Source of the DNA: Escherichia coli
GTDB taxonomy: Bacteria; Pseudomonadota; Gammaproteobacteria; Enterobacterales; Enterobacteriaceae
Direction: 5' to 3' (one strand)
Length of the DNA stretch: 64,000 nucleotides
Assembly: GCF_046105845.1 (NCBI RefSeq)
Contig: NZ_CP151004.1
Shown: piece after piece, positions 1 through 64,000 of the stretch
Layout of the letters: every line of letters starts with the position of its first letter
How positions within the stretch are numbered: position 1 is the stretch's first letter
Program-made: the position numbers and the translations under genes
The notes under the pieces: generated by a model
Told to the model about the DNA's origin: nothing
The model's input: the letters and a program-made list of their open reading frames with translations, nothing else
Databases searched by the model: none

Positions 1-515
<515 letters not shown>

Positions 516-518
516 GAA

Positions 519-1667
519 ATGAGTCTGAAAGAAAAAACACAATCTCTGTTTGCCAACGCATTTGGCTACCCTGCCACTCACACCATTCAGGCGCCTGGCC
601 GCGTGAATTTGATTGGTGAACACACCGACTACAACGACGGTTTCGTTCTGCCCTGCGCGATTGATTATCAAACCGTGATCAGTTGTGCACCACGCGATGA
701 CCGTAAAGTTCGCGTGATGGCAGCCGATTATGAAAATCAGCTCGACGAGTTTTCCCTCGATGCGCCCATTGTCGCGCATGAAAGCTATCAATGGGCTAAC
801 TACGTTCGTGGCGTGGTGAAACATCTGCAACTGCGTAACAACAGCTTCGGCGGCGTGGACATGGTGATCAGCGGCAATGTGCCGCAGGGTGCCGGGTTAA
901 GTTCTTCCGCTTCACTGGAAGTCGCGGTCGGAACCGTATTGCAGCAGCTTTATCATTTGCCGCTGGACGGCGCACAAATCGCGCTTAACGGTCAGGAAGC
1001 AGAAAACCAGTTTGTTGGCTGTAACTGTGGGATCATGGATCAGCTAATTTCCGCACTCGGCAAGAAAGATCATGCCTTGCTGATTGACTGCCGCTCACTT
1101 GGGACCAAAGCAGTTTCCATGCCGAAAGGTGTGGCTGTCGTCATCATCAACAGTAACTTCAAACGTACCCTGGTTGGCAGCGAATACAACACCCGTCGTG
1201 AACAGTGCGAAACCGGTGCGCGTTTCTTCCAGCAGCCAGCCCTGCGCGATGTCACCATTGAAGAGTTCAACGCTGTTGCGCATGAACTGGACCCAATCGT
1301 GGCGAAACGCGTGCGTCATATCCTGACTGAAAACGCCCGCACCGTTGAAGCTGCCAGCGCGCTGGAGCAAGGCGACCTGAAACGTATGGGCGAGTTGATG
1401 GCGGAGTCTCATGCCTCTATGCGCGATGATTTCGAAATCACCGTGCCGCAAATTGACACTCTGGTAGAAATCGTCAAAGCTGTGATTGGCGACAAAGGTG
1501 GCGTACGCATGACCGGCGGCGGATTTGGCGGCTGTATCGTCGCGCTGATCCCGGAAGAGCTGGTGCCTGCCGTACAGCAAGCTGTCGCTGAACAATATGA
1601 AGCAAAAACAGGTATTAAAGAGACTTTTTACGTTTGTAAACCATCACAAGGAGCAGGACAGTGCTGA
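519..1667 (+). CDS. galK: galactokinase
   Basis: 382 aa, near-identical to E. coli GalK ([42 protein letters not shown]...); GHMP kinase motifs visible. Confidence 0.97.
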
Positions 1668-2701
1668 ACGAAACTCCCGCACTGGCACCCGATGGTCAGC
1701 CGTACCGACTGTTAACTTTGCGTAACAACGCAGGGATGGTAGTCACGCTGATGGACTGGGGTGCGACTTTACTTTCAGCCCGTATTCCGCTTTCCGATGG
1801 CAGCGTCCGCGAGGCGCTGCTCGGCTGTGCCAGCCCGGAATGCTATCAGGATCAGGCCGCGTTTCTGGGGGCCTCTATTGGTCGTTATGCCAACCGTATC
1901 GCCAATAGCCGTTATACCTTTGACGGTGAAACCGTGACGCTTTCGCCAAGTCAGGGCGTTAACCAGCTGCACGGCGGCCCGGAAGGGTTCGACAAACGTC
2001 GCTGGCAGATTGTGAACCAGAACGATCGTCAGGTGCTGTTTGCCCTGAGTTCAGATGATGGCGATCAGGGTTTCCCGGGTAATCTCGGCGCGACGGTGCA
2101 ATATCGTCTGACCGACGATAACCGTATCTCCATTACTTATCGCGCCACAGTTGATAAACCTTGCCCGGTGAATATGACTAATCACGTCTATTTCAATCTT
2201 GACGGCGAGCAGTCTGACGTGCGCAATCACAAGTTGCAGATTCTGGCGGACGAATATCTGCCGGTTGATGAAGGCGGCATTCCGCACGACGGCCTAAAAT
2301 CTGTCGCCGGAACGTCTTTTGATTTCCGCAGCGCCAAAATCATCGCCAGTGAGTTTCTTGCCGACGACGATCAGCGCAAAGTGAAAGGTTACGATCACGC
2401 GTTCTTGTTACAGGCCAAAGGCGATGGCAAGAAAGTGGCGGCGCATGTCTGGTCAGCAGATGAAAAATTGCAGCTGAAGGTCTACACCACCGCTCCGGCT
2501 CTGCAATTCTACTCCGGCAACTACCTCGGCGGCACACCGTCGCGGGGAACCGAACCTTACGCCGACTGGCAAGGGCTGGCGTTGGAAAGCGAGTTTCTGC
2601 CGGACAGCCCGAACCACCCTGAATGGCCGCAACCGGACTGCTTCCTGCGTCCTGGCGAAGAGTATTCCAGCCTGACGGAATATCAGTTTATTGCTGAGTA
2701 A
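1661..2701 (+). CDS. galM: aldose 1-epimerase (galactose mutarotase)
   Basis: 346 aa, GTG start overlapping the galK stop; matches E. coli GalM ([28 protein letters not shown]...). Confidence 0.96.
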
Positions 2702-2705
2702 TGTT

Positions 2706-2734
2706 AAGCCCTCGTCATGAGGGCTTTATCTTCA
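2706..2734 (+). terminator. candidate hairpin terminator after galM
   Basis: Inverted repeat aagccctc/gagggctt followed by a T-rich tract, directly after the galM stop. Confidence 0.35.
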
Positions 2735-2833
2735 TATTGTTCAAATCACCAGCAAACACCGACATATTTGCAACTCAATATTCACAACAACCTTACACTG
2801 CGACACTATTTTCGCTATGGTTATGCGTAAGCA

Positions 2834-2875
2834 TTGCTGTTGCTTCGTCACGGCAATATAATGAGAATTATTATC
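2834..2875 (+). promoter_or_regulatory. gpmA promoter with Fur-box-like operator overlapping the -10
   Basis: tataat at 2857-2862 with ttgctg 17 bp upstream; 2857-2875 tataatgagaattattatc matches 16 of 19 positions of the Fur box consensus GATAATGATAATCATTATC; gpmA is a reported Fur-regulated gene. Confidence 0.5.
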
Positions 2876-2903
2876 ATTAAAAGATGATTTGAGGAGTAAG
2901 TAT

Positions 2904-3656
2904 ATGGCTGTAACTAAGCTGGTTCTGGTTCGTCATGGCGAAAGTCAGTGGAACAAAGAAAACCGTTTCACCGGTTGGTACGACGTGGATCTGTCTGAGA
3001 AAGGCGTAAGCGAAGCAAAAGCAGCAGGTAAGCTGCTGAAAGAGGAAGGTTACAGCTTTGACTTTGCTTACACCTCTGTGCTGAAACGCGCTATCCATAC
3101 CCTGTGGAATGTGCTGGACGAACTGGATCAGGCATGGCTGCCCGTTGAGAAATCCTGGAAACTGAACGAACGTCACTACGGTGCGTTGCAGGGTCTGAAC
3201 AAAGCAGAAACCGCTGAAAAGTATGGCGACGAGCAGGTGAAACAATGGCGTCGTGGTTTTGCGGTGACTCCGCCGGAACTGACTAAAGATGATGAGCGTT
3301 ATCCGGGTCACGATCCCCGTTACGCGAAACTGAGCGAGAAAGAACTGCCGCTAACGGAAAGCCTGGCGCTGACCATTGACCGCGTGATCCCTTACTGGAA
3401 TGAAACTATTCTACCGCGTATGAAGAGCGGTGAGCGCGTAATCATCGCTGCACACGGTAACTCGTTACGTGCGCTGGTGAAATATCTTGATAACATGAGC
3501 GAAGAAGAGATTCTTGAGCTGAATATCCCGACTGGCGTGCCGCTGGTTTATGAGTTTGACGAGAACTTCAAACCGCTGAAACGCTATTATCTGGGTAATG
3601 CTGACGAGATCGCGGCGAAAGCAGCGGCCGTTGCAAACCAGGGTAAAGCGAAGTAA
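2904..3656 (+). CDS. gpmA: 2,3-bisphosphoglycerate-dependent phosphoglycerate mutase
   Basis: 250 aa from ATG 2904 ([17 protein letters not shown]...); the ORF-track TTG start at 2889 is rejected as an upstream extension; RHGE histidine phosphatase motif. Confidence 0.96.
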
Positions 3657-3681
3657 ACGTCATTCGTTTAAAAATGAGAAA

Positions 3682-3710
3682 GCCGACTGCAAGTGAGTCG
3701 GCTTTTTTGT
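3682..3710. terminator. rho-independent terminator between convergent gpmA and aroG
   Basis: Hairpin gccgact-gcaagtg-agtcggc followed by tttttt; A-rich on the other side so possibly bidirectional. Confidence 0.6.
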
Positions 3711-3737
3711 TTGTCGTTGCTAACAATGGAGCACATT

Positions 3738-3772
3738 GCCTGATGCGACGCTGCGCGTCTTATCAGGGCTGC
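3738..3772. repeat. REP (repetitive extragenic palindromic) element
   Basis: gcctgatgcgacgctgcgcgtcttatcagggc matches the E. coli REP consensus family. Confidence 0.7.
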
Positions 3773-3803
3773 AAACGTACAGTCATGGCGATTCGACTAT
3801 AAA

Positions 3804-4856
3804 TTACCCGCGACGCGCTTTTACTGCATTCGCCAGCTGACGTAACAGAGCATCGGTATCATCCCAGCCAATGCAGGCATCGGTGATGCTCTTGCCATAG
3901 GCCAGCGGTTCCCCACTCTCGAGGCTCTGATTGCCTTCCACCAGATGGCTTTCCACCATTACGCCAATAATAGCCTTTTCGCCACCGGCAATCTGCTGGC
4001 AAACGTCAGCACAAACATCCATCTGCTTTTTGAATTGTTTCGACGAGTTAGCATGGCTGAAATCGATCATCACCAGTGCTGGCAGGCCTGCTTTGTTCAG
4101 TCCTTCTTTCACTTCAGCAACGTGCTTCGCGCTGTAGTTAGGCTCTTTACCGCCGCGCAGAATGATATGGCAATCGCCGTTACCGCTGGTATTCACAATC
4201 GCCGAATGCCCCCATTTCGTTACGGACAGGAAGCAGTGCGGCGCACCAGCGGCATTAATGGCATCGATAGCCACTTTAATCGTACCATCAGTGCCATTTT
4301 TGAAGCCTACCGGGCAAGAAAGACCAGACGCCAGTTCGCGGTGCACCTGCGATTCCGTAGTACGTGCGCCAATTGCGCCCCAGCTCATCAGGTCAGCGAG
4401 ATATTGTGGGGTGATCATATCGAGGAATTCACCCGCCGCTGGCAGACCGCTGTCGTTAATATCGAGCAGCAATTTGCGGGCAATACGCAGACCGTCGTTG
4501 ATCTGGAAGCTGTTATCCATATGCGGATCGTTAATCAGCCCTTTCCAGCCCACCGTAGTACGCGGCTTTTCAAAATAGACGCGCATCACGATTTCCAGCT
4601 CATCTTGCAGCTCTTCACGCAGCGTCAGCAAGCGAGTGGCATACTCTTTAGCCGCGACAGGATCATGAATTGAGCACGGACCAATCACAACCAACAGGCG
4701 ATCATCATTACCTTTCAGGATCTTATGAATCGCTTTTCGGGCATGGGCGACCGTATTCGCGGCATTTTCAGTAGCGGGGAATTTTTCCAGCAATGCGACA
4801 GGAGGAAGTAACTCTTTGATTTCTTTGATGCGTAAATCGTCGTTCTGATAATTCAT
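3804..4856 (-). CDS. aroG: Phe-sensitive DAHP synthase (3-deoxy-7-phosphoheptulonate synthase)
   Basis: 350 aa, near-identical to E. coli AroG (MNYQNDDLRIKEIKELLPPVALLEKFPATE...). Confidence 0.97.
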   Translation of the reverse strand: MNYQNDDLRIKEIKELLPPVALLEKFPATENAANTVAHARKAIHKILKGNDDRLLVVIGPCSIHDPVAAKEYATRLLTLREELQDELEIVMRVYFEKPRTTVGWKGLINDPHMDNSFQINDGLRIARKLLLDINDSGLPAAGEFLDMITPQYLADLMSWGAIGARTTESQVHRELASGLSCPVGFKNGTDGTIKVAIDAINAAGAPHCFLSVTKWGHSAIVNTSGNGDCHIILRGGKEPNYSAKHVAEVKEGLNKAGLPALVMIDFSHANSSKQFKKQMDVCADVCQQIAGGEKAIIGVMVESHLVEGNQSLESGEPLAYGKSITDACIGWDDTDALLRQLANAVKARRG

Positions 4857-4926
4857 GTCTGTTCCAGTGTTGCCATACTTATCTTAGTGAATGCAATACT
4901 TCCAATCTATATCTTCCGTCAGAATG

Positions 4927-4944
4927 TGTAAACGGGGTTTTACA
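4927..4944. promoter_or_regulatory. TyrR box upstream of aroG
   Basis: Perfect TGTAAA-N6-TTTACA palindrome (tgtaaacggggttttaca) 71-88 bp upstream of the aroG ATG; aroG is an established TyrR-regulon member. Confidence 0.55.
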
Positions 4945-5171
4945 CTATGAACGGATTAATCCTGGAATTAGCAAGAAAAACGCCAGATTGTCGCGAAAAA
5001 CGAGATCTCTCCTACAATTTCTAACTGTAACTCCTTTGTTTGTTAATTATTTCAAGATTCTCTGCTGGGTATCTCTGCCTGGCTGAAATCTTAAACCATT
5101 GCCTTATATTCACCTGCAAATGCACTGTTGGAAGAGGTTATCCGACATAACGACCATAACAGGAGCATCCT

Positions 5172-5552
5172 ATGAAAATGACAAAACTGGCCACACTATT
5201 TTTGACTGCCACTCTAAGCCTTGCCAGCGGTGCCGCACTGGCTGCCGATAGCGGAGCGCAAAGCAATAACGGCCAGGCAAACGCCGCAGCTGATGCGGGC
5301 CAGGTAGCCCCTGATGCCCGTGAAAATGTCGCGCCAAATAACGTCGACAATAACGGGGTAAATACCGGTTCTGGCGGCACAATGCTGCATCCGGATGGTT
5401 CTTCAATGAACAATGACGGCATGACCAAAGATGAAGAGCACAAGAACACCATGTGCAAAGATGGTCGCTGTCCGGATATCAATAAAAAGGTACAAACTGG
5501 TGATGGCATCAACAATGATGTCGATACCAAAACCGACGGTACCACGCAGTAA
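5172..5552 (+). CDS. ybgS: secreted/periplasmic protein YbgS
   Basis: 126 aa with signal peptide, Asn/Gly/Asp-rich; matches E. coli YbgS. Confidence 0.9.
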
Positions 5553-5665
5553 CCCTGCGAAATAGCCAATAATTGGAGAGCGGAGTCTCTCCCTTTTAAT
5601 TTTTCCCTTCTAAAAGCAGTATGATGTCATAAAGTTAAGTGAGAATAATTAAGGGATGACTCGTC

Positions 5666-6607
5666 ATGGCGCACTCACACTCACACACTTCCTCACACCT
5701 GCCAGAAGATAATAATGCTCGTCGCTTGTTGTATGCTTTCGGCGTGACTGCCGGGTTTATGCTCGTAGAAGTCATTGGTGGTTTTCTTTCCGGTTCTCTG
5801 GCATTGCTGGCCGATGCGGGTCATATGTTGACCGATACTGCCGCCCTGCTTTTCGCCCTACTCGCAGTGCAATTTTCCCGTCGTCCTCCCACCATTCGCC
5901 ACACTTTCGGTTGGCTAAGATTGACCACGCTCGCGGCGTTTGTGAATGCCATCGCCCTGGTGGTGATTACTATTTTGATTGTCTGGGAGGCGATAGAACG
6001 CTTCCGCACTCCGCGTCCGGTCGAGGGCGGCATGATGATGGCAATTGCCGTGGCTGGGCTGCTGGCAAATGTACTTTCTTTCTGGTTACTTCATCACGGC
6101 AGCGAAGAGAAAAACCTCAACGTGCGAGCAGCGGCACTGCATGTGCTCGGGGACCTGCTGGGTTCGGTTGGAGCTATTATTGCCGCGTTGATTATTATCT
6201 GGACCGGCTGGACGCCTGCTGACCCCATTCTCTCAATACTGGTGTCGCTTCTGGTTCTGCGTAGCGCGTGGCGACTGTTGAAAGATAGCGTGAATGAATT
6301 ACTTGAAGGTGCACCGGTATCGCTGGATATCGCCGAACTGAAGCGTCGTATGTGCCGGGAAATCCCGGAAGTCCGCAATGTGCACCATGTACATGTATGG
6401 ATGGTAGGCGAGAAGCCGGTGATGACGCTGCATGTGCAGGTGATCCCGCCACACGATCACGATGCCTTGTTAGATCAGATCCAACACTACCTGATGGATC
6501 ACTATCAGATTGAGCACGCCACTATTCAGATGGAATATCAACCTTGTCATGGGCCAGACTGCCACCTGAATGAAGGGGTGTCTGGCCATTCACATCATCA
6601 CCATTAA
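5666..6607 (+). CDS. zitB: zinc efflux cation-diffusion-facilitator transporter
   Basis: 313 aa, His-rich N and C termini ([11 protein letters not shown]...GHSHHHH), CDF family; matches E. coli ZitB. Confidence 0.95.
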
Positions 6608-7323
6608 TGGGACAGCGCGCGTGAACCTCTTTCGCGTGCGCTGTTGATCCACATCCGGCTGCCGTTGAGGGCAATAAAGGTCAGGATGATGTACTCCAGA
6701 GACATGGCGTAAACGCCCTGAAGTGCAAAAATAACGACGCTAATCACGTTAATAATCACCCACAACAGCCAGTTTTCCACATACTTACGCGTCATCAGAA
6801 TCATTGCCACGATAGATAACACCATCATGCAGGAATCCCAGAACGGGAAAGCGTCCGGTTGCAGTTCAGGCATCGCAACCTCTAATCCTAATGCTTGCAT
6901 GATCATGACTGCCACGCGGGTCAAAAATGCAAATACCGGATTGATAAATACCGTCATCAGACCAATCGAGACAACGCAAACCGCTAACCAGCTTAGCGCC
7001 TTCGGCAATGGCAACCAGCGAATTTTCAACTCCGCCTCGTTCTGACTGGTTTGTCGCGACCACGCATACCAGCCGTAAATATTCGCGGCAAAGAAAAACA
7101 TCTGTAATAGCAGGCTGGCATACAGCTGAATCTGAAAGAAAATAATGCCAAACAAGGTGACGTTGATCAGGCCAAAGAAGTAGTTGCTGATCTTCTCCAG
7201 ACTGGCAAGGCCAATACACAGCAACCCAGCGATCGTGCCTACCGCTTCGATCCATGAGAGATCATAACCGCCTGCTCCTATTGGTATATGTACCAGAATA
7301 TTCTGCACACTAAAAAAATCCAT
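6604..7323 (-). CDS. pnuC: nicotinamide riboside transporter
   Basis: 239 aa, matches E. coli PnuC; 3' end overlaps the zitB 3' end by 4 bp (convergent). Confidence 0.95.
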
Positions 7324-7360
7324 CTTTCCCCCAAAGCGTAACGTTACGCCTTATTATTCG

Positions 7361-8404
7361 TTATCCACGTAGTGTAGCCGCAAAATCCAGCATACGATTG
7401 AGCGGCACCAGCGCCCTCTCTCGCAGCCTTTCATCAACATGAACCTCGTGATTGCTTCCTTCCTGTTCTAATGCCTCTGCGATGGCCTGAAGGCCATTCA
7501 TGGCCATCCACGGACAATGCGCGCAGCTGCGGCAGGTTGCACCCTCACCTGCGGTTGGTGCTTCCAGTAACTCTTTATCTGGCACCGCCTGCTGCATTTT
7601 GTAGAAAATACCCCGATCGGTTGCCACAATAAGCCTCTGATGTGGCAATGTTTTCGCAGCAGCGATCAGTTGACTGGTGGAACCGACCGCATCCGCCATC
7701 TCTACAATAGCTTGCGGTGATTCTGGATGCACCAGTATGGCAGCATCCGGGTATTCTTCTTGCAAGCGGGTTAACGCCTGAGTCTTAAATTCATCATGCA
7801 CAATGCAGGCACCCTGCCAGCATAAAATGTCTGCGCCCGTCTGTTTTTGCACGTAACGCCCCAGATGTTTGTCGGGTGCCCAGATGATTTTTTCACCCAA
7901 ACTATCCAGATGATCAATAAGTTCGACGGCAATGCTTGAAGTTACCACCCAATCTGCCCGCGCTTTTACCGCAGCAGAAGTGTTGGCGTAGACGACGACA
8001 GTATGATCGGGATGGGCATCGCAAAATGCGTTAAATTCTTCAACAGGGCAGCCGAGATCCAGTGAACATTCAGCCTGAAGTGTCGGCATCAGAATTGTTT
8101 TTTCCGAACTGAGAATTTTGGCGGTTTCTCCCATAAATCTCACCCCAGCGACTAACAACGTAGAAGCGGGATGCTTTGCACCGAAGCGCGCCATTTCCAG
8201 AGAATCAGAAATACAGCCACCGGTTTCTTCTGCCAGTTGTTGAATTTCGGGATCGGTATAGTAATGGGCAACCATCACCGCATTACGTTCTTTTAACAGA
8301 CGTTTTATCTTCTCGCGGTAATACGCTTTTTCATCAATGCTTAACGGCGTCGGCTTCGGGGGGAAAGGATAAATCGCCGTGTCTGGATCAAACATCACGC
8401 TCAT
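7361..8404 (-). CDS. nadA: quinolinate synthase A
   Basis: 347 aa, matches E. coli NadA ([22 protein letters not shown]...). Confidence 0.97.
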
Positions 8405-8477
8405 CTTACCATCTCGTTTTACAGGCTTAACGTTAAAACCGACATGAGCGTAATATTCGCTGTTATCGGTGAAATTT

Positions 8478-8495
8478 GTTTTATATGCTAAACAA
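8478..8495. promoter_or_regulatory. NadR-type operator (NAD box) upstream of nadA
   Basis: tgttttatatgctaaaca fits the TGTTTA-N6-TAAACA palindrome, 74-91 bp upstream of the nadA ATG; nadA-pnuC are known NadR targets. Confidence 0.5.
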
Positions 8496-8620
8496 GATAG
8501 TCGAATGGTGGGGAAAAGTCACTCGAATTACGCCTAATTCCACCGACGTAGAGTTGCTTGCAAAGTAAGCTCTGAAGATGTCATCAGGTTACAAAGTGAA
8601 ATTGAGGATGCCTGAATAGC

Positions 8621-8647
8621 AAAAAAGCGCCTTTAGGGCGCTTTTTT
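8621..8647 (-). terminator. rho-independent terminator, distal copy of a duplicated module
   Basis: Minus strand reads aaaaaagcgccctaaaggcgctttttt: GC hairpin plus T-run; identical copy at 8777-8803. Confidence 0.6.
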
Positions 8648-8776
8648 ACATTGGTGGGTCGTGCAGGATGACTCGCTTCGCTCGCCCTACGGGCCGTCGC
8701 CGCGAGCGGCTCCGTTATTTCGCTGCGCTCAACTCGAACCTGCTGCAGGTTCGAATCTTTGAGTATCGCAGATAGC

Positions 8777-8803
8777 AAAAAAGCGCCTTTAGGGCGCTTT
8801 TTT
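8777..8803 (-). terminator. rho-independent terminator immediately 3' of lysQ
   Basis: Same hairpin plus T-run as 8621-8647, directly downstream of the last tRNA-Lys. Confidence 0.65.
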
Positions 8804-8807
8804 ACAT

Positions 8808-8883
8808 TGGTGGGTCGTGCAGGATTCGAACCTGCGACCAATTGATTAAAAGTCAACTGCTCTACCAACTGAGCTAACGACCC
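8808..8883 (-). tRNA. lysQ: tRNA-Lys (anticodon UUU)
   Basis: Minus-strand sequence is the canonical E. coli tRNA-Lys GGGTCGTTAGCTCAGTTGGTAGAGCAGTTGACTTTTAATCAATTGGTCGCAGGTTCGAATCCTGCACGACCCACCA, including CCA. Confidence 0.97.
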
Positions 8884-8916
8884 CTTGCGGGATTATGCTG
8901 CTTTAATCATTCAGGA

Positions 8917-8992
8917 TGGTGGGTCGTGCAGGATTCGAACCTGCGACCAATTGATTAAAAGTCAACTGCTCTACCAACTGAGCTAACGACCC
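8917..8992 (-). tRNA. lysZ: tRNA-Lys (anticodon UUU)
   Basis: Identical 76-nt tRNA-Lys copy. Confidence 0.97.
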
Positions 8993-9040
8993 ATACGGGT
9001 GTTACCTGAAAGATTTCTACTCGGAACCAATCTTTAAAAT

Positions 9041-9110
9041 TGGTGGGTCGTGCAGGATGACTCGCTTCGCTCGCCCTACGAGCCGTTGCTGACGCAACGT
9101 TATCCTTCAC
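9041..9110 (-). repeat. spacer repeat containing an 18-nt tRNA-Lys 3'-end fragment
   Basis: tggtgggtcgtgcaggat (3' end of tRNA-Lys) followed by gactcgcttcgctcgccctacg...cgttgctgacgcaacgttatccttcacg; a near-identical unit recurs at 9534-9607 and a diverged one at 8652-8760. Confidence 0.6.
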
Positions 9111-9138
9111 GCTTAACATCTGAGTTTGATGTTAAAAT

Positions 9139-9214
9139 TGGTGGGTCGTGCAGGATTCGAACCTGCGACCAATTGATTAAAAGTCAACTGCTCTACCAAC
9201 TGAGCTAACGACCC
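9139..9214 (-). tRNA. lysY: tRNA-Lys (anticodon UUU)
   Basis: Identical 76-nt tRNA-Lys copy. Confidence 0.97.
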
Positions 9215-9217
9215 GAG

Positions 9218-9293
9218 TGGTGGGTGATGACGGGATCGAACCGCCGACCCCCTCCTTGTAAGGGAGGTGCTCTCCCAGCTGAGCTAATCACCC
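9218..9293 (-). tRNA. valZ: tRNA-Val (anticodon UAC)
   Basis: Minus-strand sequence GGGTGATTAGCTCAGCTGGGAGAGCACCTCCCTTACAAGGAGGGGGTCGGCGGTTCGATCCCGTCATCACCCACCA, canonical tRNA-Val(UAC). Confidence 0.97.
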
Positions 9294-9344
9294 GATACTG
9301 CGCTGGATACTACAAACTACTTCCACCGAACCCACCGTAATTAG

Positions 9345-9420
9345 TGGTGGGTCGTGCAGGATTCGAACCTGCGACCAATTGATTAAAAGTCAACTGCTCT
9401 ACCAACTGAGCTAACGACCC
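9345..9420 (-). tRNA. lysW: tRNA-Lys (anticodon UUU)
   Basis: Identical 76-nt tRNA-Lys copy. Confidence 0.97.
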
Positions 9421-9422
9421 GG

Positions 9423-9498
9423 TGGTGGGTGATGACGGGATCGAACCGCCGACCCCCTCCTTGTAAGGGAGGTGCTCTCCCAGCTGAGCTAATCACCC
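9423..9498 (-). tRNA. valT: tRNA-Val (anticodon UAC)
   Basis: Identical tRNA-Val(UAC) copy, 2 nt after lysW. Confidence 0.97.
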
Positions 9499-9533
9499 GA
9501 TACTACGCTGGATACTACAACTAACTAGGTTAG

Positions 9534-9607
9534 TGGTGGGTCGTGCAGGATGACTCGACTTCGTCTCGCCCTTCGGGCCGTTGCTGACGCAACGTTATCC
9601 TTCACGT
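9534..9607 (-). repeat. spacer repeat containing an 18-nt tRNA-Lys 3'-end fragment (second copy)
   Basis: Same truncated tRNA 3' end plus shared spacer sequence as 9041-9110. Confidence 0.6.
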
Positions 9608-9633
9608 TTTACTACCGCTTCCACCTTAGCGAT

Positions 9634-9709
9634 TGGTGGGTCGTGCAGGATTCGAACCTGCGACCAATTGATTAAAAGTCAACTGCTCTACCAACTGAGC
9701 TAACGACCC
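9634..9709 (-). tRNA. lysT: tRNA-Lys (anticodon UUU), first gene of the operon
   Basis: Identical 76-nt tRNA-Lys copy; promoter-proximal position in the minus-strand operon. Confidence 0.97.
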
Positions 9710-9873
9710 ACTTTTTCGTTGCTTTCGGTTTGTTTGATATCCCGTGGCAACGGCGGCATATATTACTGATTTCAGACTTGAGCGCAACAAAAATTTCGAT
9801 GTAGATCACTCAACTGCTTATGATTCGCACGACACGACCAGAAATAATGCGACTTCTGGTCGTGTGTTATGCA

Positions 9874-10665
9874 TTACATCGCGTTAAGACGTTTTTGTGC
9901 CTGTTTAGCGCCATCAGTACCAGGGTATTTACTGATAACCTGCTGGTATACGGCTTTCGCTTTTGCGGTGTCACCTTTGTCCTGCATGATGACACCGACT
10001 TTAAACATCGCATCTGCAGCCTTTGGCGACTTCGGATAGTTTTTTACTACCGAAGCAAAATAGTACGCCGCATCATCTTTTTTACCCTTGTTGTAGTTTA
10101 ACTGACCCAGCCAATAATTGGCGTTTGGCAGGTAAGTTGAATCAGGGTAATTTTTGATGAAATTCTGAAATGCCACCATTGCGTCATCCTGGCGGGATTT
10201 ATCCTGCACCAGCGCAATTGCTGCATTGTAATCCGTGTTTGCATCACCGCTTTTCACCGGCGCGCCAGCATTCGCAGTACCAGCATCAGCTGTCGGCGTC
10301 GTTGATGCCGCCGCACCGCTTTGATCGCCGCTGGTTGATTGCGCCGCTGCACCACCGCTGCTGAGGCTATCGATCTGCAACAGGATCTGCTTTTGCCGCT
10401 CCACGACCTGATTCAGTTGATACTGATTTTCCTGAATCTGACCACGCAGGGAATCAATATCGGATTGATTATCAGAGAGTTGTTGCTGGAGTTGGGTTAA
10501 AAGCTGGCTGTGAGCATTTGAAATACGCTCAAGTTGAGTGACGCGGTCTTCGACCGAGCCTGAGCCGACACTACTGATTGGTGCCTGAGCAAAAGCGGCC
10601 CAGGGGGCCGCTATACCAACCAGTAACGACAGACTCAATAGTTGATGTCTGAAGTTACTGCTCAT
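9874..10665 (-). CDS. cpoB: cell division coordinator CpoB (YbgF), TPR protein of the Tol-Pal cluster
   Basis: 263 aa, signal peptide, coiled-coil then TPR repeats; matches E. coli CpoB. Confidence 0.95.
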   Translation of the reverse strand: MSSNFRHQLLSLSLLVGIAAPWAAFAQAPISSVGSGSVEDRVTQLERISNAHSQLLTQLQQQLSDNQSDIDSLRGQIQENQYQLNQVVERQKQILLQIDSLSSGGAAAQSTSGDQSGAAASTTPTADAGTANAGAPVKSGDANTDYNAAIALVQDKSRQDDAMVAFQNFIKNYPDSTYLPNANYWLGQLNYNKGKKDDAAYYFASVVKNYPKSPKAADAMFKVGVIMQDKGDTAKAKAVYQQVISKYPGTDGAKQAQKRLNAM

Positions 10666-10674
10666 GCAATTCTC

Positions 10675-11220
<546 letters not shown>

Positions 11221-11230
11221 TTAATTATTA

Positions 11231-12523
11231 TCACAGATACGGCGACCAGGCAGGGAATTTGACCTGTCCATCAGTTGCCGGAAGACGCGCTTTGAAACGC
11301 CCATCTGTAGAAACCAAATTCAGCACGGATCCCATCCCCTGAGAAGAGCTGTAGATTACCATAGTGCCGTTAGGTGCCAGACTTGGCGTTTCATCCAGGA
11401 ACGTGGACGACAGAACTTGTACGCCTCCCGTTGCCAGATCTTGTTTGGCAATGTGCTGCTGCCCACCATTGGAGCTGACCATTACCATAAATTTACCGTC
11501 GCTGCTGACATCCGCATCCTGGTTCTGCGAACCTTCCCAGGTAATACGTTGTGGCGCACCGCCGTTGATATTCACTTTATAAACCTGTGGACGACCGGCC
11601 TGGTCAGAAGTAAATGCCAGGTTCTGGCTGTCCGGGAACCAGGTCGGTTCGGTATTGTTACTGCGACCATCCGTCACCTGGCGGATCTGACCAGAAGCCA
11701 AATCCATTACGTACAGGTTCAGACTACCGGTTTTCGACAAGGCGAATGCCAGTTTGCTGCCGTCTGGCGAGAATGCAGGTGCACCGTTGTGACGCGGGAA
11801 TGAAGCCACCTGACGTACAGCGCCATTTGCCAGCGTTTGGATGACCAGCGCGGAACGACCGCTTTCGAAGGTCACATAAGCCAGTTTAGAACCGTCTGGT
11901 GACCACGCCGGAGACATCAGCGGCTGCGGTGAACGGTGAACGACAAACTGGTTGTAACCGTCATAGTCAGATACGCGCAGTTCATACGGGAACTGACCGC
12001 CGTTGGTCTGAACAACGTAGGCAATACGGGTACGGAACGCACCTTTAATGCCGGTCAGTTTTTCAAACACTTCATCACTGGCGGTATGACCAGCATAACG
12101 CAGCCACTGCTTGTTCACTTTGTACGAGTTCTGAGCAAGTACAGTACCCGGTGCGCCGCCAGTGTCAACAAGTTGATAAGCAACATTGTAAGAACCATCC
12201 GGATTCGGAGTGACCTGACCGACAACTACAGCGTCAATACCCAGCGCGGACCATGCAGCTGGTTGTACTTCCTGCGCACTACCCGGCTGCTGTGGCAGAC
12301 GAGCGCGATCTAACGGATTAAATTTACCGCTGTTACGCAAGTCAGCAGCAACGATGCCGCCAATATCTTCAGGTGCCGCACCAGGACCCGCCCACTGGAA
12401 AGGAACAACACCAATAGGACGACCGGAATCTACACCGCTGTCGATCACAATGCGGACTTCAGCATGCAGAACTGATGCCCACAGTATGAGAAAACCAAAT
12501 GCTACTCGTAATGCCTGCTTCAT
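11231..12523 (-). CDS. tolB: Tol-Pal system periplasmic beta-propeller protein TolB
   Basis: 430 aa from [21 protein letters not shown]; matches E. coli TolB. Confidence 0.96.
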
Positions 12524-12655
12524 CATATCTCCCTTATCTGGACCGATGGCCCACGATAATTTAGCAGAATGTTAACAAACCAAAATACACAAAACTACCA
12601 GAACCCCGTGGCAACCGGTGCCTGATGTTGACCGTCGGAACAGTCAACATCGCGA

Positions 12656-13954
12656 TTACGGTTTGAAGTCCAATGGCGCGTTTTTGAACACTTCATATAC
12701 TGCCTGGCTTGGTGGTTTCGGGATCTTCGCAAGTTTAGCTGCTGCCAACGCAGCCTGACAAAGTGCGGGATCGCCACCTTCAGGTTTGATATCCAGTAAC
12801 ATACCATCGGGTGCCAGTTTTATGCGCAGCGTACAGGTTTTGCCTGCATAGGACGATGCGTCATAGAACTTACTTTCGATAGCAGATTTAATCTGCCCGG
12901 CATAGTTATTGATATCGGCCCCTGATGCGCCATTGTTTTTAGTATTACCACTCCCGGCTGGCGAAGCATTGTTCCCTTTCGCCCCTCCCCCCGTTTTCGG
13001 TGCATTCTTACCAGAGCTTAGCTCACCGAAAATATCATCTGCCTCTGCGGCAGCTTTTGCTGCAGCGGCTTTTTCAGCTGCTGCTTTTGCAGCTGCCGCT
13101 TTTTTGTCTGCGGCGGCTTTTTCTGCCGCTGCTTTCTTATCAGCTGCTGCCTTTTCAGCAGCCGCTTTTTCTGCTGCTTTTTTGTCGGCTGCAGCTTTCT
13201 CTGCTGCCGCTTTCTTATCAGCTGCAGCCTTTTCAGCAGCCGCTTTCTTCTCAGCTGCAGCCTTTTCAGCAGCCGCTTTCTTCTCAGCTTCTGCTTTGGC
13301 TTTTTCAGCAGCTTCAGTTGCCGCTTTCTTTCTTGCTTCAGCTGCAGCTGCTTCTGCCGCTTCCGCTTTCTTCTTCAGTGCCGCCGCGGCTGCCTCGGCT
13401 TTTTTCTGCGCTTCGGCTGCGGCTTTGGCGGCTTCTGCTTCTGCTTTTTTCTTCGCGTCTGCAGCCGCTTTCTTCGCAGCTTCTTCCGCAGCTTTAGCAT
13501 CCGCTTCGGCCTTCGCTTTAGCATCTGCCGCCGCTTTCGCTGCCGCTTCTTCCGCTTGCTTCTGCTTTAACTCGGCCTGTTTTGCGGCTTCTTCAGCCTG
13601 CTTTTTCTGTTCCTGAGCAGCTAACCGCTCTTTCTCAAGTTGCTTCAGGCGTTCCTGTTCAGCCGCTTGTTTCTCACGCAGTTCTTCAGCAGCCTGCTGT
13701 TCCTTCATCTTGCGCTGCTCATCAGAACGCTTCGCGCTTGATTCCTGGCTTTGCATGCGTTTGTACTGCTCAACTACCGCACCTGAATCAACCATGACAG
13801 CGTCGATGGATGAACCACCGCCGCCTCCGGCTGAAGCTTCTATATTCTCATCGAACGAACTCCAGATCAGCGCCGCAAATAAGATGACATGCAGCACTGC
13901 TGAAATAATTATCGCCCGCTTGAGCTTGTCGTTTTGTTCGGTTGCCTTTGACAC
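12656..13954 (-). CDS. tolA: Tol-Pal system protein TolA (432 aa; K-12 TolA is 421 aa as I recall)
   Basis: N-terminal anchor MSKATEQNDKLKRAIIISAVLHVILFAAL, long Ala/Lys/Glu-rich helical domain II, conserved C-terminal domain III. Confidence 0.95.
   Translation of the reverse strand: MSKATEQNDKLKRAIIISAVLHVILFAALIWSSFDENIEASAGGGGGSSIDAVMVDSGAVVEQYKRMQSQESSAKRSDEQRKMKEQQAAEELREKQAAEQERLKQLEKERLAAQEQKKQAEEAAKQAELKQKQAEEAAAKAAADAKAKAEADAKAAEEAAKKAAADAKKKAEAEAAKAAAEAQKKAEAAAAALKKKAEAAEAAAAEARKKAATEAAEKAKAEAEKKAAAEKAAAEKKAAAEKAAADKKAAAEKAAADKKAAEKAAAEKAAADKKAAAEKAAADKKAAAAKAAAEKAAAAKAAAEADDIFGELSSGKNAPKTGGGAKGNNASPAGSGNTKNNGASGADINNYAGQIKSAIESKFYDASSYAGKTCTLRIKLAPDGMLLDIKPEGGDPALCQAALAAAKLAKIPKPPSQAVYEVFKNAPLDFKP
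13030..13570. repeat. in-frame tandem repeats inside tolA domain II
   Basis: 30-33 bp units such as gctgcagccttttcagcagccgctttcttctca repeated back to back (e.g. 13222-13254 and 13252-13284), encoding KKAAAEKAAAD-type repeats. Confidence 0.8.
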
Positions 13955-14018
13955 TCTCGGTTCCCAAAAACTGTTCGCCTGTTACCCGCTCTCTTTCAAG
14001 CAAGGGAAACGCAGATGT

Positions 14019-14447
14019 TTAGATAGGCTGCGTCATTAAACCAACCGATTTCACACCCGCACTATGTAACAAGTTCAGTGCTTTAATTATTTCATCGTAA
14101 GGCACATCTTTTGCGCCACCGATCAGAAAGACCGTTTTCGGGTTGGCCTTGAAACGGCTGGACACTTCCGCCACCACCTGCTCTGGTGGCAAACGCTCCA
14201 GGCGATCTTTCTCAACCACCACGGTGTACTGACCAATACCAGACACTTCAACAATCACTGGCGGATTATCGTTACTGCTCACCGCCTGTGATTCAGTAGC
14301 GTCTGGCAGATCGACCTCCACGCTCTGGGTGATGATGGGCGCTGTCGCCATAAAGATCAGCAACAGCACCAGCAGTACGTCCAGCAACGGTACAATGTTG
14401 ATTTCGGACTTGAGATCGCGACGACCTCGTCCACGCGCTCTGGCCAT
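14019..14447 (-). CDS. tolR: Tol-Pal system protein TolR
   Basis: 142 aa, ExbD/TolR family; matches E. coli TolR. Confidence 0.96.
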   Translation of the reverse strand: MARARGRGRRDLKSEINIVPLLDVLLVLLLIFMATAPIITQSVEVDLPDATESQAVSSNDNPPVIVEVSGIGQYTVVVEKDRLERLPPEQVVAEVSSRFKANPKTVFLIGGAKDVPYDEIIKALNLLHSAGVKSVGLMTQPI

Positions 14448-14450
14448 GGC

Positions 14451-15544
<1,094 letters not shown>

Positions 15545-15650
15545 TTTACATCCCGGTAATGCAACAAAAGTTAGAGCTTTTAAACGCTGCTACTATACGC
15601 GCGCGATTGAGGTTTGGGAATGAGGGCAAGTTAAGGGAGCGTAAAAATTT

Positions 15651-15670
15651 ATGGGCCTGGAGCGGCCCAT
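15651..15670 (-). terminator. candidate terminator after ybgE (end of the cydABX-ybgE unit)
   Basis: Palindrome atgggcctggagcggcccat flanked by A/T runs, between ybgE and ybgC. Confidence 0.4.
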
Positions 15671-15693
15671 AATTTTTTAAAGAGAATTCTGAT

Positions 15694-15987
15694 TTAAAAG
15701 AAGAAGAAAATCAGCCCGACAATGAGAACAATATCGGCAAGCAATGGGCAAAAAATCCCTTGCCAAAGAACCTTCTGCGGACGAAAGCCCACGCCGTGAA
15801 TCACACCAGCACAGACGGCCCACATCAGCAATAAACCATGCCAGATTTCCAGTTCACTGGTCTTCGCGGCGAAACGTGATGGGTCCCAAAACATACATCC
15901 TGCTAACAGAAGCGCCATCACGAAGGAAAGCGCCCGCAGGGGGCGCTTGTCCATTACCGCATACAAGGTTGCGATAATCTTACTCAT
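15694..15987 (-). CDS. ybgE: cyd-operon inner membrane protein YbgE
   Basis: 97 aa hydrophobic protein; matches E. coli YbgE. Confidence 0.9.
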   Translation of the reverse strand: MSKIIATLYAVMDKRPLRALSFVMALLLAGCMFWDPSRFAAKTSELEIWHGLLLMWAVCAGVIHGVGFRPQKVLWQGIFCPLLADIVLIVGLIFFFF

Positions 15988-16100
15988 CAGATGTCTTCTT
16001 GACCGGCTTTGCCTGATTCGACGTGCTCAAGCGCCAGCGCGGTGATGACCCCAAACGAACAGGCAAGAAGCGTTCCCAGAATCCATGCGAAATACCACAT
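15987..16100 (-). CDS. cydX: cytochrome bd-I oxidase small subunit CydX (37 aa)
   Basis: Hand-translated from the minus strand: MWYFAWILGTLLACSFGVITALALEHVESGKAGQEDI*; lies between cydB and ybgE; too short for the ORF track. Confidence 0.85.
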   Translation of the reverse strand: MWYFAWILGTLLACSFGVITALALEHVESGKAGQEDI

Positions 16101-16114
16101 TTTTAGCTCCTTAC

Positions 16115-17254
16115 TTAGTACAGAGAGTGGGTGTTACGTTCAATATCTTCTTTGGTGATACGACCGAACATTTTCCAGTAACACCAGGCGGTGTAGAGCA
16201 GAATGATCGGTACCAGAACCACCGCAACCCAGGTCATGACGTTAAGTGTCAGCTGGCTGGAAGTTGCATCCCACATTGTCAGACTTGCGTTCATCATGGT
16301 GCTGGACGGCATCACAAACGGGAACATTGCGATACCGGCTGTCAGGATGATGCAGGCCAGCGTCAGGGAGGAGAACACAAACGCCCACGCGGCTTTATCC
16401 ATACGTGCAGTCAGGATGGTCAGCAGCGGCAGAACCACACCCAGTGCCGGAATAGCCCACAGAATTGGCGTGTTGTTGAAGTTAACCAGCCATGCGCCAG
16501 CTTCACGAACCACTTCTTTATTCAGTGGGTTAGAGGCTGCGTAATGGTCCATTGTCGATTTCACGACATAACCATCGATACCGTACATCACCCATACGCC
16601 AGCCAGTGCGAAACAGACCAGTGTCACCAGTGCCGCCACCTGAGCCGTTGCACGGGTACGCAGGTGCAGTTCGCCCACGGTACGCATTTGCAGATAGGTT
16701 GCGCCCTGAGTAATGATCATCCCTACGCTCACCACGCCTGCCAGCAGGCCGAACGGGTTAAGCAGCTGGAAGAAGTTACCGGTGTAGTACAGACGCAGAT
16801 ATTCATCAACGTTGAACGGTACGCCCTGCAACAGGTTACCGAACGCTACACCAATCACCAGCGGCGGAACGAAGCTACCAATGAAGATGCCCCAGTCCCA
16901 CATGTTACGCCAGCGGGTTTCTTCAATCTTGGAGCGGTAGTCAAAACCGACCGGACGGAAGAACAAAGACGCCAGCACGAGGATCATCGCCACATAGAAG
17001 CCGGAGAACGCAGCGGCATAGACCATCGGCCAGGCAGCAAAGAGTGCGCCGCCTGCGGTGATCAGCCAAACCTGGTTACCGTCCCAGTGTGGTGCAATGG
17101 AGTTAATCATAATTCGACGCTCGGTGTCGTTACGACCGAGGAAACGGGTGAGCATGCCCACCCCCATGTCGAAACCGTCAGTGACTGCAAAACCAATCAG
17201 CAGAACGCCAACCAGCAGCCACCAGATAAAACGCAATACTTCATAATCGATCAT
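16115..17254 (-). CDS. cydB: cytochrome bd-I ubiquinol oxidase subunit II
   Basis: 379 aa; matches E. coli CydB. Confidence 0.97.
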   Translation of the reverse strand: MIDYEVLRFIWWLLVGVLLIGFAVTDGFDMGVGMLTRFLGRNDTERRIMINSIAPHWDGNQVWLITAGGALFAAWPMVYAAAFSGFYVAMILVLASLFFRPVGFDYRSKIEETRWRNMWDWGIFIGSFVPPLVIGVAFGNLLQGVPFNVDEYLRLYYTGNFFQLLNPFGLLAGVVSVGMIITQGATYLQMRTVGELHLRTRATAQVAALVTLVCFALAGVWVMYGIDGYVVKSTMDHYAASNPLNKEVVREAGAWLVNFNNTPILWAIPALGVVLPLLTILTARMDKAAWAFVFSSLTLACIILTAGIAMFPFVMPSSTMMNASLTMWDATSSQLTLNVMTWVAVVLVPIILLYTAWCYWKMFGRITKEDIERNTHSLY

Positions 17255-17269
17255 TTGACGACTCCTGTC

Positions 17270-18838
17270 TTAGCGTGCCGGCTGAGTAGTCGTGGAAGAC
17301 TGCTCAAAGTGATAGCGACCGGTTTTCAGGCTGCTTGGGCCGAGGCGTGCAAATTTGAACATTAAGAACAATTCTGCCACCAGGAACAGGGTATACAGGC
17401 CGCAAATCAGCACCATTGAGAAGATGAGATCGCCTGCGGTCAGTGACGAGTTCGCCACAGCTGTCGGCAGCACTTCACCGATAGCCCACGGTTGGCGGCC
17501 ATATTCAGCCACGAACCAGCCCGCTTCTACAGCAATCCACGGCAGCGGAATACCGTACAGCGCGGCGCGCAGCAGCCATTTTTTCTCGCCAATACGGTTG
17601 CGGATGACACTCCAGAAAGAGAGCGCGATGATTGCCAGCAGCAGGAAGCCACACGCCACCATGATACGGAACGCGAAGTACAGCGGCGCTACACGCGGAA
17701 TGGAGTCTTTGGTTGCCTGTTGAATCTGCGCTTCAGTCGCATCAGCCACGTTTGGCGTATAGCGTTTCAGCAGCAGACCGTAACCGAGGTCTTTCTTCAT
17801 GCTATTGAACTGGTCACGAACCGCCTGGTCGGTAGAACCAGAACGCAGTTGCTCGAGCAGAGAGTACGCCTTCATCCCGTTACGAATGCGTTCTTCATGC
17901 TGCACCATCAGTTCTTTCAGGCCGATAACTGGAGTATCCACGGAACGCGTTGCAATGATGCCCAGCGCGTAAGGGATCTGGATCGCAAATTTGTTCGTCT
18001 CCTCTTCCTGATCAGGAATGCCGAACAGAGTAAAGGCAGCAGGCGCAGGTTGCGTTTCCCACTCGGCTTCAATAGCAGCCAGTTTGGTTTTCTGCACGTC
18101 GCCCATTTCGTAACCAGATTCATCACCCAGAACAATAACAGACAGAACGGCAGCCATACCGAAGCTGGCAGCGATAGCAAAGGAGCGTTTAGCGAAGGCG
18201 AAGTCACGACCTTTCAGCATATACCATGCGCTGATACCGAGGATGAACATCGCGCCAGTCACATAACCAGACGCTACAGTGTGAACGAATTTCACCTGAG
18301 CAACCGGGTTAAGCACCAGCTCGGAGAAGCTCACCATCTCCATACGCATAGTTTCAAAGTTGAAATCGGACGCGATTGGGTTTTGCATCCAGCCGTTCGC
18401 AACCAGAATCCACAGTGCGGACAGGTTTGAACCGAGCGCCACCAGCCAGGTGACACACATATGCTGAACTTTACCCAGACGATCCCAACCGAAGAAGAAC
18501 AGACCTACAAAGGTGGATTCGAGGAAGAAGGCCATCAGACCTTCGATTGCCAGCGGCGCACCGAAGATATCCCCTACATAGTGGGAATAGTAAGACCAGT
18601 TAGTCCCGAACTGGAACTCCATGGTCAGACCGGTTGCCACACCCAGAGCGAAGTTGATACCAAACAACTTGCCCCAGAACTTGGTCATATCTTTATAAAT
18701 CTGTTTGCCGGAAAGGACGTAGACCGTTTCCATAATGGCCAGCAGGAACGCCATACCGAGCGTCAGTGGCACAAAAAGGAAGTGGTACATCGCGGTCAAG
18801 GCAAACTGTAAGCGCGACAGTTCGACTATATCTAACAT
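17270..18838 (-). CDS. cydA: cytochrome bd-I ubiquinol oxidase subunit I
   Basis: 522 aa from [28 protein letters not shown]; the ORF-track start one codon upstream is rejected. Confidence 0.97.
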
Positions 18839-19175
18839 CATGACTCCTTGCTCATCGCATGAAGACTCCGAGAGTGAACCCCGTTAGAAAGGGTCACACG
18901 CATGCCCCAATACAAAATTATTTGCTCGCCTCTATCGTTGCCATTTCATCAAAAGAGGAAAAGACAATGATAAAAAAGTTACAAATATGTTAATGAATAA
19001 ACCAAATTGATCCCGTAATTATATTACGCCGCAAAATCCTTACAATAAACAGGTTTTTATTGAGCAAATTTGCATTTTTCGACAGTGATCAATTTATAGC
19101 GAAATTGTCACGATCTCACCAATTTGATCTACGACAATTTATCGTGTTTTGCAGATTTTTTTCAAGAATTAAAAA

Positions 19176-19189
19176 TTGATTTATATCAA
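19176..19189. promoter_or_regulatory. FNR-type palindrome in the cydA upstream regulatory region
   Basis: Perfect TTGAT-N4-ATCAA (ttgatttatatcaa) about 340 bp upstream of the cydA ATG; cydAB is FNR/ArcA-controlled in E. coli. Confidence 0.5.
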
Positions 19190-19643
19190 AACCAACCAAA
19201 TATGTTAATTATGTATAAACCATAGATCATTGGTGATTTTATTGTTAATTTATTGTGAAATATTTATGCAACACAATTATTACAATGAAAAGGTATAGAT
19301 AAAAAACCAGTGTTTTATTTAACAGAACCGCCTTATCCACTTTTTATAATACCAATTGATTAGATTAGCCAATTTGTTGCTATTTTACATAACATATTTT
19401 TATCAAAGTTAATTGATTGTTGCCTTTATGAGCACCGGCCGTAAGCCCGTTATGTTATTGTTTCATTAGTAATAATCACTTAAATGTATCGATGAAACAG
19501 GTATGACTTAGCGGGAGTGATTGTTTCTGAGTGAACAGAGACCACTTTCGCCTGATAAATGAAAAATGAGCGATTTTTGCAAGTTAGTTTTTCTATAGCC
19601 GAGTACGCTCAGCGCCTCGCTTGATTACAATGAGGTTGCTGCT

Positions 19644-20588
19644 ATGAGTCCTGATAATATCAGTTCTGCTGTCAATCGCTTCTCAGGTTGGCCATCTAAT
19701 AATCCTCTAAAAACAGATAACGAATCAATGACATCACCCATGACTGTGCAGGTAATAAAGATGATTGCCGCCATCCTTGACCCACATCGGATAGTCGTTG
19801 GAATCGATACACTTTATACAACGCAGCGCGAAACATTTACCTCAGAGAGTCAACAGCTCATTGAATCAGCATTGCAAACACTTCATGTGATGAATTTAAA
19901 TAACCTGGAAACAAATCTCGATGAGGAAGGTCACTATCTGGCTTTTGGATATAACGTTGACACTCCTGACAGAATAACCGTTTCTGCTTATAATGAAAAA
20001 AAGCCTGGCTGCTATGGCCAATGTCTTTTAATACAGGATGACGAAACAGACTTATTTAACCTGATAAAAGTTAAAATTTTTGAAGCCAGGCATAATTATG
20101 TCGCTCAATTGATGAGCGATCCGGAATTTATGTTCAAATTTAGTTATAGCGCTCAACAAAATAGATTAGAACCTCATCTTCTGGTTCCCACTTATTTCCC
20201 TCTAAAAACAAACGAACCGGTTACGCAAGAGGATGTACTGTTACTTTATCGTTTCTTTAAAATGGATGGTGATTTTAATATATTAACATCAGATGAATAC
20301 ATGAGTATCATGACACCTCTGATGAAGTGTGAGCGCAGCATCCACGACCACAACAGGTATGTGACGGGCAAAGATACCCTTCTTCTGGACTATCCTCCTT
20401 CTGGTAACCAGATATATTTCCATATTTTTCCTGACGAATCAGCAACACTAGTCCTTTATTTTTCAAACAATGACATTGAATGTTTCGTCTTTGAAAGAGA
20501 TATTCCGAGCCAGTATCGCTTTTTCAAAATGTTTACCAATCTGGCACTGGTTATTGATCAGTTAACCGATGCCAATCAAATACTTTAA
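19644..20588 (+). CDS. hypothetical protein, no recognisable family (orphan island gene A)
   Basis: 314-aa ORF with a GAGG RBS 7 nt upstream; markedly AT-rich (24 G+C in the first 60 nt); Ser/Asn/Pro-rich N-terminus. Confidence 0.7.
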   Translation: MSPDNISSAVNRFSGWPSNNPLKTDNESMTSPMTVQVIKMIAAILDPHRIVVGIDTLYTTQRETFTSESQQLIESALQTLHVMNLNNLETNLDEEGHYLAFGYNVDTPDRITVSAYNEKKPGCYGQCLLIQDDETDLFNLIKVKIFEARHNYVAQLMSDPEFMFKFSYSAQQNRLEPHLLVPTYFPLKTNEPVTQEDVLLLYRFFKMDGDFNILTSDEYMSIMTPLMKCERSIHDHNRYVTGKDTLLLDYPPSGNQIYFHIFPDESATLVLYFSNNDIECFVFERDIPSQYRFFKMFTNLALVIDQLTDANQIL

Positions 20589-20668
20589 TTTTTATATATT
20601 CTCTGTGGCAAATATTGCTAAACAATGCCCGGGGATTAATTTTTATTACTCACGGAAAGATTTAAATA

Positions 20669-21091
20669 ATGATCCCATCTCAAATCTCTTTCAACACCCT
20701 TCCTGTCAATGCAACATACGCTTCAGAGACAACAGTTGACACACAAAAATTCTCTGACATCCTCTACTCAGCGGGGTGTTCCCTAAAGGATCTGGCTTAT
20801 CTGAGCAGATGTCTGGCATCAATACATCCGACTATCGCCAAAAACATTTATGAAACAGAAAATCTCAGCGATCAAAAATTACTACATATTGATTGCCGTA
20901 GTACAAATGAAATCAAGATAAATATCTTTTTTGGTCAACAACGAGAAGGATTAATTGAAATTAGTTCTGACACAGTCATTTTTTCGATACTGTCTTCATT
21001 GATTGACTCCACCATTTCTAAATTTCAACACCAAAACCCCGTTAACGGTTCTGTAAATCCTGGCCTATTGTATGAGGATTATACTGATTAA
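20669..21091 (+). CDS. hypothetical small acidic protein (orphan island gene B)
   Basis: 140-aa ORF 80 bp downstream of gene A on the same strand; AT-rich; about 16 Asp/Glu versus 9 Lys/Arg by count. Confidence 0.65.
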   Translation: MIPSQISFNTLPVNATYASETTVDTQKFSDILYSAGCSLKDLAYLSRCLASIHPTIAKNIYETENLSDQKLLHIDCRSTNEIKINIFFGQQREGLIEISSDTVIFSILSSLIDSTISKFQHQNPVNGSVNPGLLYEDYTD

Positions 21092-21638
21092 ATCCCTCCT
21101 GTCGCGAAAAATGGCCTGCGTTATTGCCAGACGTAATAAAACTTTTGATTAACGTTTCTCGTACTGGTAGCACTTTCATGTACTTTTCTTTTTTACGAAA
21201 AATCAAAAGAGCTAACAAAGGTCATAATTCGCATGAATCATTAATTATTTGTTATTTTCAACATTATTTTTACATTAAGCAGAGATGAATTGCAGTGAAA
21301 TTCGACTTAACTTTTACGAAATGCATTTACTCATGGCTAAAGCCACGTCACAAAAATGCAAATTAGAAGTTGATCACAATTATCTCAATACATCAAATCA
21401 AGTTAATTTTAAAAATTTAACATTCATGACATTAGTTGACATAACACACTGAATTAAAATGAGAATTTGGAAACACACTTTAAACAATCATTTCCCGAAA
21501 GACATTTTGAAAATAGATCAATTGCAACATTACGGTCAGATAAAGACACTCCTGTGATATTAAACCTGTGCCGTTATGAACGGCCATAAATACGGCGTGT
21601 GTAACTTATTTTACTCTCTGTCTTACAAAGGATTACCC

Positions 21639-22088
21639 ATGAAGAAAGCAACACTTGTGATTGGCGTTATTGGCGCGGACTGCCATGCAGTAGGCAATAA
21701 AGTTCTGGACCGCGTTTTTAGCAACCATGGCTTCAGAGTCATTAATCTGGGCGTAATGGTCAGCCAGGACGAATATATTGATGCTGCCATTGAAACTGGC
21801 GCTGACGCGATTGTCGTCTCCTCTATCTATGGGCATGGCGATATCGACTGTCTGGGCATGCGCGAACGCTGCATCGAGCGTGGGCTGGGTAACATCCTGC
21901 TCTATGTGGGCGGTAACCTGGTGGTCGGAAAACATGACTTCGCTGACGTGGAAACCAAATTCAAAGAGATGGGATTTGATCGCGTCTTTTCCCCAAGTCA
22001 TGACTTAGAAGATGTTTGTCAGCTGATGGCCCACGATATCAACCAACGTCATGACGTTGATACTCGTATTCTTGAAGAGGCAATCTGA
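21639..22088 (+). CDS. glmS: glutamate mutase (methylaspartate mutase) small S subunit, cobalamin-binding; clostridial GlmS/MutS, not glucosamine-6-P synthase
   Basis: 149 aa from [24 protein letters not shown] with AAGGA RBS; DxHxxG B12-binding motif; strong similarity to Clostridium MutS/GlmS as I recall it; ORF-track start at 21576 rejected. Confidence 0.9.
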
Positions 22089-23476
22089 TGCAAATCGTCT
22101 CTGTCGATATTGGATCGACGTGGACCAAAGCAGCCCTCTTCGCCCGGGAGGGGGACGCGTTAACGTTGGTTAACCACGTACTGACCCCAACCACCACCCA
22201 TCATCTGGCGAAGGGGTTTTTCTCCAGCCTGAACCTGGTGTTAAACGTAGATAATGCCCTCCCCCTGTTTAACAGCGGTGAGGTTGCATTGAAGTATTCC
22301 TCCTCTGCCAAAGGTGGGCTGGCGGTTGCCGCAATGGGATTGGTGCCTTCTATCACCCTGGAAACCGCGAAAGTAACCGCTCACTCTGCGGGTGCTAAAA
22401 TTGCGCAATATTACGCCTACAAGCTGAACCGTCGTGATATCCAGGCACTGGAAGAAACGCAGCCCGATATTCTCTTGTTCACCGGCGGCACCGATGGCGG
22501 AGAAGAAAGCTACGGACTGAATAACGCCCGTGTGTTGGCAGAATCCAAACTCGACTGCGCCATTATTTATGCCGGAAACCGGGATATTCAGGACGAGGTG
22601 CAGGAGATCCTCGGGCATAAAGACCTGACCATCGTCGACAACGTTCTGCCCGATCTTGACCATCCGAACCCTTTAGCTGCACGCCAGGCTATCTGCGACA
22701 TATTCCTTAAACGCATCGTTAAAGGGAAAGGGCTGGATGTCGTTGTTGATAAAACAGGCGAAGAACCAATGCCGACACCGTGGACAGTCTTTGAACTGGT
22801 TAAGGCAATCAGTAATGTCGATCACAGCTGGAAAGAGTTCATGCTGATCGACATGGGTGGCGCAACCACCGATGTCTATTCCGCCTGTGCCAACACGCTC
22901 TCGCCCGACACCGTTTTACACGGCGTACCGGAACCCTTCGTGAAACGGACGGTGGAAGGCGATCTGGGAATGCGCGTCTCGGCAATGGTGGTTGGTGAAA
23001 GTGCGAAAGAGTTAGTCAATGTGAATTTTGCTCAGCAACCCGCACAGCTGGACGCTTTTTATCATTACCTCCGTCATCTAGTCGCTCATCCCGACTACTT
23101 ACCCGCGAATGCAGAAGAAAAATATTTCGATACCGTCCTGGCCGGACTGTGTGTGGGTTATGCCACCGAAAGACATGCGGGCACCAAAAAAGAGGTCTGC
23201 ACCTGCGTCGGCAATGTCGATTTACAGATGGGACGTGACCTGACAACCGTGCGTAAAGTCGTCGGATCCGGCGGATGGCTCTCGCGTGCCAGTCAGTTCG
23301 ATATGCATCACTGGTTGAAATACCGCGAGTTAAACGACGACGGTAAACGCATTCTCTTACCGACCGAATTTGAATATTACCGCGATTCCCGGGGGCTATT
23401 ACCACTGCTGGCAAACGTCGCCAGAGTCGATCCGCTGGCCGCCGCGCGCACCAGTATTCAATGCTTAACCCTATAA
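22088..23476 (+). CDS. glmL: glutamate mutase-associated protein GlmL/MutL (putative mutase reactivase/chaperone)
   Basis: 462 aa; start overlaps the glmS stop (TGATG); N-terminus IVSVDIGSTWTKAALF is an ASKHA-like ATPase fold motif; conserved position between the S and E subunit genes. Confidence 0.85.
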   Translation: MQIVSVDIGSTWTKAALFAREGDALTLVNHVLTPTTTHHLAKGFFSSLNLVLNVDNALPLFNSGEVALKYSSSAKGGLAVAAMGLVPSITLETAKVTAHSAGAKIAQYYAYKLNRRDIQALEETQPDILLFTGGTDGGEESYGLNNARVLAESKLDCAIIYAGNRDIQDEVQEILGHKDLTIVDNVLPDLDHPNPLAARQAICDIFLKRIVKGKGLDVVVDKTGEEPMPTPWTVFELVKAISNVDHSWKEFMLIDMGGATTDVYSACANTLSPDTVLHGVPEPFVKRTVEGDLGMRVSAMVVGESAKELVNVNFAQQPAQLDAFYHYLRHLVAHPDYLPANAEEKYFDTVLAGLCVGYATERHAGTKKEVCTCVGNVDLQMGRDLTTVRKVVGSGGWLSRASQFDMHHWLKYRELNDDGKRILLPTEFEYYRDSRGLLPLLANVARVDPLAAARTSIQCLTL

Positions 23477-23494
23477 CAATTAAGGCTGCAATCA

Positions 23495-24940
23495 ATGGAA
23501 CTTCGAAATAAGAAATTAACCCATGACGAATTCATGACCGAGCGGCAACAGGTACTGAAAACCTGGGAAACCGGCAAGGATGTTGAAAACTTTGAAGATA
23601 GCGTTAAATACCAACAAACCATTCCTGAGCATAAACGCTTCTCTCTTGCGCTGTTGAAAGCAGACAAGGAAGGTAAAACCCTTAGCCAACCGCGCGCAGG
23701 TGTGGCGCTGATGGACGAACACATCGAACTACTGAAAACACTACAAGAAGAGTGCGATCTGCTGCCGAGCACTATCGATGCATATACCCGTCTGAATCGG
23801 TACGAAGAAGCGGCTGTAGGGATTAAAAAATCCATCGAAGCCGGAACCTCTAAACTGAACGGTTTGCCGGTAGTTAACCATGGCGTCGCAGCTTGCCGTC
23901 GCCTCACCGAAGCCCTGCAAAAACCGCTACAGATCCGCCACGGCACGCCAGATGCGCGTCTGCTGGCTGAAATCTCGATGGCCAGCGGCTTTACCAGTTA
24001 TGAAGGCGGCGGCATTTCCTACAATATTCCGTATGCCAAGCGCGTAACGCTGGAAAAATCGATCCGCGACTGGCAGTACTGCGACCGTTTAATGGGGATG
24101 TATGAAGAACACGGGATCCGCATCAACCGCGAACCGTTTGGCCCACTAACGGGTACGCTGATCCCGCCGTTTATCTCGCACTCTATCGCGATAATCGAAG
24201 GATTGCTGGCACTGGAACAGGGTGTGAAATCTATCACCGTTGGTTATGGCCAAGTCGGCAGCCTGACGCAGGATGTTGCGGCGATCCAGTCTCTGCGTGA
24301 ACTTGCACACGAATATTTTCAGAGCTATGGCTATACCGACTATGAATTGAGTACCGTGTTTCACCAGTGGATGGGCGGCTTTCCGGAAGACGAATCGAAA
24401 GCGTTCGCTATTATCTCCTGGGGCGCAGCCGTCGCGGGGATGTCTGGTGCCACCAAAGTCATCACCAAAAGTCCGCACGAAGCCTGGGGAATCCCGACTG
24501 CCGCTGCCAACATTCAGGGGCTGAAAGCCTCCCGCCAGATGCTCAACATGGTCAATGAGCAGAAATTCCCGCCGTGCCCTGCGGTTGAACTGGAAATTGA
24601 ACTGATTAAGAGCGAGGTTCGCGCGGTACTGAATAAAGTGTTCGAACTGGGTAATGGTGATATTGCGCGCGGTACGGTGCTGGCATTTGAAGCGGGCGTA
24701 CTGGATGTGCCGTTTGCGCCAGCCGCCTGCAACGCGGGCAAAATTCTTCCGGTCCGTGACAACACCGGCGCGATACGCGTACTGGAAGCCGGAGCCGTTC
24801 CATTGCCAAAAGATATTCTCGACCTCCACCACGATTACGTTGCGGAACGCGCACGCTTTGAAGGACGCCAACCGACATTCCAGATGGTTGTAGATGACAT
24901 CAATGCTGTATCCCACAGTAAATTAATAGGAAGACCATAA
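23495..24940 (+). CDS. glmE: glutamate mutase (methylaspartate mutase) large E subunit
   Basis: 481 aa; long collinear similarity to Clostridium GlmE/MutE (MELRNKKLT...QPRAGVALMDEHIELL...HQWMGGFPEDESKAF...). Confidence 0.93.
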   Translation: MELRNKKLTHDEFMTERQQVLKTWETGKDVENFEDSVKYQQTIPEHKRFSLALLKADKEGKTLSQPRAGVALMDEHIELLKTLQEECDLLPSTIDAYTRLNRYEEAAVGIKKSIEAGTSKLNGLPVVNHGVAACRRLTEALQKPLQIRHGTPDARLLAEISMASGFTSYEGGGISYNIPYAKRVTLEKSIRDWQYCDRLMGMYEEHGIRINREPFGPLTGTLIPPFISHSIAIIEGLLALEQGVKSITVGYGQVGSLTQDVAAIQSLRELAHEYFQSYGYTDYELSTVFHQWMGGFPEDESKAFAIISWGAAVAGMSGATKVITKSPHEAWGIPTAAANIQGLKASRQMLNMVNEQKFPPCPAVELEIELIKSEVRAVLNKVFELGNGDIARGTVLAFEAGVLDVPFAPAACNAGKILPVRDNTGAIRVLEAGAVPLPKDILDLHHDYVAERARFEGRQPTFQMVVDDINAVSHSKLIGRP

Positions 24941-26181
24941 TGAAAATAAAACAGGCCCTGTTCACCGCTGGCTATTCCTCATTCTATTTCGATGACCAGC
25001 AGGCGATAAAAAACGGAGCGGGTCACGACGGCTTTTTTTATACCGGGGAGCCAGTAACACAGGGGTTTAACGCCGTACGTCAGGCCGGGGAGTGCGTATC
25101 GGTACAGTTGATTCTGGAAAACGGCGCGGTCGCCGTAGGTGACTGTGCTGCCGTACAGTATTCCGGGGCAGGTGGTCGCGATCCACTGTTCCTCGCGGAG
25201 CACTTTATTCCGTTCCTCAACGACCATATCAAGCCATTACTGGTAGGCCGCGATGTGGATGCTTTCCTGCCGAATGCCCGTTTCTTCGACAAATTGCGTA
25301 TTGACGGCAACTTGCTGCATACCGCCGTGCGCTACGGATTATCACAGGCGCTGCTTGATGCTACCGCGCTGGCAACCGGCCGTCTGAAAACTGAAGTGGT
25401 CTGTGATGAATGGCAGTTGCCACGCGTGGCGGAATCCATTCCATTATTTGGTCAGAGCGGCGACGATCGATATATCGCCGTCGATAAGATGATCCTTAAG
25501 GGCATCGACGTGCTGCCCCATGCGCTGATTAATAACGTCGAAGAGAAGCTGGGCTTTAAAGGTGAAAAACTGCGCGAATATGTCCGCTGGCTGTCGGATC
25601 GTATTCTGAGCAAGCGCACCAGCGCACGCTACCACCCTACCCTGCACATCGATGTATACGGCACTATCGGTCTGATCTTCGATATGGATCCGCTTCGCTG
25701 TGCGCAATACATCGCCAGCCTGGAAAAAGAAGCGCAAGGCCTGCCGCTCTACATTGAAGGGCCGGTCGATGCCGGTAACAAGCCCGATCAAATTCGCCTG
25801 CTGTCCGCGATTACCAAAGAGCTGACGCGCCTCGGTTCCGGCGTGAAAATTGTGGCCGATGAATGGTGTAACACCTACCAGGATATTGTTGATTTCACTG
25901 ATGCCGCCAGTTGCCACATGGTGCAAATCAAAACCCCGGATCTGGGCAGTATTCACAACATCGTCGATGCGGTTCTTTACTGCAACAGCCACAGCATGGA
26001 AGCGTACCAGGGCGGCACCTGCAATGAAACTGATGTCAGTGCCCGCACCTGTGTCCACGTCGCCCTTGCCGCTCGCCCTATGCGTATGCTGGTAAAGCCA
26101 GGGATGGGCTTTGACGAAGGCCTCGATATCGTCTTCAACGAAATGAATCGTACTATCGCGCTGTTGCAGGCTAAGGATTAA
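24940..26181 (+). CDS. mal: 3-methylaspartate ammonia-lyase (beta-methylaspartase)
   Basis: 413 aa; start overlaps the glmE stop; strong similarity to Clostridium MAL (AGHDGF.YTG, CAAVQYSGAGGRDPLFLA, ADEWCNT, HMVQIKTPDLG); enolase-superfamily fold. Confidence 0.93.
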   Translation: MKIKQALFTAGYSSFYFDDQQAIKNGAGHDGFFYTGEPVTQGFNAVRQAGECVSVQLILENGAVAVGDCAAVQYSGAGGRDPLFLAEHFIPFLNDHIKPLLVGRDVDAFLPNARFFDKLRIDGNLLHTAVRYGLSQALLDATALATGRLKTEVVCDEWQLPRVAESIPLFGQSGDDRYIAVDKMILKGIDVLPHALINNVEEKLGFKGEKLREYVRWLSDRILSKRTSARYHPTLHIDVYGTIGLIFDMDPLRCAQYIASLEKEAQGLPLYIEGPVDAGNKPDQIRLLSAITKELTRLGSGVKIVADEWCNTYQDIVDFTDAASCHMVQIKTPDLGSIHNIVDAVLYCNSHSMEAYQGGTCNETDVSARTCVHVALAARPMRMLVKPGMGFDEGLDIVFNEMNRTIALLQAKD

Positions 26182-26184
26182 CAA

Positions 26185-27555
26185 ATGGCTCGTTCTTTTA
26201 AAGTCTTATCGCCAACGGCAATCCTCGGGTATGGATTCCCGGAAGAGAGCTTCCGCAAAGCGATGGCAGAATCGCCCGATCTGATCGCCGTTGATGCAGG
26301 CTCTTCCGATCCTGGCCCCCACTACCTCGGAGCGGGCAAACCGTTTACCGATCGCGCAGGGGTCAAGCGCGATCTGCGCTATATGATCACCGCAGGCGTG
26401 CAAAATAATATACCGGTGGTGATCGGAACGGCCGGCGGTTCTGGTGCCGCTCCACACCTGGAGTGGTGCCGAGAAATAATTCATGAGATTGCCCGGGAAG
26501 AGCACCTCTCGTTCTCGATGGCGCTGATCCCGGCAGACGTTGACAAAGCCATCGTCCACCAGGCGCTGGATAACGGCAAAATCACGGCGCTGGATTTTGT
26601 CCCGCCGTTAACCCACGACGCGATTGACGAAAGTACGTATATCGTCGCGCAAATGGGCATCGAACCCTTCCAGCAGGCGCTGAAAGAAGGCGCGCAAGTG
26701 GTGCTGGGCGGGCGCGCTTACGACCCGGCCTGCTTTGCTGCGCTACCGATCATGCAAGGCTTTGATGAAGGTCTGGCGCTGCATTGTGGGAAAATCCTTG
26801 AATGCGCGGCAATCGCCGCAACGCCCGGCTCAGGCTCTGACTGTGCGATGGGCATCATTGATGACAACGGCTTTACGCTGAAGACATTTAATCCGAAGCG
26901 TAAATTTACCGAAACGTCAGCAGCTGCACACACACTGTATGAGAAATCCGATCCCTACTTCCTGCCTGGACCTGGCGGCGTGTTGAACCTGAAAGACTGC
27001 ACATTTAAAGCGGTCAATGACGGCGAAGTGTACGTCAGCGGTTCTAAGCATGAAGAAACGCCGTATGCCCTGAAACTGGAAGGTGCACGACGGGTGGGCT
27101 TCCGCTGTCTGACCATCGCAGGAACGCGCGACCCGATCATGATCGCCGGGATCGATAAAATCATCGATGAAGTCAAAACCAGCGTTTCGCGTAACCTGTC
27201 GCTCGACGATGACAGCATTCACATCAATTTCCACCTGTACGGCAAAAACGGGGTGATGGGCGACCATGAACCGATGCAAACTGCCGGGCATGAGCTGGGG
27301 ATTGTCCTAGATGTAGTTGCGCCGACCCAGGAAATTGCCAACAGCGTTTGCTCGCTGGTGCGCTCTACTATGCTGCACTACGGCTATGAAAACCGCATCG
27401 CTACCGCAGGCAACCTGGCGTTCCCGTTCTCCCCTTCTGATATCCAGGGCGGGCCGGTATACGAATTTTCCATATATCACCTGATTGAAGCCAACGACGC
27501 TCTGCGTTTTGATTTCCATATTGAACAGGTGACGCCAGAAGGAGTTCAGGCATGA
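26185..27555 (+). CDS. uncharacterised protein, possibly DUF1446/AtuA-like family (assignment from memory, unverified)
   Basis: 456-aa ORF 3 nt after the mal stop in the same operon; Gly-rich motif GTAGGSGAAP; no enzymatic family recognised with certainty. Confidence 0.75.
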   Translation: MARSFKVLSPTAILGYGFPEESFRKAMAESPDLIAVDAGSSDPGPHYLGAGKPFTDRAGVKRDLRYMITAGVQNNIPVVIGTAGGSGAAPHLEWCREIIHEIAREEHLSFSMALIPADVDKAIVHQALDNGKITALDFVPPLTHDAIDESTYIVAQMGIEPFQQALKEGAQVVLGGRAYDPACFAALPIMQGFDEGLALHCGKILECAAIAATPGSGSDCAMGIIDDNGFTLKTFNPKRKFTETSAAAHTLYEKSDPYFLPGPGGVLNLKDCTFKAVNDGEVYVSGSKHEETPYALKLEGARRVGFRCLTIAGTRDPIMIAGIDKIIDEVKTSVSRNLSLDDDSIHINFHLYGKNGVMGDHEPMQTAGHELGIVLDVVAPTQEIANSVCSLVRSTMLHYGYENRIATAGNLAFPFSPSDIQGGPVYEFSIYHLIEANDALRFDFHIEQVTPEGVQA

Positions 27556-27869
27556 AACAGTCAATTGTCTCACTGGCGCAAGTCATTCGTTCGAAAAATG
27601 CCGGACCTTACGAACTGGTTTTAGATATTTTATTTAAAACCAAAGAAAACTATGAGCGAGTTAAATCATCAGGGCAATTAACCCCAGAACTGATCGCGCG
27701 CTTATATCATGTTGAACCTGACTTTATTCATCGTATTGTCTGGTTTGATCCTTCTAACGCAGTAAAAATCGTCATGCCACGAGATATTATCTCCGGGAAT
27801 GTAGGTGACAATGATGTCTATGGTGCACAGCAACATGCACCTTTATTAAATATGAGTTTCGATTTGTAA
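27552..27869 (+). CDS. small uncharacterised protein, possibly DUF4387-like partner of the preceding gene
   Basis: 105-aa ORF whose ATG overlaps the upstream stop (ATGA), indicating translational coupling. Confidence 0.7.
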   Translation: MKQSIVSLAQVIRSKNAGPYELVLDILFKTKENYERVKSSGQLTPELIARLYHVEPDFIHRIVWFDPSNAVKIVMPRDIISGNVGDNDVYGAQQHAPLLNMSFDL

Positions 27870-28029
27870 AAATCCGAATACTTTTAGCCAACTGACATCC
27901 CGTCACTTATTGCAGTTCAACACTTCAGCTATTTGTAAGGTTGTAATAGCAGGTAGATGCCTGAATCTCTATTCAGGCATCTACTTCTCCTGATTCTGAT
28001 TTATCGCCGTGCACCTGATGGAGGAAAAA

Positions 28030-29310
28030 ATGAAGAAAATAAGTTTAACCACGATGATTCTTTTGGCGCTGGTACTTGGAATGATTATCGGCGTAGTGCT
28101 CAATAACACTGCTTCACCGGAAACCGCAAAACTCTATGCGCAAGAAATATCGATATTCACGACGATTTTCTTACGACTGATAAAAATGATTATCGCTCCG
28201 TTAGTGGTCTCTACCCTGGTGGTAGGTATAGCTAAAATGGGCGATGCCAAAGCCCTTGGTCGTATTTTTTCTAAAACACTCTTTTTATTTATTTGCGCCT
28301 CATTGCTGTCAATTGCCTTAGGCTTGATAACAGTAAATTTCTTCATGCCAGGCACAGGAATTAATTTTGTTGCACACGGAGTCGAAACCACCGGAGTGGT
28401 CGCGTCAGAACCCTTTACGCTAAAAGTATTTATTTCGCATGCTTTCCCCACCAGCATTGTCGATGCCATGGCGCACAATGAAATTTTGCAAATCGTGGTG
28501 TTCTCAATTTTCCTCGGCTGTAGCCTGACGGCGATTGGCGAGAAAGGCAGCGCCATCGTTCACGCCTTAGATTCGCTGGCACATGCCATGTTAAAGCTCA
28601 CTGGCTACGTCATGCTCTTCGCTCCCCTGACCGTATTCGCTGCTATTTCAGCATTGATTGCTGAACGAGGACTGGCAGTTATGGTGAGCGCCGGGATCTT
28701 TATGGGTGAATTTTATTTCACCATGTTATTACTTTGGGTGCTGCTTATCGGTCTGGCCATCGTTTATGTCGGCCCCTGCATCAGACGCCTGACCCGCGCC
28801 CTTTCGGAACCCGCCCTGCTGGCATTTACCACATCCAGTTCTGAAGCGGCTTTTCCGGGAACGCTTGAAAAACTGGAGCAATTTGGCGTTTCCCCCAAAA
28901 TTGCCAGCTTTGTCTTACCCATTGGCTACTCATTTAATCTCGTTGGATCAATGGCCTACTGCTCCTTCGCCACAGTTTTCATCGCCCAGGCCTGCAATAT
29001 CCATTTATCCATCGGTGAGCAAATCACCATGCTGTTGATCCTGATGTTGACCTCGAAAGGAATGGCTGGCGTACCACGCGCCTCAATGGTGGTTATCGCC
29101 GCCACGCTCAACCAGTTCAATATTCCGGAAGCGGGGCTGATCTTGCTGATGGGCGTTGATCCGTTCCTTGATATGGGGCGTTCCGCGACAAACGTCATGA
29201 GCAACGCAATGGGCGCTGCGATGGTGAGTCGGTGGGAAGGCGAACATTTCGGCGAGGGCTGTCGGGGTAAAGCATTAAAACCCAATGAATCGAACGTTGC
29301 TCTGCCCTGA
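28030..29310 (+). CDS. dicarboxylate/amino acid:cation symporter (GltP/DctA family), probable glutamate or C4/C5-dicarboxylate importer
   Basis: 426 aa from MKKISLTTMILLALVLGMIIG with GGAGG RBS 6 nt upstream; multi-TM profile typical of the DAACS family; ORF-track GTG start at 28009 rejected. Confidence 0.85.
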   Translation: MKKISLTTMILLALVLGMIIGVVLNNTASPETAKLYAQEISIFTTIFLRLIKMIIAPLVVSTLVVGIAKMGDAKALGRIFSKTLFLFICASLLSIALGLITVNFFMPGTGINFVAHGVETTGVVASEPFTLKVFISHAFPTSIVDAMAHNEILQIVVFSIFLGCSLTAIGEKGSAIVHALDSLAHAMLKLTGYVMLFAPLTVFAAISALIAERGLAVMVSAGIFMGEFYFTMLLLWVLLIGLAIVYVGPCIRRLTRALSEPALLAFTTSSSEAAFPGTLEKLEQFGVSPKIASFVLPIGYSFNLVGSMAYCSFATVFIAQACNIHLSIGEQITMLLILMLTSKGMAGVPRASMVVIAATLNQFNIPEAGLILLMGVDPFLDMGRSATNVMSNAMGAAMVSRWEGEHFGEGCRGKALKPNESNVALP

Positions 29311-29417
29311 GGGGGATCTTAAGCAATCAGAAGCCAATGACTACGCATTTTTATAAGCCGGATCATGAAGTTAGACGGCAATTAAGTAACACTAACGTTT
29401 AAGGTGAAAAGTGAAAT

Positions 29418-31070
29418 ATGTCAAAACCATTTATCTGGCAAGAACCGTTTCTACAAAATAAAGACGGTACAGAATATACATTAATTAGCGATCAGCATAT
29501 TACAGTAACGGAATTAGACGGCGAAGAAGTGATAAAAATCGCTCCTGAAGCATTAACGCTGCTTGCCCGGCAGGCATTTTATGAAGCCTCTTTTTTCTTA
29601 CGTTCCGCTCATTTGCAACAGGTCGCCAGCATTCTTAACGATCCGCAGGCCAGTAGTAATGATAAATACGTTGCGTTGCAGTTATTACGTAATGCTGAAG
29701 TCTCAGCAAAAGGGGTATTACCCAACTGTCAGGATACCGGCACCGCAACTATTGTTGCCAGTAAAGGGCAACAGATATGGACGGGAGGTAACGACGCTGA
29801 AGCCTTAAGCAAAGGCATTTACAGTACTTTCCAGGAAAATAATCTGCGCTTTTCACAAAATGCGCCGCTGGATATGTATACCGAAGTCAATACGCAAACC
29901 AATCTCCCGGCGCAGATTGATATCAGCGCTGTCGCTGGTAATGAGTACCATTTTCTCTGTGTTAATAAAGGGGGCGGCTCCGCCAATAAAGCCGCGCTTT
30001 ATCAGGAAACCAAATCCCTATTGCAACCAGAAAAACTGACCGCATTTTTAATCGAAAAAATGAAATCGCTGGGCACCGCTGCCTGCCCGCCTTACCACAT
30101 CGCCTTTGCCGTCGGAGGGCTTTCAGCCGATCAAACCTTAAAAGTTGCCAAGCTGGCCTCAACGAAATATTACGACAATTTGCCCACCAGCGGAAACGAG
30201 CAGGGACAAGCATTCCGTGATATTGAGCTGGAAAAAGTGTTGCTCGAGGCCAGTCAGCAATTTGGTATTGGTGCGCAATTTGGGGGTAAATATTTCGCTC
30301 ATGATATTCGCGTCATTCGTCTGCCGCGTCACGGTGGCTCTTGCCCGATAGCTATGGCGCTCTCCTGTTCTGCCGATCGCAATATCAAAGCAAAAATTAA
30401 CAAGCACGGTATCTGGCTGGAAAAACTCGAACACAATCCGGGGCAATATATTCCAGCCTCACTGCGGGAAGAAAACCACGCGCAACATGTACAACTGGAT
30501 CTAAACCGTCCGTTGCGTGACGTGATGCAGGATCTCGCCAGATTACCGGTAGGCACCCGCGTGTCGTTAAATGGTCCCATCGTAGTGGCGCGCGATATCG
30601 CCCACGCCAAAATAAAAGCGCGGCTGGATAGCGGCGAACCGATGCCGGATTACCTGAAGCATCATATTGTCTATTACGCTGGCCCGGCGAAAACACCTGA
30701 TAACATGGCCTGCGGTTCACTGGGTCCAACCACGGGCGGTCGAATGGACGGTTATGTCGATACCTTCCAGGCGGCTGGCGGCAGCCTGGTGATGTTATCG
30801 AAAGGTAACCGCAGCCAGCAGGTCACCGATGCCTGTCACAAACATGGCGGCTTCAATCTGGGAAGTATTGGCGGTGCAGCTGCGTTACTGGCGCAAGAAT
30901 ATGTCAAAAGTCTGCGTTGCCTGGAATACCCGGAGCTGGGTATGGAAGCGGTGTGGATGATGGAAGTGGAAAATCTGCCCGCATTCATTCTGGTAGATGA
31001 TAAAGGCAATAATTTCTTTAGTCAGTTTGAACAGCAACACCGCTGCGCCAGTTGCCCTGCGGGACATTAA
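29418..31070 (+). CDS. fumD: class I (Fe-S, FumA/FumB-type) fumarate hydratase paralog, probable mesaconase/fumarase
   Basis: 550 aa, collinear with E. coli FumA/FumB throughout (PFIWQEPF..., CQDTGTA, GGGSANK, CPPYHIA, HGGSCP) but clearly divergent; sits in the methylaspartate operon. Confidence 0.9.
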
Positions 31071-31079
31071 GGAAAATGA

Positions 31080-31682
31080 ATGGAAGCGCGAATTTCAACT
31101 GAACGGCATGTGCAGCGCCAGCAGAAATTGAAGGAACAGGTCGATACGCGCGTCGCGGCGGCGATAGAGAAAAAAGGGATCTTGATTGTTTTCACCGGCA
31201 ACGGCAAAGGGAAATCCACTGCCGCGTTTGGTACTGTAACGCGCGCGGTGGGTCATGGCAAAACGGTGGGGGTTGCGCAGTACATCAAGGGGCAATGGGA
31301 CAACGGCGAATACAACCTTCTCCAGCCGCTGGGGGTTGAGTTTCATATTATGGGAACCGGTTTTACCTGGGAGACACAGAACCGGCAAGCGGATATCGAC
31401 GCGGCGAAAGAGGTCTGGTCGGAAAGCAAACGGATGCTGGCTGACAAGCGTTACGACTTAGTGGTGCTTGATGAGCTGACCTATATGCTGGCTTACCATT
31501 ATCTGGATACCGAAGAAGTGATCGCTTCTCTGCAAAACCGCCCGGCACAACAAAGTGTCATTGTCACCGGACGCGGTTGCCACAGTCAGATATTAAAAAT
31601 GGCGGATACGGTCAGCGAAATCCGCCCCGTCAAACATGCTTTTGATAACGGCATTCAGGCCCAGCCGGGTATCGACTGGTAA
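31080..31682 (+). CDS. cob(I)yrinic acid a,c-diamide / cob(I)alamin adenosyltransferase (BtuR/CobA/CobO family)
   Basis: 200 aa; GNGKGKSTAAFG P-loop and collinear similarity to E. coli BtuR; AAGGAAA RBS. Confidence 0.9.
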   Translation: MEARISTERHVQRQQKLKEQVDTRVAAAIEKKGILIVFTGNGKGKSTAAFGTVTRAVGHGKTVGVAQYIKGQWDNGEYNLLQPLGVEFHIMGTGFTWETQNRQADIDAAKEVWSESKRMLADKRYDLVVLDELTYMLAYHYLDTEEVIASLQNRPAQQSVIVTGRGCHSQILKMADTVSEIRPVKHAFDNGIQAQPGIDW

Positions 31683-31685
31683 TAA

Positions 31686-31717
31686 CTGCGCCTGGCATCC
31701 CGCCAGGCGCAGGTTTT
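31686..31717. terminator. bidirectional hairpin terminator between the operon end and the convergent LysR gene
   Basis: ctgcgcctgg-catcccg-ccaggcgcag stem-loop followed by tttt; overlaps the LysR stop codon on the other strand. Confidence 0.55.
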
Positions 31718-32621
31718 ACATCTCCTGCGGTACAACCGATTTCGCCAGCAACCATTCACGAAATTGCTGCAAGTGCGGTGAGTCAGACTTCTCTTCCTGC
31801 CACGTCATAATAAAACGATTACCGGTACGAATAGGCACATCACAGGGGATCACCATATCGCCACTATCCAAATCATGTTGAATAGCGAAACGTGGTAACA
31901 GCGCCACGCCGAGATTCGAGCGCACGGCGGCAATCAGCATTGAAAGCAAATCGAAACGTGGTCCGTTGTTGACCAGCGGACTGCTAACGCCAGATAAGGC
32001 AAACCACTCTTCCCAGCCAGTAATACGGGTACTTTGATGCAGAAGTGGTAACTCTGTAAGCAGTTCTGCCACTGACAGTTTTTGATCGGACATTGTAAGC
32101 AAACTGCCGCTGCATACCGGCAAAATCTCCTCTTCAAAGAGATATTCTACTTCCGCCCAGGGCGCGCAAAAATTTTCGCGCATAATGACAGCATCGTACT
32201 CCCGATTAAGAAAATCGCCGTTATTAGCTAAAGAGTGAATATTAACAATAATATCGGAATGTAACTTTGTGAATTCATGTAAATTTGGGATTAACCAGTG
32301 GGTACTAAACGTAGGATTCACGGCAAGTTCAATAACCTTAACCGTAGGCTGCCAGGTCATAATGGTATTGGTATCGCGTTCCAGCTTATTTAATGTTTCT
32401 TTTACTATCCCCAGGTAATACTTCCCTGCATCATTAAGAAAAATACGTTTTTTAGAGTGTGAAAATAACGGAGTATGTAAAAATTCCTCCAGCGCACTCA
32501 CTTGTCTGAATACTGCACTTTGGGTCAACGCTAACTCCTCTGCCGCTCTGGTATAACTTTCATGACGTGCGACGACCTCAAAAGTCACCAGCAGCTCCGT
32601 TTTAGGTATTTTTCCTCGCAT
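31716..32621 (-). CDS. LysR-family transcriptional regulator
   Basis: 301 aa; N-terminal wHTH (ELLVTFEVVARHESYTRAAEELALTQSAVFRQVSALEEFL) plus substrate-binding domain; convergent with the operon. Confidence 0.9.
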   Translation of the reverse strand: MRGKIPKTELLVTFEVVARHESYTRAAEELALTQSAVFRQVSALEEFLHTPLFSHSKKRIFLNDAGKYYLGIVKETLNKLERDTNTIMTWQPTVKVIELAVNPTFSTHWLIPNLHEFTKLHSDIIVNIHSLANNGDFLNREYDAVIMRENFCAPWAEVEYLFEEEILPVCSGSLLTMSDQKLSVAELLTELPLLHQSTRITGWEEWFALSGVSSPLVNNGPRFDLLSMLIAAVRSNLGVALLPRFAIQHDLDSGDMVIPCDVPIRTGNRFIMTWQEEKSDSPHLQQFREWLLAKSVVPQEM

Positions 32622-33185
32622 AATGCCGTCCCTTAAAAATAGTTTAAACCATCAAAAATACATTACTTATTACGAAGTAATGGTAACCAAAGCAGCAATA
32701 AATAATTTATAAGAATCATGATTGACATTTATAACCCAGTAAGCCTGGCGTGACAAATATCTTAATCAGATAATAATAATCCGAAAAGCACAGCGCCTTT
32801 CGAATTATCCGGAATCACATTAAGTGAAAATTATTAAATTGATATCATTTATCATATCTGTGGATATTATGATAAACAATCAACAAAGATTTTATTTTTG
32901 ATTTATAGCATATCCCTCTAAGAATTTTTGCGATGCTGCAATATCCGGGGTAAAGACCCGATCCTGGCTGACAAATGGCACGACTTGACGATAAGCGGTG
33001 AACATCGCTTTTGTTGATTTACTTAACGCTACGGTCAAACGCTGGGAAGCCAGTGCATCAGGTAACGATTCGAAATTCGCCGTCGTTCTTATTCGTGGCT
33101 TGCGGTCGGTTGCGGCAATCCACAGTGGCTGTGGTCATGCAGTCAAGCCAGCGGTCAGATTTCGACCGTGGTTAACATTTAAGGC

Positions 33186-33286
33186 ATAAAAAAGGCCATC
33201 ATATGATGGCCAACCATGTCGAAACCGACAGCCCTTCGCCATTCCTGTAGAGGGAAGCGGCGAGGGCTATTTCTTATTACAGATAT
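33186..33286 (-). ncRNA. sdhX: probable SdhX (RybD) sRNA from the sucD 3' UTR with intrinsic terminator
   Basis: About 100 nt between the sucD stop and a ggccatcat/atgatggcc hairpin followed by a U-run on the minus strand; positional equivalence to the K-12 sucD 3'-UTR sRNA; sequence identity not verified. Confidence 0.45.
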
Positions 33287-34156
33287 TTATTTCAGAACAG
33301 TTTTCAGTGCTTCACCGATATCCGCCAGGCTGCGAACGGTTTTCACGCCTGCGGCTTCCAGAGCAGCGAATTTCTCATCCGCAGTCCCTTTCCCACCGGC
33401 AATGATCGCACCCGCGTGGCCCATACGTTTGCCTTTCGGCGCAGTCACACCAGCGATGTAACCCACAACAGGCTTGGTAACGTGCTCTTTGATGTACGCA
33501 GCCGCTTCTTCTTCAGCGCTACCGCCGATCTCACCGATCATCACGATCGCTTCGGTCTGCGGATCTTTTTCGAACATTTCGAGGATGTCGATAAAGTTAG
33601 AGCCAGGGATCGGGTCGCCGCCGATACCGACACAGGTCGACTGACCGAAACCGTAATCCGTGGTCTGTTTAACCGCTTCATAGGTCAGTGTACCGGAACG
33701 GGAAACGATACCCACTTTACCCGGTTTGTGAATGTGACCCGGCTGGATACCGATTTTGCATTCACCCGGAGTGATTACGCCCGGACAGTTCGGGCCGATC
33801 ATACGAACGCCTGCTTCATCCAGTTTCACTTTCACGGTCAGCATATCCAGCGTCGGGATGCCTTCAGTGATGGTGATAATCAGTTTGATGCCTGCATCGA
33901 TGGCTTCCAGAATGGAGTCTTTGCAGAACGGTGCTGGTACGTAGATAACAGAAGCGGTAGCGCCAGTAGCAGCAACAGCTTCACGAACGGTGTTGAACAC
34001 CGGCAGGCCGAGGTGGGTGGTGCCGCCTTTACCTGGGGTTACGCCGCCAACCATTTTAGTGCCGTATGCAATAGCCTGTTCTGAGTGGAAAGTCCCCTGG
34101 CTACCGGTAAAGCCCTGGCAGATAACCTTGGTGTTTTTATCAATTAAAATGGACAT
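33287..34156 (-). CDS. sucD: succinyl-CoA synthetase alpha subunit
   Basis: 289 aa; matches E. coli SucD. Confidence 0.97.
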
Positions 34157-35322
34157 TATTTCCCCTCCACTGCGGCAACAACCTGCTGAGCTGCATCCGT
34201 CAGACCTTTTGCTGCAATAATATTCAGGCCGCTGTCAGCCAGTTTCTTCGCGCCGAGTTCGGCGTTGTTACCTTCCAGACGTACCACGACCGGTACGTTA
34301 ACACCCACTTCCGCTACCGCGCCGATGATACCGTCAGCGATCAGGTCGCAACGAACGATACCGCCGAAGATGTTAACCAGAACGGCTTTCACTTTGTCGT
34401 CAGAGAGGATGATTTTGAACGCTTCGGTTACACGTTCTTTGGTTGCGCCGCCGCCAACGTCAAGGAAGTTAGCTGGTTCGCCGCCGTGCAGTTTAACGAT
34501 GTCCATCGTACCCATCGCCAGACCTGCGCCGTTAACCATACAACCGATGTTACCGTCCAGCGCAACGTAGTTCAGTTCCCACTGTGCAGCCTGTGCTTCA
34601 CGTGGATCTTCCTGCGACTGGTCACGCATTTCGCGCAGATCAGGCTGGCGGAACAGTGCGTTGCCATCAGCGCCCAGTTTGCCGTCGAGGCAAATCAGAT
34701 CGCCCTGTTTGGTGATGACCAGCGGGTTGATTTCGATCAGCGCCAGGTCGCGCTCCAGGAAAATGGTCGCCAGGCCCATGAAGATTTTGGTGAACTGCTG
34801 AACCAGTTTACCTTCCAGACCCAGTTTGAACGCCAGCTCGCGTCCCTGATACGGCATCGGGCCAGTCAGCGGATCAAGCGCAACTTTGTGGATCAGGTGC
34901 GGAGTTTCTTCCGCCACTTTTTCGATTTCCACGCCGCCTTCGGTGGAGGCCATAAAGACCACACGACGGGAACTACGGTCAACAACGGCACCGAGATACA
35001 GCTCTTTAGCGATATCGGTCGCTGCTTCAACCAGAATCTGGTTAACCGGTTGGCCATTGGCATCTGTTTGATACGTTACCAGACGCTTGCCCAGCCAGTT
35101 TTCTGCAAAAGCACGGATGTCTTCTTTGCTGTTTACAACTTTCACACCGCCCGCTTTACCGCGGCCACCAGCGTGAACCTGACATTTCACTACCCACGGA
35201 CCGGCACCGATTTTTGAAGCGGCTTCTTCTGCTTCGCGCGGAGTAGTACAGGCATAACCCACCGGTGCTGGTAAGCCATAGCGGGCAAAAAGTTGTTTTG
35301 CCTGATATTCATGTAAGTTCAT
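34156..35322 (-). CDS. sucC: succinyl-CoA synthetase beta subunit
   Basis: 388 aa; matches E. coli SucC. Confidence 0.97.
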
Positions 35323-35415
35323 GTGTTCTGTCCATCCTTCAGTAATCGTTATCTTTTAAACCGTAGACCGACACCCTATCCACGTCGGTCTACAGTGCAG
35401 GTGAAGCTTAAACTA

Positions 35416-36633
35416 CTACACGTCCAGCAGCAGACGCGTCGGATCTTCCAGCAACTCTTTGATCGTTACCAGGAAGCCCACGGATTCGCGACCATCGATC
35501 AGACGGTGATCGTAGGACAGCGCCAGGTACATCATCGGCAGGATCTCAACCTGACCATTCACCGCCATCGGACGATCTTTGATAGCGTGCATACCCAGAA
35601 TTGCGCTCTGCGGCGGGTTGATGATAGGCGTTGACATCAGGGAACCGAACACACCACCGTTGGTGATGGTGAAGTTACCACCGGTCAGATCTTCAACCGT
35701 CAGCTTGCCGTCACGGCCTTTAACTGCCAGCTCTTTGATTTTCTTCTCGATATCTGCCATGCCTAGGGTATCGACATCACGCAGTACCGGCGTCACCAGG
35801 CCGCGCGGCGTAGAAACCGCCATGCTGACGTCGAAATAGTTGTGGTAAACCACATCATCGCCGTCGATAGACGCGTTCACTTCCGGGTAACGTTTCAGGG
35901 CTTCAACCACCGCTTTCACGTAGAAGGACATAAAGCCCAGACGAATACCGTGACGTTTTTCAAACGCTTCACCGTACTGCTTACGCAGATCCATAATCGG
36001 CTTCATGTTGACTTCGTTGAACGTGGTCAGCATGGCGGTGGAGTTTTTCGCTTCCAGCAGACGCTCTGCCACACGCTTACGCAGGCGAGTCATCGGGACA
36101 CGTTTTTCGCTACGTGCAGCCAGAGCCGGTTGCGCCACCGGAGCAGCCGCTGCCGGAGCAGACTCTTTCGCCGGGGCTTTCGCCAGATGTTTTTCCACAT
36201 CTTCACGAGTCAGACGACCACCCACACCGGTGCCTTTAATGGCGCTGGCGTCGAGGTTGTGTTCAGCCAGCATGCGGCGGATCGCCGGGCTTAACGCATC
36301 GTTGTTTTGCTCTTCCAGAGACGCCTGCTGGCGTTGCGCCGGAGTGGACGCTTTCTCTTCAGATTTGGCGCTGGTTTCTTTACCCGCGCTGTTGCCTTCA
36401 CGCAGGCGACCAAGGATTTGACGAGACGTTACCGTTGTACCTTCATCTTCCAGAACCGCATCCAGAATGCCGTCTGCTGATGCCGGTACTTCCAGTACCA
36501 CTTTGTCAGTTTCGATTTCTACCAGCACTTCATCACGTACGACTGCGTCGCCGGGTTTTTTATGCCAGGTTGCGACGGTGGCATCGGCTACGGATTCAGG
36601 CAGGTCAGGGACCAGAATATCTACGCTACTCAT
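35416..36633 (-). CDS. sucB: 2-oxoglutarate dehydrogenase E2 (dihydrolipoyllysine succinyltransferase)
   Basis: 405 aa; lipoyl domain, Ala/Pro linker, catalytic domain; matches E. coli SucB. Confidence 0.97.
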
Positions 36634-36647
36634 TGTGTATCCTTTAT

Positions 36648-39449
36648 TTATTCGACGTTCAGCGCGTCATTAACCAGATCTTGTTGCTGTTTCTGGTGAA
36701 CGGACATATACCCTACCGCCGGAGAGGCGGAGGCCGGGCGGCCTGCATAACGCAGAGAAGCCCCAAACGGAATCACTTCACGGAAATGATGCTGGCTGCA
36801 GTACCATGCGCCCTGGTTGAGCGGCTCTTCCTGGCACCAGACAAAATCCTTGACGTGAGCAAACTGCTGCAACACTTCCTGCATCGCTTTATGCGGGAAC
36901 GGGTAGAGTTGCTCGATACGCACAATGGCGACATCGTGTTGATTGTTCTTACGACGTTGTTCCAGCAGGTCGTAATAAACCTTACCAGAACACATCACTA
37001 CACGCTTAACGCCCTTCGGATCAAGCTCGTCGATTTCACCGATGGCTGGCAGGAAGGTGCCGTTCGCCAGTTCTTCGAGGCTGGAAACCGCCAGCGGATG
37101 ACGCAGCAGGGATTTCGGCGACATCACGACCAGCGGACGACGCATCCCGCGCAGCGCCTGACGACGCAGCATGTGGTAAACCTGTGCCGGGGTAGACGGT
37201 ACGCACACCTGCATGTTTTGCTCAGCGCAAAGTTGCAGATAACGTTCCAGACGCGCGGAGGAGTGCTCCGGCCCCTGCCCTTCGTAACCGTGCGGCAGCA
37301 ACATCACCAGACCACACATCCGGCCCCATTTCTGTTCGCCAGAGGAGATGAACTGGTCGATAACCACCTGAGCACCGTTAGCGAAGTCACCGAACTGTGC
37401 TTCCCAGATAGTCAGAGTGCGTGGTTCTGCGGTGGCATAACCGTATTCAAACGCCAGCACGGCTTCTTCTGACAGTACGGAGTCCCAGACACGAAACGCG
37501 CCCTGACCGTTATGGATGTGTTGCAGCGGCGTGTAAGTGGAACCGTTAGACTGGTTGTGGATCACCGCGTGGCGGTGGAAGAAGGTACCGCGACCGGAGT
37601 CTTCACCCGACAGGCGAACCGGAATGCCTTCGTCAACCAGCGTGGCGTAAGCGAGGTTTTCCGCGCCGCCCCAGTCGAACAGTTTCTCACCAGCTGCCAT
37701 CGCCTGGCGATCGCCATAAATCTTGGCAACGCGAGACTGCATTTCAACTGCTTCCGGCACCGTGCTGATGCGTTTAGCCAGTTCCTGCAGGCGCTTCATC
37801 TCAACTTTGTTCGGGTACTCTTCGTCCCATTCGTGGTTGAGGTACGGCGACCAGGTGAAAGAGTGCATGTTCATCGGACGCCACTCTGCCACTACGCAAT
37901 CGCCAGCATCCAGCGCATCGCGGTACAGGTTAACCATCTCGGTGGCATCTTCGAGCGTCGCCACTTTTTCTTGCTCCAGCTTGTCAGCGTAGATTTTGCG
38001 CGGCGTCGGATGTTTTTTGATTTTCTGATACATCAGCGGCTGAGTTGCGCTCGGCTCGTCGGCTTCGTTATGGCCATGACGGCGGTAGCACACCAGGTCG
38101 ATGAAGACATCACGTTTAAAGGTGTTACGGAAATCGAGCGCCAGACGGGTCACAAAGGCAACGGCTTCCGGATCATCCGCGTTAACGTGGAAAATCGGTG
38201 CCTGAACCATCTTACCGATATCAGTACAGTACGGCGTCGAACGGGCATCCAGCGGGTTAGAGGTGGTGAAGCCAACCTGGTTGTTGATAACGATACGTAC
38301 CGTACCGCCAACTTCATAACCACGCGCTTTCGACATGTTCAGGGTTTCCTGAACCACGCCCTGCCCGGTCACTGCGGCGTCACCATGAATGGTGATTGGC
38401 AGCACTTTGTTGCTGCTCGGCTCATCAAGTCTGTCCAGACGGGCACGAACAGAACCGATAACGACCGGGCTTACAATCTCAAGGTGAGACGGGTTAAACG
38501 CCAGCGCCAGGTGCACCAGGCCGCCATCGGTCTGGAAGTCAGACGAGAAGCCCATGTGGTATTTCACGTCGCCCGTGCCGAGGTGTTCTTTATGTTTACC
38601 GGCAAACTCGTCGAACAAGTCTTGCGGTTTTTTACCCAGCACGTTCACCAGCACGTTCAGACGGCCACGGTGCGCCATCCCGAGAACCACTTCGCGGGTG
38701 CCGCTGTTGCCAGCGTGGCGGATCATCTCTTTAAGCATCGGGATTAACGCGTCACCGCCTTCCAGCGAGAAGCGTTTTGCGCCAGGGAATTTTGCGCCGA
38801 GGTAACGTTCAAGGCCTTCAGCGGCGGTCAGTTCGCTTAAGAAGCGTTTTTTCTCTTCGCTATTGAAAGTCGCGCGACCAGACTCGATACGCTGTTGGAT
38901 CCAGCGTTTTTCTTCGGTGCTGGTAATATGCATATACTCGGCACCAATCGGGCCGCAGTAGGTTTGCTTGAGGGCTTCCAGCAGCTCGCCGAGTTTCATG
39001 GTTTCTTTGCCGCTGGCAAATGAACCGACGTTGAAGGTCTCCTGGAAGTCTGCTTCGGTCAGATCGTGGAAAGACGGATCCAGATCGGCCACTTTATCTT
39101 GCTGCCACAGTCCCAGCGGATCGAGATTCGCATGCTGGTGACCACGGAAGCGGTATGCGTTAATGAGCTGCAGGACTTTAACCTGCTTCACATTGGTGTC
39201 AGGGTCGGAGATCGTTGAAGAGTAACGTGAAGCGTCTTTCGCCAGGCGGCGGAAATATTCACGCGTTTGAGAGTGGAATTGATCCGGTTTGACTCCCGTA
39301 CCAGGTAACTGCTGGAACGTCGAACGCCAGTTAGCGTCAACCGAGTCAGGATCGGTTAAGAAGTCTTCATAGAGCTGTTCTATCCAGCTCTGGTTTGCGC
39401 CAGAGAGGTAAGAAGAGTCCAACCAGGCTTTCAAAGCGCTGTTCTGCAT
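36648..39449 (-). CDS. sucA: 2-oxoglutarate dehydrogenase E1 component
   Basis: 933 aa; matches E. coli SucA. Confidence 0.97.
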
Positions 39450-39619
39450 CGTGATCCCTTAAGCATCTTTTTTATGCTTACTTCGCCGTGGATACTACCA
39501 CGCACAGTGATGTGCGTGCCGGGGTTCACTTGCGAGCTCTTGTCTACGTAGTGGCTCGCGAAGGAACCTTTAAAAACTGTCTTAGTGTCAGGGGCAGTTT
39601 TTAAAGATTTCCTGAATAG

Positions 39620-39636
39620 CCGGGGGATTTCCCCGG
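39620..39636 (-). other. GC hairpin in the sdhB-sucA intergenic region
   Basis: Palindrome ccggggaaatcccccgg (minus strand) 14 nt after the sdhB stop, lacking a U-run. Confidence 0.4.
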
Positions 39637-39649
39637 CATCAACATTTAA

Positions 39650-40366
39650 TTACGCATTACGTTGCAACAACATCGACTTGATATGGCCGATGGCGCGCGT
39701 CGGGTTCAGCCCCTTCGGACATACACTGACGCAGTTCATGATGCTGTGACAGCGGAATACACTGAATGCATCGCTCAAACCGTCGAGGCGGCTGTCAGTC
39801 TCGGTATCACGGCTATCGATCAGGAAACGATATGCCGCTAACAAGCCTGCCGGGCCGATAAACTTATCGGGATTCCACCAGAAAGACGGACAAGAGGTTG
39901 AACAACATGCGCAGAGAATACATTCATACAGCCCGTCGAGTTTTTCGCGCTGCTCTGGCATCTGTAAATGCTCGCGAGCTGGCGGATTTTGTCCATTATT
40001 CAACAGGTAAGGCTTAATTTTCTCATATTGCGCATAGAATTGTCCCATGTCTACCACCAAATCGCGGATCACCGGTAAACCTGGCAGCGGGCGAATCACA
40101 ATCTTCTTGCCCGGCTGGTTGAGTGCCGAAATCGGGGTAATACAGGCCAGACCATTCTTGCCGTTCATGTTCAGACCGTCGGAACCGCACACACCTTCAC
40201 GGCAGGAGCGACGGAACGACAGGCTGGGATCTTTCTCTTTCAGCTGGATAAGCGCATCCAGCAGCATCATGTCACGACCTTCTTCCGCTTCCAGGGTGTA
40301 ATCCTGCATACGCGGAGCATCATCAACATCCGGGTTATAGCGATAAATTGAAAACTCGAGTCTCAT
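39650..40366 (-). CDS. sdhB: succinate dehydrogenase iron-sulfur subunit
   Basis: 238 aa; Cys clusters; matches E. coli SdhB. Confidence 0.97.
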   Translation of the reverse strand: MRLEFSIYRYNPDVDDAPRMQDYTLEAEEGRDMMLLDALIQLKEKDPSLSFRRSCREGVCGSDGLNMNGKNGLACITPISALNQPGKKIVIRPLPGLPVIRDLVVDMGQFYAQYEKIKPYLLNNGQNPPAREHLQMPEQREKLDGLYECILCACCSTSCPSFWWNPDKFIGPAGLLAAYRFLIDSRDTETDSRLDGLSDAFSVFRCHSIMNCVSVCPKGLNPTRAIGHIKSMLLQRNA

Positions 40367-40381
40367 TTTCCTGTCTCCGCA

Positions 40382-42148
40382 TTAGTAAGTACGAATCTTC
40401 GGCGGGAATGCCGGGCGCAGTTTCGGTTCCATGTTGACGCTTCGGCGCGTCATGGATTCCGACTCTGGCAGATACAGGGAGTGGCACAGCCAGTTTTCAT
40501 CATCACGATCCGGGAAGTCGAAGCGGCTATGCGCGCCACGGCTTTCGGTACGGAAGTTGGCAGAAACAGCCGTTGCATACGCCGTTTCCATCAGGTTATC
40601 CAGTTCCAGGCACTCAACGCGCTGGGTGTTGAACTCGCTGGAAGTGTCATCCAGACGGGCATTTTTCAGACGCTCGCGGATCACTTTCAACTGCTCAAGC
40701 CCTTTCGCCATCGCATCACCTTCACGGAAGACCGAGAAGTTATGCTGCATACATTCTTGCAGCGCTTTACGAATCGCCACCGGATCTTCACCGTTACGAT
40801 TATTGTTCCAGCGGTTCAGACGATCCAGAGACGCTTCAACATCAGACTCGCTGGCATCGCGCAGTGCGCCCTGCTCGGCGATAGACTCTTGCAGATGCAG
40901 ACCTGCCGCACGACCAAAGACCACCAGGTCCAGCAGCGAGTTGCCGCCCAGACGGTTAGCGCCGTGTACCGATACACAAGCGATTTCACCAACGGCAAAC
41001 AGCCCCGGAACCACCACATCTTCGCCTTTCTCGTTCACAGTCAGCGCCTGACCGGTCACTTTGGTCGGAATACCGCCCATCATGTAGTGACAGGTTGGGA
41101 TAACCGGAATCGGCTCTTTCACCGGATCAACGTGAGCGAAGGTACGGGAGAGTTCCAGGATACCCGGCAGACGGGATTCGAGAACTTCTTTACCCAGGTG
41201 GTCAAGTTTCAGTTTTGCGTGTGGCCCCCACGGACCATCACAGCCGCGACCTTCACGGATTTCGATCATGATGGAACGCGCCACCACGTCACGGCCCGCC
41301 AGGTCTTTGGCGTTCGGCGCATAACGCTCCATAAAGCGTTCGCCATGTTTGTTCAGCAGATAACCGCCTTCACCACGGCAACCTTCGGTGACCAGTACGC
41401 CCGCTCCTGCAATGCCGGTCGGGTGGAACTGCCACATTTCCATATCCTGTACTGGTACGCCTGCACGGATAGCCATGCCGACGCCGTCGCCAGTGTTAAT
41501 GTGGGCGTTGGTGGTGGACTGATAAATACGCCCTGCCCCGCCAGTCGCCAGCACGGTAGCGCGGGCTTTGAAATAAACCACTTCACCAGTTTCGATGCAC
41601 AGTGCGGTACAACCGACCACCGCGCCATCGGCGTTTTTCACCAGATCCAGCGCATACCATTCGGAGAAAATAGTGGTGTGGTTTTTCAGGTTCTGCTGAT
41701 AAAGGGTGTGCAACAGTGCGTGACCGGTACGGTCAGCTGCCGCCGCAGTGCGTGCCGCCTGCTCGCCGCCGAAGTTTTTCGACTGGCCGCCAAACGGACG
41801 TTGATAGATACGACCATCATCAAGGCGCGAGAACGGCAGGCCCATGTGTTCGAGCTCCAGAATCGCTTCCGGCCCGGTTTTACACATATATTCAATCGCG
41901 TCCTGGTCACCGATATAGTCCGAACCTTTTACGGTGTCGTACATATGCCATTCCCAGTTATCTTCATGGGTATTACCCAGCGCAACGGTAATGCCGCCTT
42001 GCGCAGAAACGGTATGGGAACGGGTCGGGAAGACTTTAGAGAGCAGCGCACAGGTCTGACCGCTCTGGGAAATTTGCAGCGCCGCGCGCATACCTGCGCC
42101 ACCGGCACCAATCACAACTGCATCAAATTCTCTGACTGGCAATTTCAT
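40382..42148 (-). CDS. sdhA: succinate dehydrogenase flavoprotein subunit
   Basis: 588 aa from [24 protein letters not shown]; ORF-track start 4 codons upstream rejected. Confidence 0.97.
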
Positions 42149-42495
42149 CACACACCCCACACCACAACGAATCCATAAATCACGTAAACCACCAGTGCAA
42201 CGACAATCACCAGTTGCAGCATCAGGCGCAAAGCCAGCGGTTTAACGTAGTCGGTCAACACCTGCCACATGCCGATCCAGGCATGGATCAAGATAGAAAA
42301 CAGCGCCAGCAGGGTGAACACTTTGGTGAACGCAGAGGCGAAGAAACCGATCCAGACTTCATATGTCAGCTCGCCACTGGTAGCGAAAAAACCGACCATA
42401 TAAATGATGTAGAGCGTCAGGACGATAGCGGTAGCGCGAACGAGGATAAAATCATGTACGCCATTGCGTCCTAATGCGGAGGCGTTGCTTACCAT
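42148..42495 (-). CDS. sdhD: succinate dehydrogenase membrane anchor subunit
   Basis: 115 aa; matches E. coli SdhD. Confidence 0.96.
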
Positions 42496-42878
42496 ACGAG
42501 GACTCCTGCGAGAAGTGAAAGCACGACAGTAATAACAAAGGAGATTTTGGCGGAGCGTTTACCCGCTTCGAATGTTTCTTCCAGATAGCCAAAATCCATC
42601 ATCATGTGGCGAATACCTACGACGACGTGATACGCCAGAGCGGTAAGGATGCCCCACATGATAAATTTGACGAAGAAGCTGCCCATAATCGCGGAAGCTT
42701 GCTCGAAACCTTCAGGGGAAGAGAGGCTGGTACCCAGAAGCCACAGCAGGATGCCCACTGCAACAAAGGTGATCACACCGGAAACGCGATGGAGAATGGA
42801 CGCTATCGCCGTGATGGGGAACCGGATGGTCTGTAGGTCCAGATTAACAGGTCTTTGTTTTTTCACATTTCTTATCAT
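42489..42878 (-). CDS. sdhC: succinate dehydrogenase cytochrome b556 subunit
   Basis: 129 aa from [21 protein letters not shown]; ORF-track start 5 codons upstream rejected. Confidence 0.95.
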
Positions 42879-43586
42879 GAATAACGCCCACATGCTGTTC
42901 TTATTATTCCCTGGGGACTACGGGCACAGAGGTTAACTTTCTGTTACCTGGAGACGTCGGGATTTCCTTCCTCCGGTCTGCTTGCGGGTCAGACAGCGTC
43001 CTTTCTATAACTGCGCGTCATGCAAAACACTGCTTCCAGATGCGAAAACGACACGTTACAACGCTGGGTGGCTCGGGATTGCAGGGTGTTCCGGAGACCT
43101 GGCGGCAGTATAGGCTGTTCACAAAATCATTACAATTAACCTACATATAGTTTGTCGGGTTTTATCCTGAACAGTGATCCAGGTCACGATAACAACATTT
43201 ATTTAATTTTTAATCATCTAATTTGACAATCATTCAACAAAGTTGTTACAAACATTACCAGGAAAAGCATATAATGCGTAAAAGTTATGAAGTCGGTATT
43301 TCACCTAAGATTAACTTATGTAACAGTGTGGAAGTATTGACCAATTCATTCGGGACAGTTATTAGTGGTAAACAAGTTTAATAATTCGGATTGCTAAGTA
43401 CTTGATTCGCCATTTATTCGTCATCAATGGATCCTTTACCTGCAAGCGCCCAGAGCTCTGTACCCAGGTTTTCCCCTCTTTCACAGAGCGGCGAGCCAAA
43501 TAACAAACGGGTAAAGCCAGGTTGATGTGCGAAGGCAAATTTAAGTTCCGGCAGTCTTACGCAATAAGGCGCTAAGGAGACCTTAA

Positions 43587-44870
43587 ATGGCTGATACAAA
43601 AGCAAAACTCACCCTCAACGGGGACACAGCTGTTGAACTGGATGTGCTGAAAGGCACGCTGGGTCAAGATGTTATTGATATCCGTACTCTCGGTTCAAAA
43701 GGTGTGTTCACCTTTGACCCAGGCTTCACTTCAACCGCATCCTGCGAATCTAAAATTACTTTTATTGATGGTGATGAAGGTATTTTGCTGCACCGCGGTT
43801 TCCCGATCGATCAGCTGGCGACCGATTCTAACTACCTGGAAGTTTGTTACATCCTGCTGAATGGTGAAAAACCGACTCAGGAACAGTATGACGAATTTAA
43901 AACTACGGTGACCCGTCATACCATGATCCACGAGCAGATTACCCGTCTGTTCCATGCTTTCCGTCGCGACTCGCATCCAATGGCAGTCATGTGTGGTATT
44001 ACCGGCGCGCTGGCGGCGTTCTATCACGACTCGCTGGATGTTAACAATCCTCGTCATCGTGAAATTGCCGCGTTCCGCCTGCTGTCGAAAATGCCGACCA
44101 TGGCCGCGATGTGTTACAAGTATTCCATTGGTCAGCCATTTGTTTACCCGCGCAACGATCTCTCCTATGCCGGTAACTTCCTGAATATGATGTTCTCCAC
44201 GCCGTGCGAACCGTATGAAGTTAATCCGATTCTGGAACGTGCTATGGACCGTATTCTGATCCTGCACGCTGACCATGAACAGAACGCCTCTACCTCCACC
44301 GTGCGTACCGCTGGCTCTTCGGGGGCGAACCCGTTTGCCTGTATCGCAGCAGGTATTGCTTCACTGTGGGGACCTGCGCACGGTGGTGCTAACGAAGCGG
44401 CGCTGAAAATGCTGGAAGAAATCAGCTCCGTTAAACACATTCCGGAATTTGTTCGTCGTGCGAAAGATAAAAATGACTCTTTCCGCCTGATGGGCTTCGG
44501 TCACCGCGTATACAAAAATTACGACCCGCGCGCCACCGTAATGCGTGAAACCTGCCATGAAGTGCTGAAAGAGCTGGGCACCAAAGATGACCTGCTGGAA
44601 GTGGCTATGGAGCTGGAAAACATCGCGCTGAACGACCCGTACTTTATCGAGAAGAAACTCTATCCGAACGTCGATTTCTACTCTGGTATCATCCTGAAAG
44701 CGATGGGTATTCCGTCTTCTATGTTCACCGTGATCTTCGCTATGGCACGCACCGTTGGCTGGATCGCCCACTGGAGCGAAATGCACAGTGACGGTATGAA
44801 GATTGCCCGTCCGCGTCAACTGTATACAGGATATGAAAAACGCGACTTTAAAAGCGACATCAAGCGTTAA
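43587..44870 (+). CDS. gltA: citrate synthase (type II)
   Basis: 427 aa; matches E. coli GltA; divergent from sdhC across a roughly 700 bp regulatory region. Confidence 0.97.
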
Positions 44871-44898
44871 TGGTTGATTGCTAAGCCGTTTACTTTCC

Positions 44899-44931
44899 GG
44901 ACCCGCCTTTAATAGAGCGGGTTCTTTTTTA
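44899..44931 (+). terminator. rho-independent terminator after gltA
   Basis: Hairpin acccgc...gcgggt followed by ttttttat. Confidence 0.6.
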
Positions 44932-44998
44932 TATGGCTGAACATAATAAATTGTAAAAATTAAACCAGATGCAAATACCCATTAATAAGGTGAAAAAA

Positions 44999-45012
44999 TG
45001 TGACAAGTCACA
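44999..45012. promoter_or_regulatory. perfect palindrome TGTGAC-AA-GTCACA upstream of the fimbrial operon (candidate operator)
   Basis: 14-bp perfect inverted repeat about 250 bp upstream of ybgD in an AT-rich region; the 2-bp spacer does not fit CRP (N6) geometry. Confidence 0.3.
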
Positions 45013-45259
45013 TACTGAGCAGAATGATAAGTTTATTTTTATACTTTCATGCCGGTAGCATTGTTAACCCAATGAAAATCATGCATATCCATCCCACCCC
45101 ATCCTTCATCTCATTAAACAATAAATTTATGCACTCAATTATTCCATTCTTTATATAACAAGCTTTTTAATATTGTTAAATAAAACCAAATACATTCAAC
45201 TGTCAGTTAATATATTCTTGCCTCGCAACACTCTATCTCATTATTTAAAGGACTCAGCT

Positions 45260-45826
45260 ATGTTTAAAGGACAAAAAACATTGGCCGCACTGGCCGTATC
45301 TCTGCTGTTCACTGCACCTGTTTATGCGGCTGATGAAGGATCCGGTGAAATTCACTTTAAAGGTGAAGTTATTGAAGCACCGTGTGAAATACATCAGGAT
45401 GATATTGATAAAGAAGTTGAACTCGGTCAGGTGACCACCAGCCACATTAATCAGTCGCATCACAGCGATGCCGTTGCTGTCGACCTGCGCTTAGTCAACT
45501 GCGATCTGGAAAACTCCAACAACGGTTCCGGCGGCAAGATTTCTAAAGTTGCAGTCACCTTTGACAGCTCAGCGAAAACCACCGGCGCAGATCCGATTCT
45601 CAACAACACCAGCACGGGTGAAGCGACCGGTGTCGGCGTGCGTTTAATGAATAAAGATCAAAGCAATATCGTTTTAGGCACCGCTACTCCAGATATCGAC
45701 CTGGCACCAACCTCCAGCGAACAAACGTTAAATTTCTTTGCGTGGATGGAACAAATTGATCAGGCTACGCCCGTAACACCAGGCGCAGTTACGGCGAATG
45801 CGACCTACGTACTGGATTATAAATAA
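45260..45826 (+). CDS. ybgD: fimbrial major subunit-like protein
   Basis: 188 aa from MFKGQKTLAALAVSLLFTAPVYA (signal peptide) with AAGGA RBS; fimbrial-subunit size; first gene of a chaperone-usher operon. Confidence 0.9.
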   Translation: MFKGQKTLAALAVSLLFTAPVYAADEGSGEIHFKGEVIEAPCEIHQDDIDKEVELGQVTTSHINQSHHSDAVAVDLRLVNCDLENSNNGSGGKISKVAVTFDSSAKTTGADPILNNTSTGEATGVGVRLMNKDQSNIVLGTATPDIDLAPTSSEQTLNFFAWMEQIDQATPVTPGAVTANATYVLDYK

Positions 45827-45876
45827 GTATCACTTTGGCGGCGTCATCGCCGCCTTTCTTCAAATATTTATCAGGT

Positions 45877-48336
45877 ATGGACACCGTGAATATTTATCGA
45901 CTCTCTTTTATATCCTGCCTGGTCATGGCGATACCTTCCGCATTGGCGGTCGAATTCAACCTGAATGTCCTCGATAAATCGATGCGAGATCGCATTGATA
46001 TTTCATTATTAAAGGAAAAAGGGGGCATTGCTCCCGGTGAATATTTTGTTAGCGTTGCAGTAAATAACAACCAAATCAGTAACGGACAAAAAATTGACTG
46101 GAAAAAGAACGGTGACCAAACCATTCCGTGTATTAATGATTTACTGGTAGATAAATTTGGTTTAAAACCTGAAGTTCGTCAGTCGTTACCACGGTTAAAC
46201 CAGTGCGTCGATTTTAGCTCCCGGCCTGAAATTCTCTTCATTTTTGATCAGGCTAGCCAGCAACTGAATATCACTATTCCACAAGCCTGGCTGGCGTGGC
46301 ACTCAGATAACTGGACTCCCCCCTCAACATGGAAAGAAGGTGTCGCCGGCGTCCTGATGGATTACAACCTGTTTGCAAGCAGCTACCGCCCACAGGATGG
46401 TAGCAACAGCACTAACCTGAACGCCTATGGAACAGCCGGAATTAACGCCGGGGCATGGCGCTTACGCAGTGATTACCAGCTTAATAAGACCGATAGCGAA
46501 GATAACCATGACCAGTCAGGCGGAATATCGCGCACCTATCTTTTTCGTCCATTACCGCAATTAGGCTCTAAGTTAACCCTCGGCGAAACCGATTTCAGTT
46601 CCAATATTTTCGACGGCTTTTCTTATACCGGCGCGGCACTGGCAAGTGACGATCGGATGTTACCGTGGGAGCTACGCGGCTACGCCCCACAAATCAGCGG
46701 CATTGCACAAACCAACGCCACCGTCACCGTGAGTCACTCAGGGCGAGTTATTTACCAGAAAAAAGTCCCACCAGGTCCGTTTATCATTGATGACCTTAAT
46801 CAGTCCGTCCAGGGTACGTTGGATGTCAAAGTGACGGAAGAAGATGGTCGGGTGAACAATTTCCAGGTTTCGGCAGCATCGACGCCCTTCCTGACTCGCC
46901 AGGGACAGGTTCGCTATAAATTGGCCGCGGGTCAGCCACGGCCCTCCATGTCACATCAAACTGAAAATGAAACCTTTTTTAGCAATGAAGTTTCCTGGGG
47001 GATGCTGTCAAATACCTCGCTGTACGGCGGCCTGCTGATTTCGGGTGACGACTACCATTCTGCCGCAATGGGTATCGGGCAAAATATGCTCTGGCTTGGT
47101 GCATTGTCGTTTGATGTCACCTGGGCCAGTAGTCAGTTTGATACTCAGCAGGACGAGCGGGGCTTAAGTTACCGCTTTAATTACAGCAAACAAGTGGATG
47201 CCACTAACAGCACGATTTCGCTCGCCGCTTATCGCTTTTCAGATCGTCATTTTCACAGCTACGCCAACTATCTGGATCACAAATACAACGACAACGATGC
47301 GCAGGACGAAAAACAGACGATCAGCTTATCCGTGGGGCAACCGATTACCCCACTGAACCTCAATCTGTACGCCAACCTGCTGCATCAAACCTGGTGGAAT
47401 GCAGACGCCTCCACGACCGCCAACATCACGGCGGGTTTTAATGTTGATATTGGTAACTGGAGAGATATCTCGATCTCGACGTCATTCAATACAACCCATT
47501 ACGAAGATAAAGATCGCGACAATCAGATTTACCTGTCGATTTCGCTTCCCTTCGGTAACGGGGGGCGGGTCGGTTATGACATGCAAAACAGTAGTCAAAG
47601 CACCACGCACCGCATGTCGTGGAATGATACGTTGGATGAACGTAATAGCTGGGGCATGTCTACCGGACTGCAATCCGACCGTCCGGATAATGGAGCCCAG
47701 GTGAGCGGTAACTATCAGCACCTGAGTTCAGCGGGTGAGTGGGATATTTCTGGTACCTATGCCGCCAATGATTACAGTTCCGTCAGCAGCAGCTGGAGCG
47801 GTTCTTTCACGGCAACTCAATATGGTGCGGCGTTCCATCGTCGCAGCTCCACCAATGAACCACGTCTGATGGTCAGTACCGATGGCGTGGCAGATATTCC
47901 GGTTCAGGGCCATCTCGACTACACCAACCATTTTGGCATTGCGGTGGTGCCGTTGATTTCCAGTTATCAGCCTTCCACCGTGGCGGTGAACATGAATGAC
48001 TTACCCAACGGCGTAACAGTGGCAGAAAACGTTATCAAAGAAACGTGGATTGAAGGCGCGATAGGTTACAAATCACTGGCTTCCCGTTCCGGTAAAGACG
48101 TTAACGTCATCATTCGCAACGCCAGCGGTCAGTTCCCTCCCCTCGGTGCGGATATCCGCCAGGATGATAGCAGCATTAGCGTGGGGATGGTTGGCGAGGA
48201 AGGACACGCCTGGTTAAGTGGAGTCTCTGAAAATCAACAATTTACCGTGGTCTGGGGTGATAGCCAGCGTTGCTCGATCCATCTTCCTGAACATATGGAA
48301 GACACCGCAAATCGCCTGATTTTACCTTGTCATTAA
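45877..48336 (+). CDS. ybgQ: fimbrial outer-membrane usher protein
   Basis: About 819 aa from MDTVNIYRLSFISCLVMAIPSALA; start is ambiguous (TTG 45835, ATG 45877, GTG 45886); usher-family length. Confidence 0.88.
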   Translation: MDTVNIYRLSFISCLVMAIPSALAVEFNLNVLDKSMRDRIDISLLKEKGGIAPGEYFVSVAVNNNQISNGQKIDWKKNGDQTIPCINDLLVDKFGLKPEVRQSLPRLNQCVDFSSRPEILFIFDQASQQLNITIPQAWLAWHSDNWTPPSTWKEGVAGVLMDYNLFASSYRPQDGSNSTNLNAYGTAGINAGAWRLRSDYQLNKTDSEDNHDQSGGISRTYLFRPLPQLGSKLTLGETDFSSNIFDGFSYTGAALASDDRMLPWELRGYAPQISGIAQTNATVTVSHSGRVIYQKKVPPGPFIIDDLNQSVQGTLDVKVTEEDGRVNNFQVSAASTPFLTRQGQVRYKLAAGQPRPSMSHQTENETFFSNEVSWGMLSNTSLYGGLLISGDDYHSAAMGIGQNMLWLGALSFDVTWASSQFDTQQDERGLSYRFNYSKQVDATNSTISLAAYRFSDRHFHSYANYLDHKYNDNDAQDEKQTISLSVGQPITPLNLNLYANLLHQTWWNADASTTANITAGFNVDIGNWRDISISTSFNTTHYEDKDRDNQIYLSISLPFGNGGRVGYDMQNSSQSTTHRMSWNDTLDERNSWGMSTGLQSDRPDNGAQVSGNYQHLSSAGEWDISGTYAANDYSSVSSSWSGSFTATQYGAAFHRRSSTNEPRLMVSTDGVADIPVQGHLDYTNHFGIAVVPLISSYQPSTVAVNMNDLPNGVTVAENVIKETWIEGAIGYKSLASRSGKDVNVIIRNASGQFPPLGADIRQDDSSISVGMVGEEGHAWLSGVSENQQFTVVWGDSQRCSIHLPEHMEDTANRLILPCH

Positions 48337-48351
48337 TTAAGGAAATGAAAA

Positions 48352-49083
48352 ATGACATTTATGAAAGGACTTCCCCTTTTGTTGTTGATTGCCAGTCTCT
48401 GCAGCTACGCTGCGCTACAACCCGATCGCACTCGCATTGTGTTTAACGCTAATGATAAAGCCACCAGCCTGCGAGTGGATAATCGTAGCGATAAACTCCC
48501 CTACCTCGCTTATTCCTGGCTCGAAAATGAAAAAGGGGAGAAAAGCGATGATCTTCTGGTTGCCCTGCCACCGATACAACGTCTGGAACCGAAAGCAACA
48601 ACGCAGGTACGGATAGTAAAGCAAGTCTCGACCACAAAATTACCGGGCGATCGCGAAACGCTATTTTTCTACAATATGCGTGAAATTCCTCCCGCCCCGG
48701 AAAAAAATAGCGACCATGCCGTTCTGCAAGTCGCCATTCAGAGTCGTATCAAGGTATTCTGGCGACCGGCTGCATTACGCAAGAAAGCAGGAGAAAAGGT
48801 CGAACTGCAGTTACAGGTCAGCCAGCAGGGCAACCAACTGACACTGAAAAATCCTACCGCGTATTATCTGACCATTGCCTATCTGGGGAGAAATGAAAAA
48901 GGCGTTCTCCCGGGCTTCAAAACCGTGATGGTTGCGCCTTTTAGTACAGTAATTACAAACACCGGAAGTTATAGCGGCAGTCAGTTTTATCTCGGTTATA
49001 TGGATGATTACGGCGCGTTACGCATGACGACGCTCAATTGCAACGGACATTGCCGTTTACAAGCAGTGGAGGCGAAGAAATGA
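48352..49083 (+). CDS. ybgP: fimbrial periplasmic chaperone (PapD-like)
   Basis: 243 aa with signal peptide; chaperone-sized protein between usher and adhesin genes. Confidence 0.9.
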
Positions 49084-50141
49084 GTACTGGCAAAGGATTG
49101 TTGCTCGTCATCTGTCTGTTATTTCTGCCATTGAAGTCTGCGCTAGCGCTGAACTGCTATTTTGGTACTTCCGGTGGAACGGTAGAAAAATCGGAAGCGA
49201 TTCAACCCTTTGCTGTGCCAGGTAATGCCAAACCCGGCGATAAGATTTGGGAATCTGACGATATTAAAATTCCCGTCTATTGTGACAACAATACCAACGG
49301 CAACTTTGAAAGTGAGCATGTCTACGCCTGGGTAAACCCCTACCCGGGGGTGCAGGATCGCTATTATCAACTCGGCGTAACTTACAATGGCGTTGATTAT
49401 GACGCCAACCAGGGAAAAAGCCGCATCGACACTAACCAGTGTATCGACAGTAAGAACATTGACATTTATACCCCTGAGCAGATTATCGCGATGGGATGGC
49501 AGAACAAAATTTGCTCGGGCGATCCCGCTAATATTCATATGTCGCGTACCTTTCTCGCTCGCATGCGGTTATACGTCAAAATACGAGAAATGCCTCCGCA
49601 TGATTATCAAAGTACGCTTAGCGACTATATCGTCGTGCAATTTGACGGTGCCGGTAGCGTTAACGAAGACCCTACCGCCCAAAACCTGAAATATCATATT
49701 ACTGGTCTGGAAAACATTCGCGTGCTGGATTGCAGCGTCAATTTTTCTATTTCACCAGAAACACAGGTGATTGATTTTGGTAAATTTAATTTGCTGGATA
49801 TTCGTCGCCACACAATGTCGAAAACATTCAGTATTAAGACGACAAAATCACAAAATGACCAATGCACCGACGGATTTAAAGTCAGTTCCTCCTTTTATAC
49901 CGAAGAAACGTTGGTTGAAGAAGATAAAGCATTGTTGATTGGTAATGGTCTGAAGCTACGTTTGCTGGATGAAAACGCCTCGCCTTATACCTTCAATAAA
50001 TATGCTGAATACGCCGATTTCACCAGCGATATGCTGATCTACGAAAAAACCTATACGGCTGAACTTTCGTCCATTCCAGGTACCCCCATCGAGGCTGGCC
50101 CCTTCGATACAGTGGTGCTTTTTAAGATTAACTATAACTGA
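49080..50141 (+). CDS. ybgO: fimbrial adhesin-like (tip) protein
   Basis: 353 aa from [23 protein letters not shown]; ATGA overlap with ybgP; GGAGG RBS. Confidence 0.85.
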
Positions 50142-50292
50142 TTTGCCATGGTGTCCTTTGCAGCCGGAAAGGGCATCTCTTTCAGAAAATTGCTGATTTT
50201 CCCCTTTTCCTTGATTGCTGTTATTTTTTCCTGGCCCGGCTTTCTTTATGCTGTATCGATACACCAAAGAGAAAATAATGAGGGAGCGAAGG

Positions 50293-51339
50293 ATGCCAGT
50301 TTTGCAGTGGGGAATGTTATGTGTGCTATCACTTCTCCTTTCTATTGGTTTCCTCGCGGTACATCTCCCGGCGGCACTATTACTTGGGCCGATGATCGCC
50401 GGGATCATCTTTAGTATGCGCGGAATTACTCTGCAACTTCCCCGCTCCGCTTTTCTCGCCGCCCAGGCCATTCTTGGCTGCATGATTGCGCAAAACCTCA
50501 CTGGTTCGATTCTCACCACCCTGGCCGTCAACTGGCCGATCGTGCTTGCAATTTTACTGGTGACGCTGCTTTCCAGCGCCATCGTGGGTTGGTTATTGGT
50601 GCGCTATAGCTCACTGCCTGGAAATACCGGTGCCTGGGGTTCTTCTCCTGGCGGCGCGGCGGCAATGGTCGCTATGGCGCAAGATTACGGCGCAGATATT
50701 CGCCTGGTGGCGTTTATGCAATATCTGCGAGTGCTGTTCGTCGCAGGGGCCGCTGTTCTGGTCACCCGCATGATGCTGGGCGATAACGCTGAAGCGGTTA
50801 ACCAGCAGATCGTCTGGTTCCCGCCAGTGAGCATTAATCTCCTGCTTACGATTTTGCTCGCGGTCGTTGCCGGTACGGCGGGATGCTTGCTACGTCTTCC
50901 TTCCGGCACGATGCTCATCCCGATGCTGGCGGGCGCAGTGCTCCAGTCTGGTCAGCTCATCACGATTGAACTCCCGGAATGGCTGCTGGCGATGGCGTAT
51001 ATGGCAATTGGCTGGAGGATTGGTCTTGGTTTCGATAAGCAAATCTTACTGCGAGCATTGCGCCCACTGCCACAAATCTTGCTGTCGATTTTTGCTCTGC
51101 TGGCTATTTGTGCAGGTATGGCGTGGGGGCTGACCCGGTTTATGCATATTGATTTTATGACCGCCTACCTCGCCACCAGTCCCGGCGGGCTTGATACCGT
51201 GGCGGTCATCGCCGCAGGGAGCAATGCCGATATGGCGCTTATTATGGCGATGCAAACCCTGCGCCTGTTCAGTATTTTGCTGACGGGGCCAGCCATTGCG
51301 CGGTTTATTTCAACCTATGCGCCGAAGCGGTCGGCCTAG
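50293..51339 (+). CDS. abrB: AbrB-family membrane transporter (putative regulator of aidB expression)
   Basis: 348 aa from [20 protein letters not shown] with AGGGAG RBS; polytopic membrane protein; ORF-track start 26 codons upstream rejected. Confidence 0.9.
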
Positions 51340-52127
51340 TGCTGGCAGCCTGGACACCAGTAAAACGGGCGCGAGGACAACGTGGTTTTCTCAATGATGC
51401 TGCCACAGCGTTCACACGGTTCGCCATCACGATGAAAAACCTTAAAGCGAAACAACGCCCCATGATGTTTATTCTCATCCACCTGCCCCCGCGTAGCGTA
51501 AGAAAGTCGAGGAATATCCAGTAACGCGTGTGCGAGTGCATCCAGTTGCGCCGCACTGAGATCTTTCGCTTTATGATTGCCGGTTAACCCCACCTGCCAG
51601 AGGATCTCCACCCGCAAATAATTGCCAAGTCCTGCCAGAAACGCCTGATCGAGCAGTAATCCAGCAAACTGACGGTTACGAAAGCGCGGCGACAATAATC
51701 GTTCCTTTACCACCTCCGGCGTCAGATTCGGATCCAGCACATCGGGGCCAACGCGTTGTAAAAACGGATGCGTGGTCAGTTGTTCCGGGGTCAACATCTC
51801 AATATCCGAGGCGCTATAAAGCAGAATGGTTTTGTCAGCCGTTTGCAGTTTTACCCGCAATACTCGCGTGGTCTGCGGCTCTTCGCCGGTATCAACCACG
51901 CGCCAGACGCCGTAAAGCTGATTATGGCTGTAGAGCGTTAAACCGTTGGAAAAATGAGTTAACAACGCCTTACCTCGCGTTTCCACATGGGTAACGTGTT
52001 GACCGATAAGTTGTGATTGATAAGGTTCTAACTGCGGGAAGGCAAACCAGACATCAGTTAGTGGTTTGCCTTTGATCGCCGCCTCCAGGTTATCCGCTGC
52101 ACGGCGGATCTCCGGGCCTTCAGGCAT
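51336..52127 (-). CDS. nei: endonuclease VIII (DNA glycosylase/AP lyase)
   Basis: 263 aa; N-terminal MPEGPEI catalytic motif, C-terminal zinc finger CxxC...CxxC; 4-bp convergent overlap with abrB. Confidence 0.96.
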
Positions 52128-52162
52128 GGTGATATCCTTTTTTCATTCTTTATTAAGCGGGG

Positions 52163-52897
52163 TTATGCTGCGACAACAATCCCCTTTTCGGCAAATGTAG
52201 AGCGTAGTCGGCGGGCGAATGCCAGTGCGTGTTCTCCATCGCCATGCAGGCAGACCGTTTGCGCCGTGACCGTTGCCCATTCGCCGTTGATACTTTTGAC
52301 TCTGCCGTGTTGCACCATCTCCAACGTTTGCGCCAGCGCCTGTTCTTCGTTTTCAATCAACGCGCCTGGCTGGCTTCGCGGCACCAGCGAGCCGTCAGCC
52401 TGATAACCGCGATCGGCAAACACTTCCTCGCGCGTTATCAGACCATATCGCTTGCCTGCACGAATCAGCTCGCTTCCCGCCAGCCCGACGAGAATCAATG
52501 ACGGATCGCAAGCGTATACCGCTCTGGCGATGGCGTCTGCCAGTTGTGCCTCTTTCGCCGCCTGGTTGTATAACATGCCGTGCGGTTTGACATGACGCAT
52601 TACGCCCCCTTGTGCACGGGTAATCGCTGCCAGCGCGCCAATTTGATACAGCGTCTGGGCGTAAACGGTTTCTGGCGGCAGCTGCATGGCACTGCGACCA
52701 AAATTTTCCCGGTCGGGAAAACTCGGGTGAGCGCCAATCGCGACACCATTTTTTATTGCTTCACGCACGCAAGCCTGCATGATTTGCGCATCGCCTGCAT
52801 GAAATCCACAAGCAATATTGGCAGAGGAAACCAGCGTTAATAGCTCTGCGTCGCTGGCGCAGCCTTCGCCCAGATCGGCGTTCAGGTCAATTTTCAT
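52163..52897 (-). CDS. pxpA: 5-oxoprolinase subunit A (LamB/YcsF family)
   Basis: 244 aa; matches E. coli YbgL/PxpA. Confidence 0.93.
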
Positions 52898-53819
52898 TGT
52901 GCAGCCGCCACGCTAATTGTTCGAAATAACGTTGTTGATCTTGCCGCGCTTTCAGTGCCTCTTCCAGTGAACACTGGACAAAATGAATCGGCTGACCGAG
53001 CGGAATTTGCGCCAGATGGTACATATCAGCCTCAATGATACAGGCAATACGCGGATAACCACCGGTGGTCTGTGCGTCGTTCATCAATACAATCGGCTGG
53101 CCGTTATGCGGCACTTGCACCACACCCGGCAACAAACCGTGAGATAACAGTTCGCGATCGGTGGTGCGTTTTAAAATTTGCCCCTGTAAGCGATAGCCCA
53201 TGCGGTTACTTTGCGGACTAAGCTGCCAGGGCGAACGCCAGAATGCATCCTGCGAGGCGCGATCGAACTCATGATATTCCGGCCCCGGCAAGGCGCGAAT
53301 GCGGTTGCCCCACAGCAGCTGTTTAACGCCCTGCGCTTCCATAAAATCACGCTTCGATTTACCCATCGGGAGTCGGTCACCATCCTTCAGTAAACGGCCT
53401 TCCAGCCCGCCAATCCCCACTTTGAGATCGGTACTGCATGACCCCATTACCGGCGGAACATCAATACCACCCGCGACCGCCAGATAACTGCGCATCCCGT
53501 GCAGCGGGCGTTTAAGCGTTAAACGCTGGCCTGCTTTCATCGGCAATCGCCAGCCAGTCCAGACGGCATTATCATCCAGCCGCGCTTCGCAACCTGCCCC
53601 CGTCAGGGCAAACCACCCATCAGTTTCGAACTCTACCGTTAACTGACCGAGCGTTATCTCCAGCGCGGGGGCATTGGCGTCATTACCCACCAGCAGGTTA
53701 GCAATGCGTAACGCAGGCATATCCAGTGCGCCGCAGTGGCTGATACCCGACTGGCGAAAACCGTGACGACCGCCATCCTGCACAGTGGTATACATGCCCG
53801 CACGAATAATCTTCAGCAT
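52887..53819 (-). CDS. pxpC: 5-oxoprolinase subunit C
   Basis: 310 aa; matches E. coli YbgK/PxpC. Confidence 0.93.
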
Positions 53820-54469
53820 ACTCCCTCCTTCTGCGGTACAAAGCGCACGCTGTCTCCCGGACGTAATAAGATGGGTTCGTCACGCGCCGGATCAAACAGG
53901 CTGAGTGAGGTATGACCAATCAACTGCCAGCCACCCGGCGTTGCCAGCGGATAAACACCAGTCTGTGGCCCGCCGATCCCGACAGAACCTGCCGGAACGA
54001 GCAAGCGCGGTTCAGCGCGCCGTGGCGTGTGTATTTGTTCCGGCAAACTCCCGAGATACGGGAAGCCCGGTTGAAAACCTAAAAACCAGACCACGTATTC
54101 CACGGAGGAGTGTAATTCAACAACCTGTTTCTCACTCAACCCACAATGCGCCGCGACCACCGCTAAATCCGGTCCGCCTGCACCACCGTAAACCACCGGA
54201 ATTTCAATAAAGCGAGACTCCGGCTCCAGCGCCTCACTCTCCTCCCACCAGCGTTGCAAACGCTCTATGGCATCCAGCGCCAGCGACTCAGGATTACGCA
54301 AAATCACCGTGATATTGTTCATGCCGGGAATGGCTTCAACCACATTCGGCATATCCACCAGACGCTGTGCCAGTCGCCAGATCCGTTTCTGGCTAGCCAG
54401 CGTCACCGGCGGTTCCAGTTCCAGCACTACCGCCGTTTCACCTATCAGATAACAACGCGCTCGTTGCAC
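53813..54469 (-). CDS. pxpB: 5-oxoprolinase subunit B
   Basis: 218 aa; matches E. coli YbgJ/PxpB. Confidence 0.93.
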
Positions 54470-54491
54470 TTTCGATCCCTCTGATTATTCG

Positions 54492-55235
54492 TTATGCAGG
54501 ATTAGGAATATCAATAAAGGTCACATCAAGATCGGTATTTTCATTCAGCCACTCGCTCAACGCGCGAATACCACCACGTTCAGTGGCATGGTGACCCGCA
54601 GCATAAAAATGCAATCCCTGCTCGCGGGCTGAATGAATGGTCTGTTCAGAAACTTCGCCAGTAATAAAAGCATCCACGCCAAAACGCGCGGCGCTATCGA
54701 TAAAACTTTGCCCGCCGCCCGTGCACCAGGCAACGCGCTGGACCACCTCAGGTCCGGTATCGCCACACCATAACGGCTTACGTCCCAGACGCGCTTCAAT
54801 CCAGGAGGCTAGTTCCAGTCCCGGCACAGGCATGGTCAGTTCGCCCCACGGCACCAACGGCTCAATTTCGCCCATGACCGTGATCCCCAGTAACGCCGCC
54901 AGCTGTGCGTTATTGCCCAGCTCAGGATGTGCGTCAAGCGGCAAATGCCAGCCATACAGGTTGATATCATTTGCCAGCAACGTTTTTAAACGGTTACGCT
55001 TCATGCCGCGAATGACCGGAGATTCGCCTTTCCAGAAGTAGCCATGATGCACAATGACCGCATCCGCGCCCAGACGCACTGCCTCATCGAGCAAAGCCTG
55101 GCTGGCAGTGACACCGGTAACAATTTTTTGCACCGTCTCTTTGCCTTCCACCTGCAAACCATTCGGCGCGTAATCACTAATCGCCGCGCTGTTCAGTTTT
55201 TCGTTAATCAGTTGTTCCAGTTCGGTGTTTTTCAT
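54492..55235 (-). CDS. ybgI: NIF3-family metal-binding protein YbgI (GTP cyclohydrolase 1 type 2 homolog)
   Basis: 247 aa; matches E. coli YbgI. Confidence 0.93.
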   Translation of the reverse strand: MKNTELEQLINEKLNSAAISDYAPNGLQVEGKETVQKIVTGVTASQALLDEAVRLGADAVIVHHGYFWKGESPVIRGMKRNRLKTLLANDINLYGWHLPLDAHPELGNNAQLAALLGITVMGEIEPLVPWGELTMPVPGLELASWIEARLGRKPLWCGDTGPEVVQRVAWCTGGGQSFIDSAARFGVDAFITGEVSEQTIHSAREQGLHFYAAGHHATERGGIRALSEWLNENTDLDVTFIDIPNPA

Positions 55236-55322
55236 CTTCGCGCCTTCCGTATTCTGATAGCTACACCGTTAACATAGCGTTACCTCGCCTGTTCGTCGAT
55301 AGCCAATCTTTTGACATATTAA

Positions 55323-56987
<1,665 letters not shown>

Positions 56988-57001
56988 CAGGCCAGCACCG
57001 A

Positions 57002-57135
57002 TGCCTGATGCGACGCTTAATGCGTCTTATCAGGCCTGGATTTCCCTGCAATATATTGAATTTGCACTATTTGCCAGGCCGGAGAAGGCGTTCACGCAGT
57101 ATCCGGCATCCGGGCAAGATTGCCTGACGCGTCTG
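57002..57135. repeat. BIME/REP cluster between convergent dtpD and phr
   Basis: gcctgatgcgacgcttaatgcgtcttatcaggcc followed by further REP-like palindromes (gccggagaaggcg...ccggcatccggg, ttgcctgacgcgtctg). Confidence 0.7.
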
Positions 57136-58554
57136 TTATTTCCCCTTCCTCGCCGCCTCATACGCTGCCAACGTTCGTACTCTCGCTTCTTTGTGATCGA
57201 CAATCGGTTGCGGATAATCCAGCGTCACACCTGATTTATCTGCCCACTTCCACGGCTCATGCACCGCTTTCCCTGGTACATCGCGCAACTCTGGTAGCCA
57301 CCGGCGGATAAACTCGCCTTCGCGGTCAAATTTCTCGCCCTGGGTTGTCGGGTTAAAAATACGAAAATACGGCGCTGCATCGGTTCCGGTTGAAGCGGCC
57401 CACTGCCAGCCACCGTTATTGGCTGCCAAATCACCATCAATCAGCTGCGACACGAAATATCGCTCGCCTTCGCGCCAGTCGATCAATAAATCTTTCACCA
57501 AAAAACTGGCTGTAATCATCCGTAGCCGGTTATGCATCCAGCCAGTGCTGTTAAGCTGACGCATGGCAGCATCAACAATCGGGTATCCCGTTTTACCTTC
57601 TTGCCAGGCTTTAAAATGGGCGGGATTGCGCTGCCACTGCACACGATCCGTCCAGACAATAAACGGACGATGTTTACACAGCGAAGGATAATACGTCATC
57701 AAATGGCGGTAGAACTCGCGCCAGATCAACTCATTAAGCCAGACACTACCGGCCCCATCTTCCAGCGCCTGCGGCTGTTCCGCCAACAGGCGATGTAGAC
57801 ACTGGCGAGGCGATAACCCGCCCGTTGCCAGGCTGGCGGACAAACGGCTGGTACCTTCAACTGCCGGAAAATCTCGTTGTTGCTCATACTCTCCGGCACC
57901 GTTCTGGCAAAACTGGCGTAATTGCGCAATCGCCGCTTTTTCTTCCACCGGGAAATGCGCAGTATCGAAAGGCTGACGAGGATAACTCAGCGTAATGGAT
58001 GGCGCGGGAGCTATCGATCCGCTACTACGTACTTTTGGCGCAGCGACGCACTCCGGCATCCCTTCCCGCAACCGTTTCAGCCAGGCGTTTTTAAATGGCG
58101 TAAAGACTTTGTACATCTCATGATTGCCAGTCATCACCGTCCCCGGCGGCAGGATCACGCTGTCGTCAAATCCTTCACACACCACGTTACGCAGCGTTCT
58201 CTCAACCTGCACATCCCGCGCCCGCTCATTCACCTCATACTGATAGTTATAAAAAAGATGAGTAACGCTGTTTTCCGCGCACACCTGTTTAACTATTTCG
58301 ACGCTGGCGGCAAAGTCATCCACTTCACGGAACAATAAAGGAATGCCTTTTTCCGCCAGCGCGATTTGTAGCCCATTCAGTTGAGCATTGATAAGTTCAG
58401 CCTGACGCGGCGACACATTATGCGCCGCCCACTGGCGTGGGGTAGCGATATACAACGCCAGCACGCGCGCAGACGAATTGCGGCAGGCGGCAGCCAGCGC
58501 GAGATTATCGTGCTGACGTAAATCCTGGCGAAACCAGACCAGATGGGTAGTCAT
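57136..58554 (-). CDS. phr: deoxyribodipyrimidine photolyase
   Basis: 472 aa; matches E. coli Phr. Confidence 0.97.
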   Translation of the reverse strand: MTTHLVWFRQDLRQHDNLALAAACRNSSARVLALYIATPRQWAAHNVSPRQAELINAQLNGLQIALAEKGIPLLFREVDDFAASVEIVKQVCAENSVTHLFYNYQYEVNERARDVQVERTLRNVVCEGFDDSVILPPGTVMTGNHEMYKVFTPFKNAWLKRLREGMPECVAAPKVRSSGSIAPAPSITLSYPRQPFDTAHFPVEEKAAIAQLRQFCQNGAGEYEQQRDFPAVEGTSRLSASLATGGLSPRQCLHRLLAEQPQALEDGAGSVWLNELIWREFYRHLMTYYPSLCKHRPFIVWTDRVQWQRNPAHFKAWQEGKTGYPIVDAAMRQLNSTGWMHNRLRMITASFLVKDLLIDWREGERYFVSQLIDGDLAANNGGWQWAASTGTDAAPYFRIFNPTTQGEKFDREGEFIRRWLPELRDVPGKAVHEPWKWADKSGVTLDYPQPIVDHKEARVRTLAAYEAARKGK

Positions 58555-59060
58555 AAAACTCCTGCATGGCGCAAGTTAATCACACGCGGCCAAAGTTCGA
58601 AATAACGCTGCCCTGAAAGCCAGGCGTCAGGATAAAGCGCCATATAGTGTTTGATACGCATCAGCGGCGCAAGAAGCGGTTGCTCGCCACGGCGATAACT
58701 GTCGATAAGCGCCGCCAGCTGCTGGCGTTCTGTGGAATCAATATGCGGGCGAAAATACCCCTGAACGTGCATCAAAACGTTGGTGTGATCGCGCGGGTTG
58801 GCGGGATGAGAAAGCAAAACAATTACGCGTTGGCGGTACTGGCTGTAAAAATCATCCAGATTTTGCCACTGATGAATATCAGCCACAAACGGGCCAAGTT
58901 TGCGGTATTCCGGCTGAGAATGAGCCAGAAAGACGAGTTTATAGCGGCTGTGATAATCGAGAAGCGCCCCGCGCGTTAAGCCTCGCTCTTTAAGACGGTA
59001 TAACTCCTGCAAAGCAAAAATGCGAATAAGGGTGCTGTCATCAAATCGTTGTAGATTCAT
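58551..59060 (-). CDS. ybgA: DUF1722-family protein YbgA
   Basis: 169 aa from MNLQRFDDSTLIRIFALQELYRL with AGGAG RBS; 4-bp overlap with phr; ORF-track start 23 codons upstream rejected. Confidence 0.9.
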   Translation of the reverse strand: MNLQRFDDSTLIRIFALQELYRLKERGLTRGALLDYHSRYKLVFLAHSQPEYRKLGPFVADIHQWQNLDDFYSQYRQRVIVLLSHPANPRDHTNVLMHVQGYFRPHIDSTERQQLAALIDSYRRGEQPLLAPLMRIKHYMALYPDAWLSGQRYFELWPRVINLRHAGVL

Positions 59061-59680
59061 TACTGCTCCTGAACGGTTTACAGGAGTAAGTGTAGACGGC
59101 GAAAAGAAAAAAACCGCCAGCGTTTCCACTAGCGGTTTTCAATGTATTCAAAACTCAGCAATCAGTAAAAATCACCAGTTGCCTTTTCGGCCTGATCCAT
59201 CCACACCGGTTTATCGCTGGTTTTCGACCAGACGCGGTGCAGGTAGCTGTAAAAGCGGGCGCGGTCTTTCCAGAAAAGCATGAAAGGCAGCGCCAGAACG
59301 CCCGCTGCAACCGCATAAGTACGGCGTAAAAAGATAAGCCATGCAGGATATTCTCTGTAGAGTTCCATACTTTTCTCCCCCTTTTGTATCTACCCGGTGA
59401 ATGGCACCGGAAAAATGAATTTGTTTATCTGATGAAAATAGTACCGCCTTTTGTGTAATTTTACTACTCATCCGACCACTTATTTTTGCTTATTGATGGT
59501 TTATTTACATTCACCGTGTAATTAAGTTACATGAAAGTTAAATTAATACTAATCATTAGTTAAATCATGGCTTTTGCCATTTTTATACTTTTTTTACACC
59601 CCGCCCGCAGATTTTTGCGAAATCTTTGCAGCCAGAATTCTACCCTTCCGGTATCACTTTTAGGCCACTGGAGGTGCACT

Positions 59681-59770
59681 GTGAGTGCAGGCGTGATAGC
59701 CGGCGTGTTGCTGGTGTTTTTATTACTGGGTTATCTGGTTTATGCCCTGATCAATGCGGAGGCGTTCTGA
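59681..59770 (+). CDS. kdpF: Kdp ATPase small hydrophobic subunit KdpF (29 aa)
   Basis: GTG start 6 nt after GGAGG; [29 protein letters not shown]; stop overlaps the kdpA ATG. Confidence 0.85.
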
Positions 59771-61443
59771 TGACTGCGCAAGGGTTCTTACTGATCGCCA
59801 CGTTTTTACTGGTGTTAATGGTGCTGGCACGTCCTTTAGGCAGCGGGCTGGCGCGGCTGATTAATGACATACCTCTTCCCGGTACAGCGGGTGTTGAACG
59901 CGTACTCTTTCGTTTACCTGGCGTCTCTGACAGTGAGATGAACTGGAAGCAGTATCTCTGTGCCATTCTCGGCCTGAACATGCTGGGGCTGGCGGTGCTG
60001 TTTTTTATGTTGCTCGGTCAGCACTATCTGCCGCTTAATCCACAGCAGTTGCCAGGGCTGTCATGGGATCTGGCGCTGAATACCGCCGTCAGCTTTGTCA
60101 CTAATACCAACTGGCAATCTTACAGCGGTGAAACCACGTTGAGCTATTTCAGCCAGATGGCTGGCTTAACGGTGCAAAACTTTCTTTCTGCCGCCAGCGG
60201 GATTGCGGTGATTTTTGCCCTCATCCGTGCATTTACCCGCCAGGGCATGAGCACACTCGGGAATGCCTGGGTCGATCTGCTACGCATCACGTTATGGGTG
60301 CTAGTCCCTGTGGCGTTGTTGATCGCACTGTTTTTTATTCAACAAGGTGCATTGCAAAACTTTCTGCCCTATCAGGCGGTGAATACCGTTGAAGGAGCGC
60401 AACAGCTGTTACCCATGGGGCCAGTAGCTTCTCAGGAAGCGATCAAAATGCTCGGTACTAACGGCGGTGGCTTCTTTAATGCCAACTCCTCGCATCCGTT
60501 TGAAAACCCAACCGCACTGACCAACTTCGTGCAAATGCTGGCGATCTTCTTGATCCCAACGGCACTGTGCTTTGCCTTTGGCGAAGTGGCGGGCGATCGC
60601 CGTCAGGGGCGCATGTTGCTGTGGGCGATGTCGGTGATTTTTGTCATCTGCGTAGGCGTGGTGATGTGGGCAGAAGTTCAGGGTAATCCTCATCTGCTGG
60701 CACTGGGCGCGGACAGCAGCATCAATATGGAAGGTAAAGAGAGCCGTTTCGGCGTGCTGGTCAGTAGCCTGTTTGCGGTCGTGACTACGGCGGCTTCCTG
60801 CGGCGCGGTGATTGCGATGCATGATTCGTTTACCGCCCCCGGTGGCATGGTGCCGATGTGGCTGATGCAAATTGGTGAAGTGGTATTCGGCGGTGTCGGT
60901 TCTGGTCTTTACGGCATGATGCTGTTTGTCCTGCTGGCGGTGTTTATTGCCGGGCTGATGATTGGTCGTACACCGGAATATCTGGGTAAAAAAATCGACG
61001 TACGCGAGATGAAACTGACCGCACTGGCGATTCTGGTCACCCCGACGCTGGTGCTGATGGGCGCGGCGCTGGCAATGATGACCGACGCCGGACGTAGCGC
61101 CATGCTCAACCCTGGCCCGCATGGTTTTAGCGAAGTGCTGTACGCCGTGTCATCCGCCGCTAACAACAACGGAAGCGCCTTTGCCGGATTAAGCGCCAAC
61201 TCTCCATTCTGGAACTGTTTACTGGCGTTCTGCATGTTTGTCGGTCGCTTCGGGGTGATTATCCCGGTGATGGCAATTGCCGGTTCGCTGGTGAGTAAAA
61301 AGAGCCAACCCGCCAGCTCCGGCACGCTGCCAACGCACGGCCCGCTGTTTGTTGGCCTGTTAATCGGCACCGTATTGCTGGTTGGCGCACTGACCTTTAT
61401 CCCTGCCCTGGCGCTTGGTCCGGTGGCGGAATATCTCTCCTGA
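59770..61443 (+). CDS. kdpA: potassium-transporting ATPase subunit A
   Basis: 557 aa from [24 protein letters not shown]; ORF-track upstream start rejected. Confidence 0.96.
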
Positions 61444-61465
61444 TGATATTGAGTGAGCACTGAAT

Positions 61466-63514
61466 ATGAGTCGTAAACAACTGGCGCTATTCGAACCAAC
61501 ACTTGTCGTTCAGGCGCTGAAAGAAGCGGTGAAAAAATTAAACCCGCAGGCGCAATGGCGCAATCCGGTGATGTTTATCGTCTGGATCGGCAGTCTGCTG
61601 ACCACCTTTATTAGCATCGCAATGGCAAGCGGTGCGATGCCTGGCAATGTGCTGTTTAGCGCGGCAATTAGCGGCTGGCTGTGGGTCACCGTACTGTTCG
61701 CTAATTTCGCCGAGGCGCTGGCAGAAGGCCGCAGTAAAGCGCAGGCCAACAGTCTGAAAGGGGTGAAAAAAACTGCCTTTGCCCGCAAGCTTCGTGAGCC
61801 GAAATATGGCGCTGCGGCGGACAAAGTTCCTGCCGATCAACTGCGTAAAGGCGATATCGTACTGGTAGAAGCTGGCGATATTATCCCCTGCGATGGTGAA
61901 GTCATTGAAGGCGGCGCATCGGTCGATGAAAGCGCCATCACCGGGGAATCGGCTCCGGTGATCCGTGAATCCGGCGGCGATTTTGCCTCCGTCACCGGCG
62001 GCACGCGTATTCTTTCTGACTGGCTGGTAATTGAGTGCAGCGTTAACCCCGGCGAGACATTTCTGGATAGGATGATCGCGATGGTGGAAGGCGCACAGCG
62101 ACGCAAAACGCCGAACGAGATTGCCCTGACCATTCTCCTGATTGCCCTGACTATCGTCTTTTTACTGGCAACCGCCACGCTGTGGCCGTTTTCCGCGTGG
62201 GGCGGTAATGCAGTCAGCGTAACGGTACTGGTGGCGCTGCTGGTCTGTCTGATCCCAACGACCATTGGCGGTCTGTTGTCAGCGATCGGCGTCGCCGGGA
62301 TGAGTCGGATGCTGGGCGCGAATGTGATTGCCACCAGCGGACGTGCAGTTGAAGCGGCGGGTGACGTTGACGTCCTGCTGCTGGATAAAACCGGCACCAT
62401 CACACTCGGTAACCGTCAGGCGTCGGAGTTTATCCCCGCGCAGGGCGTGGATGAAAAAACGCTGGCTGACGCCGCACAACTGGCTTCGCTGGCTGATGAA
62501 ACGCCGGAAGGCCGCAGTATTGTGATCCTCGCCAAGCAACGTTTTAACCTGCGCGAGCGCGATGTGCAGTCGCTCCATGCCACCTTTGTACCGTTTACTG
62601 CGCAAAGCCGGATGAGCGGGATCAACATCGACAACCGCATGATCCGTAAAGGTTCTGTCGATGCCATTCGCCGCCATGTTGAGGCTAACGGTGGTCACTT
62701 CCCTGCCGATGTCGATCAAAAAGTCGATCAGGTTGCGCGTCAGGGGGCCACGCCGCTGGTGGTGGTGGAAGGTTCCCGTGTGCTGGGCGTTATTGCGCTG
62801 AAAGATATCGTCAAAGGCGGTATTAAAGAGCGCTTCGCCCAGCTGCGCAAAATGGGCATTAAAACGGTGATGATTACCGGCGATAACCGTCTGACTGCCG
62901 CCGCGATTGCTGCGGAAGCGGGCGTCGATGATTTCCTCGCCGAAGCGACACCGGAGGCCAAGCTGGCATTGATTCGTCAGTATCAGGCAGAAGGCCGTTT
63001 AGTGGCGATGACCGGCGACGGCACCAACGATGCTCCGGCGCTGGCGCAGGCAGATGTCGCGGTGGCGATGAACTCCGGTACTCAGGCGGCGAAAGAAGCG
63101 GGCAATATGGTGGATCTCGACTCTAACCCGACCAAGTTGATCGAGGTGGTGCATATTGGCAAACAGATGCTGATGACCCGTGGCTCGCTCACTACCTTCA
63201 GCATTGCCAACGATGTAGCGAAATACTTCGCCATTATTCCGGCGGCGTTCGCGGCAACATATCCGCAGTTAAATGCGCTGAACATCATGCGCCTGCATTC
63301 GCCCGACTCCGCAATCCTCAGTGCGGTCATTTTCAACGCCTTGATTATCGTCTTTTTGATTCCCCTAGCGTTAAAAGGCGTGAGTTATAAACCGCTTACC
63401 GCTTCTGCCATGTTGCGCCGTAACTTATGGATTTACGGTCTGGGTGGGCTGCTGGTGCCATTTATTGGTATCAAAGTCATTGATTTACTGCTGACCGTTT
63501 GCGGTCTGGTGTGA
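61466..63514 (+). CDS. kdpB: potassium-transporting P-type ATPase subunit B
   Basis: 682 aa; DKTGT phosphorylation motif and TGDN/GDGxND motifs; matches E. coli KdpB. Confidence 0.97.
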
Positions 63515-63522
63515 GGTTTACC

Positions 63523-64000
63523 ATGCGTGGATTACGTCCGGCATTATCGACATTTATCTTTCTGTTATTGATTACTGGCGGCGTTTACCCGCTGCTAACC
63601 ACCGCGCTGGGGCAATGGTGGTTTCCCTGGCAGGCCAACGGTTCGTTGATTCGTGAAGGTGATACGGTGCGCGGTTCGGCATTAATCGGGCAGAATTTTA
63701 CCGGCAACGGCTATTTTCATGGTCGCCCGTCGGCAACGGCAGAAATGCCCTATAATCCACAGGCTTCTGGCGGGAGCAATCTGGCGGTCAGTAATCCTGA
63801 GCTGGATAAACTAATAGCCGCACGCGTTGCTGCATTACGGGCCGCTAACCCGGATGCCAGCGCGAGCGTTCCGGTTGAACTGGTGACGGCATCGGCAAGC
63901 GGGCTGGACAATAACATCACCCCGCAAGCGGCAGCCTGGCAGATCCCACGCGTGGCGAAAGCGCGTAATCTCAGCGTTGAACAGCTCACGCAACTGATCG
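63523..64000 (+). CDS. kdpC: potassium-transporting ATPase subunit C, 5' portion (continues beyond the window)
   Basis: ATG at 63523 with GAGG RBS; [40 protein letters not shown]... matches E. coli KdpC; no stop before the window end. Confidence 0.92.

What the first reader, a model, noticed from the sequence alone, without database searches (positions are those of the whole stretch)
31080..31682. Operon-encoded cob(I)alamin adenosyltransferase paralog supplies coenzyme for the mutase
A BtuR/CobA-like adenosyltransferase with an intact P-loop is the last gene of the operon. The chromosome presumably already encodes btuR elsewhere, so this is a dedicated paralog, likely ensuring adenosylcobalamin supply for the radical mutase and its GlmL reactivase. 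It implies dependence on exogenous corrinoid uptake (btuB/btuCDF).
Basis: partly seen in the sequence, partly recalled or inferred. Interest (0 to 1): 0.5.

Follow-up and report, generated by a model that had tools for sequence, protein, structure and literature searches.

The report
Mutase-linked second B12 adenosyltransferase gene
An intact extra copy of the enzyme that converts vitamin B12 into its active coenzyme form closes a horizontally acquired E. coli gene cluster for B12-dependent glutamate breakdown; the gene is real and its proposed role is sensible, but it is already annotated and was drawn in a 2015 paper, so it is ordinary.

Summary
Window 31080-31682 (+) is a 200-aa ORF with a good ribosome-binding site. 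It starts 9 nt after fumD and ends 4 nt before the strongest terminator hairpin in the region. It scores well above the curated cut-offs for CobA/CobO/BtuR and aligns end to end with the solved Salmonella CobA (69% identity). The P-loop GNGKGKST, the Phe/Trp pair and every other checked active-site residue are intact.

It is a true second copy. Island-bearing E. coli also carry the housekeeping yciK-btuR gene, which is 68% identical.

Among 80 loci from other species, every copy at 80-86% identity lies in the same glmL-glmE-mal-...-fumD-cobA context. Every more distant copy except Morganella's lies in the sohB/yciK-btuR/rluB context. The mutase-linked copies form a clade with 100% bootstrap support and are under strong purifying selection (dN/dS 0.01-0.09).

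It has not been tested biochemically.

It is not new. RefSeq calls the gene cobO, and Kronen & Berg 2015 (Fig 5) show CobA in this cluster. The only small extra is a clade-specific loss of Arg165.

The parts
31080..31682 (+). Island-borne cobA/btuR-type ATP:co(I)rrinoid adenosyltransferase gene (200 aa; RefSeq name cobO, protein identical to WP_000388207.1)
   Evidence: ORF list. NCBIfam and Pfam scores are above cut-off. It is 69% identical and colinear with solved S. enterica CobA. The three nt differences from the O157:H7 allele are all synonymous.
31069..31073 (+). Shine-Dalgarno-like AAGGA, 6 nt upstream of the ATG and overlapping the fumD stop codon (31068-31070)
   Evidence: Read directly from the sequence.
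31197..31220 (+). P-loop GNGKGKST (residues 40-47; S. enterica CobA 36-43)
   Evidence: Alignment to 1g5r. N37, K39, K41 and T43 are invariant in 82 sequences. T42 is Ser in the island clade and in several outgroups.
31362..31370 (+). Codons for Phe95 and Trp97 (S. enterica CobA Phe91 and Trp93)
   Evidence: Invariant in all 82 aligned copies. Their critical role is stated in the title of Moore et al. 2012, seen in a reference list.
31584..31586 (+). Ser169, the position of S. enterica CobA Arg165. It is Ser/Thr/Ala in all 14 mutase-linked copies and Arg in all 67 housekeeping-type sequences (66 yciK-linked loci plus S. enterica CobA) and in Morganella
   Evidence: Column comparison. The position is not conserved in more distant CobA proteins.
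31686..31712 (+). Terminator-like hairpin (11 pairs, 9 G-C, then GTTTT) between the convergent cobA and LysR genes
   Evidence: Top-ranked terminator-like site in 19000-33300.
29418..31070 (+). fumD, a class I fumarase/mesaconase immediately upstream (9-nt gap)
   Evidence: NF011921 1281.6 bits. Characterised as a mesaconase by Kronen & Berg 2015.
21639..24940 (+). glmS (21639-22088), glmL (22088-23476) and glmE (23495-24940): the adenosylcobalamin-dependent glutamate (methylaspartate) mutase and its accessory/reactivating protein
   Evidence: NCBIfam equivalogs are all above cut-off. RefSeq annotation of the O157:H7 locus.
24940..29310 (+). mal (24940-26181), DUF1446/AtuA-like (26185-27555), DUF4387 (27552-27869) and a GltP/DctA-like symporter (28030-29310)
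   Evidence: Gaps between genes are -4 to +160 nt.
31716..32621 (-). Convergent LysR-family regulator at the island border, conserved next to cobA in all 13 related island loci

Best explanation
The gene encodes a functional CobA/BtuR-type ATP:co(I)rrinoid adenosyltransferase. It arrived as part of the enterobacterial methylaspartate-pathway island (glmS-glmL-glmE-mal-DUF1446-DUF4387-gltP-fumD-cobA) and is probably transcribed with it, at least with fumD.

Proposed mechanism, all inferred. When the island is expressed, imported cobalamin is bound by this enzyme, as is the cob(II)/hydroxocobalamin that GlmL removes from inactivated glutamate mutase. The bound corrinoid is reduced to cob(I)alamin and adenosylated with ATP. 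This raises the local supply of adenosylcobalamin for GlmS/GlmE above what the weakly expressed housekeeping yciK-btuR provides.

The logic matches PduO with PduGH in the pdu operon and EutT with EutA in the eut operon, but here the adenosyltransferase is CobA-type.

Shown here: family membership, intact catalytic motifs, a second copy in the same genomes, strict linkage to the cluster, and purifying selection. Inferred: enzyme activity, co-transcription and the dedicated role.
For: - Family: TIGR00708 246.6 bits against a cut-off of 167.75, and PF02572 matched over its full length.
- Structure: colinear with solved CobA at 69% identity.
- Residues: N37, K39, K41, T43, R51, F91, W93, E128, Y131, Y135, R161, D195 and R9 are conserved in all 14 island-type copies.
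- Operon position: 9-nt gap after fumD, a ribosome-binding site, and a strong hairpin right after the stop codon.
- Second copy: the housekeeping yciK-btuR is present in essentially every E. coli genome, including the listed island carriers. Nine other species hold both copies intact.
- Linkage: 13 of 13 copies at 80-86% identity lie in the glmL...fumD-cobA|lysR context, and 66 of 67 copies at 71% or less lie in the sohB|yciK-btuR|rluB context. In E. coli the gene occurs in 1121 genomes and the whole island in 1117.
- Phylogeny: the island clade has 100% bootstrap support.
- Selection: dN/dS is 0.01-0.09, like the housekeeping gene at about 0.06.
- Context from the literature: GlmL/MutL is described as a reactivating chaperone of glutamate mutase. 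Native btuR expression can be limiting in E. coli (Mok et al., PMC10802341).
Against: - No activity data exist for this protein.
- Kronen & Berg detected no methylaspartase activity in O157:H7 ATCC 700728 and saw no glutamate-dependent growth with any cobalamin form, so expression conditions are unknown.
- Clostridial glutamate-mutase clusters, as listed in their Fig 4 legend, have no adenosyltransferase, so the mutase does not intrinsically need a linked one.
- In Morganella the related fumD-cobA pair lies beside the cob biosynthesis operon, with no glm genes within 10 kb. The linkage may therefore be historical rather than functional.
- Gaps of 160 and 107 nt inside the cluster could hold internal promoters.
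Confidence: 0.72

Rival explanations
1. Redundant passenger. The protein is an active adenosyltransferase but has no dedicated role. It was the ordinary, cob-operon-adjacent cobA of the donor lineage, was captured together with fumD, and has simply travelled with the island.
For: Morganella morganii has gltP-fumD-cobA directly next to cobT-cobC-cobS-cobU-cbiP-cbiO-cbiQ. Its copy looks housekeeping-like, with the MSDERYQQRQQ N-terminus and Arg165 retained. It groups with the island clade at 95% bootstrap in the unrooted analysis. All host genomes checked already have btuR.
Against: A redundant gene should decay in some lineages. Instead all 14 island copies are intact 200-aa ORFs with dN/dS of 0.01-0.09, and the gene co-occurs with the island in about 99.6% of E. 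coli carriers. The Morganella sister relationship drops to 38% bootstrap when outgroups are added.
Confidence: 0.17
2. Specialised variant. The mutase-linked lineage has changed partner or substrate. It might use a reductant other than flavodoxin FldA, prefer a different corrinoid, or hand adenosylcobalamin directly to GlmS/GlmL in the way PduO-type MMAB loads methylmalonyl-CoA mutase.
For: Eight positions differ consistently between the 14 island copies and the 67 housekeeping-type sequences: R28K, T42S (Ser in all island copies but also in 2 housekeeping copies), P70D, R74Y, V86I, G/A112S, L140T/I and R165 to S/T/A. The island copies also have a 4-residue longer N-terminus. From my own memory, Buan & Escalante-Semerena 2005 (J Biol Chem 280:40948) found Arg9 and Arg165 of CobA important for docking FldA but not for catalysis.
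Against: I could not verify the Arg165-FldA statement here because the papers are not held. Position 165 varies freely (R, D, K, P, E) in more distant CobA proteins. Arg9 is retained. No extra reductase candidate is identifiable in the island. No CobA-type enzyme is known to deliver cofactor, to my knowledge.
Confidence: 0.09
3. Not an enzyme: either a degenerate or non-catalytic P-loop protein, or a chance ORF.
For: None beyond the generic possibility. A weak secondary hit to the P-loop NTPase model NF005648 exists.
Against: That hit is 76.9 bits against a cut-off of 248, while the cobA equivalog is far above its own cut-off. All checked catalytic residues are conserved. Purifying selection is strong. 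There is a ribosome-binding site and a terminator.
Confidence: 0.02

Closest known systems
CobA of Salmonella enterica / BtuR of E. coli (housekeeping ATP:co(I)rrinoid adenosyltransferase; PDB 1G5R, 1G5T, 1G64, 4HUT)
   Same: Same family, length and architecture. 69% identity to S. enterica CobA and 68% to E. coli BtuR. The P-loop, Phe91/Trp93 and the other checked active-site residues are identical.
   Different: Different locus: fumD-cobA at the end of the glutamate-mutase island rather than yciK-btuR. It forms a separate clade with 100% bootstrap support. Its N-terminus is 4 residues longer, and eight positions differ consistently, including Arg165 to Ser.
The enterobacterial methylaspartate-pathway cluster described by Kronen & Berg 2015 (PLoS One 10:e0145098, Fig 5)
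   Same: This is that cluster. The gene content matches (GlmS, GlmL/MutL, GlmE, Mal, DUF1446, GltP, FumD, CobA, LTTR), and the window protein is identical to the O157:H7 protein.
   Different: The paper only labels CobA in a figure legend. It does not analyse or test the gene. The E. coli version lacks the glutaminase gene found between gltP and fumD in Citrobacter, Klebsiella and others.
PduO (pdu operon) and EutT (eut operon): adenosyltransferases encoded inside operons of adenosylcobalamin-dependent enzymes, alongside reactivases PduGH and EutA
   Same: Same logic, from established knowledge: an operon for a B12-radical enzyme carries its own adenosyltransferase and a reactivating factor (here GlmL) even though the cell has a housekeeping CobA/BtuR.
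   Different: The protein families are unrelated. The only NCBIfam and Pfam matches here are CobA-type. No microcompartment genes and no dedicated corrin reductase such as PduS are present in the island.
Clostridial glutamate mutase operons (mutS/glmS-mutL-mutE-mal-mesAB-citDEF)
   Same: Same mutase, accessory protein and methylaspartase.
   Different: As listed in Kronen & Berg's Fig 4 legend, these clusters have no adenosyltransferase gene. The linked CobA is a feature of the enterobacterial version.

Membership tests
CobA/CobO/BtuR ATP:co(I)rrinoid adenosyltransferase (TIGR00708, NF004637, PF02572) | Profile score above the curated cut-off over the full domain | tested here: met
   TIGR00708 246.6 bits (cut-off 167.75). 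NF004637 295.6 bits (cut-off 185). PF02572 matched over 1-172/172, E 6e-64.
CobA/CobO/BtuR ATP:co(I)rrinoid adenosyltransferase (TIGR00708, NF004637, PF02572) | End-to-end colinearity with a solved, biochemically characterised member | tested here: met
   S. enterica CobA 1g5r, E 2.5e-88, query residues 6-200 aligned to chain residues 2-196 without gaps, 69% identity.
CobA/CobO/BtuR ATP:co(I)rrinoid adenosyltransferase (TIGR00708, NF004637, PF02572) | Intact P-loop (GNGKGK[ST]T) and acidic Mg/ATP residue (Glu128) | tested here: met
   GNGKGKST at residues 40-47. Glu128 equivalent is invariant.
CobA/CobO/BtuR ATP:co(I)rrinoid adenosyltransferase (TIGR00708, NF004637, PF02572) | Phe91 and Trp93, needed to form four-coordinate cob(II)alamin | tested here: met
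   Phe95 and Trp97 are present and invariant in 82 sequences. Their role is taken from the title of Moore et al. 2012.
CobA/CobO/BtuR ATP:co(I)rrinoid adenosyltransferase (TIGR00708, NF004637, PF02572) | N-terminal helix (Pfam Co_AT_N, PF12557) | tested here: inconclusive
   PF12557 E 0.0011, 19.3 bits on this protein. The domain is precomputed on some close island-type homologues but not others. Arg9 equivalent is conserved.
CobA/CobO/BtuR ATP:co(I)rrinoid adenosyltransferase (TIGR00708, NF004637, PF02572) | Catalyses adenosylation of cob(I)alamin/cob(I)yrinic acid a,c-diamide with ATP | not testable with these tools
   Needs an enzyme assay or complementation of a btuR/cobA mutant.
PduO-type or EutT-type adenosyltransferases | Match to the PduO or EutT protein families | tested here: not met
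   The only NCBIfam and Pfam matches are CobA-type families.
Enterobacterial methylaspartate-pathway island (Kronen & Berg 2015) | Gene order glmS-glmL-glmE-mal-DUF1446-(DUF4387)-gltP-fumD-cobA with a convergent LysR regulator | tested here: met
   Window ORFs and NCBIfam. RefSeq annotation of the O157:H7 locus. The same order holds in 13 loci from other genera. Figure legend of the paper.
Single transcription unit with the mutase genes | Same strand, short gaps, terminator only after the last gene; a transcript spanning the junctions | tested here: inconclusive
   Same strand. Gaps are -4 to +18 nt within glmS..DUF4387, then 160 and 107 nt around gltP, then 9 nt between fumD and cobA. A strong hairpin occurs only after cobA. 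Co-transcription itself is not testable here.

The most novel reading that the evidence does not exclude
The mutase-linked CobA lineage is not just a spare copy but a functionally diverged adenosyltransferase. Having lost Arg165 and changed several other surface positions (Arg28, Arg74) that are fixed in housekeeping BtuR/CobA, it would no longer depend on flavodoxin FldA for cobalt reduction. It might also work in a complex with GlmL/GlmS to reload the mutase directly. That would make it the first CobA-type enzyme with a cofactor-escort role like that of PduO-type MMAB.
Probability: 0.08. Interest if true: 0.5.

Novelty: already known. Interest (0 to 1): 0.13.

Why it matters
The finding has little importance as a discovery. 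The gene is annotated as cobO in more than a thousand E. coli genomes and is drawn as CobA in the published map of this cluster.

Its practical value is as a reagent and a hint. About a fifth of E. coli strains, including O157:H7, carry a complete B12-dependent glutamate-to-citramalate module with its own cofactor-activation gene, yet nobody has seen the module work in the laboratory. Anyone trying to switch the pathway on, or to move glutamate mutase into another host, should include this gene.

The clean split between mutase-linked and yciK-linked copies also offers a small natural experiment on what a 'dedicated' adenosyltransferase needs to change.

Tried and rejected
- **Cobalamin riboswitch or other known RNA element controlling the island:** none found at gathering thresholds in the whole window, and none at E<=1 in 18800-33300.
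- **Recent in-genome duplication of btuR:** rejected. The island copy is 68% identical to E. coli BtuR, while E. coli and Salmonella housekeeping proteins are 89% identical. The island copies form their own clade.
- **A non-enterobacterial donor closer than the enterobacterial housekeeping genes:** none seen. The best full-length representative from other 50%-identity clusters is 58% identical, and the top 120 close homologues are all island-type enterobacterial proteins.
- **Rooting the tree to fix the origin:** only partly successful. The yciK-linked clade gets 67% bootstrap. The Morganella sister relationship is 95% unrooted but 38% with outgroups. These are neighbour-joining trees only; no maximum-likelihood program was available.
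- **Verifying from the literature that Arg165 of CobA docks flavodoxin:** failed. The relevant papers are not held, so the statement rests on my memory.
- **Literature on locus tags or expression of this gene in EHEC:** nothing beyond Kronen & Berg 2015.
- **First bootstrap run with Biopython:** timed out and was redone with a numpy implementation.
- **Pfam scan of the upstream 314-aa ORF:** no significant family.

Full report
**The observation**

Window 31080-31682 on the + strand is an ATG-initiated ORF of 200 codons. AAGGA at 31069-31073 lies 6 nt upstream of the start. The upstream gene's TAA stop is at 31068-31070, so the two genes are 9 nt apart.

Four nucleotides after the stop codon lies CTGCGCCTGGCATCCCGCCAGGCGCAG followed by GTTTT (31686-31712). 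It is the top-ranked terminator-like hairpin found between 19000 and 33300, with 11 pairs, 9 of them G-C. The next gene (31716-32621) is a convergent LysR-family regulator. 'Last gene on its strand, followed by a terminator' is therefore what the sequence shows.

**What the protein is**

- Family scores. It scores 246.6 bits on the NCBIfam equivalog TIGR00708 cobA (cut-off 167.75) and 295.6 bits on NF004637 (cut-off 185). Pfam PF02572 (CobA_CobO_BtuR) is matched from position 1 to 172 of 172, E 6e-64.
- Structure. The best solved structure is Salmonella enterica CobA (1g5r, 1g5t, 1g64, 4hut), E 2.5e-88. Residues 6-200 align to residues 2-196 without a gap.
- Identity. It is 68.9% identical to S. 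enterica CobA and 67.9% to E. coli BtuR.
- P-loop. GNGKGKST at residues 40-47 is intact.
- Residues. In an alignment of 82 enterobacterial copies, the equivalents of CobA N37, K39, K41, T43, R51, F91, W93, E128, Y131, R161, D195 and R9 are invariant. Y135 is Tyr in all island copies.
- F91 and W93. Their importance is documented in the title of Moore et al. 2012, seen in a reference list. My selection of the other residues comes from memory of the CobA structural and mutational literature.
- Rival families. The only non-enzymatic relative that appears, the 'P-loop NTPase family protein' model NF005648, scores 76.9 bits against a cut-off of 248. No PduO- or EutT-type family is matched.

**Where the window comes from, and the surroundings**

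The gene is 99.5% identical to the copy in E. coli O157:H7. The three differences are all synonymous, so the protein equals RefSeq WP_000388207.1, annotated 'cobO: cob(I)yrinic acid a,c-diamide adenosyltransferase'.

Upstream on the same strand lie:

- glmS, glmL and glmE: methylaspartate/glutamate mutase S, accessory protein and E subunit
- methylaspartate ammonia-lyase (mal)
- a DUF1446/AtuA-like protein and a DUF4387 protein
- a GltP/DctA-like symporter
- the class I fumarase FumD

Gaps are -4 to +18 nt from glmS to DUF4387, then 160 and 107 nt around the transporter gene, then 9 nt between fumD and cobA. The whole 14.3-kb block lies between sucD and cydA. It is present at 80% coverage or more in 1117 of 5426 complete E. 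coli genomes. K-12-like strains carry mngR-mngA-mngB at that site instead. The cobA gene itself is found in 1121 genomes, so it is essentially never found without the island.

**Is it a second copy?**

Yes. A lower-stringency DNA search finds 6546 places in 5425 records. The six island-bearing records listed each show two places. Island-free genomes have one place at about 68% identity. That place is the housekeeping gene in the sohB | yciK-btuR | rluB locus.

In a scan of one genome per species, nine species hold both an island-type and a yciK-linked copy. They are six Citrobacter, a Raoultella MAG, Lelliottia nimipressuralis and Klebsiella michiganensis. Both copies are intact in each, and they are 66-70% identical to each other.

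**Linkage and descent**

| Copies found in the species scan | Identity to the window protein | Context |
|---|---|---|
| 13 loci | 80-86% | glmL-glmE-mal-DUF1446-DUF4387-gltP-(glutaminase)-fumD-cobA \| lysR |
| 66 loci | 71% or less | sohB \| yciK-btuR \| rluB |
| 1 locus (Morganella morganii) | 69% | gltP-fumD-cobA, next to cobT-cobC-cobS-cobU-cbiP-cbiO-cbiQ |

The Morganella locus has no glm or mal genes within 10 kb.

In neighbour-joining trees the 14 mutase-linked copies form a clade with 100% bootstrap support. The Morganella copy joins them in 95% of unrooted replicates but only 38% once outgroups are added. The yciK-linked copies form a clade in 67% of replicates, and within it the branching broadly follows genus relationships.

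E. coli and Salmonella housekeeping proteins are 89% identical, while the island copy is 68-69% identical to both. The island copy therefore separated long before those genera did. It is better described as a copy that arrived with the island than as a duplication within E. coli.

No non-enterobacterial protein is closer. The best full-length representative of another 50%-identity cluster is 58% identical. The 120 closest homologues are all 200-aa island-type proteins. Sources name them from Escherichia, Citrobacter, Salmonella and Enterobacter.

**Is it maintained?**

Yes. Pairwise dN/dS within the island clade is 0.01-0.09, the same range as housekeeping pairs (0.056-0.065). Synonymous sites between the E. 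coli copy and the other genera are saturated. All 14 copies are uninterrupted 200-codon ORFs.

**How it most likely works**

By homology the protein binds ATP through its P-loop and binds a corrinoid. It uses Phe/Trp to force cob(II)alamin into a four-coordinate state that can be reduced, then transfers the adenosyl group from ATP to cob(I)alamin. This is the established mechanism of S. enterica CobA.

In this context the product, adenosylcobalamin, is the cofactor of GlmS/GlmE. GlmL/MutL is described as a chaperone that reactivates glutamate mutase (Kronen & Berg, Fig 4 legend). The simplest model is a cofactor-maintenance pair:

1. GlmL ejects damaged cobalamin from the inactivated mutase.
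2. The island CobA re-adenosylates it, and also adenosylates newly imported cobalamin.

This would happen at a level matched to island expression and would not depend on the housekeeping yciK-btuR. That native btuR expression can be limiting in E. coli is shown by laboratory evolution, in which promoter mutations raised yciK-btuR mRNA 5- to 15-fold (PMC10802341). The same arrangement is established for PduO/PduGH and EutT/EutA, though those adenosyltransferases are unrelated in sequence. All of this model is inference; nothing here tests activity, co-transcription or the dedicated role.

**Evidence against the model, and rivals**

- Kronen & Berg could not detect methylaspartase activity in O157:H7 ATCC 700728. 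They saw no growth on glutamate with hydroxo-, cyano- or adenosylcobalamin. The island may be silent under laboratory conditions.
- The region upstream of glmS is very AT-rich and contains no cobalamin riboswitch or any other Rfam family.
- Clostridial glutamate-mutase clusters, as listed in their Fig 4 legend, lack an adenosyltransferase. The Morganella arrangement suggests the fumD-cobA linkage could be a historical accident next to the cob operon. This keeps a 'redundant passenger' reading alive, though the strong purifying selection argues against it.
- A more interesting rival is functional divergence. Eight positions differ consistently between the island clade and all 67 housekeeping-type sequences: R28K, T42S (Ser in every island copy but also in two housekeeping copies), P70D, R74Y, V86I, G/A112S, L140T/I and R165 to S/T/A.
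- From memory, Arg165 with Arg9 was reported to mediate docking of flavodoxin FldA (Buan & Escalante-Semerena 2005). I could not check this because the papers are not held. Position 165 varies freely in more distant CobA proteins. I give this reading under 10%.

**Comparison with what is known, and novelty**

The gene is a member of the CobA/CobO/BtuR family by every testable criterion. The cluster is the one described by Kronen & Berg 2015 (PLoS One 10:e0145098). They found it in 26.5% of E. coli and 90.6% of O157:H7 strains. Their Fig 5 legend lists 'CobA, cob(I)alamin adenosyltransferase' and 'LTTR' among its genes.

The existence of an operon-encoded CobA next to the mutase is therefore already known and annotated. 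This analysis adds:

- the demonstration that the linked copies are a separate, selected lineage that coexists with btuR
- the Morganella arrangement
- the clade-specific substitutions

The need for imported corrinoid is a property of E. coli. The same mutase-linked copy occurs in Salmonella, Citrobacter and Klebsiella, which by established knowledge make B12 anaerobically.

**Verdict**

- Observation: confirmed.
- Interpretation: supported by homology and conserved context, but untested biochemically.
- Novelty: already known.
- Interest: low.

Noticed in passing
window 19000-33300: The whole 14.3-kb glutamate-mutase island occupies the sucD-cydA interval in 1117 of 5426 complete E. coli genomes. 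K-12-like strains have mngR-mngA-mngB there instead, and at least one listed genome (H53) has both.
   Followed up: partly
window 26185-27869: A DUF1446/AtuA-like gene and an overlapping DUF4387 gene match no NCBIfam family, yet are conserved at 84-92% identity in every island locus from other genera. Their role in the pathway is unknown.
   Followed up: partly
L003:7135-8136, and the same position in L004-L015: Citrobacter, Klebsiella, Lelliottia, Buttiauxella and Raoultella versions of the island carry a 333-aa gene between gltP and fumD. It appears to be the glutaminase (GlsA) of Kronen & Berg's Fig 5 and has an apparent signal peptide; this was read by eye and not scanned. The E. coli window has only 107 nt there.
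   Followed up: partly
L062:6573-18664 (Morganella morganii): gltP-fumD-cobA lies beside the 3' end of the cobalamin biosynthesis operon (cobT, cobC, cobS, cobU, cbiP, cbiO, cbiQ). No glm or mal genes lie within 10 kb. This is a possible clue to how fumD and cobA became linked.
   Followed up: partly
window 31584-31586: Ser169 replaces the Arg (S. enterica CobA Arg165) that is invariant in all 67 housekeeping-type sequences (66 yciK-linked loci plus S. enterica CobA). All 14 mutase-linked copies have Ser, Thr or Ala here.
   Followed up: partly
window 19644-21638: Two ORFs lie at the cydA-side edge of the island (19644-20588 and 20670-21092). The first has no significant Pfam family; the second was not scanned. 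A very AT-rich 546-nt region follows upstream of glmS. No Rfam family is found anywhere in 18800-33300, even at E<=1.
   Followed up: partly
window 8650-9710 (-) and 10636-10774 (-): An array of seven tRNA genes is interleaved with three RtT-family repeats. A CpoB/ybgF RNA thermometer (142 bits) lies nearby. Both appear to be ordinary features of this E. coli chromosomal region.
   Followed up: no

Follow-up and report, generated by a model that had tools for sequence, protein, structure and literature searches.

A LysR-type regulator tail-to-tail with the glm-mal cluster of Escherichia coli: a probable pathway-specific regulator and its candidate operator upstream of glmS

The window analysed here, a 64-kb stretch of Escherichia coli DNA, carries a run of nine plus-strand genes that spans 10.04 kb from glmS to cobO, faced at its distal end by the gene for a LysR-type transcriptional regulator (LTTR). 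The run opens with glmS (21639-22088), which encodes subunit S of glutamate (methylaspartate) mutase, as judged by its Pfam B12-binding domain and by the RefSeq annotation of the same gene in genome L001. It continues with glmL, or mutL, for the accessory/reactivating protein of the mutase (22088-23476; Pfam MutL, E 5e-139; RefSeq), glmE for mutase subunit E (23495-24940; Pfam Met_asp_mut_E, E 6e-215) and mal for methylaspartate ammonia-lyase (24940-26181; Pfam MAAL_N and MAAL_C). An AtuA-like (DUF1446) gene (26185-27555) and a DUF4387 gene (27552-27869), both assigned by Pfam, come after mal in all the arrangements examined. They are followed by a gltP-like gene for a dicarboxylate/amino-acid:cation symporter (28030-29310; Pfam SDF, its start codon following RefSeq in L001), by fumD for a class I fumarase/mesaconase (29418-31070; Pfam Fumerase and Fumerase_C) and, as the final gene on this strand, by cobO for cob(I)alamin adenosyltransferase (31080-31682; Pfam CobA_CobO_BtuR; RefSeq). 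By Pfam matches and RefSeq names, the set for the methylaspartate (mesaconate) pathway is complete: both subunits of glutamate mutase, S and E, with the reactivase, and beyond them methylaspartate ammonia-lyase and the mesaconase. An earlier note on this DNA had taken the run for a single operon of roughly 10 kb; its length and shared strand are confirmed, but a single transcription unit is an assumption, since 160 nt (27870-28029) and 107 nt (29311-29417) of intergenic DNA interrupt the run.

The cluster and the LTTR gene belong to an E. coli island located between cydA and sucD, which is present in approximately 1,120 of 5,426 complete E. coli genomes (the LysR gene in 1,127 and mal in 1,122). 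By megablast, the segment 31000-33300 was found entire, at 99.5% identity, in many complete genomes, and O157:H7, one of the carriers, has the same layout with both the hairpin and the glmS-upstream element described below identical to those of the window. K-12-type genomes align only from ~33180, over the 3' end of sucD and its terminator (33180-33300), and then carry mngR; the junction of island and core genome is just beyond the terminator hairpin after sucD (33194-33211, minus strand). The locus has a short history in the literature: FumD of O157:H7 has been biochemically characterised, and the same study drew the LTTR as the putative regulator of the cluster, reported that every search for conditions under which the cluster, or mal in O157:H7, is expressed had failed, and left the fate of citramalate unexplained (Kronen & Berg 2015, PLoS One, PMC4682846; Fig 5 legend for the regulator). 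Our literature searches returned no functional data on the LTTR.

The LTTR gene (31716-32621, minus strand) is an open reading frame of 301 codons with an ATG start that converges on cobO, the two stop codons being 33 nt apart, in agreement with the tail-to-tail placement described in the earlier note; the position given there as its boundary, 31686, is the first base of the intergenic hairpin and not of the gene. Residues 9-67 match HTH_1 (PF00126; E 7e-18; 64.7 bits, cut-off 26.6) and residues 96-293 match LysR_substrate (PF03466; E 5e-26); with both defining Pfam domains and the family length of ~300 aa, the protein is a full-length LTTR. Its top NCBIfam match is the GcvA subfamily NF008352 (218.1 bits), with DsdC, third-best, and a choline-sulfate regulator next, and its closest solved structure is GcvA over the whole length (PDB 8y6u chain H, E 4e-42). 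Because the NF008352 score falls below the cut-off of 288, we class the protein on its sequence as GcvA-like, and not as GcvA itself. Within Escherichia it is under strong purifying selection, with a dN/dS of 0.04 against E. whittamii and a dS of 0.92 for the LysR gene among Escherichia species; between genera, synonymous sites are saturated (dS > 1). Six orthologues can be aligned end to end and share many invariant residues, the helix-turn-helix included. The gene is intact in ~1,119 E. coli genomes, among them O157:H7, whose protein differs from the window copy by 5 aa. Truncated variants also occur in some E. coli.

Between the two stop codons lies a GC-rich hairpin (31686-31712, both strands), with an 11-bp stem that includes 9 G-C pairs and a 5-nt loop. 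Compared with shuffled sequence it is very stable, folding at -28.1 kcal/mol on the plus strand (z -6.7) and at -25.9 kcal/mol on the minus strand (z -4.5). Three nucleotides separate its main stem from the LysR stop codon (31716-31718), which is reached only by the GTTTTA tail and by an outer 4-bp helix that pairs both stop codons (31679-82 with 31716-19). In a simple scan, the tail on the operon strand, GTTTTACA, with 5 T in 8, was just flagged as terminator-like, and that on the LysR strand, TTATTACC, with 4 T in 8, was not. What survives of the proposed shared terminator overlapping the LysR stop codon is a stable stem between the genes, stopping just short of that codon and with weak T-tracts on both strands, at which termination is plausible. 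Stable hairpins fill the cobO-LysR gap in every genus compared, and the gap itself varies from 33 nt in E. coli to 36-61 nt in many genera, with an overall range of 33-507 nt. The idea of a conserved regulatory RNA was rejected, as the hairpins of the different genera are non-homologous in sequence, many of them REP-like and mostly without U-tracts. We read the E. coli hairpin as probably serving the two convergent genes in a generic way, as terminator or stabiliser, and not as a specific regulatory device.

Upstream of the LTTR gene lies an AT-rich stretch of 558 bp (32622-33179, GC ~0.34), which we assign to the island because K-12-type genomes match only from ~33180. The part nearest the gene (32622-32985, minus strand) is 80-96% identical in three Escherichia species, despite the LysR dS of 0.92, and is presumed to be the promoter and control region of LysR. 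The suggestion that the LysR promoter sits in an AT-rich junction with the core genome needs amending in this respect: the AT-richness is there, but the DNA is that of the island, and a simple scan of its LysR strand gave no match to the sigma-70 promoter consensus, so that we can place the promoter only putatively within this region. The same conserved 360 bp contains a plus-strand promoter-like sequence, GTGACA-16-AATAAT (32750-32777), that faces away from LysR. A small RNA divergent from LysR, on the model of GcvA and gcvB, is unsupported, as the 236-nt candidate folds like its shuffled versions (z 0.03), and no conserved open reading frame of at least 30 aa is present opposite the gene. 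The dyad TTAAAAATAGTTTAA (32633-32647), whose centre is 19 nt from the LysR ATG on its upstream side, is identical at 12 of 15 positions to the dyad upstream of glmS described below, and is a possible autoregulatory site; this resemblance is marginal (p ~0.04-0.07), confined to Escherichia and non-significant in other genera.

How unusual is the tail-to-tail placement? A scan with one genome per species returned 38 loci, onto which the cluster proteins were mapped; whole clusters were retrieved through GlmE, and distant ones through Mal and LTTR homologues. LysR and cobO are tail-to-tail in Escherichia, Citrobacter, Salmonella arizonae/diarizonae and Klebsiella oxytoca/grimontii/michiganensis, and likewise in Enterobacter, Lelliottia, Pluralibacter and Buttiauxella, with LysR identities of 79-93% across these loci. 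They occupy two chromosomal settings: between cydA and sucD in Escherichia, Citrobacter, Klebsiella and Salmonella arizonae/diarizonae, and beside cbi genes in Lelliottia and Buttiauxella. In the latter two genera sumT is divergent from glmS, while the LTTR gene remains distal and tail-to-tail, with unrelated genes upstream of it. In Pseudescherichia vulneris (70% identity) the LTTR gene is again convergent, sharing 15 nt with the 3' end of fumD.

More distant orthologues are arranged otherwise. The Yersinia LTTR (62% identity to that of E. coli) is divergent from a unit running from sumT and pduX through glmS to gltP, with fumD-cobO downstream of LysR and on its strand. Those of Yokenella (56%) and of a further contig, L052 (53%), are divergent from four btu-like, B12-uptake-like genes that run into glmS-glmL-glmE-mal-atuA, and that of the betaproteobacterium Paludibacterium (44%) is immediately divergent from glmS. 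In Citrobacter, as in Yersinia, LysR is divergent from sumT across ~400 bp of intergenic DNA, and a second candidate regulator, a PocR paralogue, stands just upstream of the LTTR gene, with or without sumT, in Citrobacter, Salmonella and Klebsiella. E. coli retains no remnant of either sumT or the PocR paralogue (best tblastn match, E 0.4). Morganella has a glm-mal cluster with no LTTR gene within 10 kb and no named orthologue among the homologues listed. In sum, LTTR orthologues accompany the glm-mal genes in six arrangements and at two chromosomal sites, and this persistence beside them despite rearrangement is our main argument in suggesting that the LTTR serves the glm-mal pathway. Since the Yersinia, Yokenella and Paludibacterium orthologues are divergent from the operon, the convergent layout of E. 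coli looks like a derived one, a by-product of rearrangement. The premise that a convergent LTTR calls for a special explanation is thus a weak one.

Nine genomes, representing six genera, were aligned over the 560 nt that precede glmS. The alignment is mostly scrambled, with the exception of 17 consecutive columns, TGAAAATAGATCAATTG, that are invariant throughout, even though dS between these genomes exceeds 1. This run is enclosed in a 29-bp element, GAAAGACATTTTGAAAATAGATCAATTGC (21497-21525, plus strand; 113 nt upstream of the glmS ATG), which we propose as a candidate LTTR operator and which contains a perfect 4-7-4 dyad, TTGA-N7-TCAA, at 21507-21521. A T-N11-A dyad with 4-7-4 geometry is the typical form of an LTTR site. 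Taken by itself, the geometry carries little information: the T-N11-A scan that had been advised gives 61 matches in the leader against 60.5 expected, and 57 against 51 upstream of LysR, and perfect 4-7-4 dyads are likewise at chance frequency in these AT-rich regions, so that conservation alone singles out 21507-21521. In the window, TTGA-N7-TCAA occurs three times in non-tRNA sequence and five more times in the anticodon arms of tRNA-Lys genes. FNR and CRP were rejected as binders of the dyad on spacing, as TGA-N7-TCA is one base longer than their N6, and the element, read from its sequence, does not fit the IHF or sigma-54 consensus.

Downstream of the element, the alignment shows a conserved GACACTCC (21545-21552, plus strand), part of a putative glmS core promoter, and a conserved TATTAA (21558-21563, plus strand) that could serve as the -10. 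There is no conserved -35 in the nine genomes, and a simple scan of the leader's plus strand gave no match to the sigma-70 promoter consensus, which is as expected for a promoter that depends on an activator. The leader has a GC content of 0.33 and may be subject to silencing by H-NS. We infer a glmS start at ~21570; with TATTAA as the -10, the dyad would be centred at about -56 and the element would extend from about -73 to -45. LTTR recognition sites are usually found at about that position. Further upstream is a second conserved block, TTAGAAGTTGATCACA (21363-21378, plus strand), in which GATCACAAA is nearly invariant and whose right half equals the CRP half-site TCACA. A search of 18000-35000, a range that takes in the leader of glmS as well as the DNA upstream of LysR, against Rfam at E <= 1 returned no riboswitch or other known RNA.

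Evidence bears both for and against a link between this element and this regulator. Yokenella and L052 each have two copies of a homologous 29-mer, oriented alike, one in the intergenic region from which the LTTR gene diverges and one upstream of glmS; the two copies are 26/29 identical, a score that none of 200 shuffles reached (p < 0.005). Twelve instances of the element were combined into a position weight matrix, which finds a single site in the 64-kb window, at 33.5 bits, with the next best at 7.2. In Yersinia, where fumD-cobO is a separate transcription unit, it finds a second site (12.5 bits) ~140 nt upstream of fumD, and in Citrobacter a weaker one (10.6 bits) in the LysR-sumT intergenic region. 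We also looked for an exact 18-mer of the element in 241 million metagenome records, and obtained 80 loci: in 30 of them glmS follows at a distance of 110-135 nt, another six are truncated contigs whose flanks are the same, and the remainder are unrelated low-GC sequences, as would arise by chance; in enterobacterial metagenome contigs the 18-mer was found nowhere except upstream of glmS. Set against this, the matrix scan recognised no box in Paludibacterium, which has a divergent LTTR, whereas Morganella, without a linked LTTR, has a box-like element of 28.5 bits in which the TGA half-site has become TTA. In genomes of the convergent type, moreover, the LysR upstream region and the glmS leader share no significant element (ungapped p 0.1-0.95), and the E. 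coli LysR upstream region scores at most 7.2 bits, meaning that the autoregulatory site one would expect is either missing or divergent.

On balance, we consider it rather probable that the LTTR is a pathway-specific regulator acting in trans, which binds 21497-21525 and activates a weak glmS promoter in response to a metabolite of the pathway, its orientation being a by-product of rearrangement. The regulator gene would have a promoter of its own within the AT-rich 360 bp that precede it, and the protein would diffuse to the 29-bp element, whose dyad is centred ~56 bp upstream of the presumed glmS start. There, together with a pathway-specific inducer, it would activate, rather than repress, the promoter with the -10 TATTAA and without a conserved -35. 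If other catabolic LTTRs are a guide, methylaspartate, mesaconate or citramalate would be likelier inducers than glutamate. The tail-to-tail position would then be a relic of changes in gene order, and the hairpin would merely insulate or stabilise the two converging transcripts. Of the two options offered in the earlier note, action on the far-upstream glmS promoter or control of something else, we favour the former, on account of the synteny and of the conserved dyad in the 21.1-21.6 kb leader, while the link between protein and site is still one that we draw from sequence comparison.

Other explanations deserve consideration. Could the regulator have been orphaned, its ancestral target being a divergent gene - sumT, or the B12-uptake genes in Yokenella - that E. 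coli has lost, leaving the LTTR to regulate only itself or to decay whilst another factor serves the glmS element? The divergence of LysR from sumT in Citrobacter and Yersinia, and from btu-like genes in Yokenella, fits this idea, as do the lack of any sumT or pocR remnant in E. coli, the survival there of the outward-facing promoter-like site at 32750-32777 within the conserved 360 bp, and the truncated LTTR variants of some strains. A decaying gene would sit poorly, though, with a dN/dS of 0.04 in Escherichia that have no sumT, and with so many intact copies. In addition, the LTTR stays with the cluster in Lelliottia and Buttiauxella where sumT sits beside glmS and unrelated genes lie upstream of the LTTR, and the divergent unit of Yokenella itself continues into glmSLE-mal; all told, we regard orphaning as unlikely.

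It is likewise improbable, in our estimation, that the element belongs to a different protein, such as a global regulator or the PocR paralogue, with the control by the LTTR limited to genes nearby or elsewhere (fumD-cobO, gltP, loci beyond the island). The box-like element of Morganella, with no LTTR gene linked to it, fits such an arrangement, and the CRP-like half-site in the second conserved block, the presence of a PocR paralogue in several genera and the absence of a box copy from the LysR promoter point the same way. On the other hand, E. coli, Lelliottia, Buttiauxella, Yokenella and P. vulneris all keep the box but lack the PocR paralogue; the N7 spacing of the dyad is a poor match for FNR or CRP; the 18-mer was not found at other enterobacterial loci; and the element is duplicated in the very region from which the LTTR diverges in Yokenella and L052. 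A last scenario, which could coexist with the main model, is a coupling through convergent transcription, whereby read-through past a weak hairpin yields antisense RNA over LysR, or polymerases collide, and feedback results. The shortness of the gap in E. coli and many genera, the convergent overlap in P. vulneris, the poor U-tracts of the hairpins and the recurrence of the convergent arrangement at two chromosomal sites all lend it some plausibility. Nevertheless, the arrangement is absent in Yersinia, Yokenella and Paludibacterium, neither the length of the gap nor the sequence of its often REP-like hairpins is conserved, and the E. coli hairpin is very stable; we think this coupling very improbable.

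Among known systems, the closest by family and structure match is GcvA, the activator of glycine cleavage in E. coli, which has the same two-domain build. GcvA regulates the gcvTHP operon, which is not adjacent to gcvA; LTTRs therefore need not be divergent from their targets, and one that is not is nothing unusual. The two differ in genomic context, no divergent small RNA being detectable here, and the candidate site, TTGA-N7-TCAA with its TCAATTGC core, is presumably unlike the published GcvA sites. The tie of one regulator to one catabolic cluster is rather that of DsdC, BenM/CatM, CatR and AllS, and the candidate site resembles theirs in its 3/4-7-3/4 T-N11-A form, its predicted position near -56 and a promoter without a conserved -35. 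These catabolic LTTRs are classically divergent from their operon, with one common control region, whereas here the regulator gene is convergent, 10 kb downstream, and shows no common site at its own promoter. Clostridial methylaspartate clusters encode the same enzymes (glmS, glmE, mutL and mal, with mesaconase) alongside a putative GntR-type regulator and citramalate lyase genes, whereas the enterobacterial island carries an LTTR and lacks citramalate lyase (PMC4682846). The cluster in Fig 5 of that study is the same locus as ours, so the association of the LTTR with the cluster is previously published; its orientation, operator and orthologue arrangements were not analysed there, and what is new here are the six arrangements, the divergent orthologues and the 29-bp element.

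To conclude, a LysR regulator convergent with its presumed target is an ordinary case that establishes no new principle, and the protein is an uncharacterised member of a very large family. The reach of the island is nevertheless considerable: about one fifth of complete E. coli genomes carry it, O157:H7 included, as do many Citrobacter, Klebsiella, Salmonella of the non-enterica subspecies and Yersinia. The useful product of this work is a concrete candidate pair of regulator and operator, with a short list of candidate inducers, that can be tested by reporter fusion and gel shift. We would put at about even the chances that the 29-bp element is the operator of the LTTR and that the LTTR supplies the switch so far missing from a cryptic, H-NS-prone and B12-dependent pathway from glutamate to citramalate in pathogenic E. 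coli. A bolder addition to this reading would be that the conserved tail-to-tail layout feeds read-through from the operon onto the LTTR as antisense transcription. If the LTTR is that switch, the right inducer, or overexpression of the LTTR, would switch on genes that have never been seen expressed in O157:H7.

The 360 nt immediately 5' of the LysR-type regulator (LTTR) gene (32622-32985) share 80-96% identity between E. coli, E. whittamii and Escherichia sp. E1V33, despite a dS of 0.92 in the LysR gene, which places synonymous sites near saturation. Neither a conserved ORF nor an Rfam match was detected in this stretch, and folding gave no sign of RNA structure (z 0.03). The stretch does contain a promoter-like site with 10/12 matches (32750-32777, plus strand), directed away from LysR, and where this site points in E. 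coli, other genera carry sumT. This uroporphyrinogen-III methyltransferase gene lies just upstream of the LTTR in Citrobacter, in addition to an AraC-type regulator paralogous to PocR, which is present in Citrobacter, Salmonella diarizonae/arizonae and Klebsiella (compared loci L040 19663-21314, L044 20603-21446 and L042 21106-21446) and scores 280 bits against a PocR cut-off of 500 bits. E. coli has neither the PocR paralogue nor sumT.

Further out, the sucD terminator hairpin (minus strand, 33211-33194) is followed directly by the right junction of the island (33180-33211). At this position K-12-type genomes have mngR, and the island therefore takes the place of the mngR-mngAB region. As LysR and sucD lie on the same strand, transcription of the sdh-suc operon could conceivably read through into LysR.

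At the opposite end, the stretch from cydA to the glmS leader holds two AT-rich plus-strand ORFs (GC ~0.37) of 314 aa (19644-20588) and 140 aa (20669-21091), neither with a match in Pfam or NCBIfam. In the sampled genera, both are restricted to islands of the E. coli type; in Citrobacter, Klebsiella and Salmonella, cydA and glmS are separated by a plain intergenic region of 1.2 kb. Within the leader, a second conserved block, TTAGAAGTTGATCACA (21363-21378), in which GATCACAAA is nearly invariant across genera, lies ~200 nt upstream of the inferred glmS start site and looks like a CRP site whose right half matches well. As for TTGA-N7-TCAA, the dyad of the candidate LTTR operator, five of its eight matches in the window are tRNA-Lys anticodon arms in a minus-strand cluster of seven tRNA genes (8808-9709; five tRNA-Lys UUU and two tRNA-Val UAC).

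There are signs of decay of the island in some E. coli. Strain 2012C-4221 has a frameshift in fumD (L001 12420-14071), and truncated LTTR variants (protein entries P0195 and P0125) include a 189-aa cluster of 180 member sequences as well as 279-aa forms, the latter from E. coli and Shigella dysenteriae. In Escherichia sp. E1V33 and E. whittamii (L003 and L004), the island is without gltP and cobO, fumD stands tail-to-tail with LysR across a gap of 170-300 nt, and an extra 300-400 nt separates the sucD terminator from the conserved LysR upstream region. An LTTR homologue of 67% identity in Trabulsiella odontotermitis (L032 8847-10915) adjoins cobT and IS21-like remnants, with no glm-mal genes found within 8 kb downstream; this locus is possibly the remnant of a disrupted cluster.

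Kronen & Berg were unable to identify the citramalate-consuming step (PMC4682846). The AtuA-like (DUF1446) and DUF4387 genes (26185-27869; L050 11248-12932) come after mal in every arrangement, a pairing that even the minimal Paludibacterium cluster keeps, and they look like core genes of the pathway.

Follow-up and report, generated by a model that had tools for sequence, protein, structure and literature searches.

We examined the interval between a LysR-type regulator gene and sucD in a stretch of Escherichia coli DNA of 64,000 nucleotides (contig NZ_CP151004.1), which we refer to as the window. The left border of this interval is the LysR-type gene (31716–32621, minus strand), identified from the open reading frame (ORF) list and the RefSeq annotation of strain N3. 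Its product matched the NCBIfam GcvA-like LysR regulators (E = 1.4e-64) and it is the final gene of a methylaspartate (glutamate fermentation) cluster. The right border is the core gene sucD (33287–34156, minus strand), which encodes the succinyl-CoA ligase alpha subunit (ORF list; RefSeq WP_000025458.1). Between these genes we found an AT-rich spacer of 270 nt (32622–32891), two minus-strand fragments of hutH, two plus-strand fragments of an RtcB-family gene and the sucD 3′UTR, which is the small RNA SdhX. The GC content of the spacer was 0.289, compared to 0.47 for 32892–33189 and a mean of 0.508 for the whole window; over 32920–33190 it was 0.491, which is close to the window mean and lower than that of sucD (0.533). 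An earlier reading of this DNA from the sequence alone (the sequence-only reading) had described an AT-rich spacer followed by a GC-normal stretch, and these values bear it out.

The same reading had taken the AT-rich segment to be spacer DNA at the junction of a genomic island. We found it instead to be the ordinary intergenic region between the LysR gene and hutH, whose position and length are unchanged in strains that have an intact hut module. In strain AH50 the LysR–hutH spacer (positions 15733–16002 of the AH50 locus sequence, L004) is also 270 nt long and ~85% identical to the spacer in the window; as the two are colinear and equal in length, the segment is internal intergenic DNA and not junction filler. 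The spacer directly adjoins the LysR start codon and presumably holds the ribosome-binding site and promoter of the LysR gene, together with the 3′ end of what was once the hut operon. The promoter role is assigned from position, because no minus-strand sigma-70 consensus site was detected at the scan threshold; two plus-strand sites were detected, a number not above that in shuffled sequence. A search of Rfam 15 at E ≤ 1 over 31000–35000 matched no RNA family, and a repeat scan returned nothing but short repeats at chance level and the palindrome of the sucD terminator. On the far side of sucD, the gap between odhB (2-oxoglutarate dehydrogenase E2) and sucC measured 93 nt in the window (35323–35415) and 274 nt in K-12 (L002 8143–8416), with ~180 nt of additional sequence in K-12 and in E. 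coli FDAARGOS_944.

The GC-normal stretch matched real genes beyond chance, the first of these being hutH. The larger hutH fragment (32892–33029, minus strand; blastn to L004 16003–16140) comprises codons 511–556 and the stop codon (32892–32894), with 41 of 46 residues identical to amino acids 511–556 of AH50 HutH (tblastn, E = 1e-24). It is followed by an internal fragment (33030–33086, minus strand) of codons ~378–397, for which 33025–33085 aligned to L004 16484–16544 at 86.9% identity by blastn and 18 of 20 residues were identical to amino acids 378–397 of AH50 HutH (tblastn, E = 9e-8). Both pieces share one minus-strand frame, having been fused in frame by a 348-nt (116-codon) deletion, and a 64-aa hutH fragment matched the NCBIfam histidine ammonia-lyase model PRK09367 (E = 4.7e-4). 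When E. coli genomes were searched with 32890–33085, the only matches outside the 835 genomes which carry the arrangement seen in the window (hereafter scar genomes) were to hutH/HAL genes, in two pieces at ~87% identity (blastn, E = 7e-40). Only 66 of 556 codons are left and the start codon and the N-terminal 377 codons are gone. As there is neither a full-length frame (~556 aa) nor a catalytic core, this is a gene remnant and not a gene. The genes hutU, hutI and hutG are absent from the window; AH50 and LWY24 have them at this locus.

The hutH fragment is already labelled in public records, where GenBank attaches the name “histidine ammonia-lyase” to hutH ORFs of 37–48 aa, for example AAG55054.1 from EDL933. 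The same label is found on a 116-aa version of the minus-strand ORF (window 32892–33146; L008 703–957). It should be noted that the intact hutH of AH50 (L004 16003–17673) scored 277 bits against a cutoff of 539 for the NCBIfam HutH equivalog, and that hutH of this module is at times named just “HAL/PAL/TAL family ammonia-lyase”. On these scores, the undeleted “hutH” is a divergent member of the family and a predicted histidine ammonia-lyase.

The second gene represented in the GC-normal stretch belongs to the RtcB family and lies on the opposite strand. An internal fragment of codons 376–394 (33089–33145, plus strand) aligned by blastn to L004 25638–25694 at 91.2% identity, and was 96.5% identical to Escherichia sp. 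MOD1-EC7003; its translation YSWLAVGCGNPQWLWSCS aligned to amino acids 376–393 of the RtcB-family protein (tblastn, E = 4e-13). The last 14 codons of the gene (PAVRFRPWLTFKA) and its TAA stop codon follow directly (33146–33189, plus strand), as determined by alignment to the end of rtcB in LWY24 and AH50, and matched amino acids 452–465 (tblastn, E = 7e-7). The two pieces lie in separate plus-strand frames, +3 and +1, with a frame-shifting deletion of 175 nt between them, and only 33 codons are left of a full-length frame of 465 aa. In LWY24 the 465-aa RtcB-family gene converges on sucD, and its end, ...PAVRFRPWLTFKA*, is also the end of a 63-codon ORF in the window, to which we return below. 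Outside the 835 scar genomes, 33089–33145 matched RtcB-family genes only, at 88–93% identity (blastn of E. coli genomes, E = 8e-14). The parent protein matched the NCBIfam RtcB models at E = 2.5e-61, under the equivalog cutoff. Beyond Escherichia and one Citrobacter MAG, its nearest relatives in GTDB were from Massilia, Acidovorax, Undibacterium, Saezia, Gilliamella and Snodgrassella, at 57–63% identity (L009–L016), which suggests that the RtcB-family gene was acquired horizontally.

We mapped the breakpoints by local blastn of the window against the AH50 locus (L004), which is undeleted. From cydA, the order in AH50 is two hypothetical genes, glmS/L/E, methylaspartate ammonia-lyase, AtuA-like, DUF4387, a symporter, class I fumarase, cobO and the minus-strand LysR gene, followed by hutH, hutG, hutI, hutD, a permease gene and hutU (all minus strand), the plus-strand RtcB-family gene and the minus-strand sucD. 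Four colinear blocks were recovered: the LysR–hutH spacer and the last 46 hutH codons (window 32600–33029, L004 15711–16140, 87% identity), hutH codons ~378–397 (33025–33085, L004 16484–16544, 87%), rtcB codons 376–394 (33089–33145, L004 25638–25694, 91%) and the last 14 rtcB codons with the 3′UTR and sucD (33148–33300, L004 25870–26022, 98%). Relative to AH50 the window therefore has three deletions: the in-frame 348 nt within hutH, ~9.09 kb from hutH into rtcB and the frame-shifting 175 nt within rtcB. The largest took the 5′ part of hutH, hutG, hutI, hutD, the permease gene, hutU and the 5′ part of rtcB, and in total ~9.6 kb of the intact module is missing. An imperfect short repeat (TACCTAATGCCA / TACCAACGCCA, i.e. 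TACC(T)AA(T/C)GCCA) lies at the first junction and a CCAGCG microhomology at the third, within rtcB, which may itself represent two events. Since neither the complete E. coli genomes nor the GTDB scan yielded the scar-type allele intact, and the reference allele is ~10% divergent, the number, order and exact breakpoints of the deletions could differ slightly from those given here. The intact modules of AH50, LWY24 and LR-60 share with the window their chromosomal position, their flanking genes and the 270-nt length of the LysR–hutH spacer, and strains of this type also share the rtcB–SdhX junction (TTTAAGGCATAAAAAAGGCC). However, the pieces retained in the window are only 85–91% identical to this module, compared to ~98.5% for the flanks.

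This difference in identity is abrupt. Identity to AH50 was ~98% until 32640, ~85–91% over 32640–33189 and 98–99% after that. Across the 98 alignable codons, the window differed from AH50 at 24 codons synonymously and at 9 non-synonymously (binomial P = 1e-7, assuming a neutral expectation of 28% synonymous). This excess of synonymous differences indicates that most of the divergence built up while the genes were under purifying selection, and we infer that the lost module was probably a deeply divergent but once functional allele. We found no intact scar-type allele in 5,426 complete E. coli genomes, where the top match to the hutH fragment was 87.1%, or in a scan of GTDB with one genome per species. 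The GTDB scan, which used the RtcB-family protein, returned one Citrobacter MAG whose protein was 100% identical and whose blocks matched the scar at the identities seen for AH50, and also Escherichia sp. MOD1-EC7003, itself without hut. In XDL (L018 233–400, equivalent to window 32622–32790) the left ~160 nt of the spacer are of AH50 type and the remainder is of scar type, indicating recombination between these two classes of allele with a crossover inside the spacer. Scar copies also bear lineage-specific 1-nt indels and changes of stop codon.

The sequence-only reading had considered the sucD 3′UTR and its terminator to be intact, and at the sequence level we reached the same conclusion. 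SdhX (RybD) is an Hfq-dependent small RNA from the sucD 3′UTR, characterized by RNase E processing and repression of ackA; its seed and architecture have been described (Miyakoshi et al. 2019, PMC6393394). In the window it occupies 33188–33286 on the minus strand, with the seed UUCGACAUGGU at 33213–33223 just upstream of the terminator. The terminator scan identified the hairpin GGCCATCATATGATGGCC with its T-run at 33211–33194 (minus strand). Within the minus strand of 33188–33286, the hairpin GGCCAUCAUAUGAUGGCC is followed by a U6 tract at 33188–33193, which overlaps the rtcB stop codon. The predicted fold had a free energy of -42.1 kcal/mol (z = -4.9). Compared to K-12, 101 of 103 positions were identical, the two SNPs being in the hairpin loop (33204) and just past the U-tract (33187), where the T creates the rtcB stop codon. 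Seed, hairpin and U-tract as described in PMC6393394 are thus present and essentially identical to K-12, supporting a predicted intact SdhX/sucD 3′UTR in the window. In E. coli FDAARGOS_944 (L007 8225–9005; window 33213–33221) the SdhX seed is interrupted by an IS1 element that has a target duplication of 9 bp (CCATGTCGA). This IS1 parts the sucD mRNA from the module of seed plus terminator, and FDAARGOS_944 may be a natural SdhX-disrupted strain.

Megablast of 32622–33286 and a more sensitive blastn of 32890–33150 were used to count the scar across 5,426 complete genomes of E. coli. The whole interval was found at 98.8–100% identity in 835 genomes, including O157:H7, O145 and ST38 strains, and databases further list copies of the scar ORFs from Shigella, SMS-3-5 and UMN026. 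The majority, of K-12 type, matched only from query position 559 (window 33180), and one class of genomes matched from query position 527 (window 33148), where their annotation has an “RtcB family protein”. A full-length rtcB was present in 290 genomes, and 144 had the full hut module. Hut is also missing from strain 405 and Escherichia sp. MOD1-EC7003, at breakpoints other than those in the window, so that loss of hut appears to be recurrent.

The cydA–sucD interval as a whole (window ~19480–33190; L002–L006, L021) is a mosaic hotspot, with at least 6 arrangements of exchangeable modules (the methylaspartate cluster with LysR, hut, rtcB, mngBAR and a TPR protein gene) whose borders lie at gene ends. 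K-12 carries mngB–mngA–mngR and AH50 the methylaspartate cluster with hut and rtcB; strain 405 has the methylaspartate cluster, LysR divergent from rtcB and then mngBAR; SCU-172 has the cluster, an annotated RtcB gene of 597 nt (1,398 nt when full-length), a hypothetical gene and a TPR protein gene; APEC IMT5155 has the TPR protein gene only; and the window has the scar. On the sucD side, the limit of the variable region lies at 33148–33190, at the foot of the SdhX terminator, in each of the arrangements examined there (the window, K-12, AH50, LWY24, strain 405 and IMT5155). The island to the left of the scar corresponds to the O157:H7 glutamate-fermentation (methylaspartate/mesaconate) cluster of Kronen and Berg (2015, PMC4682846), which contains glmS/L/E, methylaspartate ammonia-lyase, a GltP-like symporter, FumD, CobA/CobO and a LysR-type regulator. 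In the passages of that paper covered by our search, the cluster is described as far as the LysR-type regulator, and we found neither “sucD” nor “histidine” nor any hutH/rtcB remnants there.

Several other explanations of this interval were considered. In K-12 the gene which converges on sucD is mngR, ending 103 nt before it, and the sequence-only reading had proposed that the GC-normal stretch may be a 3′ remnant of mngR left when an island replaced the gene. The window and K-12 do have in common a TAAG at 33180–33183 and GCA(T/C)AA after the mngR stop codon, and the presence of rtcB and mngBAR side by side in strain 405 means that mng may belong to some ancestral layout. However, similarity of 32892–33183 to the mngR gene and protein was at chance level (best blastn E = 0.27, best tblastn E = 1.2), megablast homology to ~4,300 mngR-type genomes begins only at 33180, and every base of 32892–33183 is accounted for by hutH and rtcB. 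Homology to K-12 starts at 33180–33184, where it takes in no more of mngR than the TAAG that spans its stop codon, and continues into the 3′UTR. The K-12 mngB–mngA–mngR–sucD locus and the window have in common the sucD 3′UTR/SdhX and, immediately beyond the terminator, the GCA(T/C)AA; the methylaspartate cluster, LysR, hut and rtcB are absent from K-12, and the window lacks any mng sequence. We give an mngR origin next to no chance. What stood of that proposal was the broader idea that the stretch is a relic of lost ancestral genes, although these genes are hutH (minus strand) and the RtcB-family gene (plus strand) and not mngR. With regard to the shared motifs, the end of rtcB (TTTAAGG followed by CATAAAAAAGG) and that of mngR (GATAAG followed by CATAAAAAAGG) have TAAG and GCATAA in common (window 33180–33193; L004 25900–25915), and in strain 405 rtcB ends GGGTAA and is followed by mngBAR (L005 16010–16025, 21620–21640). 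Comparison of these ends points to a possible deletion or insertion of mngBAR via microhomology at the last rtcB codon, with either polarity. Distant RtcB homologues end ...TFKA as AH50 does, and strain 405 and MOD1-EC7003 end ...TFKG.

Another possibility is that the interval encodes a genuine small protein. The sequence-only reading had listed a 63-codon ORF (32998–33189, plus strand) ending 97 nt before sucD, and the ORF list agrees; its GTG start was said to come immediately after an in-frame stop, and the TAA is indeed present (32992–32994), but with one codon (GCG) in between. This plus-strand ORF, or the minus-strand ORF of 48–116 aa, could be a small-protein gene, possibly formed de novo from the scar. 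The plus-strand frame was open (61–63 codons) in 6 of the 6 scar variants inspected, although the variants are ~99% identical, so this weighs little either way. There are “hypothetical protein” entries for it in E. coli and Shigella, the only description under which databases record the 63-aa ORF. On the minus strand, where the hutH remnant in the window forms a 48-aa ORF closed by TGA, a T-to-C change at 33135 extends the ORF to 84 aa, and wherever this SNP removes the stop codon PGAP calls a “hypothetical protein” (WP_001309348.1). Nevertheless, the 63-codon ORF is a chimera, with codons 1–29 antisense to hutH, codons ~31–49 out-of-frame rtcB and only the last 14 codons true rtcB tail; it has no NCBIfam match and no Shine-Dalgarno motif in GACGATAAGCG upstream of its GTG. 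It is most likely non-coding, and its conservation is no greater than that of the neighbouring non-coding DNA. Comparison with O157:H7 found the same scar there, with the end of the 63-codon ORF altered: a 1-nt insertion, present in O157:H7 EDL933 and in strain 111, gives it a different C-terminus and a length of 61 aa. The minus-strand ORF has its stop codon in the window and is frameshifted by a 1-nt deletion in STN0717-11, and RefSeq annotates nothing in the interval in most genomes. A conserved small protein is thus contradicted for the 63-codon ORF by its chimeric structure and by the lack of a Shine-Dalgarno motif and of a family match, and we consider it extremely unlikely that either ORF is a genuine small-protein gene. 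It is also very unlikely that the fusion ORFs (the 63-aa plus-strand ORF and the 48–116-aa minus-strand hutH′ chimeras) are expressed proto-genes arising from a pseudogene scar and kept in ~15% of E. coli genomes, with O157:H7, O145 and ST38 strains among them. We infer that both sets of ORFs are probably by-products of the deletion fusions. A further explanation, which is compatible with a scar origin, is that the fragments are kept by selection as cis elements, either as regulatory DNA upstream of LysR (the spacer and the hutH 3′ end) or as the downstream context of the SdhX terminator (the rtcB tail). The persistence of the scar at near-identity in 835 genomes, the position of the rightmost deletion 44 nt from the terminator U-tract, the overlap of the rtcB stop codon with that tract and the spacer abutting the LysR start codon are all in its favour. 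However, strain 405 and the K-12 type have wholly different sequence at the LysR start or the SdhX terminator, so neither flank is required; in addition, the scan found no minus-strand promoter-like sites and the fragments gather indels and SNPs. We therefore regard retention by selection as improbable.

Taken together, 32622–33189 very probably represents a non-functional hutH/RtcB-family deletion scar inside a composite accessory region, and not an island junction. The lineage once had the layout that AH50 retains: the methylaspartate cluster, LysR (minus strand), hutH–hutG–hutI–hutD–permease–hutU (minus strand), the RtcB-family gene (plus strand) and sucD (minus strand). Relative to it, the three deletions (348 nt, ~9.09 kb and 175 nt) have between them taken all of hut and nearly all of rtcB; what remains is the LysR–hutH spacer, 66 hutH codons and 33 rtcB codons. 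The deletion bordering the retained rtcB tail stopped 44 nt short of the SdhX U-tract, probably because loss of the 3′UTR is harmful. In Salmonella, strains without the whole 3′UTR had less SucD protein and were impaired in growth on acetate, a result given as data not shown (PMC6393394).

A literature search on hut or rtcB beside sucD in E. coli returned nothing specific, and the rtcB fragments and the three-deletion structure appear to be undescribed in the literature searched. For annotation, the interval would best be labelled as hutH and rtcB pseudogene fragments, and not as an mngR remnant, a junction spacer or the “hypothetical protein” genes of some PGAP/GenBank records. This is an ordinary pseudogene scar and leaves the understanding of known systems unchanged. 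For the history of the species, it shows that the lineage of O157:H7-type and related strains once had a histidine-utilization operon beside sucD and then lost it; ~3% of complete E. coli genomes retain the hut operon in this position.

Follow-up and report, generated by a model that had tools for sequence, protein, structure and literature searches.

sdhX, the gene for a 3′UTR-derived sRNA, at the border of a variable chromosomal segment in an Escherichia coli genome

The 101 nucleotides directly downstream of sucD in the stretch of Escherichia coli DNA analysed here (64,000 nt of contig NZ_CP151004.1, hereafter the window) are almost certainly sdhX, the gene for the Hfq-dependent, 3′UTR-derived sRNA SdhX (formerly RybD). 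The element occupies positions 33186..33286 on the minus strand; its first base is the one immediately 3′ of the stop codon of sucD, and from 33286 down to 33186 it reads AUAUCUGUAAUAAGAAAUAGCCCUCGCCGCUUCCCUCUACAGGAAUGGCGAAGGGCUGUCGGUUUCGACAUGGUUGGCCAUCAUAUGAUGGCCUUUUUUAU. Alignment with the K-12 gene (b4764, NC_000913.3 765050–765150) was colinear base for base and gave 99 identities over 101 positions. The two differences are G83A, located in the four-nucleotide terminator loop, and G100A, located beyond the run of six U; nt 1–82 are the same in both. This agrees with the initial annotation, which had placed an sRNA of the SdhX type in the roughly 100 nt after the sucD stop and proposed an alignment to K-12 sdhX as well as a check of the seed region for ackA pairing. 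The interval it named, 33186–33286, is the exact counterpart of the K-12 sdhX annotation, the seed is identical to that of K-12, and the strong hairpin and U-run described for its end are present as a 7-bp stem followed by six U. The position of sdhX, its identity to the K-12 gene, its structure, its complementarity to ackA and its distribution in the population are direct observations, and at the level of sequence nothing speaks against the identification. Judged on the same grounds, the copy is a standard allele of an already known gene, functionally indistinguishable from that of K-12. SdhX is a textbook 3′UTR-derived sRNA, the understanding of which is unchanged by this copy.

In RefSeq, the K-12 genome carries an ncRNA gene sdhX directly after sucD, 2 nt short of the stop codon of the convergent mngR. 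The label is confined to K-12; for the matching sites of the other genomes the feature lists return “none”. In terms of annotation, sdhX deserves to be called in this genome as well. A search with Rfam 15 identified no family reaching the gathering score within 33186..33286, and at E ≤ 10 the region 32700–33500 gave only a 15-bit match to RyhB and one of 6.7 bits to tmRNA, neither better than chance. Most likely the missing match is explained by Rfam 15 having no SdhX model, and not by an aberrant element.

Folding of the 101-nt RNA gave −41.3 kcal/mol, compared to a mean of −24.5 kcal/mol (sd 3.1) for shuffled sequences (z = −5.4), and none of the 200 shuffles was as stable. The structure predicted for the window allele is the same as that of the K-12 allele. 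It comprises a 5′ stem-loop (nt 19–57; 33230..33268, minus strand), which contains C34, and a Rho-independent terminator with an Hfq-type 3′ end, located at 33188..33211 on the minus strand by a terminator scan (hairpin 33194..33211, U6 33188..33193). The scan covered 1.3 kb and returned two terminator-like sites, including the sdhX 3′ end. The terminator features a 7-bp stem (GGCCAUC/GAUGGCC, five G–C pairs) capped by the loop AUAU and followed by the six U, and it equals that of K-12 apart from loop nt 83. Due to G83A, the stem-loop GGCCATCATATGATGGCC (33194..33211) is a perfect 18-nt palindrome. Across E. coli alleles this loop position is G, A or T, and from these variants it seems to be unconstrained. 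The 3′-terminal 40 nt of SdhX fold with −12.7 kcal/mol and leave the seed unpaired. In the predicted full-length fold, four seed bases (CGAC) are paired in a small hairpin, and the seed is therefore predicted to be fully open in the short form only.

Natural variation was compared with the predicted structure for eight Escherichia alleles. The variable positions nt 4, 5, 36, 83 and 100 are unpaired, in a loop or past the U-tail, and within the 5′ stem the variable positions are nt 28, 45, 46 and 47. In E. albertii (L013) the changes at 28 and 47 are compensatory (C28U/G47A, converting a C–G into a U–A pair), which supports the existence of the 5′ stem; this stem belongs to the part of SdhX that is specific to E. 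coli and pairs with katG. In UPEC957C, A45G keeps its pair (U–A to U–G), and only the variant at nt 46 (G–U to G–G) breaks a predicted pair. These data also bear on the notion that the window copy is a silent relic, in which the two substitutions or the altered downstream context (the convergent gene being lost) block termination or accumulation. Indeed, nt 83 and nt 100 differ from K-12, and the DNA past nt 103 is unrelated to that of K-12. However, nt 83 is the very loop base that is naturally G, A or U across alleles, and nt 100 lies downstream of the U6 run and is A in all examined alleles but those of K-12, E69 and E1V33. Moreover, the window allele has the same predicted fold and folding energy as that of K-12, and the same 101-nt allele is found with 100% identity in other genomes, e.g. 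FDAARGOS_497. A silent relic is thus highly improbable, and the element is treated as a regular sdhX allele in the following.

The parental mRNA of SdhX is encoded by the sdhCDAB–sucABCD operon, which is intact in the window (33287..42893, minus strand; tblastn and ORF list). When the eight operon proteins of strain PCN033 were compared to the window with tblastn, identities of 98.5–100% were obtained, seven of them over the full length and sdhD as a single alignment of aa 1–94 of 115. The sucD gene is a 289-aa ORF (33287..34156, minus strand) with a TAA stop codon at 33289..33287, and its product is 100% identical to E. coli SucD. A sigma-70-like scan revealed no credible promoter-like site near the sucD 3′ end, which fits SdhX biogenesis by processing. 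Alternatively, the RNA could be made from its own promoter inside sucD, as in the case of MicL, and not by processing of the operon mRNA. One weak minus-strand match was indeed found (33732..33705, 9/12), the sole one on this strand; it lies some 420 nt upstream of the stop codon of sucD. The total of three promoter-like matches is no excess over the 2.0 ± 1.4 seen in shuffled sequences. Published work on SdhX likewise reports neither a transcription start site nor a conserved promoter and demonstrates dependence on RNase E (PMC6393394). Taken together, the probability of an internal promoter is close to negligible, and release from the operon transcript is the preferred route.

Along this route, SdhX would be transcribed as the final ~100 nt of the sdhCDAB–sucABCD mRNA, ending at the intrinsic terminator of the operon, liberated by RNase E as forms of ~101 nt and ~38 nt, and then bound by Hfq. 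Its single-stranded seed UUCGACAUGGU would pair over the start codon and the UCG second codon of ackA and repress acetate kinase synthesis, which would tie expression of the TCA-cycle operon to acetate/acetyl-phosphate metabolism. E. coli SdhX would additionally repress fdoG (via G62) and katG (via the C34 region). The data on processing into ~101-nt and ~38-nt species come from Salmonella and K-12 (PMC6393394, PMC9438474), for which Hfq association and in vivo repression of AckA by SdhX have been established as well (PMC6393394, PMC9438474). By analogy to this literature, transcription, RNase E processing, Hfq binding and repression should take place in the present strain too. The expected cleavage region GG/UUUCG (nt 61–67) is the same as in K-12, and the published length suggests that the ~38-nt form should begin within the GG/UUU stretch (nt 61–65).

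The seed UUCGACAUGGU (nt 64–74, core CGACAU; defined in PMC6393394) is found at 33213..33223 on the minus strand and is identical to that of K-12. It sits just upstream of the terminator stem and is preceded by G62 and the GG/UUU stretch. Both C34, involved in katG pairing, and G62, involved in fdoG pairing, are present and unchanged from K-12; the numbering of SdhX and the designation of seed, G62 and C34 are those given by Miyakoshi et al. 2019 (PMC6393394). Prediction of a duplex between full-length SdhX and ackA was discarded, as it ignores intramolecular structure and gave unrealistic 90-nt duplexes; instead, only the seed segment entered the calculation, with shuffling as the control. 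The K-12 ackA sequence was used, the strain's own ackA, like katG and fdoG, lying outside the window. Nucleotides 63–74 of SdhX form 10 bp (nine Watson–Crick pairs and one G–U) with K-12 ackA −2..+8 (CCAUGUCGAG) at −15.3 kcal/mol, and only 1.4% of the shuffled ackA leaders pair as well with the seed. The region −30..+30 of ackA is identical in 5421 of 5424 complete E. coli genomes, a degree of conservation taken here to stand in for the strain's own gene.

Potential targets within the window were considered as well. The class I fumarase/mesaconase gene fumD (start at 29418), which belongs to the flexible segment described below, could be envisaged as an SdhX target in the manner of Salmonella fumB. 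This candidate was rejected because its start, AUGUCAAAA, has UCA in place of UCG; the change from UCG to UCA abolishes SdhX regulation of E. coli fumB and yfbV (PMC6393394). The seed complement CATGTCGA is found at four sites in the window, compared to 2.07 expected, and 11% of the shuffles reach four, i.e. the number is not significant. One of these sites is sdhX itself and another one lies within sucA. The latter is a perfect 8-nt complement to the seed core (CAUGUCGA; 38330..38337, minus strand) in the sucA coding region, part of the same operon mRNA.

Across the population, sdhX was identified in 5425 of 5426 complete E. coli genomes, in each case with at least 90% identity. The segment nt 50–82, which includes the seed, is identical in 5367 of the 5426 records, compared to 4697 for nt 1–49; it should be noted that these counts are not phylogenetically independent. 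The sole natural disruption of sdhX seen among the 5426 genomes is an IS1 copy in FDAARGOS_944 (L004 5060..5885). It is inserted inside sdhX with a 9-bp target duplication, TCGACATGG, which corresponds to the seed core, and parts the operon from a seed-plus-terminator copy. Loci beyond E. coli were located by an exact 19-mer, a search pattern by which nt 61–79 are fixed. Nine matches were obtained, with E. fergusonii, E. marmotae and E. ruysiae not among them. Three of the nine (Vogesella, Acidobacteria, Phycisphaerales) were dismissed as chance hits, and one “Citrobacter sp.” MAG proved to be E. coli-like. Conservation between genera is confined to the seed core and the U-stretch (PMC6393394), in agreement with our comparison to C. 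amalonaticus sdhX.

Conversely, the DNA beyond sdhX is highly variable. Four unrelated types of sdhX–cydA interval account for 5406 of the 5425 genomes. Type A consists of mngR-mngA-mngB, as in K-12 (3867 genomes). Type B holds an intact convergent RtcB-family gene, a hut-like cluster, a LysR gene and a methylaspartate/glutamate-fermentation cluster (157 genomes), and type C, to which the window as well as O157:H7 and PCN033 belong, the LysR gene and the methylaspartate cluster without rtcB-hut (835 genomes). Type D is short and features a TPR pseudogene only (547 genomes, e.g. Nissle 1917). All four are shared through GGCCUUUUUU(A/G)U, i.e. up to sdhX nt 101, and become unrelated within 1–3 nt beyond; between window and K-12, homology ends at 33184, two bases past nt 101. 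Further flanks, beginning at the same point after the sdhX U-tract, were observed in E. albertii and strain E69. The sucD–cydA interval is a replacement hot spot, the left edge of which is found directly behind the sdhX U-tract in every variant, and sdhX lies next to an island because it is the last element of a core operon. An rtcB-type junction, albeit with different scars, is also present in E. whittamii (L017) and in Escherichia sp. E1V33 (L019; cryptic lineage), and on these grounds the sdhX/rtcB junction is old within the genus.

Independently, we noted that convergent genes end inside the sdhX U-tail or at most 2 nt from it, both for the rtcB-family gene (L003 12098..12101) and for mngR (K-12, L001 1654..1656). 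On the opposite strand the sdhX hairpin has no T-run following it; transcription coming from the convergent rtcB-family gene or mngR might thus continue across sdhX in the antisense direction.

In the window, the flexible segment extends from sdhX to the cydA upstream region (19215..33183) and replaces mngR-mngA-mngB of K-12. Homology resumes at 19214 when compared to K-12, or at 19479 when compared to the TPR-type genomes, and ~13.7–14 kb stand in place of the 5.9-kb mngRAB segment. The segment includes glmS, glmL, glmE and the genes for methylaspartate ammonia-lyase, an AtuA-family protein and a DUF4387 protein, as well as a symporter, the class I fumarase/mesaconase FumD, cobO, a LysR gene and two ORFs with low GC content. 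The cluster has been described before as one for glutamate fermentation, with FumD as its mesaconase (PMC4682846). The first intact gene on the sdhX side is that of the LysR-family regulator (31716..32621, minus strand; Pfam HTH_1 and LysR_substrate, and RefSeq annotation of near-identical genomes). At the cydA-proximal end, two ORFs of 314 and 140 aa (19644..20588 and 20669..21091, plus strand) have 35–39% G+C; neither gave a Pfam match, and both are “hypothetical” in RefSeq for near-identical genomes. The longest direct repeat common to both segment boundaries is 8 nt, compared to a shuffle mean of 8.2, and no integrase was found in the gene list of the segment. Given repeats at chance level and no integrase, classical signatures of an integrative island were rejected.

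Two observations on the surroundings may be added. In PCN033 an IS200C copy is located between the LysR gene and cobO (L002 21721..22426), which the window does not carry at the corresponding site (31683..31715). Elsewhere in the window, at 8652..9709 and 10636..10774 (minus strand), Rfam identified a cluster in which three RtT elements are interspersed among seven tRNA genes, along with a CpoB/ybgF intercistronic RNA thermometer (142 bits). This is the ordinary content of the E. coli tol-pal/lysT region and shows the window to be inverted relative to the K-12 map.

From sdhX to the LysR gene, the “intergenic” DNA measures 565 nt and holds four scraps of two genes (32892..33189); 157 other E. 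coli genomes carry both genes intact. On the plus strand, 33142..33189 corresponds to aa 451–465 and the stop codon of the RtcB-family protein and 33087..33158 to aa 375–398, as identified by tblastn and blastn against the FDAARGOS_497 gene (L003 12098..13495); the latter is intact and matches Pfam RtcB with E = 1.4e-95. The TAA stop codon of this remnant (33187–33189) overlaps sdhX nt 98–100. On the minus strand, tblastn against a HAL/PAL/TAL ammonia-lyase gene of the hut-like cluster (L003 20336..22006) revealed aa 378–397 at 33083..33024 and aa 511–556 with the stop codon at 33032..32892. Between the flanking co-linear blocks, ~9.7 kb of the type B sequence of FDAARGOS_497 (L003) are missing from the window. 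The scraps are scars left by deletion of this ~9.7-kb rtcB-hut segment, and type C is a deletion derivative of type B, since 32892..33189 is a patchwork of type B gene scraps. The recent events next to sdhX were thus deletions, not an insertion.

These data put the surroundings of sdhX in a different light than initially proposed. That the terminal region of an island abuts the sRNA was recognized correctly; the flexible segment adjoins sdhX, with K-12 homology ending at 33184. The “large insertion” stands insofar as a large segment of ~13.7–14 kb is present, but it is not a simple recent insertion: it replaces the 5.9-kb mngRAB segment, its junction is common to other Escherichia, and the local changes are deletions. 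That retention of sdhX next to the insertion signals selection cannot be concluded from the adjacency by itself. With sdhX present in 5425 of 5426 genomes and in all four contexts, retention is the rule and calls for no special event. Likewise, adjacency to the island alone is no evidence of selection, because sdhX forms the 3′ terminus of the core sdhCDAB–sucABCD transcription unit and as such is present in every context.

A better case for constraint on sdhX can be made from the near-invariance of nt 50–82, the junctions 1–3 nt past the U-tract and the deletions sparing the terminator, and the compared sequences support such a constraint. It may act on the terminator/3′UTR no less than on the seed. 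Miyakoshi et al. reported that removing the entire 3′UTR reduces SucD and hampers growth on acetate, while changes in the seed or the 3′UTR body that keep the terminator leave SucD unaffected (PMC6393394). Taken to the extreme, the stretch could be kept solely as operon 3′UTR and terminator, serving sucD mRNA stability and the insulation of neighbouring genes, with sRNA function being irrelevant. Besides the SucD data, this would be compatible with all four flanks starting right behind the U-tract, as selection on any terminator would give. Still, the least variable part is the seed segment, which lies outside the terminator (5367 of 5426 identical for nt 50–82, but 4697 for nt 1–49), and across genera it is the seed core and the U-stretch that are conserved (PMC6393394; C. 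amalonaticus). Furthermore, experiments in K-12 have established regulation by an RNA that is identical over nt 1–82. We therefore consider maintenance as a mere 3′UTR and terminator unlikely.

On this basis, the 3′ end of sdhX can tentatively be viewed as the hard edge of the replacement hot spot, with purifying selection on the sRNA/terminator setting the start of the flexible region and the rtcB-type junction perhaps being older than the K-12 mngR junction. This is a possible reading, short of an even chance. It is suggested by the four E. coli flanks and those of E. albertii and E69 starting at the U-tract, and by independent island deletions in three Escherichia lineages that stop short of the terminator. 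If true, the point from which a flexible genome region can extend is set by selection on a 3′UTR sRNA/terminator module. The angle is only mildly new, namely sdhX as the constant left border of a replacement hot spot with four alternative contents; these cassettes and the island end decaying by deletion may be of interest for work on genome plasticity and island decay.

In comparison to known systems, the window element resembles K-12 SdhX in position, length, seed, C34, G62, terminator stem, U6 and predicted fold. It differs in its downstream neighbour, which is mngR in K-12 and the decayed end of an rtcB-family gene of the methylaspartate island in the window. Salmonella SdhX1 (87 nt) and SdhX2 (38 nt) similarly originate from the operon 3′ end and are released by RNase E (PMC6393394). 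They share the seed core CGACAU, directed against codons 1–2 of ackA, and a terminator with U-tail. Conversely, Salmonella SdhX does not have the katG-pairing 5′ region and carries U in place of G62 (PMC6393394); the window element is the E. coli version. These two differences account for the different target sets, which according to the same study include fumB and yfbV in Salmonella and fdoG and katG in E. coli (PMC6393394). In a wider context, the 3′UTR-derived, Hfq-dependent sRNAs CpxQ, SroC, NarS and MalH share both the architecture, i.e. an mRNA 3′ end with an intrinsic terminator and an upstream single-stranded seed, and the RNase E-dependent biogenesis (PMC9438474), whereas their sequences, parental operons and targets are unrelated to those of SdhX.

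Follow-up and report, generated by a model that had tools for sequence, protein, structure and literature searches.

Differential expression of genes that share a transcript has a textbook example in the sdhCDAB-sucABCD operon. A 10-kb readthrough transcript was reportedly described by Cunningham and Guest, with Psdh said to be dominant for suc expression. The sdhB-sucA junction of K-12 is reported to hold a secondary promoter, and also an internal terminator that lets part of the transcription through (PMC4161252, PMC6393394). According to the passages of PMC9731577 and PMC5371410 that cite Cunningham & Guest 1998, the K-12 sucA leader is cut by RNase III, and sucA is counted among the textbook RNase III sites (PMC5371410). 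REPs that are similarly placed both stabilise the mRNA upstream of them and serve as partial terminators that depend on Rho, their stabilising effects being context-dependent and not universal (bioRxiv 10.64898/2026.03.23.713779). A REP less than 16 nt away from a stop codon can lower translation, as given in the summary of Liang et al. 2015 in PMC12306157.

The published transcript work on the sdhB-sucA junction all comes from K-12, an allele without the hairpin H1 that is described here. In K-12 (NC_000913.3), the coverage at position 758,515 is at most 1 read in the wild type versus 305 in an rnc deletion mutant, which is what one expects if the RNA from the stabiliser to the cut is lost after RNase III cleavage. 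With the end of sdhB presumably at 758,405 and the start of sucA at 758,706, position 758,515 falls in the last REP of the junction, just upstream of the helix H2 described below. The 300-nt gap stated for K-12 in PMC9731577 agrees with these gene coordinates.

Layout of the gap and hairpin H1

The window, that is, the whole stretch of 64,000 nucleotides that was analysed, comes from a non-K-12 E. coli and carries sdhCDAB-sucABCD on its minus strand. The sdhB stop codon TAA lies at 39652-39650 (minus strand), as in the RefSeq annotation of the identical sequence in E. coli genomes, and the sucA start ATG at 39447-39449 (minus strand), with the Shine-Dalgarno AAGGGA at 39455-39460. The gap between them, 39450-39649, is exactly 200 nt long, the size that the sequence-only reading of this DNA had given. 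As a whole, a 211-nt interval folds with -71.1 kcal/mol (z = -5.3) and resolves into five hairpins, H1-H5, which bears out the earlier description of the region as structured.

The 35-nt allele-specific segment TTAAATGTTGATGCCGGGGAAATCCCCCGGCTATT (39615..39649, minus strand) occupies the slot between the sdhB stop and the helix H2 and has no annotated feature. It contains H1 (39619..39637, minus strand), a hairpin of seven G:C pairs in which GCCGGGG (39637-39631) is paired with CCCCGGC (39625-39619) around the loop AAAUC (39626-39630). The palindrome ccggggaaatcccccgg (39636-39620, minus strand) begins at the 14th base past the sdhB stop, precisely where it had been placed before, and a flanking G and C extend it to the 7-bp all-G:C stem, which begins at the 13th base and is separated from the stop by 12 nt.

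The 38-nt segment with H1 folds with -16.8 kcal/mol (z = -3.75), none of 200 shuffles folding as well, and in a 401-nt context the pair probability is at least 0.987 for every pair of the stem. Perfect 7-bp all-G:C hairpins occur three times in the 64-kb window, H1 included, versus 0.54 expected from shuffles. The 3' tail of H1, UAUUCAGG, contains three U in eight nucleotides and no U run, and a terminator scan of the gap returned no terminator-like site, in line with the earlier statement that the hairpin is not a canonical intrinsic terminator. An Rfam search of 39000-40100 gave only two chance-level matches (E = 5-8).

A 14-codon open reading frame, MLMPGKSPGYSGNL, runs through H1 from an ATG at 39645 to a TAA at 39601 on the minus strand. 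It has no Shine-Dalgarno, its ATG is missing in Citrobacter sp. FP75, and the frame probably exists by chance.

Alleles of the slot in E. coli

In an alignment of the window with four strains, one of them of K-12 type, the part that runs from CAGGAAATC (39614) up to the sucA ATG does not differ from K-12, and the slot (39649-39615), filled by H1 in the window, is in K-12 instead occupied by a BIME of ~135 nt with three REPs, the first starting ~8 nt past the sdhB stop. The comparison with K-12 that the sequence-only reading had in mind has two sides, an identical downstream part and a palindrome that K-12 lacks, with the three-REP BIME in its place. Other strains carry longer arrays, in gaps of 311, 361 and 455 nt. 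Overall, the REP/BIME alleles of the slot range from 1.5 to 4 or more units, and in E. albertii the slot holds four BIME units.

The junction of the window was matched in 5425 of 5426 complete E. coli genomes. The H1 segment is found in 1760 of these 5426 genomes (32%), always unannotated, in single copy and only between sdhB and sucA. A REP abutting the stop with a K-12-type junction is present in at least 3366 of the 5426, and ~300 further genomes, taken as a group rather than one by one, have variant REP junctions. An empty slot, with the TAA joined directly to H2, was seen in none of the 5426. Strains with the hairpin allele include E24377A and PCN033, while K-12, REL606 and O157:H7 carry a BIME, that of the latter two being of K-12 type, and E2348/69 has the 311-nt BIME allele. 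The hairpin allele hardly varies: in PCN033 and EC581, the variants that were sampled, the loop is short of one C and the seven pairs are intact, and one genome has a change that cuts the H1 stem to 6 bp.

H1 shares with REPs and BIMEs an extragenic location between cistrons. It does not match the REP consensus (GCCGGATGCGGCG...CGCCTTATCCGGCCTAC, an imperfect palindrome of ~35 nt) and has only GCCGG/CCGGC in common with the BIME alleles. The 38-nt segment occurs once per genome, is absent from genomes without the allele, and has no second copy in the window. That H1 might be a dispersed repeat or a remnant of a REP is ruled out by its single copy and by the related hairpins of genera that lack E. 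coli REPs.

A similar alternation is seen elsewhere in the same operon. The sucB-sucC gap of the window (35323-35415, minus strand, 93 nt) contains a long hairpin, GUAGACCGAC...GUCGGUCUAC, followed by GGUUUAAAAG, which folds with -22.5 kcal/mol (z = -2.8). In E. coli B REL606 this gap is 365 nt long and holds a REP array between GTAGACCG and CGGTCTAC, and in E2348/69 it has the short form. On these sequences, the sucB-sucC gap repeats the hairpin/REP alternation of sdhB-sucA.

Conservation in Enterobacterales

Orthologous gaps were collected by a protein-anchored scan, with one genome per species, and by scanning metagenomes for the 3' arm of H2, giving 78 distinct sequences. Among the 63 distinct gaps with a recognisable H2 arm, the slot is 34-453 nt long, with a median z of -5.3 and 95% of the values below -2. 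In 25 of the 29 named species, the first 80 nt past the stop contain a hairpin that folds with -15 kcal/mol or better, and in most Enterobacterales the first hairpin begins 1-17 nt past the stop.

The occupant of the slot varies between a simple hairpin, a REP of E. coli or other type, and a CCCTCTCCC/GGGAGAGGG palindrome. Palindromes of the last kind fill the slot in Enterobacter, Pluralibacter, Pseudocitrobacter, Phytobacter and similar contigs, and a second copy of CCCTCTCCC...GGGAGAGGG is often present within the apical part of H2. Judging from their sequences, these palindromes resemble a further family of dispersed palindromic repeats that was recruited to the same places.

The simple hairpins of Citrobacter sp. 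FP75, Mangrovibacter, Erwinia, Pantoea, Yersinia and Rahnella have a common core, GGG(G)AA...UUCCC(C). In Citrobacter sp. FP75 and two metagenome contigs the hairpin reads UGCCGGGGAA-GYGA-UUCCCCGGY, and the E. coli H1 looks like this Citrobacter-type hairpin with three loop nucleotides removed. RNAalifold, run on an alignment of 15 sequences, returned 11 pairs, eight of them with compensatory changes; MAFFT shifts some of the orthologous hairpins by one alignment column, and these pair counts are accordingly conservative. In the covariation analysis, for which the loci were picked for showing a simple hairpin and are thus biased toward the structure, 88% of the cells are paired and the score is 0.483, compared with 0.192 for shuffles (none of 500 reaching 0.483) and at most 0.215 with slid partners. 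A lack of conservation, which the sequence-only reading had named among its refuting observations, is not what these comparisons show: the structure is found across Enterobacterales, though the palindrome as a sequence is present in just 32% of E. coli genomes.

As read from the sequences, H1 and its orthologues always lie 3-13 nt upstream of H2. The most economical reading of these comparisons is that H1 represents the ancestral occupant of the slot, and that it gave way to REPs in several lineages, a large part of E. coli among them.

Helix H2 and the sucA-proximal part of the gap

H2 (39562..39613, minus strand), which begins 5 nt downstream of H1 in the window, is an A/U-rich helix of about 19-20 bp, formed by AGGAA.UCUUUAAAAACUG and CAGUUUUUAAAGG.UUCCU with a small apical part. 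It folds with -18.4 kcal/mol (z = -4.5) into 18 pairs around a one-base bulge and so reaches the ~20 bp (two helical turns) of an RNase III substrate. Its arms, AGGAAAYCUYUAAAAACYG and CAGUUUUUAAAGGUUCCUU, recur across Enterobacterales around an apical insert of 4-138 nt. They were recovered, with compensatory changes, in 28 of 29 species, two of these 28 (both Pantoea) having been mispaired by the script. The compensatory changes are exemplified by CUUUAAAAAC/GUUUUUAAAG, CUCUAAAAAC/GUUUUUAGAG and CUUUGAAAGC/GUUUUCAAAG. These features make H2 a candidate substrate of RNase III, and of the elements in the gap it best matches the cleavage that is reported for the sucA leader of K-12.

Two further hairpins follow on the minus strand, H3 (CGCGAGC...GCUCGCA, 39532..39559) and H4 (CACGCACA-UCAC-UGUGCGUG, 39499..39518). 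H3 exists among E. coli and E. albertii in two unrelated versions, each self-complementary, CGCGAGCC...GCTCGCA and GCGGACGC...GTCCGC, the second of which (GCGGAC...GUCCGC in the RNA) is found in other E. coli and in E. albertii. The H4 loop differs by an 8-nt indel between the aligned alleles. K-12 pairs the window-type H3 and H4 with a BIME, a mixture that suggests recombination inside the gap. The small hairpin H5, UAAGCAU-AAAAAAG-AUGCUUA (39460..39480, minus strand, z = -3.2), is placed directly before the sucA Shine-Dalgarno.

Between H4 and H5, UAUCCACGGCGAA (39482..39494, minus strand) is complementary, as read from the sequence, to the seed of the GlnZ sRNA, 5'-UUGCCGUGGAAA-3' (PMC9731577). 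The motif CCACGGCGAA (CUACGGCGAA in a few) is common to the 13 fully read Enterobacterales gaps that retain the site. In the window strain, GlnZ probably targets the sucA leader at UAUCCACGGCGAA.

The earlier reading had assumed that the gap also holds a sucA promoter. A scan of the gap for consensus sigma-70 promoters found no site. The sequence TGGTAGTAT (39492-39500) resembles an extended -10 element and is not put forward as one because its conservation in relatives is poor. K-12 has the same 165 nt upstream of sucA, so any K-12 promoter located downstream of the BIME is present here too; a promoter located inside the BIME would be missing from the hairpin allele.

Proposed function of H1

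We consider it somewhat more probable than its alternatives taken together that H1 is the stem-loop that ends the sdhCDAB part of the sdhCDAB-sucABCD mRNA, and that it acts as a 3'-exonuclease barrier, stabilising sdhCDAB mRNA after RNase III cleavage. RNA polymerase would transcribe past sdhB into sucA, and RNase III would then cleave H2, 5 nt downstream of H1, a step for which the cleavage itself was shown in K-12 and the assignment to H2 follows from the fit of the helix. The 3'->5' exonucleases PNPase and RNase II would trim the upstream product back to the stable G:C stem of H1 and stall there. The expected outcome is a stabilised sdhCDAB mRNA with a lifetime uncoupled from that of sucABCD. 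The REP/BIME elements of K-12 and of about two thirds of E. coli probably serve the same role.

Several properties of the locus are in line with this function. As expected of a stabiliser, H1 is a stable stem-loop 3' of the cistron that it would protect, and it is conserved as a structure, with compensatory changes in 8 of 11 pairs. It stands 5 nt upstream of the conserved H2, in a leader for which RNase III cleavage is documented in K-12 and where the cut would most plausibly fall in H2. The barrier may be weak, since the H1 stem has just 7 bp, far less structure than a BIME. Among the roles offered by the sequence-only reading, that of a stabiliser or partial attenuator is favoured by the position of H1 in the REP slot, by the slot never being empty and by the compensatory changes in the stem, while that of an RNase processing element fits H2 instead. 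H1 as an RNase III cleavage site is rejected, 7 bp being far too short.

A broader reading, which we advance tentatively, is that the interval past the sdhB stop is an obligate "hairpin socket", conserved in Enterobacterales and coupled to the adjacent RNase III helix, in which the occupant has been repeatedly swapped. If it is true, REPs would be retained there because they assume an existing structural function, and the natural allele series would adjust the balance of sdh to suc expression from lineage to lineage.

Some pausing of RNA polymerase or leaky termination at H1 is plausible in addition, because the orthologues in Erwiniaceae and Rahnella have 4-5 U past the stem. A somewhat doubtful alternative makes this the main role: H1 would be a leaky terminator or attenuator, either an intrinsic one whose U tract is degenerate or a hairpin that aids Rho through pausing, that sets the flow from Psdh into sucABCD, with exonuclease protection being secondary. 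The orthologues of Erwinia, Pantoea, Rosenbergiella, Rahnella and Klebsiella sp. BIGb0407, in which four or five of the next eight nucleotides are U (CUGUUUCA, UGUUUUAC, GGUUUUAA, UAUUUACU, GUUUUAAA), indeed resemble weak intrinsic terminators. The "internal terminator" with readthrough reported at the K-12 junction (PMC4161252) points the same way, as do the REPs that are partial Rho-dependent terminators at the equivalent place of another operon (bioRxiv 10.64898/2026.03.23.713779). However, a U run is lacking both in the tail of the window, UAUUCAGG, and in the Citrobacter-like orthologues, which have GUGCAGG or UAUGCAGG, and the terminator scan of the gap was empty. RNA-seq 3' ends, for their part, do not tell termination from processing. 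The 10-kb transcript and the dominance of Psdh that were reportedly found for suc would leave room for at most partial termination.

It is unlikely that H1 acts on translation, affecting its termination on sdhB. The hairpin starts 12 nt past the sdhB stop, inside the distance of fewer than 16 nt at which REPs have their effect according to the PMC12306157 summary of Liang et al. 2015, and such proximity is shared by the first hairpin of most Enterobacterales (1-17 nt) and by the K-12 REP (~8 nt). The effect was, however, shown for REPs only, the stems of which are longer than that of H1, and proximity is not universal: in Yersinia artesiana and Y. aldovae the hairpin is 48-55 nt from the stop.

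That H1 is functionless, a neutral relic or one state of a spot prone to recombination or REP insertion, is improbable and already disfavoured: two thirds of E. coli genomes do lack the H1 sequence and one genome has the stem-shortening change, but compensatory changes have kept the stem in several families of Enterobacterales, an empty slot was seen in no genome, and every replacement is a strong hairpin too.

Significance

H1, for which an exonuclease barrier is the preferred function, is in itself an ordinary intercistronic mRNA 3' hairpin in a well-studied regulatory region. What is new here is that it is the conserved and probably ancestral occupant of the slot that K-12 fills with REPs, as judged by comparing the slot between genera. 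The hairpin, short BIME and long BIME alleles, set on near-identical flanks, make a ready natural experiment, and the series could be used to measure what REPs contribute beyond a simple stem-loop to stability, to attenuation and to how the upstream gene is translated. The genes concerned encode two TCA-cycle enzymes, the stoichiometry of which matters.

Comparison with known systems

H1 can be compared with the REP/BIME elements that act as intercistronic 3' stabilisers and partial terminators, such as those of malE-malF, REP325 in yjdMN and the K-12 sdhB-sucA BIME, the last of which occupies the same operon slot. Like them, it is a G:C-rich stem-loop without a U tract, located within 16 nt of the upstream stop, and it is expected to block 3' exonucleases and possibly to attenuate readthrough. 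Unlike them, H1 is single-copy and locus-specific, has 19 nt as opposed to ~35 nt per unit, carries neither the REP consensus nor a GTAG/CTAC tail, and has been retained by common descent in genera to which the E. coli REPs are foreign.

With intrinsic terminators H1 has in common a G:C-rich hairpin right after a stop codon, and its orthologues in Erwiniaceae and Rahnella also have a short U stretch. It differs from them in that its own tail, UAUUCAGG, lacks a U run, falling short of the 4-5 U of such terminators, and in that the downstream genes of the operon need readthrough.

The RNase III helices of the pnp leader, the rRNA spacers and the K-12 sucA leader are the class to which H2, with its ~20 bp, fits, and it is located in the region reported to be cut. 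Unlike these helices, the 7-bp H1 is not a substrate of RNase III and would act after cleavage.

Follow-up and report, generated by a model that had tools for sequence, protein, structure and literature searches.

The stretch of Escherichia coli DNA analyzed here, a window of 64,000 nucleotides from contig NZ_CP151004.1, raises the question of whether the fimbrial gene cluster at positions 44871 to 50141 is an intact operon and whether a palindrome upstream of it could be an operator, as an initial annotation had proposed. We found that this region contains ybgD, ybgQ, ybgP, and ybgO, a chaperone-usher fimbrial operon bordered by gltA (which ends at 44870) on one side and abrB on the other, as in K-12; the gene neighborhood gltA...abrB-nei-pxpA is common to the window, K-12, O157, and others. 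The ybgDQPO operon is already known, being a catalogued E. coli fimbrial type, and we classified it by locus and usher as in PMC3559732. Among 5,426 complete E. coli genomes, 4,762 had a match to the 5.27-kb region, with the genes there annotated as ybgQ, ybgP, and ybgO, and at least 80% of the region was covered in 4,155; the closest genome was 97.5% identical to the window allele. All four exact proteins also occur in public E. coli assemblies, the exact YbgD in at least 1,000 contigs.

The four open reading frames, all on the plus strand, are full length: ybgD (45260 to 45826) encodes 188 amino acids (aa), ybgQ (45877 to 48336) 819 aa, ybgP (48352 to 49083) 243 aa, and ybgO (49080 to 50141) 353 aa. 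None of the four contains an internal stop, their lengths match those of six other alleles (that of ybgD being equal in all seven alleles compared), and their N termini have the n-region, h-region, and AXA-type layout of signal peptides. Pfam domains, orthology, locus, and ORF lengths agree with the identification as an intact ybgDQPO operon of full-length genes with signal peptides. The starts had also been described as coupled, which in the strict sense is correct only for ybgP and ybgO, where the stop of the former overlaps the start of the latter in ATGA (49080 to 49083); 15 nucleotides (nt) separate ybgQ from ybgP, and 50 nt with a hairpin separate ybgD from ybgQ.

The roles assigned to the genes (major subunit, usher, chaperone, and adhesin-like protein) were borne out by Pfam, a solved adhesin domain, and fold matches. 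YbgD, the major fimbrial subunit, matched the Pfam family Fimbrial (PF00419) at 105.5 bits over residues 31 to 188. Its signal peptide is predicted to be cut between MFKGQKTLAALAVSLLFTAPVYA and ADEGSGEIHFKGEVIEAPC, and its N-terminal donor strand is presumably of the GxIHFKGEVIxAxC type, as judged by eye against FimA. YbgP matched PapD_N (118 bits) and PapD_C (52.7 bits) and has a signal-peptide-like N terminus, as a periplasmic PapD-like chaperone should. YbgQ, an outer membrane usher that we take to belong to the gamma4 group of the gamma clade (Nuccio and Baumler 2007), exceeded the gathering cut-offs for PapC_N (114 bits), Usher (623 bits, profile positions 2 to 548 of 549), and PapC_C (48.8 bits). 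Rfam searches of 44871 to 50141 at gathering thresholds returned no RNA element.

The start codon of the usher gene had been called ambiguous, and three candidates, TTG at 45835, ATG at 45877, and GTG at 45886, are indeed present in frame. We excluded the TTG because the O157 allele has in-frame stops there and because the codon lies within a conserved hairpin, the stem of which overlaps it. The ATG and the GTG, which would give 819 and 816 aa, respectively, are invariant in all eight alleles, and the same mature protein, beginning with VEFNLNVLD and with PapC_N from residue 26, would result from either; the equivalent ATG is the usher start in RefSeq. The hairpin itself (GGCGGCG-TCAT-CGCCGCC followed by TTTCTT; 45837 to 45860, plus strand) was recognized by a terminator-like scan match, by its fold (−15.4 kcal/mol, z = −4.39), and by allele comparison, in which the O157 allele kept the stem GGCGGC/GCCGCC despite a different loop and flanks. 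A GC-rich stem-loop followed by a T-run and conserved among alleles, placed after the major-subunit gene, is what an intrinsic terminator or attenuator looks like, and this element is likely a partial terminator or an mRNA-stabilizing hairpin.

YbgO is a two-domain tip adhesin, consisting of a signal peptide (residues 1 to 23), a receptor-binding domain (about 24 to 217), and a pilin domain (about 218 to 353). The Protein Data Bank (PDB) chains 9RX0_A and 9RWW_A, deposited as "Fimbrial protein," are identical to residues 24 to 217 except for T30S, T34S, and P52L, and by this match they are the receptor-binding domain of a K-12-type YbgO. Cleavage after ALA23 is consistent with these structures beginning at L24. 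They comprise the receptor-binding domain only, whereas YbgO of the window also has the pilin domain, which scored 23.2 bits against Pfam Fimbrial (residues 218 to 353), just below the cut-off of 25.6. Relatives of the two structures in the PDB are 9RWU/9RWV and 9RWE; in our literature search, no searchable paper naming YbgO described 9RX0 or 9RWW. The AF2 model of YbgO (pLDDT 88.6) has two beta-rich domains, and its best Foldseek matches were FimH, LpfD, CupB6, CsuE, PapG, and CfaE, with a probability of 1.00.

To place the operon among known systems, it was compared with its K-12 counterpart and with type 1 fimbriae. Locus, gene order, and domains are the same as in K-12, where the proteins have 188, 818, 242, and 353 aa, and amino acid identity is 98.3% for YbgO, 94.3% for YbgQ, and 90.1% for YbgP. 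YbgD, however, is only 79% identical (dS 1.56, dN/dS 0.10). Type 1 fimbriae (fimAICDFGH), the chaperone-usher archetype of the gamma clade, carry FimH as their tip adhesin. Like them, the ybg operon has a PapD-like chaperone, a PapC/FimD-like usher, a FimA-like pilin, and a two-domain adhesin, for which FimH is the best fold match, and all four components of a classical chaperone-usher operon are present (usher with three domains, two-domain chaperone, pilin, and two-domain adhesin). Unlike them, it has two structural subunits, without FimF/G-type adaptors or FimI, its usher gene comes before that for the chaperone, and in sequence the YbgO receptor-binding domain is not similar to FimH (the two share 9% identity when aligned by fold). 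It also lacks an invertible fimS switch and recombinase genes: upstream inverted repeats are weak, the best being 11 nt at 91% with the copies 47 nt apart, and a recombinase gene is absent nearby.

The gltA-ybgD intergenic region (44871 to 45259), presumably the promoter and regulatory region of ybgD on the plus strand, had been described as about 390 bp of AT-rich DNA, and our measurements agree: it has 389 bp and 32.4% GC (30 to 35% in 200-bp windows) versus 50.8% for the whole window. Its first 60 bp or so are occupied by the intrinsic terminator of gltA (44899 to 44930, plus strand; stem 44899 to 44924, T-run 44925 to 44930), which folds at −21.1 kcal/mol (z = −3.86) and whose CCCGCC/GGCGGG stem is kept by every allele class. 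The region is homologous to that of K-12 and of the same length, with 65 to 67% identity, and E. coli has at least four upstream allele classes of 386 to 390 bp with mutual identities of 45 to 67%; these values come from direct alignments, as sliding-window identities were lowered by gap columns and were set aside. A scan for sigma-70 promoters yielded nothing convincing, and it is uninformative because the two weak matches are fewer than the 3.1 expected from shuffled sequences. A small ORF starting with GTG (45000 to 45158, 52 aa) begins in the repeat described below and falls where the intergenic DNA is least conserved; it has no support.

The palindrome reported in this region as perfect over 14 bp, TGTGACAAGTCACA (44999 to 45012), has the reverse complement TGTGACTTGTCACA and is therefore imperfect. 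The element is an inverted repeat at 44998 to 45013, not assigned to a strand, in which the 7-bp arms ATGTGAC and GTCACAT enclose a nonsymmetric AA center. A lineage-specific operator would require that a dimeric regulator bind these arms over a weak −35-like GTGACA, which the repeat overlaps and which is the sole plus-strand promoter-like match in the region, and so control ybgD. The symmetric arms and the two perfect CRP-type half-sites (TGTGA and TCACA, with the flanking AAA and T of AAATGTGA...TCACAT) argue for it, as does the presence of the intact repeat in 787 of the 5,426 complete genomes. A CRP or FNR site can nevertheless be rejected, as the half-sites are 4 bp apart, unfit for the CRP dimer, whereas dimers of this type need 6, and TGTGA-N6-TCACA is found nowhere in the window. 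When the 389-bp region was simulated with a first-order Markov model, the probability of at least one such repeat was 0.16, 0.24, and 0.39 with spacers limited to 2, 4, and 10, respectively, and the window contains 20 such repeats with spacers of up to 2. Nor is the repeat conserved: K-12 has TAGAACAGCTCAAA at the corresponding site and forms no inverted repeat there, the 2017.18.02CC/O22:H8 and O157 classes have no counterpart either, and TGAGAC, a T-to-A change breaking the left arm, is found in 551 genomes of the same upstream class (41%), among them NEBExpress, which derives from E. coli B. Absence from other strains is one half of what the initial annotation had itself named as refuting its reading, the other half being identical expression. 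Neither within the operon nor next to it is there a gene for a regulator, and promoter-like matches are fewer than in shuffles. Being imperfect, not above chance, unconserved, and with CRP-like half-sites at N4 spacing, the repeat is very unlikely to be an operator. One may go further and regard the promoter plus ybgD as anciently maintained alternative cassettes, in which upstream classes, partly decoupled by recombination from diverged pilin alleles, have regulatory inputs of their own, the N4 repeat would be the operator of some regulator, and TGTGAC versus TGAGAC (787 versus 551 genomes) a natural on/off variant; this scenario appears extremely improbable.

The locus as a whole is a deeply polymorphic, recombining mosaic, and the window allele is itself mosaic. 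A single 4.75-kb deletion, which begins at the repeat, is carried by 504 genomes (about 9% of complete E. coli genomes). In UPEC-774U, it joins the equivalents of 44999 and 49748, thereby beginning 1 to 2 nt inside the left arm; the deletion removed ybgD, ybgQ, ybgP, and most of ybgO in the B2/ExPEC-type lineage, and its left flank is a window-type upstream allele (97% identity). The repeat might accordingly be structural, a hairpin- or cruciform-prone left breakpoint of this deletion. The same junction is shared by all 504 genomes, but through descent, one lineage having inherited one event; for one event and a feature of 16 bp within 389 bp, the coincidence of the end point, expected at about 4 to 8% by position alone, is weak evidence. 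Moreover, microhomology at the junction is only 1 to 2 nt, and the RNA hairpin of the repeat is weak (−5 kcal/mol, z = −0.68), so we consider a structural role unlikely. The same deletion bears on whether the operon is a decaying relic, with frames still open, selection gone, and the fimbria no longer made. IS1 insertions in the region (H9), a ybgO pseudogene in Shigella flexneri (PMC6854044), and the lack of a strong upstream promoter in our scan are consistent with decay, and Ybg has been described as a "core-associated" fimbrial type that is frequently not intact and mostly missing from UPEC (PMC3559732). Against this stand dN/dS values of 0.01 to 0.13 for the four genes (0.06 to 0.12 for ybgQ and 0.07 to 0.13 for ybgP) among alleles of equal gene length that have diverged up to synonymous saturation (dS to 1.5 to 1.8), as neutral decay over such divergence would not keep the frames, and the retention, with roughly 60% identity, of YbgO-like adhesins in Enterobacter, Citrobacter, Salmonella, and Kluyvera. 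We judged that the four ybg genes are under purifying selection by these ratios and that a relic is hardly credible; the functionality of the Ybg fimbria is argued from conserved sequence rather than from a phenotype. Taken together, the region very probably represents an intact, already known ybgDQPO operon at its usual place, and the repeat at 44998 to 45013 is most likely a chance, lineage-specific feature.

By analogy with the well-studied chaperone-usher pathway, YbgD and YbgO would be exported by Sec and capped in the periplasm by YbgP through donor-strand complementation; the YbgQ usher would then receive the subunits and, by donor-strand exchange with the adhesin first, assemble a YbgD fiber tipped by YbgO. 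The hairpin after ybgD would probably provide a high pilin-to-usher mRNA ratio. Since the upstream 389 bp is AT-rich DNA of the kind silenced by H-NS, laboratory cultures probably leave the operon silent, a view of its expression and of H-NS control that draws on base composition and on the cryptic fimbriae of K-12. Many commensal chaperone-usher fimbriae are under H-NS repression (PMC3559732; see also PMC5797941), and seven K-12 chaperone-usher operons were poorly expressed, six being functional under constitutive drive, by the account of Korea et al. 2010 given in PMC5797941.

The importance of these results is small, as the operon is catalogued and a structure already exists for the domain with which its adhesin binds receptors. 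Their value is mainly corrective, in that the palindrome should not be kept as a candidate operator and the TTG start of the usher can be dropped. Of minor value is the population picture, in which purifying selection acts on a recombining, polymorphic locus that a single deletion has removed in about 9% of complete genomes, and it is relevant wherever ybg genes serve as markers in adhesiome studies or GWAS.

The gltA gene (43587-44870, plus strand, from sequence reading and an ORF listing) is followed by a 389-bp intergenic region (44871-45259) and then, all on the plus strand, by ybgD (45260-45826), ybgQ (frame open from a TTG at 45835 and ending at 48336), ybgP (48352-49083) and ybgO (49080-50141). 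Downstream lie abrB (50293-51339, plus strand) and nei (51336-52127, minus strand). YbgD matched the Pfam family Fimbrial (105.5 bits), YbgQ matched PapC_N, Usher (623 bits) and PapC_C, and YbgP matched PapD_N and PapD_C; the C-terminal Fimbrial match of YbgO (residues 218-353) scored 23.2 bits, below the cut-off of 25.6. Since, in addition, 4762 of the 5426 complete E. coli genomes match the 5.27-kb stretch, at genes annotated by RefSeq as ybgQ, ybgP and ybgO, and its gene neighbourhood is identical to that of K-12, O157:H7 and others, the initial annotation was correct in calling it a chaperone-usher operon encoding, in order, a major pilin, an usher, a chaperone and an adhesin.

YbgD, YbgQ, YbgP and YbgO are 188, 819, 243 and 353 amino acids (aa) long, respectively, as they are in four of the six other alleles extracted; the K-12 and 1217KP alleles encode an 818-aa usher and a 242-aa chaperone. 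When the window was compared with these six alleles, dN/dS fell between 0.01 and 0.13 for each of the four genes. Synonymous divergence goes as far as saturation: dS is 1.5-1.8 when each of the four genes is set against its O157 counterpart and, for ybgD, 1.56 against K-12. Because the frames have been kept at such divergence, the genes are under purifying selection; this bears out the claim that the operon is intact and rules out its reading as a decaying relic. Public E. coli assemblies already contain all four proteins in exactly this form: YbgD on at least 1000 contigs, YbgO on 128, YbgP on 32 and the usher on 5. Thus, ybgDQPO is here an ordinary, already known operon, rightly recognised and intact.

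Signal peptides had been proposed for all four proteins. Reading by eye placed the cleavage site between MFKGQKTLAALAVSLLFTAPVYA and ADEGSGEIHFKGEV... in YbgD, between M(DTV)NIYRLSFISCLVMAIPSALA and VEFNLNVLD... in YbgQ, after residue 20 in YbgP, and after a 23-residue signal peptide in YbgO, whose mature end reads LNCYFG.... These sites are supported by the PapC_N match of the usher, which begins at residue 26, and by the crystallised YbgO domain, which begins at L24. The usher start, described as ambiguous among TTG, ATG and GTG, was narrowed. All three candidates (TTG 45835, ATG 45877 and GTG 45886) are present in frame, and TTG was excluded, as the O157 allele carries two stop codons in the usher frame upstream of the ATG; in the window, moreover, this TTG lies at the base of a strong hairpin. 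Conservation cannot separate the other two, because both are invariant in the eight alleles compared, and their Shine-Dalgarno contexts are both weak (AGG just 1 nt upstream of the ATG and GGA 4 nt upstream of the GTG). RefSeq starts ybgQ at the ATG, and the 815-aa K-12 YbgQ of UniProt presumably corresponds to the GTG. Since the three-residue difference lies within the cleaved signal peptide, the mature usher is identical from either start.

A search of solved structures revealed that the chains of PDB entries 9RX0 and 9RWW ("Fimbrial protein") are identical to YbgO residues 24-217 except for T30S, T34S and P52L. The structure of the receptor-binding domain, encoded within 49080-49730, has therefore been solved, and 9RWU/9RWV and 9RWE are more distant relatives in the structural database. 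Our literature search did not find a paper naming YbgO in connection with 9RX0 and 9RWW. An AlphaFold2 model of YbgO built from 36 homologues (mean pLDDT, 88.6) shows two beta-rich domains, and when it was compared with the PDB by Foldseek, the two-domain tip adhesins FimH, LpfD, CupB6, CsuE, PapG and CfaE ranked first, ahead of single pilin domains. Enterobacter, Citrobacter, Salmonella and Kluyvera have YbgO-like proteins that are about 60% identical.

The region upstream of ybgD, of which the first ~60 bp form the gltA terminator, is AT rich as had been stated (32.4% GC over 389 bp versus 50.8% for the window). It was also said to contain a perfect 14-bp palindrome at 44999-45012 that could be an operator. 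However, TGTGACAAGTCACA has the reverse complement TGTGACTTGTCACA and is not a perfect palindrome; the actual feature is the inverted repeat ATGTGAC-AA-GTCACAT at 44998-45013. In Markov simulations, the chance of an inverted repeat with 7-bp arms in this region was 0.16 (spacer of at most 2) to 0.39 (spacer of at most 10), and the window holds 20 such repeats with a spacer of at most 2. As RNA, the repeat folds no better than shuffled sequences (z = -0.68). Each half-site matches the CRP half-site perfectly, but the two are spaced by 4 bp, whereas 6 bp separate those of a CRP site. The sole plus-strand promoter-like match in the region takes GTGACA of the repeat as its -35 element, and such matches are fewer than in shuffled sequences (2 observed versus 3.1). 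The homologous position in K-12 reads TAGAACAGCTCAAA, and the repeat is absent from the 2017.18.02CC/O22:H8 and O157 upstream classes. We ran two 40-mer searches, built so that any mismatch within the repeat kills the megablast seed. The repeat is intact in 787 genomes and reads TGAGAC in an otherwise identical context in 551, including the B-strain derivative NEBExpress, which together account for the 1339 genomes with the upstream allele of the window. Since most alleles lack the repeat, and 41% of the genomes in its own class carry it in broken form, it does not qualify as a conserved operator; the claim of a palindrome errs in detail and, as regards an operator, lacks support.

The same repeat borders a deletion. 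In UPEC-774U (NZ_CP049852.1; L003, 7001-7700), a 4,748-bp deletion joins the equivalents of window positions 44999 and 49748, such that 45000-49747 are gone, and with them ybgD, ybgQ, ybgP and two-thirds of ybgO. Of ybgO, 396 bp remain; they contain an internal stop and are annotated as a pseudogene. The same junction was found in 504 of the 5426 complete genomes. Its left end lies 1-2 nt within the left arm of the 44998-45013 repeat, which is suggestive of a hairpin-associated deletion, though this is a single event.

Other elements of the region deserve mention. An 11-nt inverted repeat (45113-45123 and 45171-45181, 91% complementary, 47 nt apart) overlaps with its right arm AATATTnTTA, which, if the terminator stem and the Shine-Dalgarno sequence are set aside, is by eye the clearest conserved upstream block across all four allele classes. 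It is a stronger candidate than the 44998-45013 repeat for a conserved promoter or regulatory element. An exact 10-nt direct repeat, TTTAAAGGAC, lies at 45244-45253 and 45263-45272, one copy on each side of the ybgD start codon, so that the Shine-Dalgarno context recurs as ybgD codons 2-4. Between ybgD and ybgQ, a terminator-like scan match was obtained for a GC-rich hairpin, GGCGGCG-TCAT-CGCCGCC followed by TTTCTT (45837-45860), which folds at -15.4 kcal/mol, with none of 200 shuffles as good. Its GGCGGC/GCCGCC stem is kept in the 77%-identical O157 allele, and the loop and flanks are changed. Judging from other chaperone-usher operons, this hairpin is probably a partial terminator/attenuator or an mRNA-stabilising 3' hairpin that would raise pilin over usher expression.

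Regarding expression, PMC5797941 summarises Korea et al. 2010 to the effect that the cryptic chaperone-usher operons of K-12 show poor expression in laboratory culture and that six of the seven are functional under constitutive drive. Many such operons are repressed by H-NS (PMC3559732), and the AT-rich upstream sequence is compatible with H-NS silencing of ybg. ybgD is upregulated upon BolA overproduction (PMC4337573). Genomic SELEX in K-12 placed peaks of sigma-32, sigma-28 and sigma-24 holoenzymes inside ybgO, upstream of abrB (PMC5493296), and one or more abrB promoters may lie within the 3' end of ybgO (this end and the ybgO-abrB spacer together span window positions about 49900-50290).

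Elsewhere in the window, a ~12-kb island between cydAB and sucD (19644-32621) carries genes for a MutL-like protein, glutamate mutase E, methylaspartate ammonia-lyase, an AtuA-like protein, a Na:dicarboxylate symporter, a class-I fumarase (mesaconase-like), a cob(I)alamin adenosyltransferase and a LysR regulator. The island corresponds to the methylaspartate pathway for fermenting glutamate, which is known in O157:H7 and is not known from K-12. Rfam matches at 8652-9709 and 10636-10774 (both minus strand) correspond to seven tRNA genes interleaved with RtT elements and to the CpoB/ybgF RNA thermometer, all ordinary E. coli features. The 13.9 kb downstream of ybgO (50142-64000) reach no more than 97.4-97.9% identity with any of the 5426 complete genomes, and lack an RHS element that those genomes carry inside the same stretch. 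Either the strain comes from a lineage that is poorly represented or it is a mosaic at 50142-64000; its exact Ybg proteins are still present in public E. coli assemblies despite this divergence.

The divergence of the operon itself is sharply bounded. gltA shares 98-99.5% identity with every E. coli genome, identity collapses right after its stop codon, and it returns in abrB. Over the operon, the best complete genome is just 97.5% identical, and other classes are at ~94%, 90% (K-12) and 77% (O157). YbgO of K-12 is 98.3% identical to that of the window and its YbgD only 79%; in 2017.18.02CC, ybgD is 96.5% identical in nucleotides and the upstream region 63%. Comparison with loci L001, L002, L004, L005, L008, L009 and L010 revealed that ybgD and its promoter region have been exchanged separately from ybgO. 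The four upstream classes always measure 386-390 bp despite 45-67% identity. Previous work classed Ybg as "core-associated" and described it as frequently not intact and uncommon in UPEC (PMC3559732), and reported a high variant density of ybgP and ybgQ in STEC (PMC12547504). On these sequence comparisons, the ybg locus is a highly polymorphic mosaic flanked by conserved housekeeping genes.
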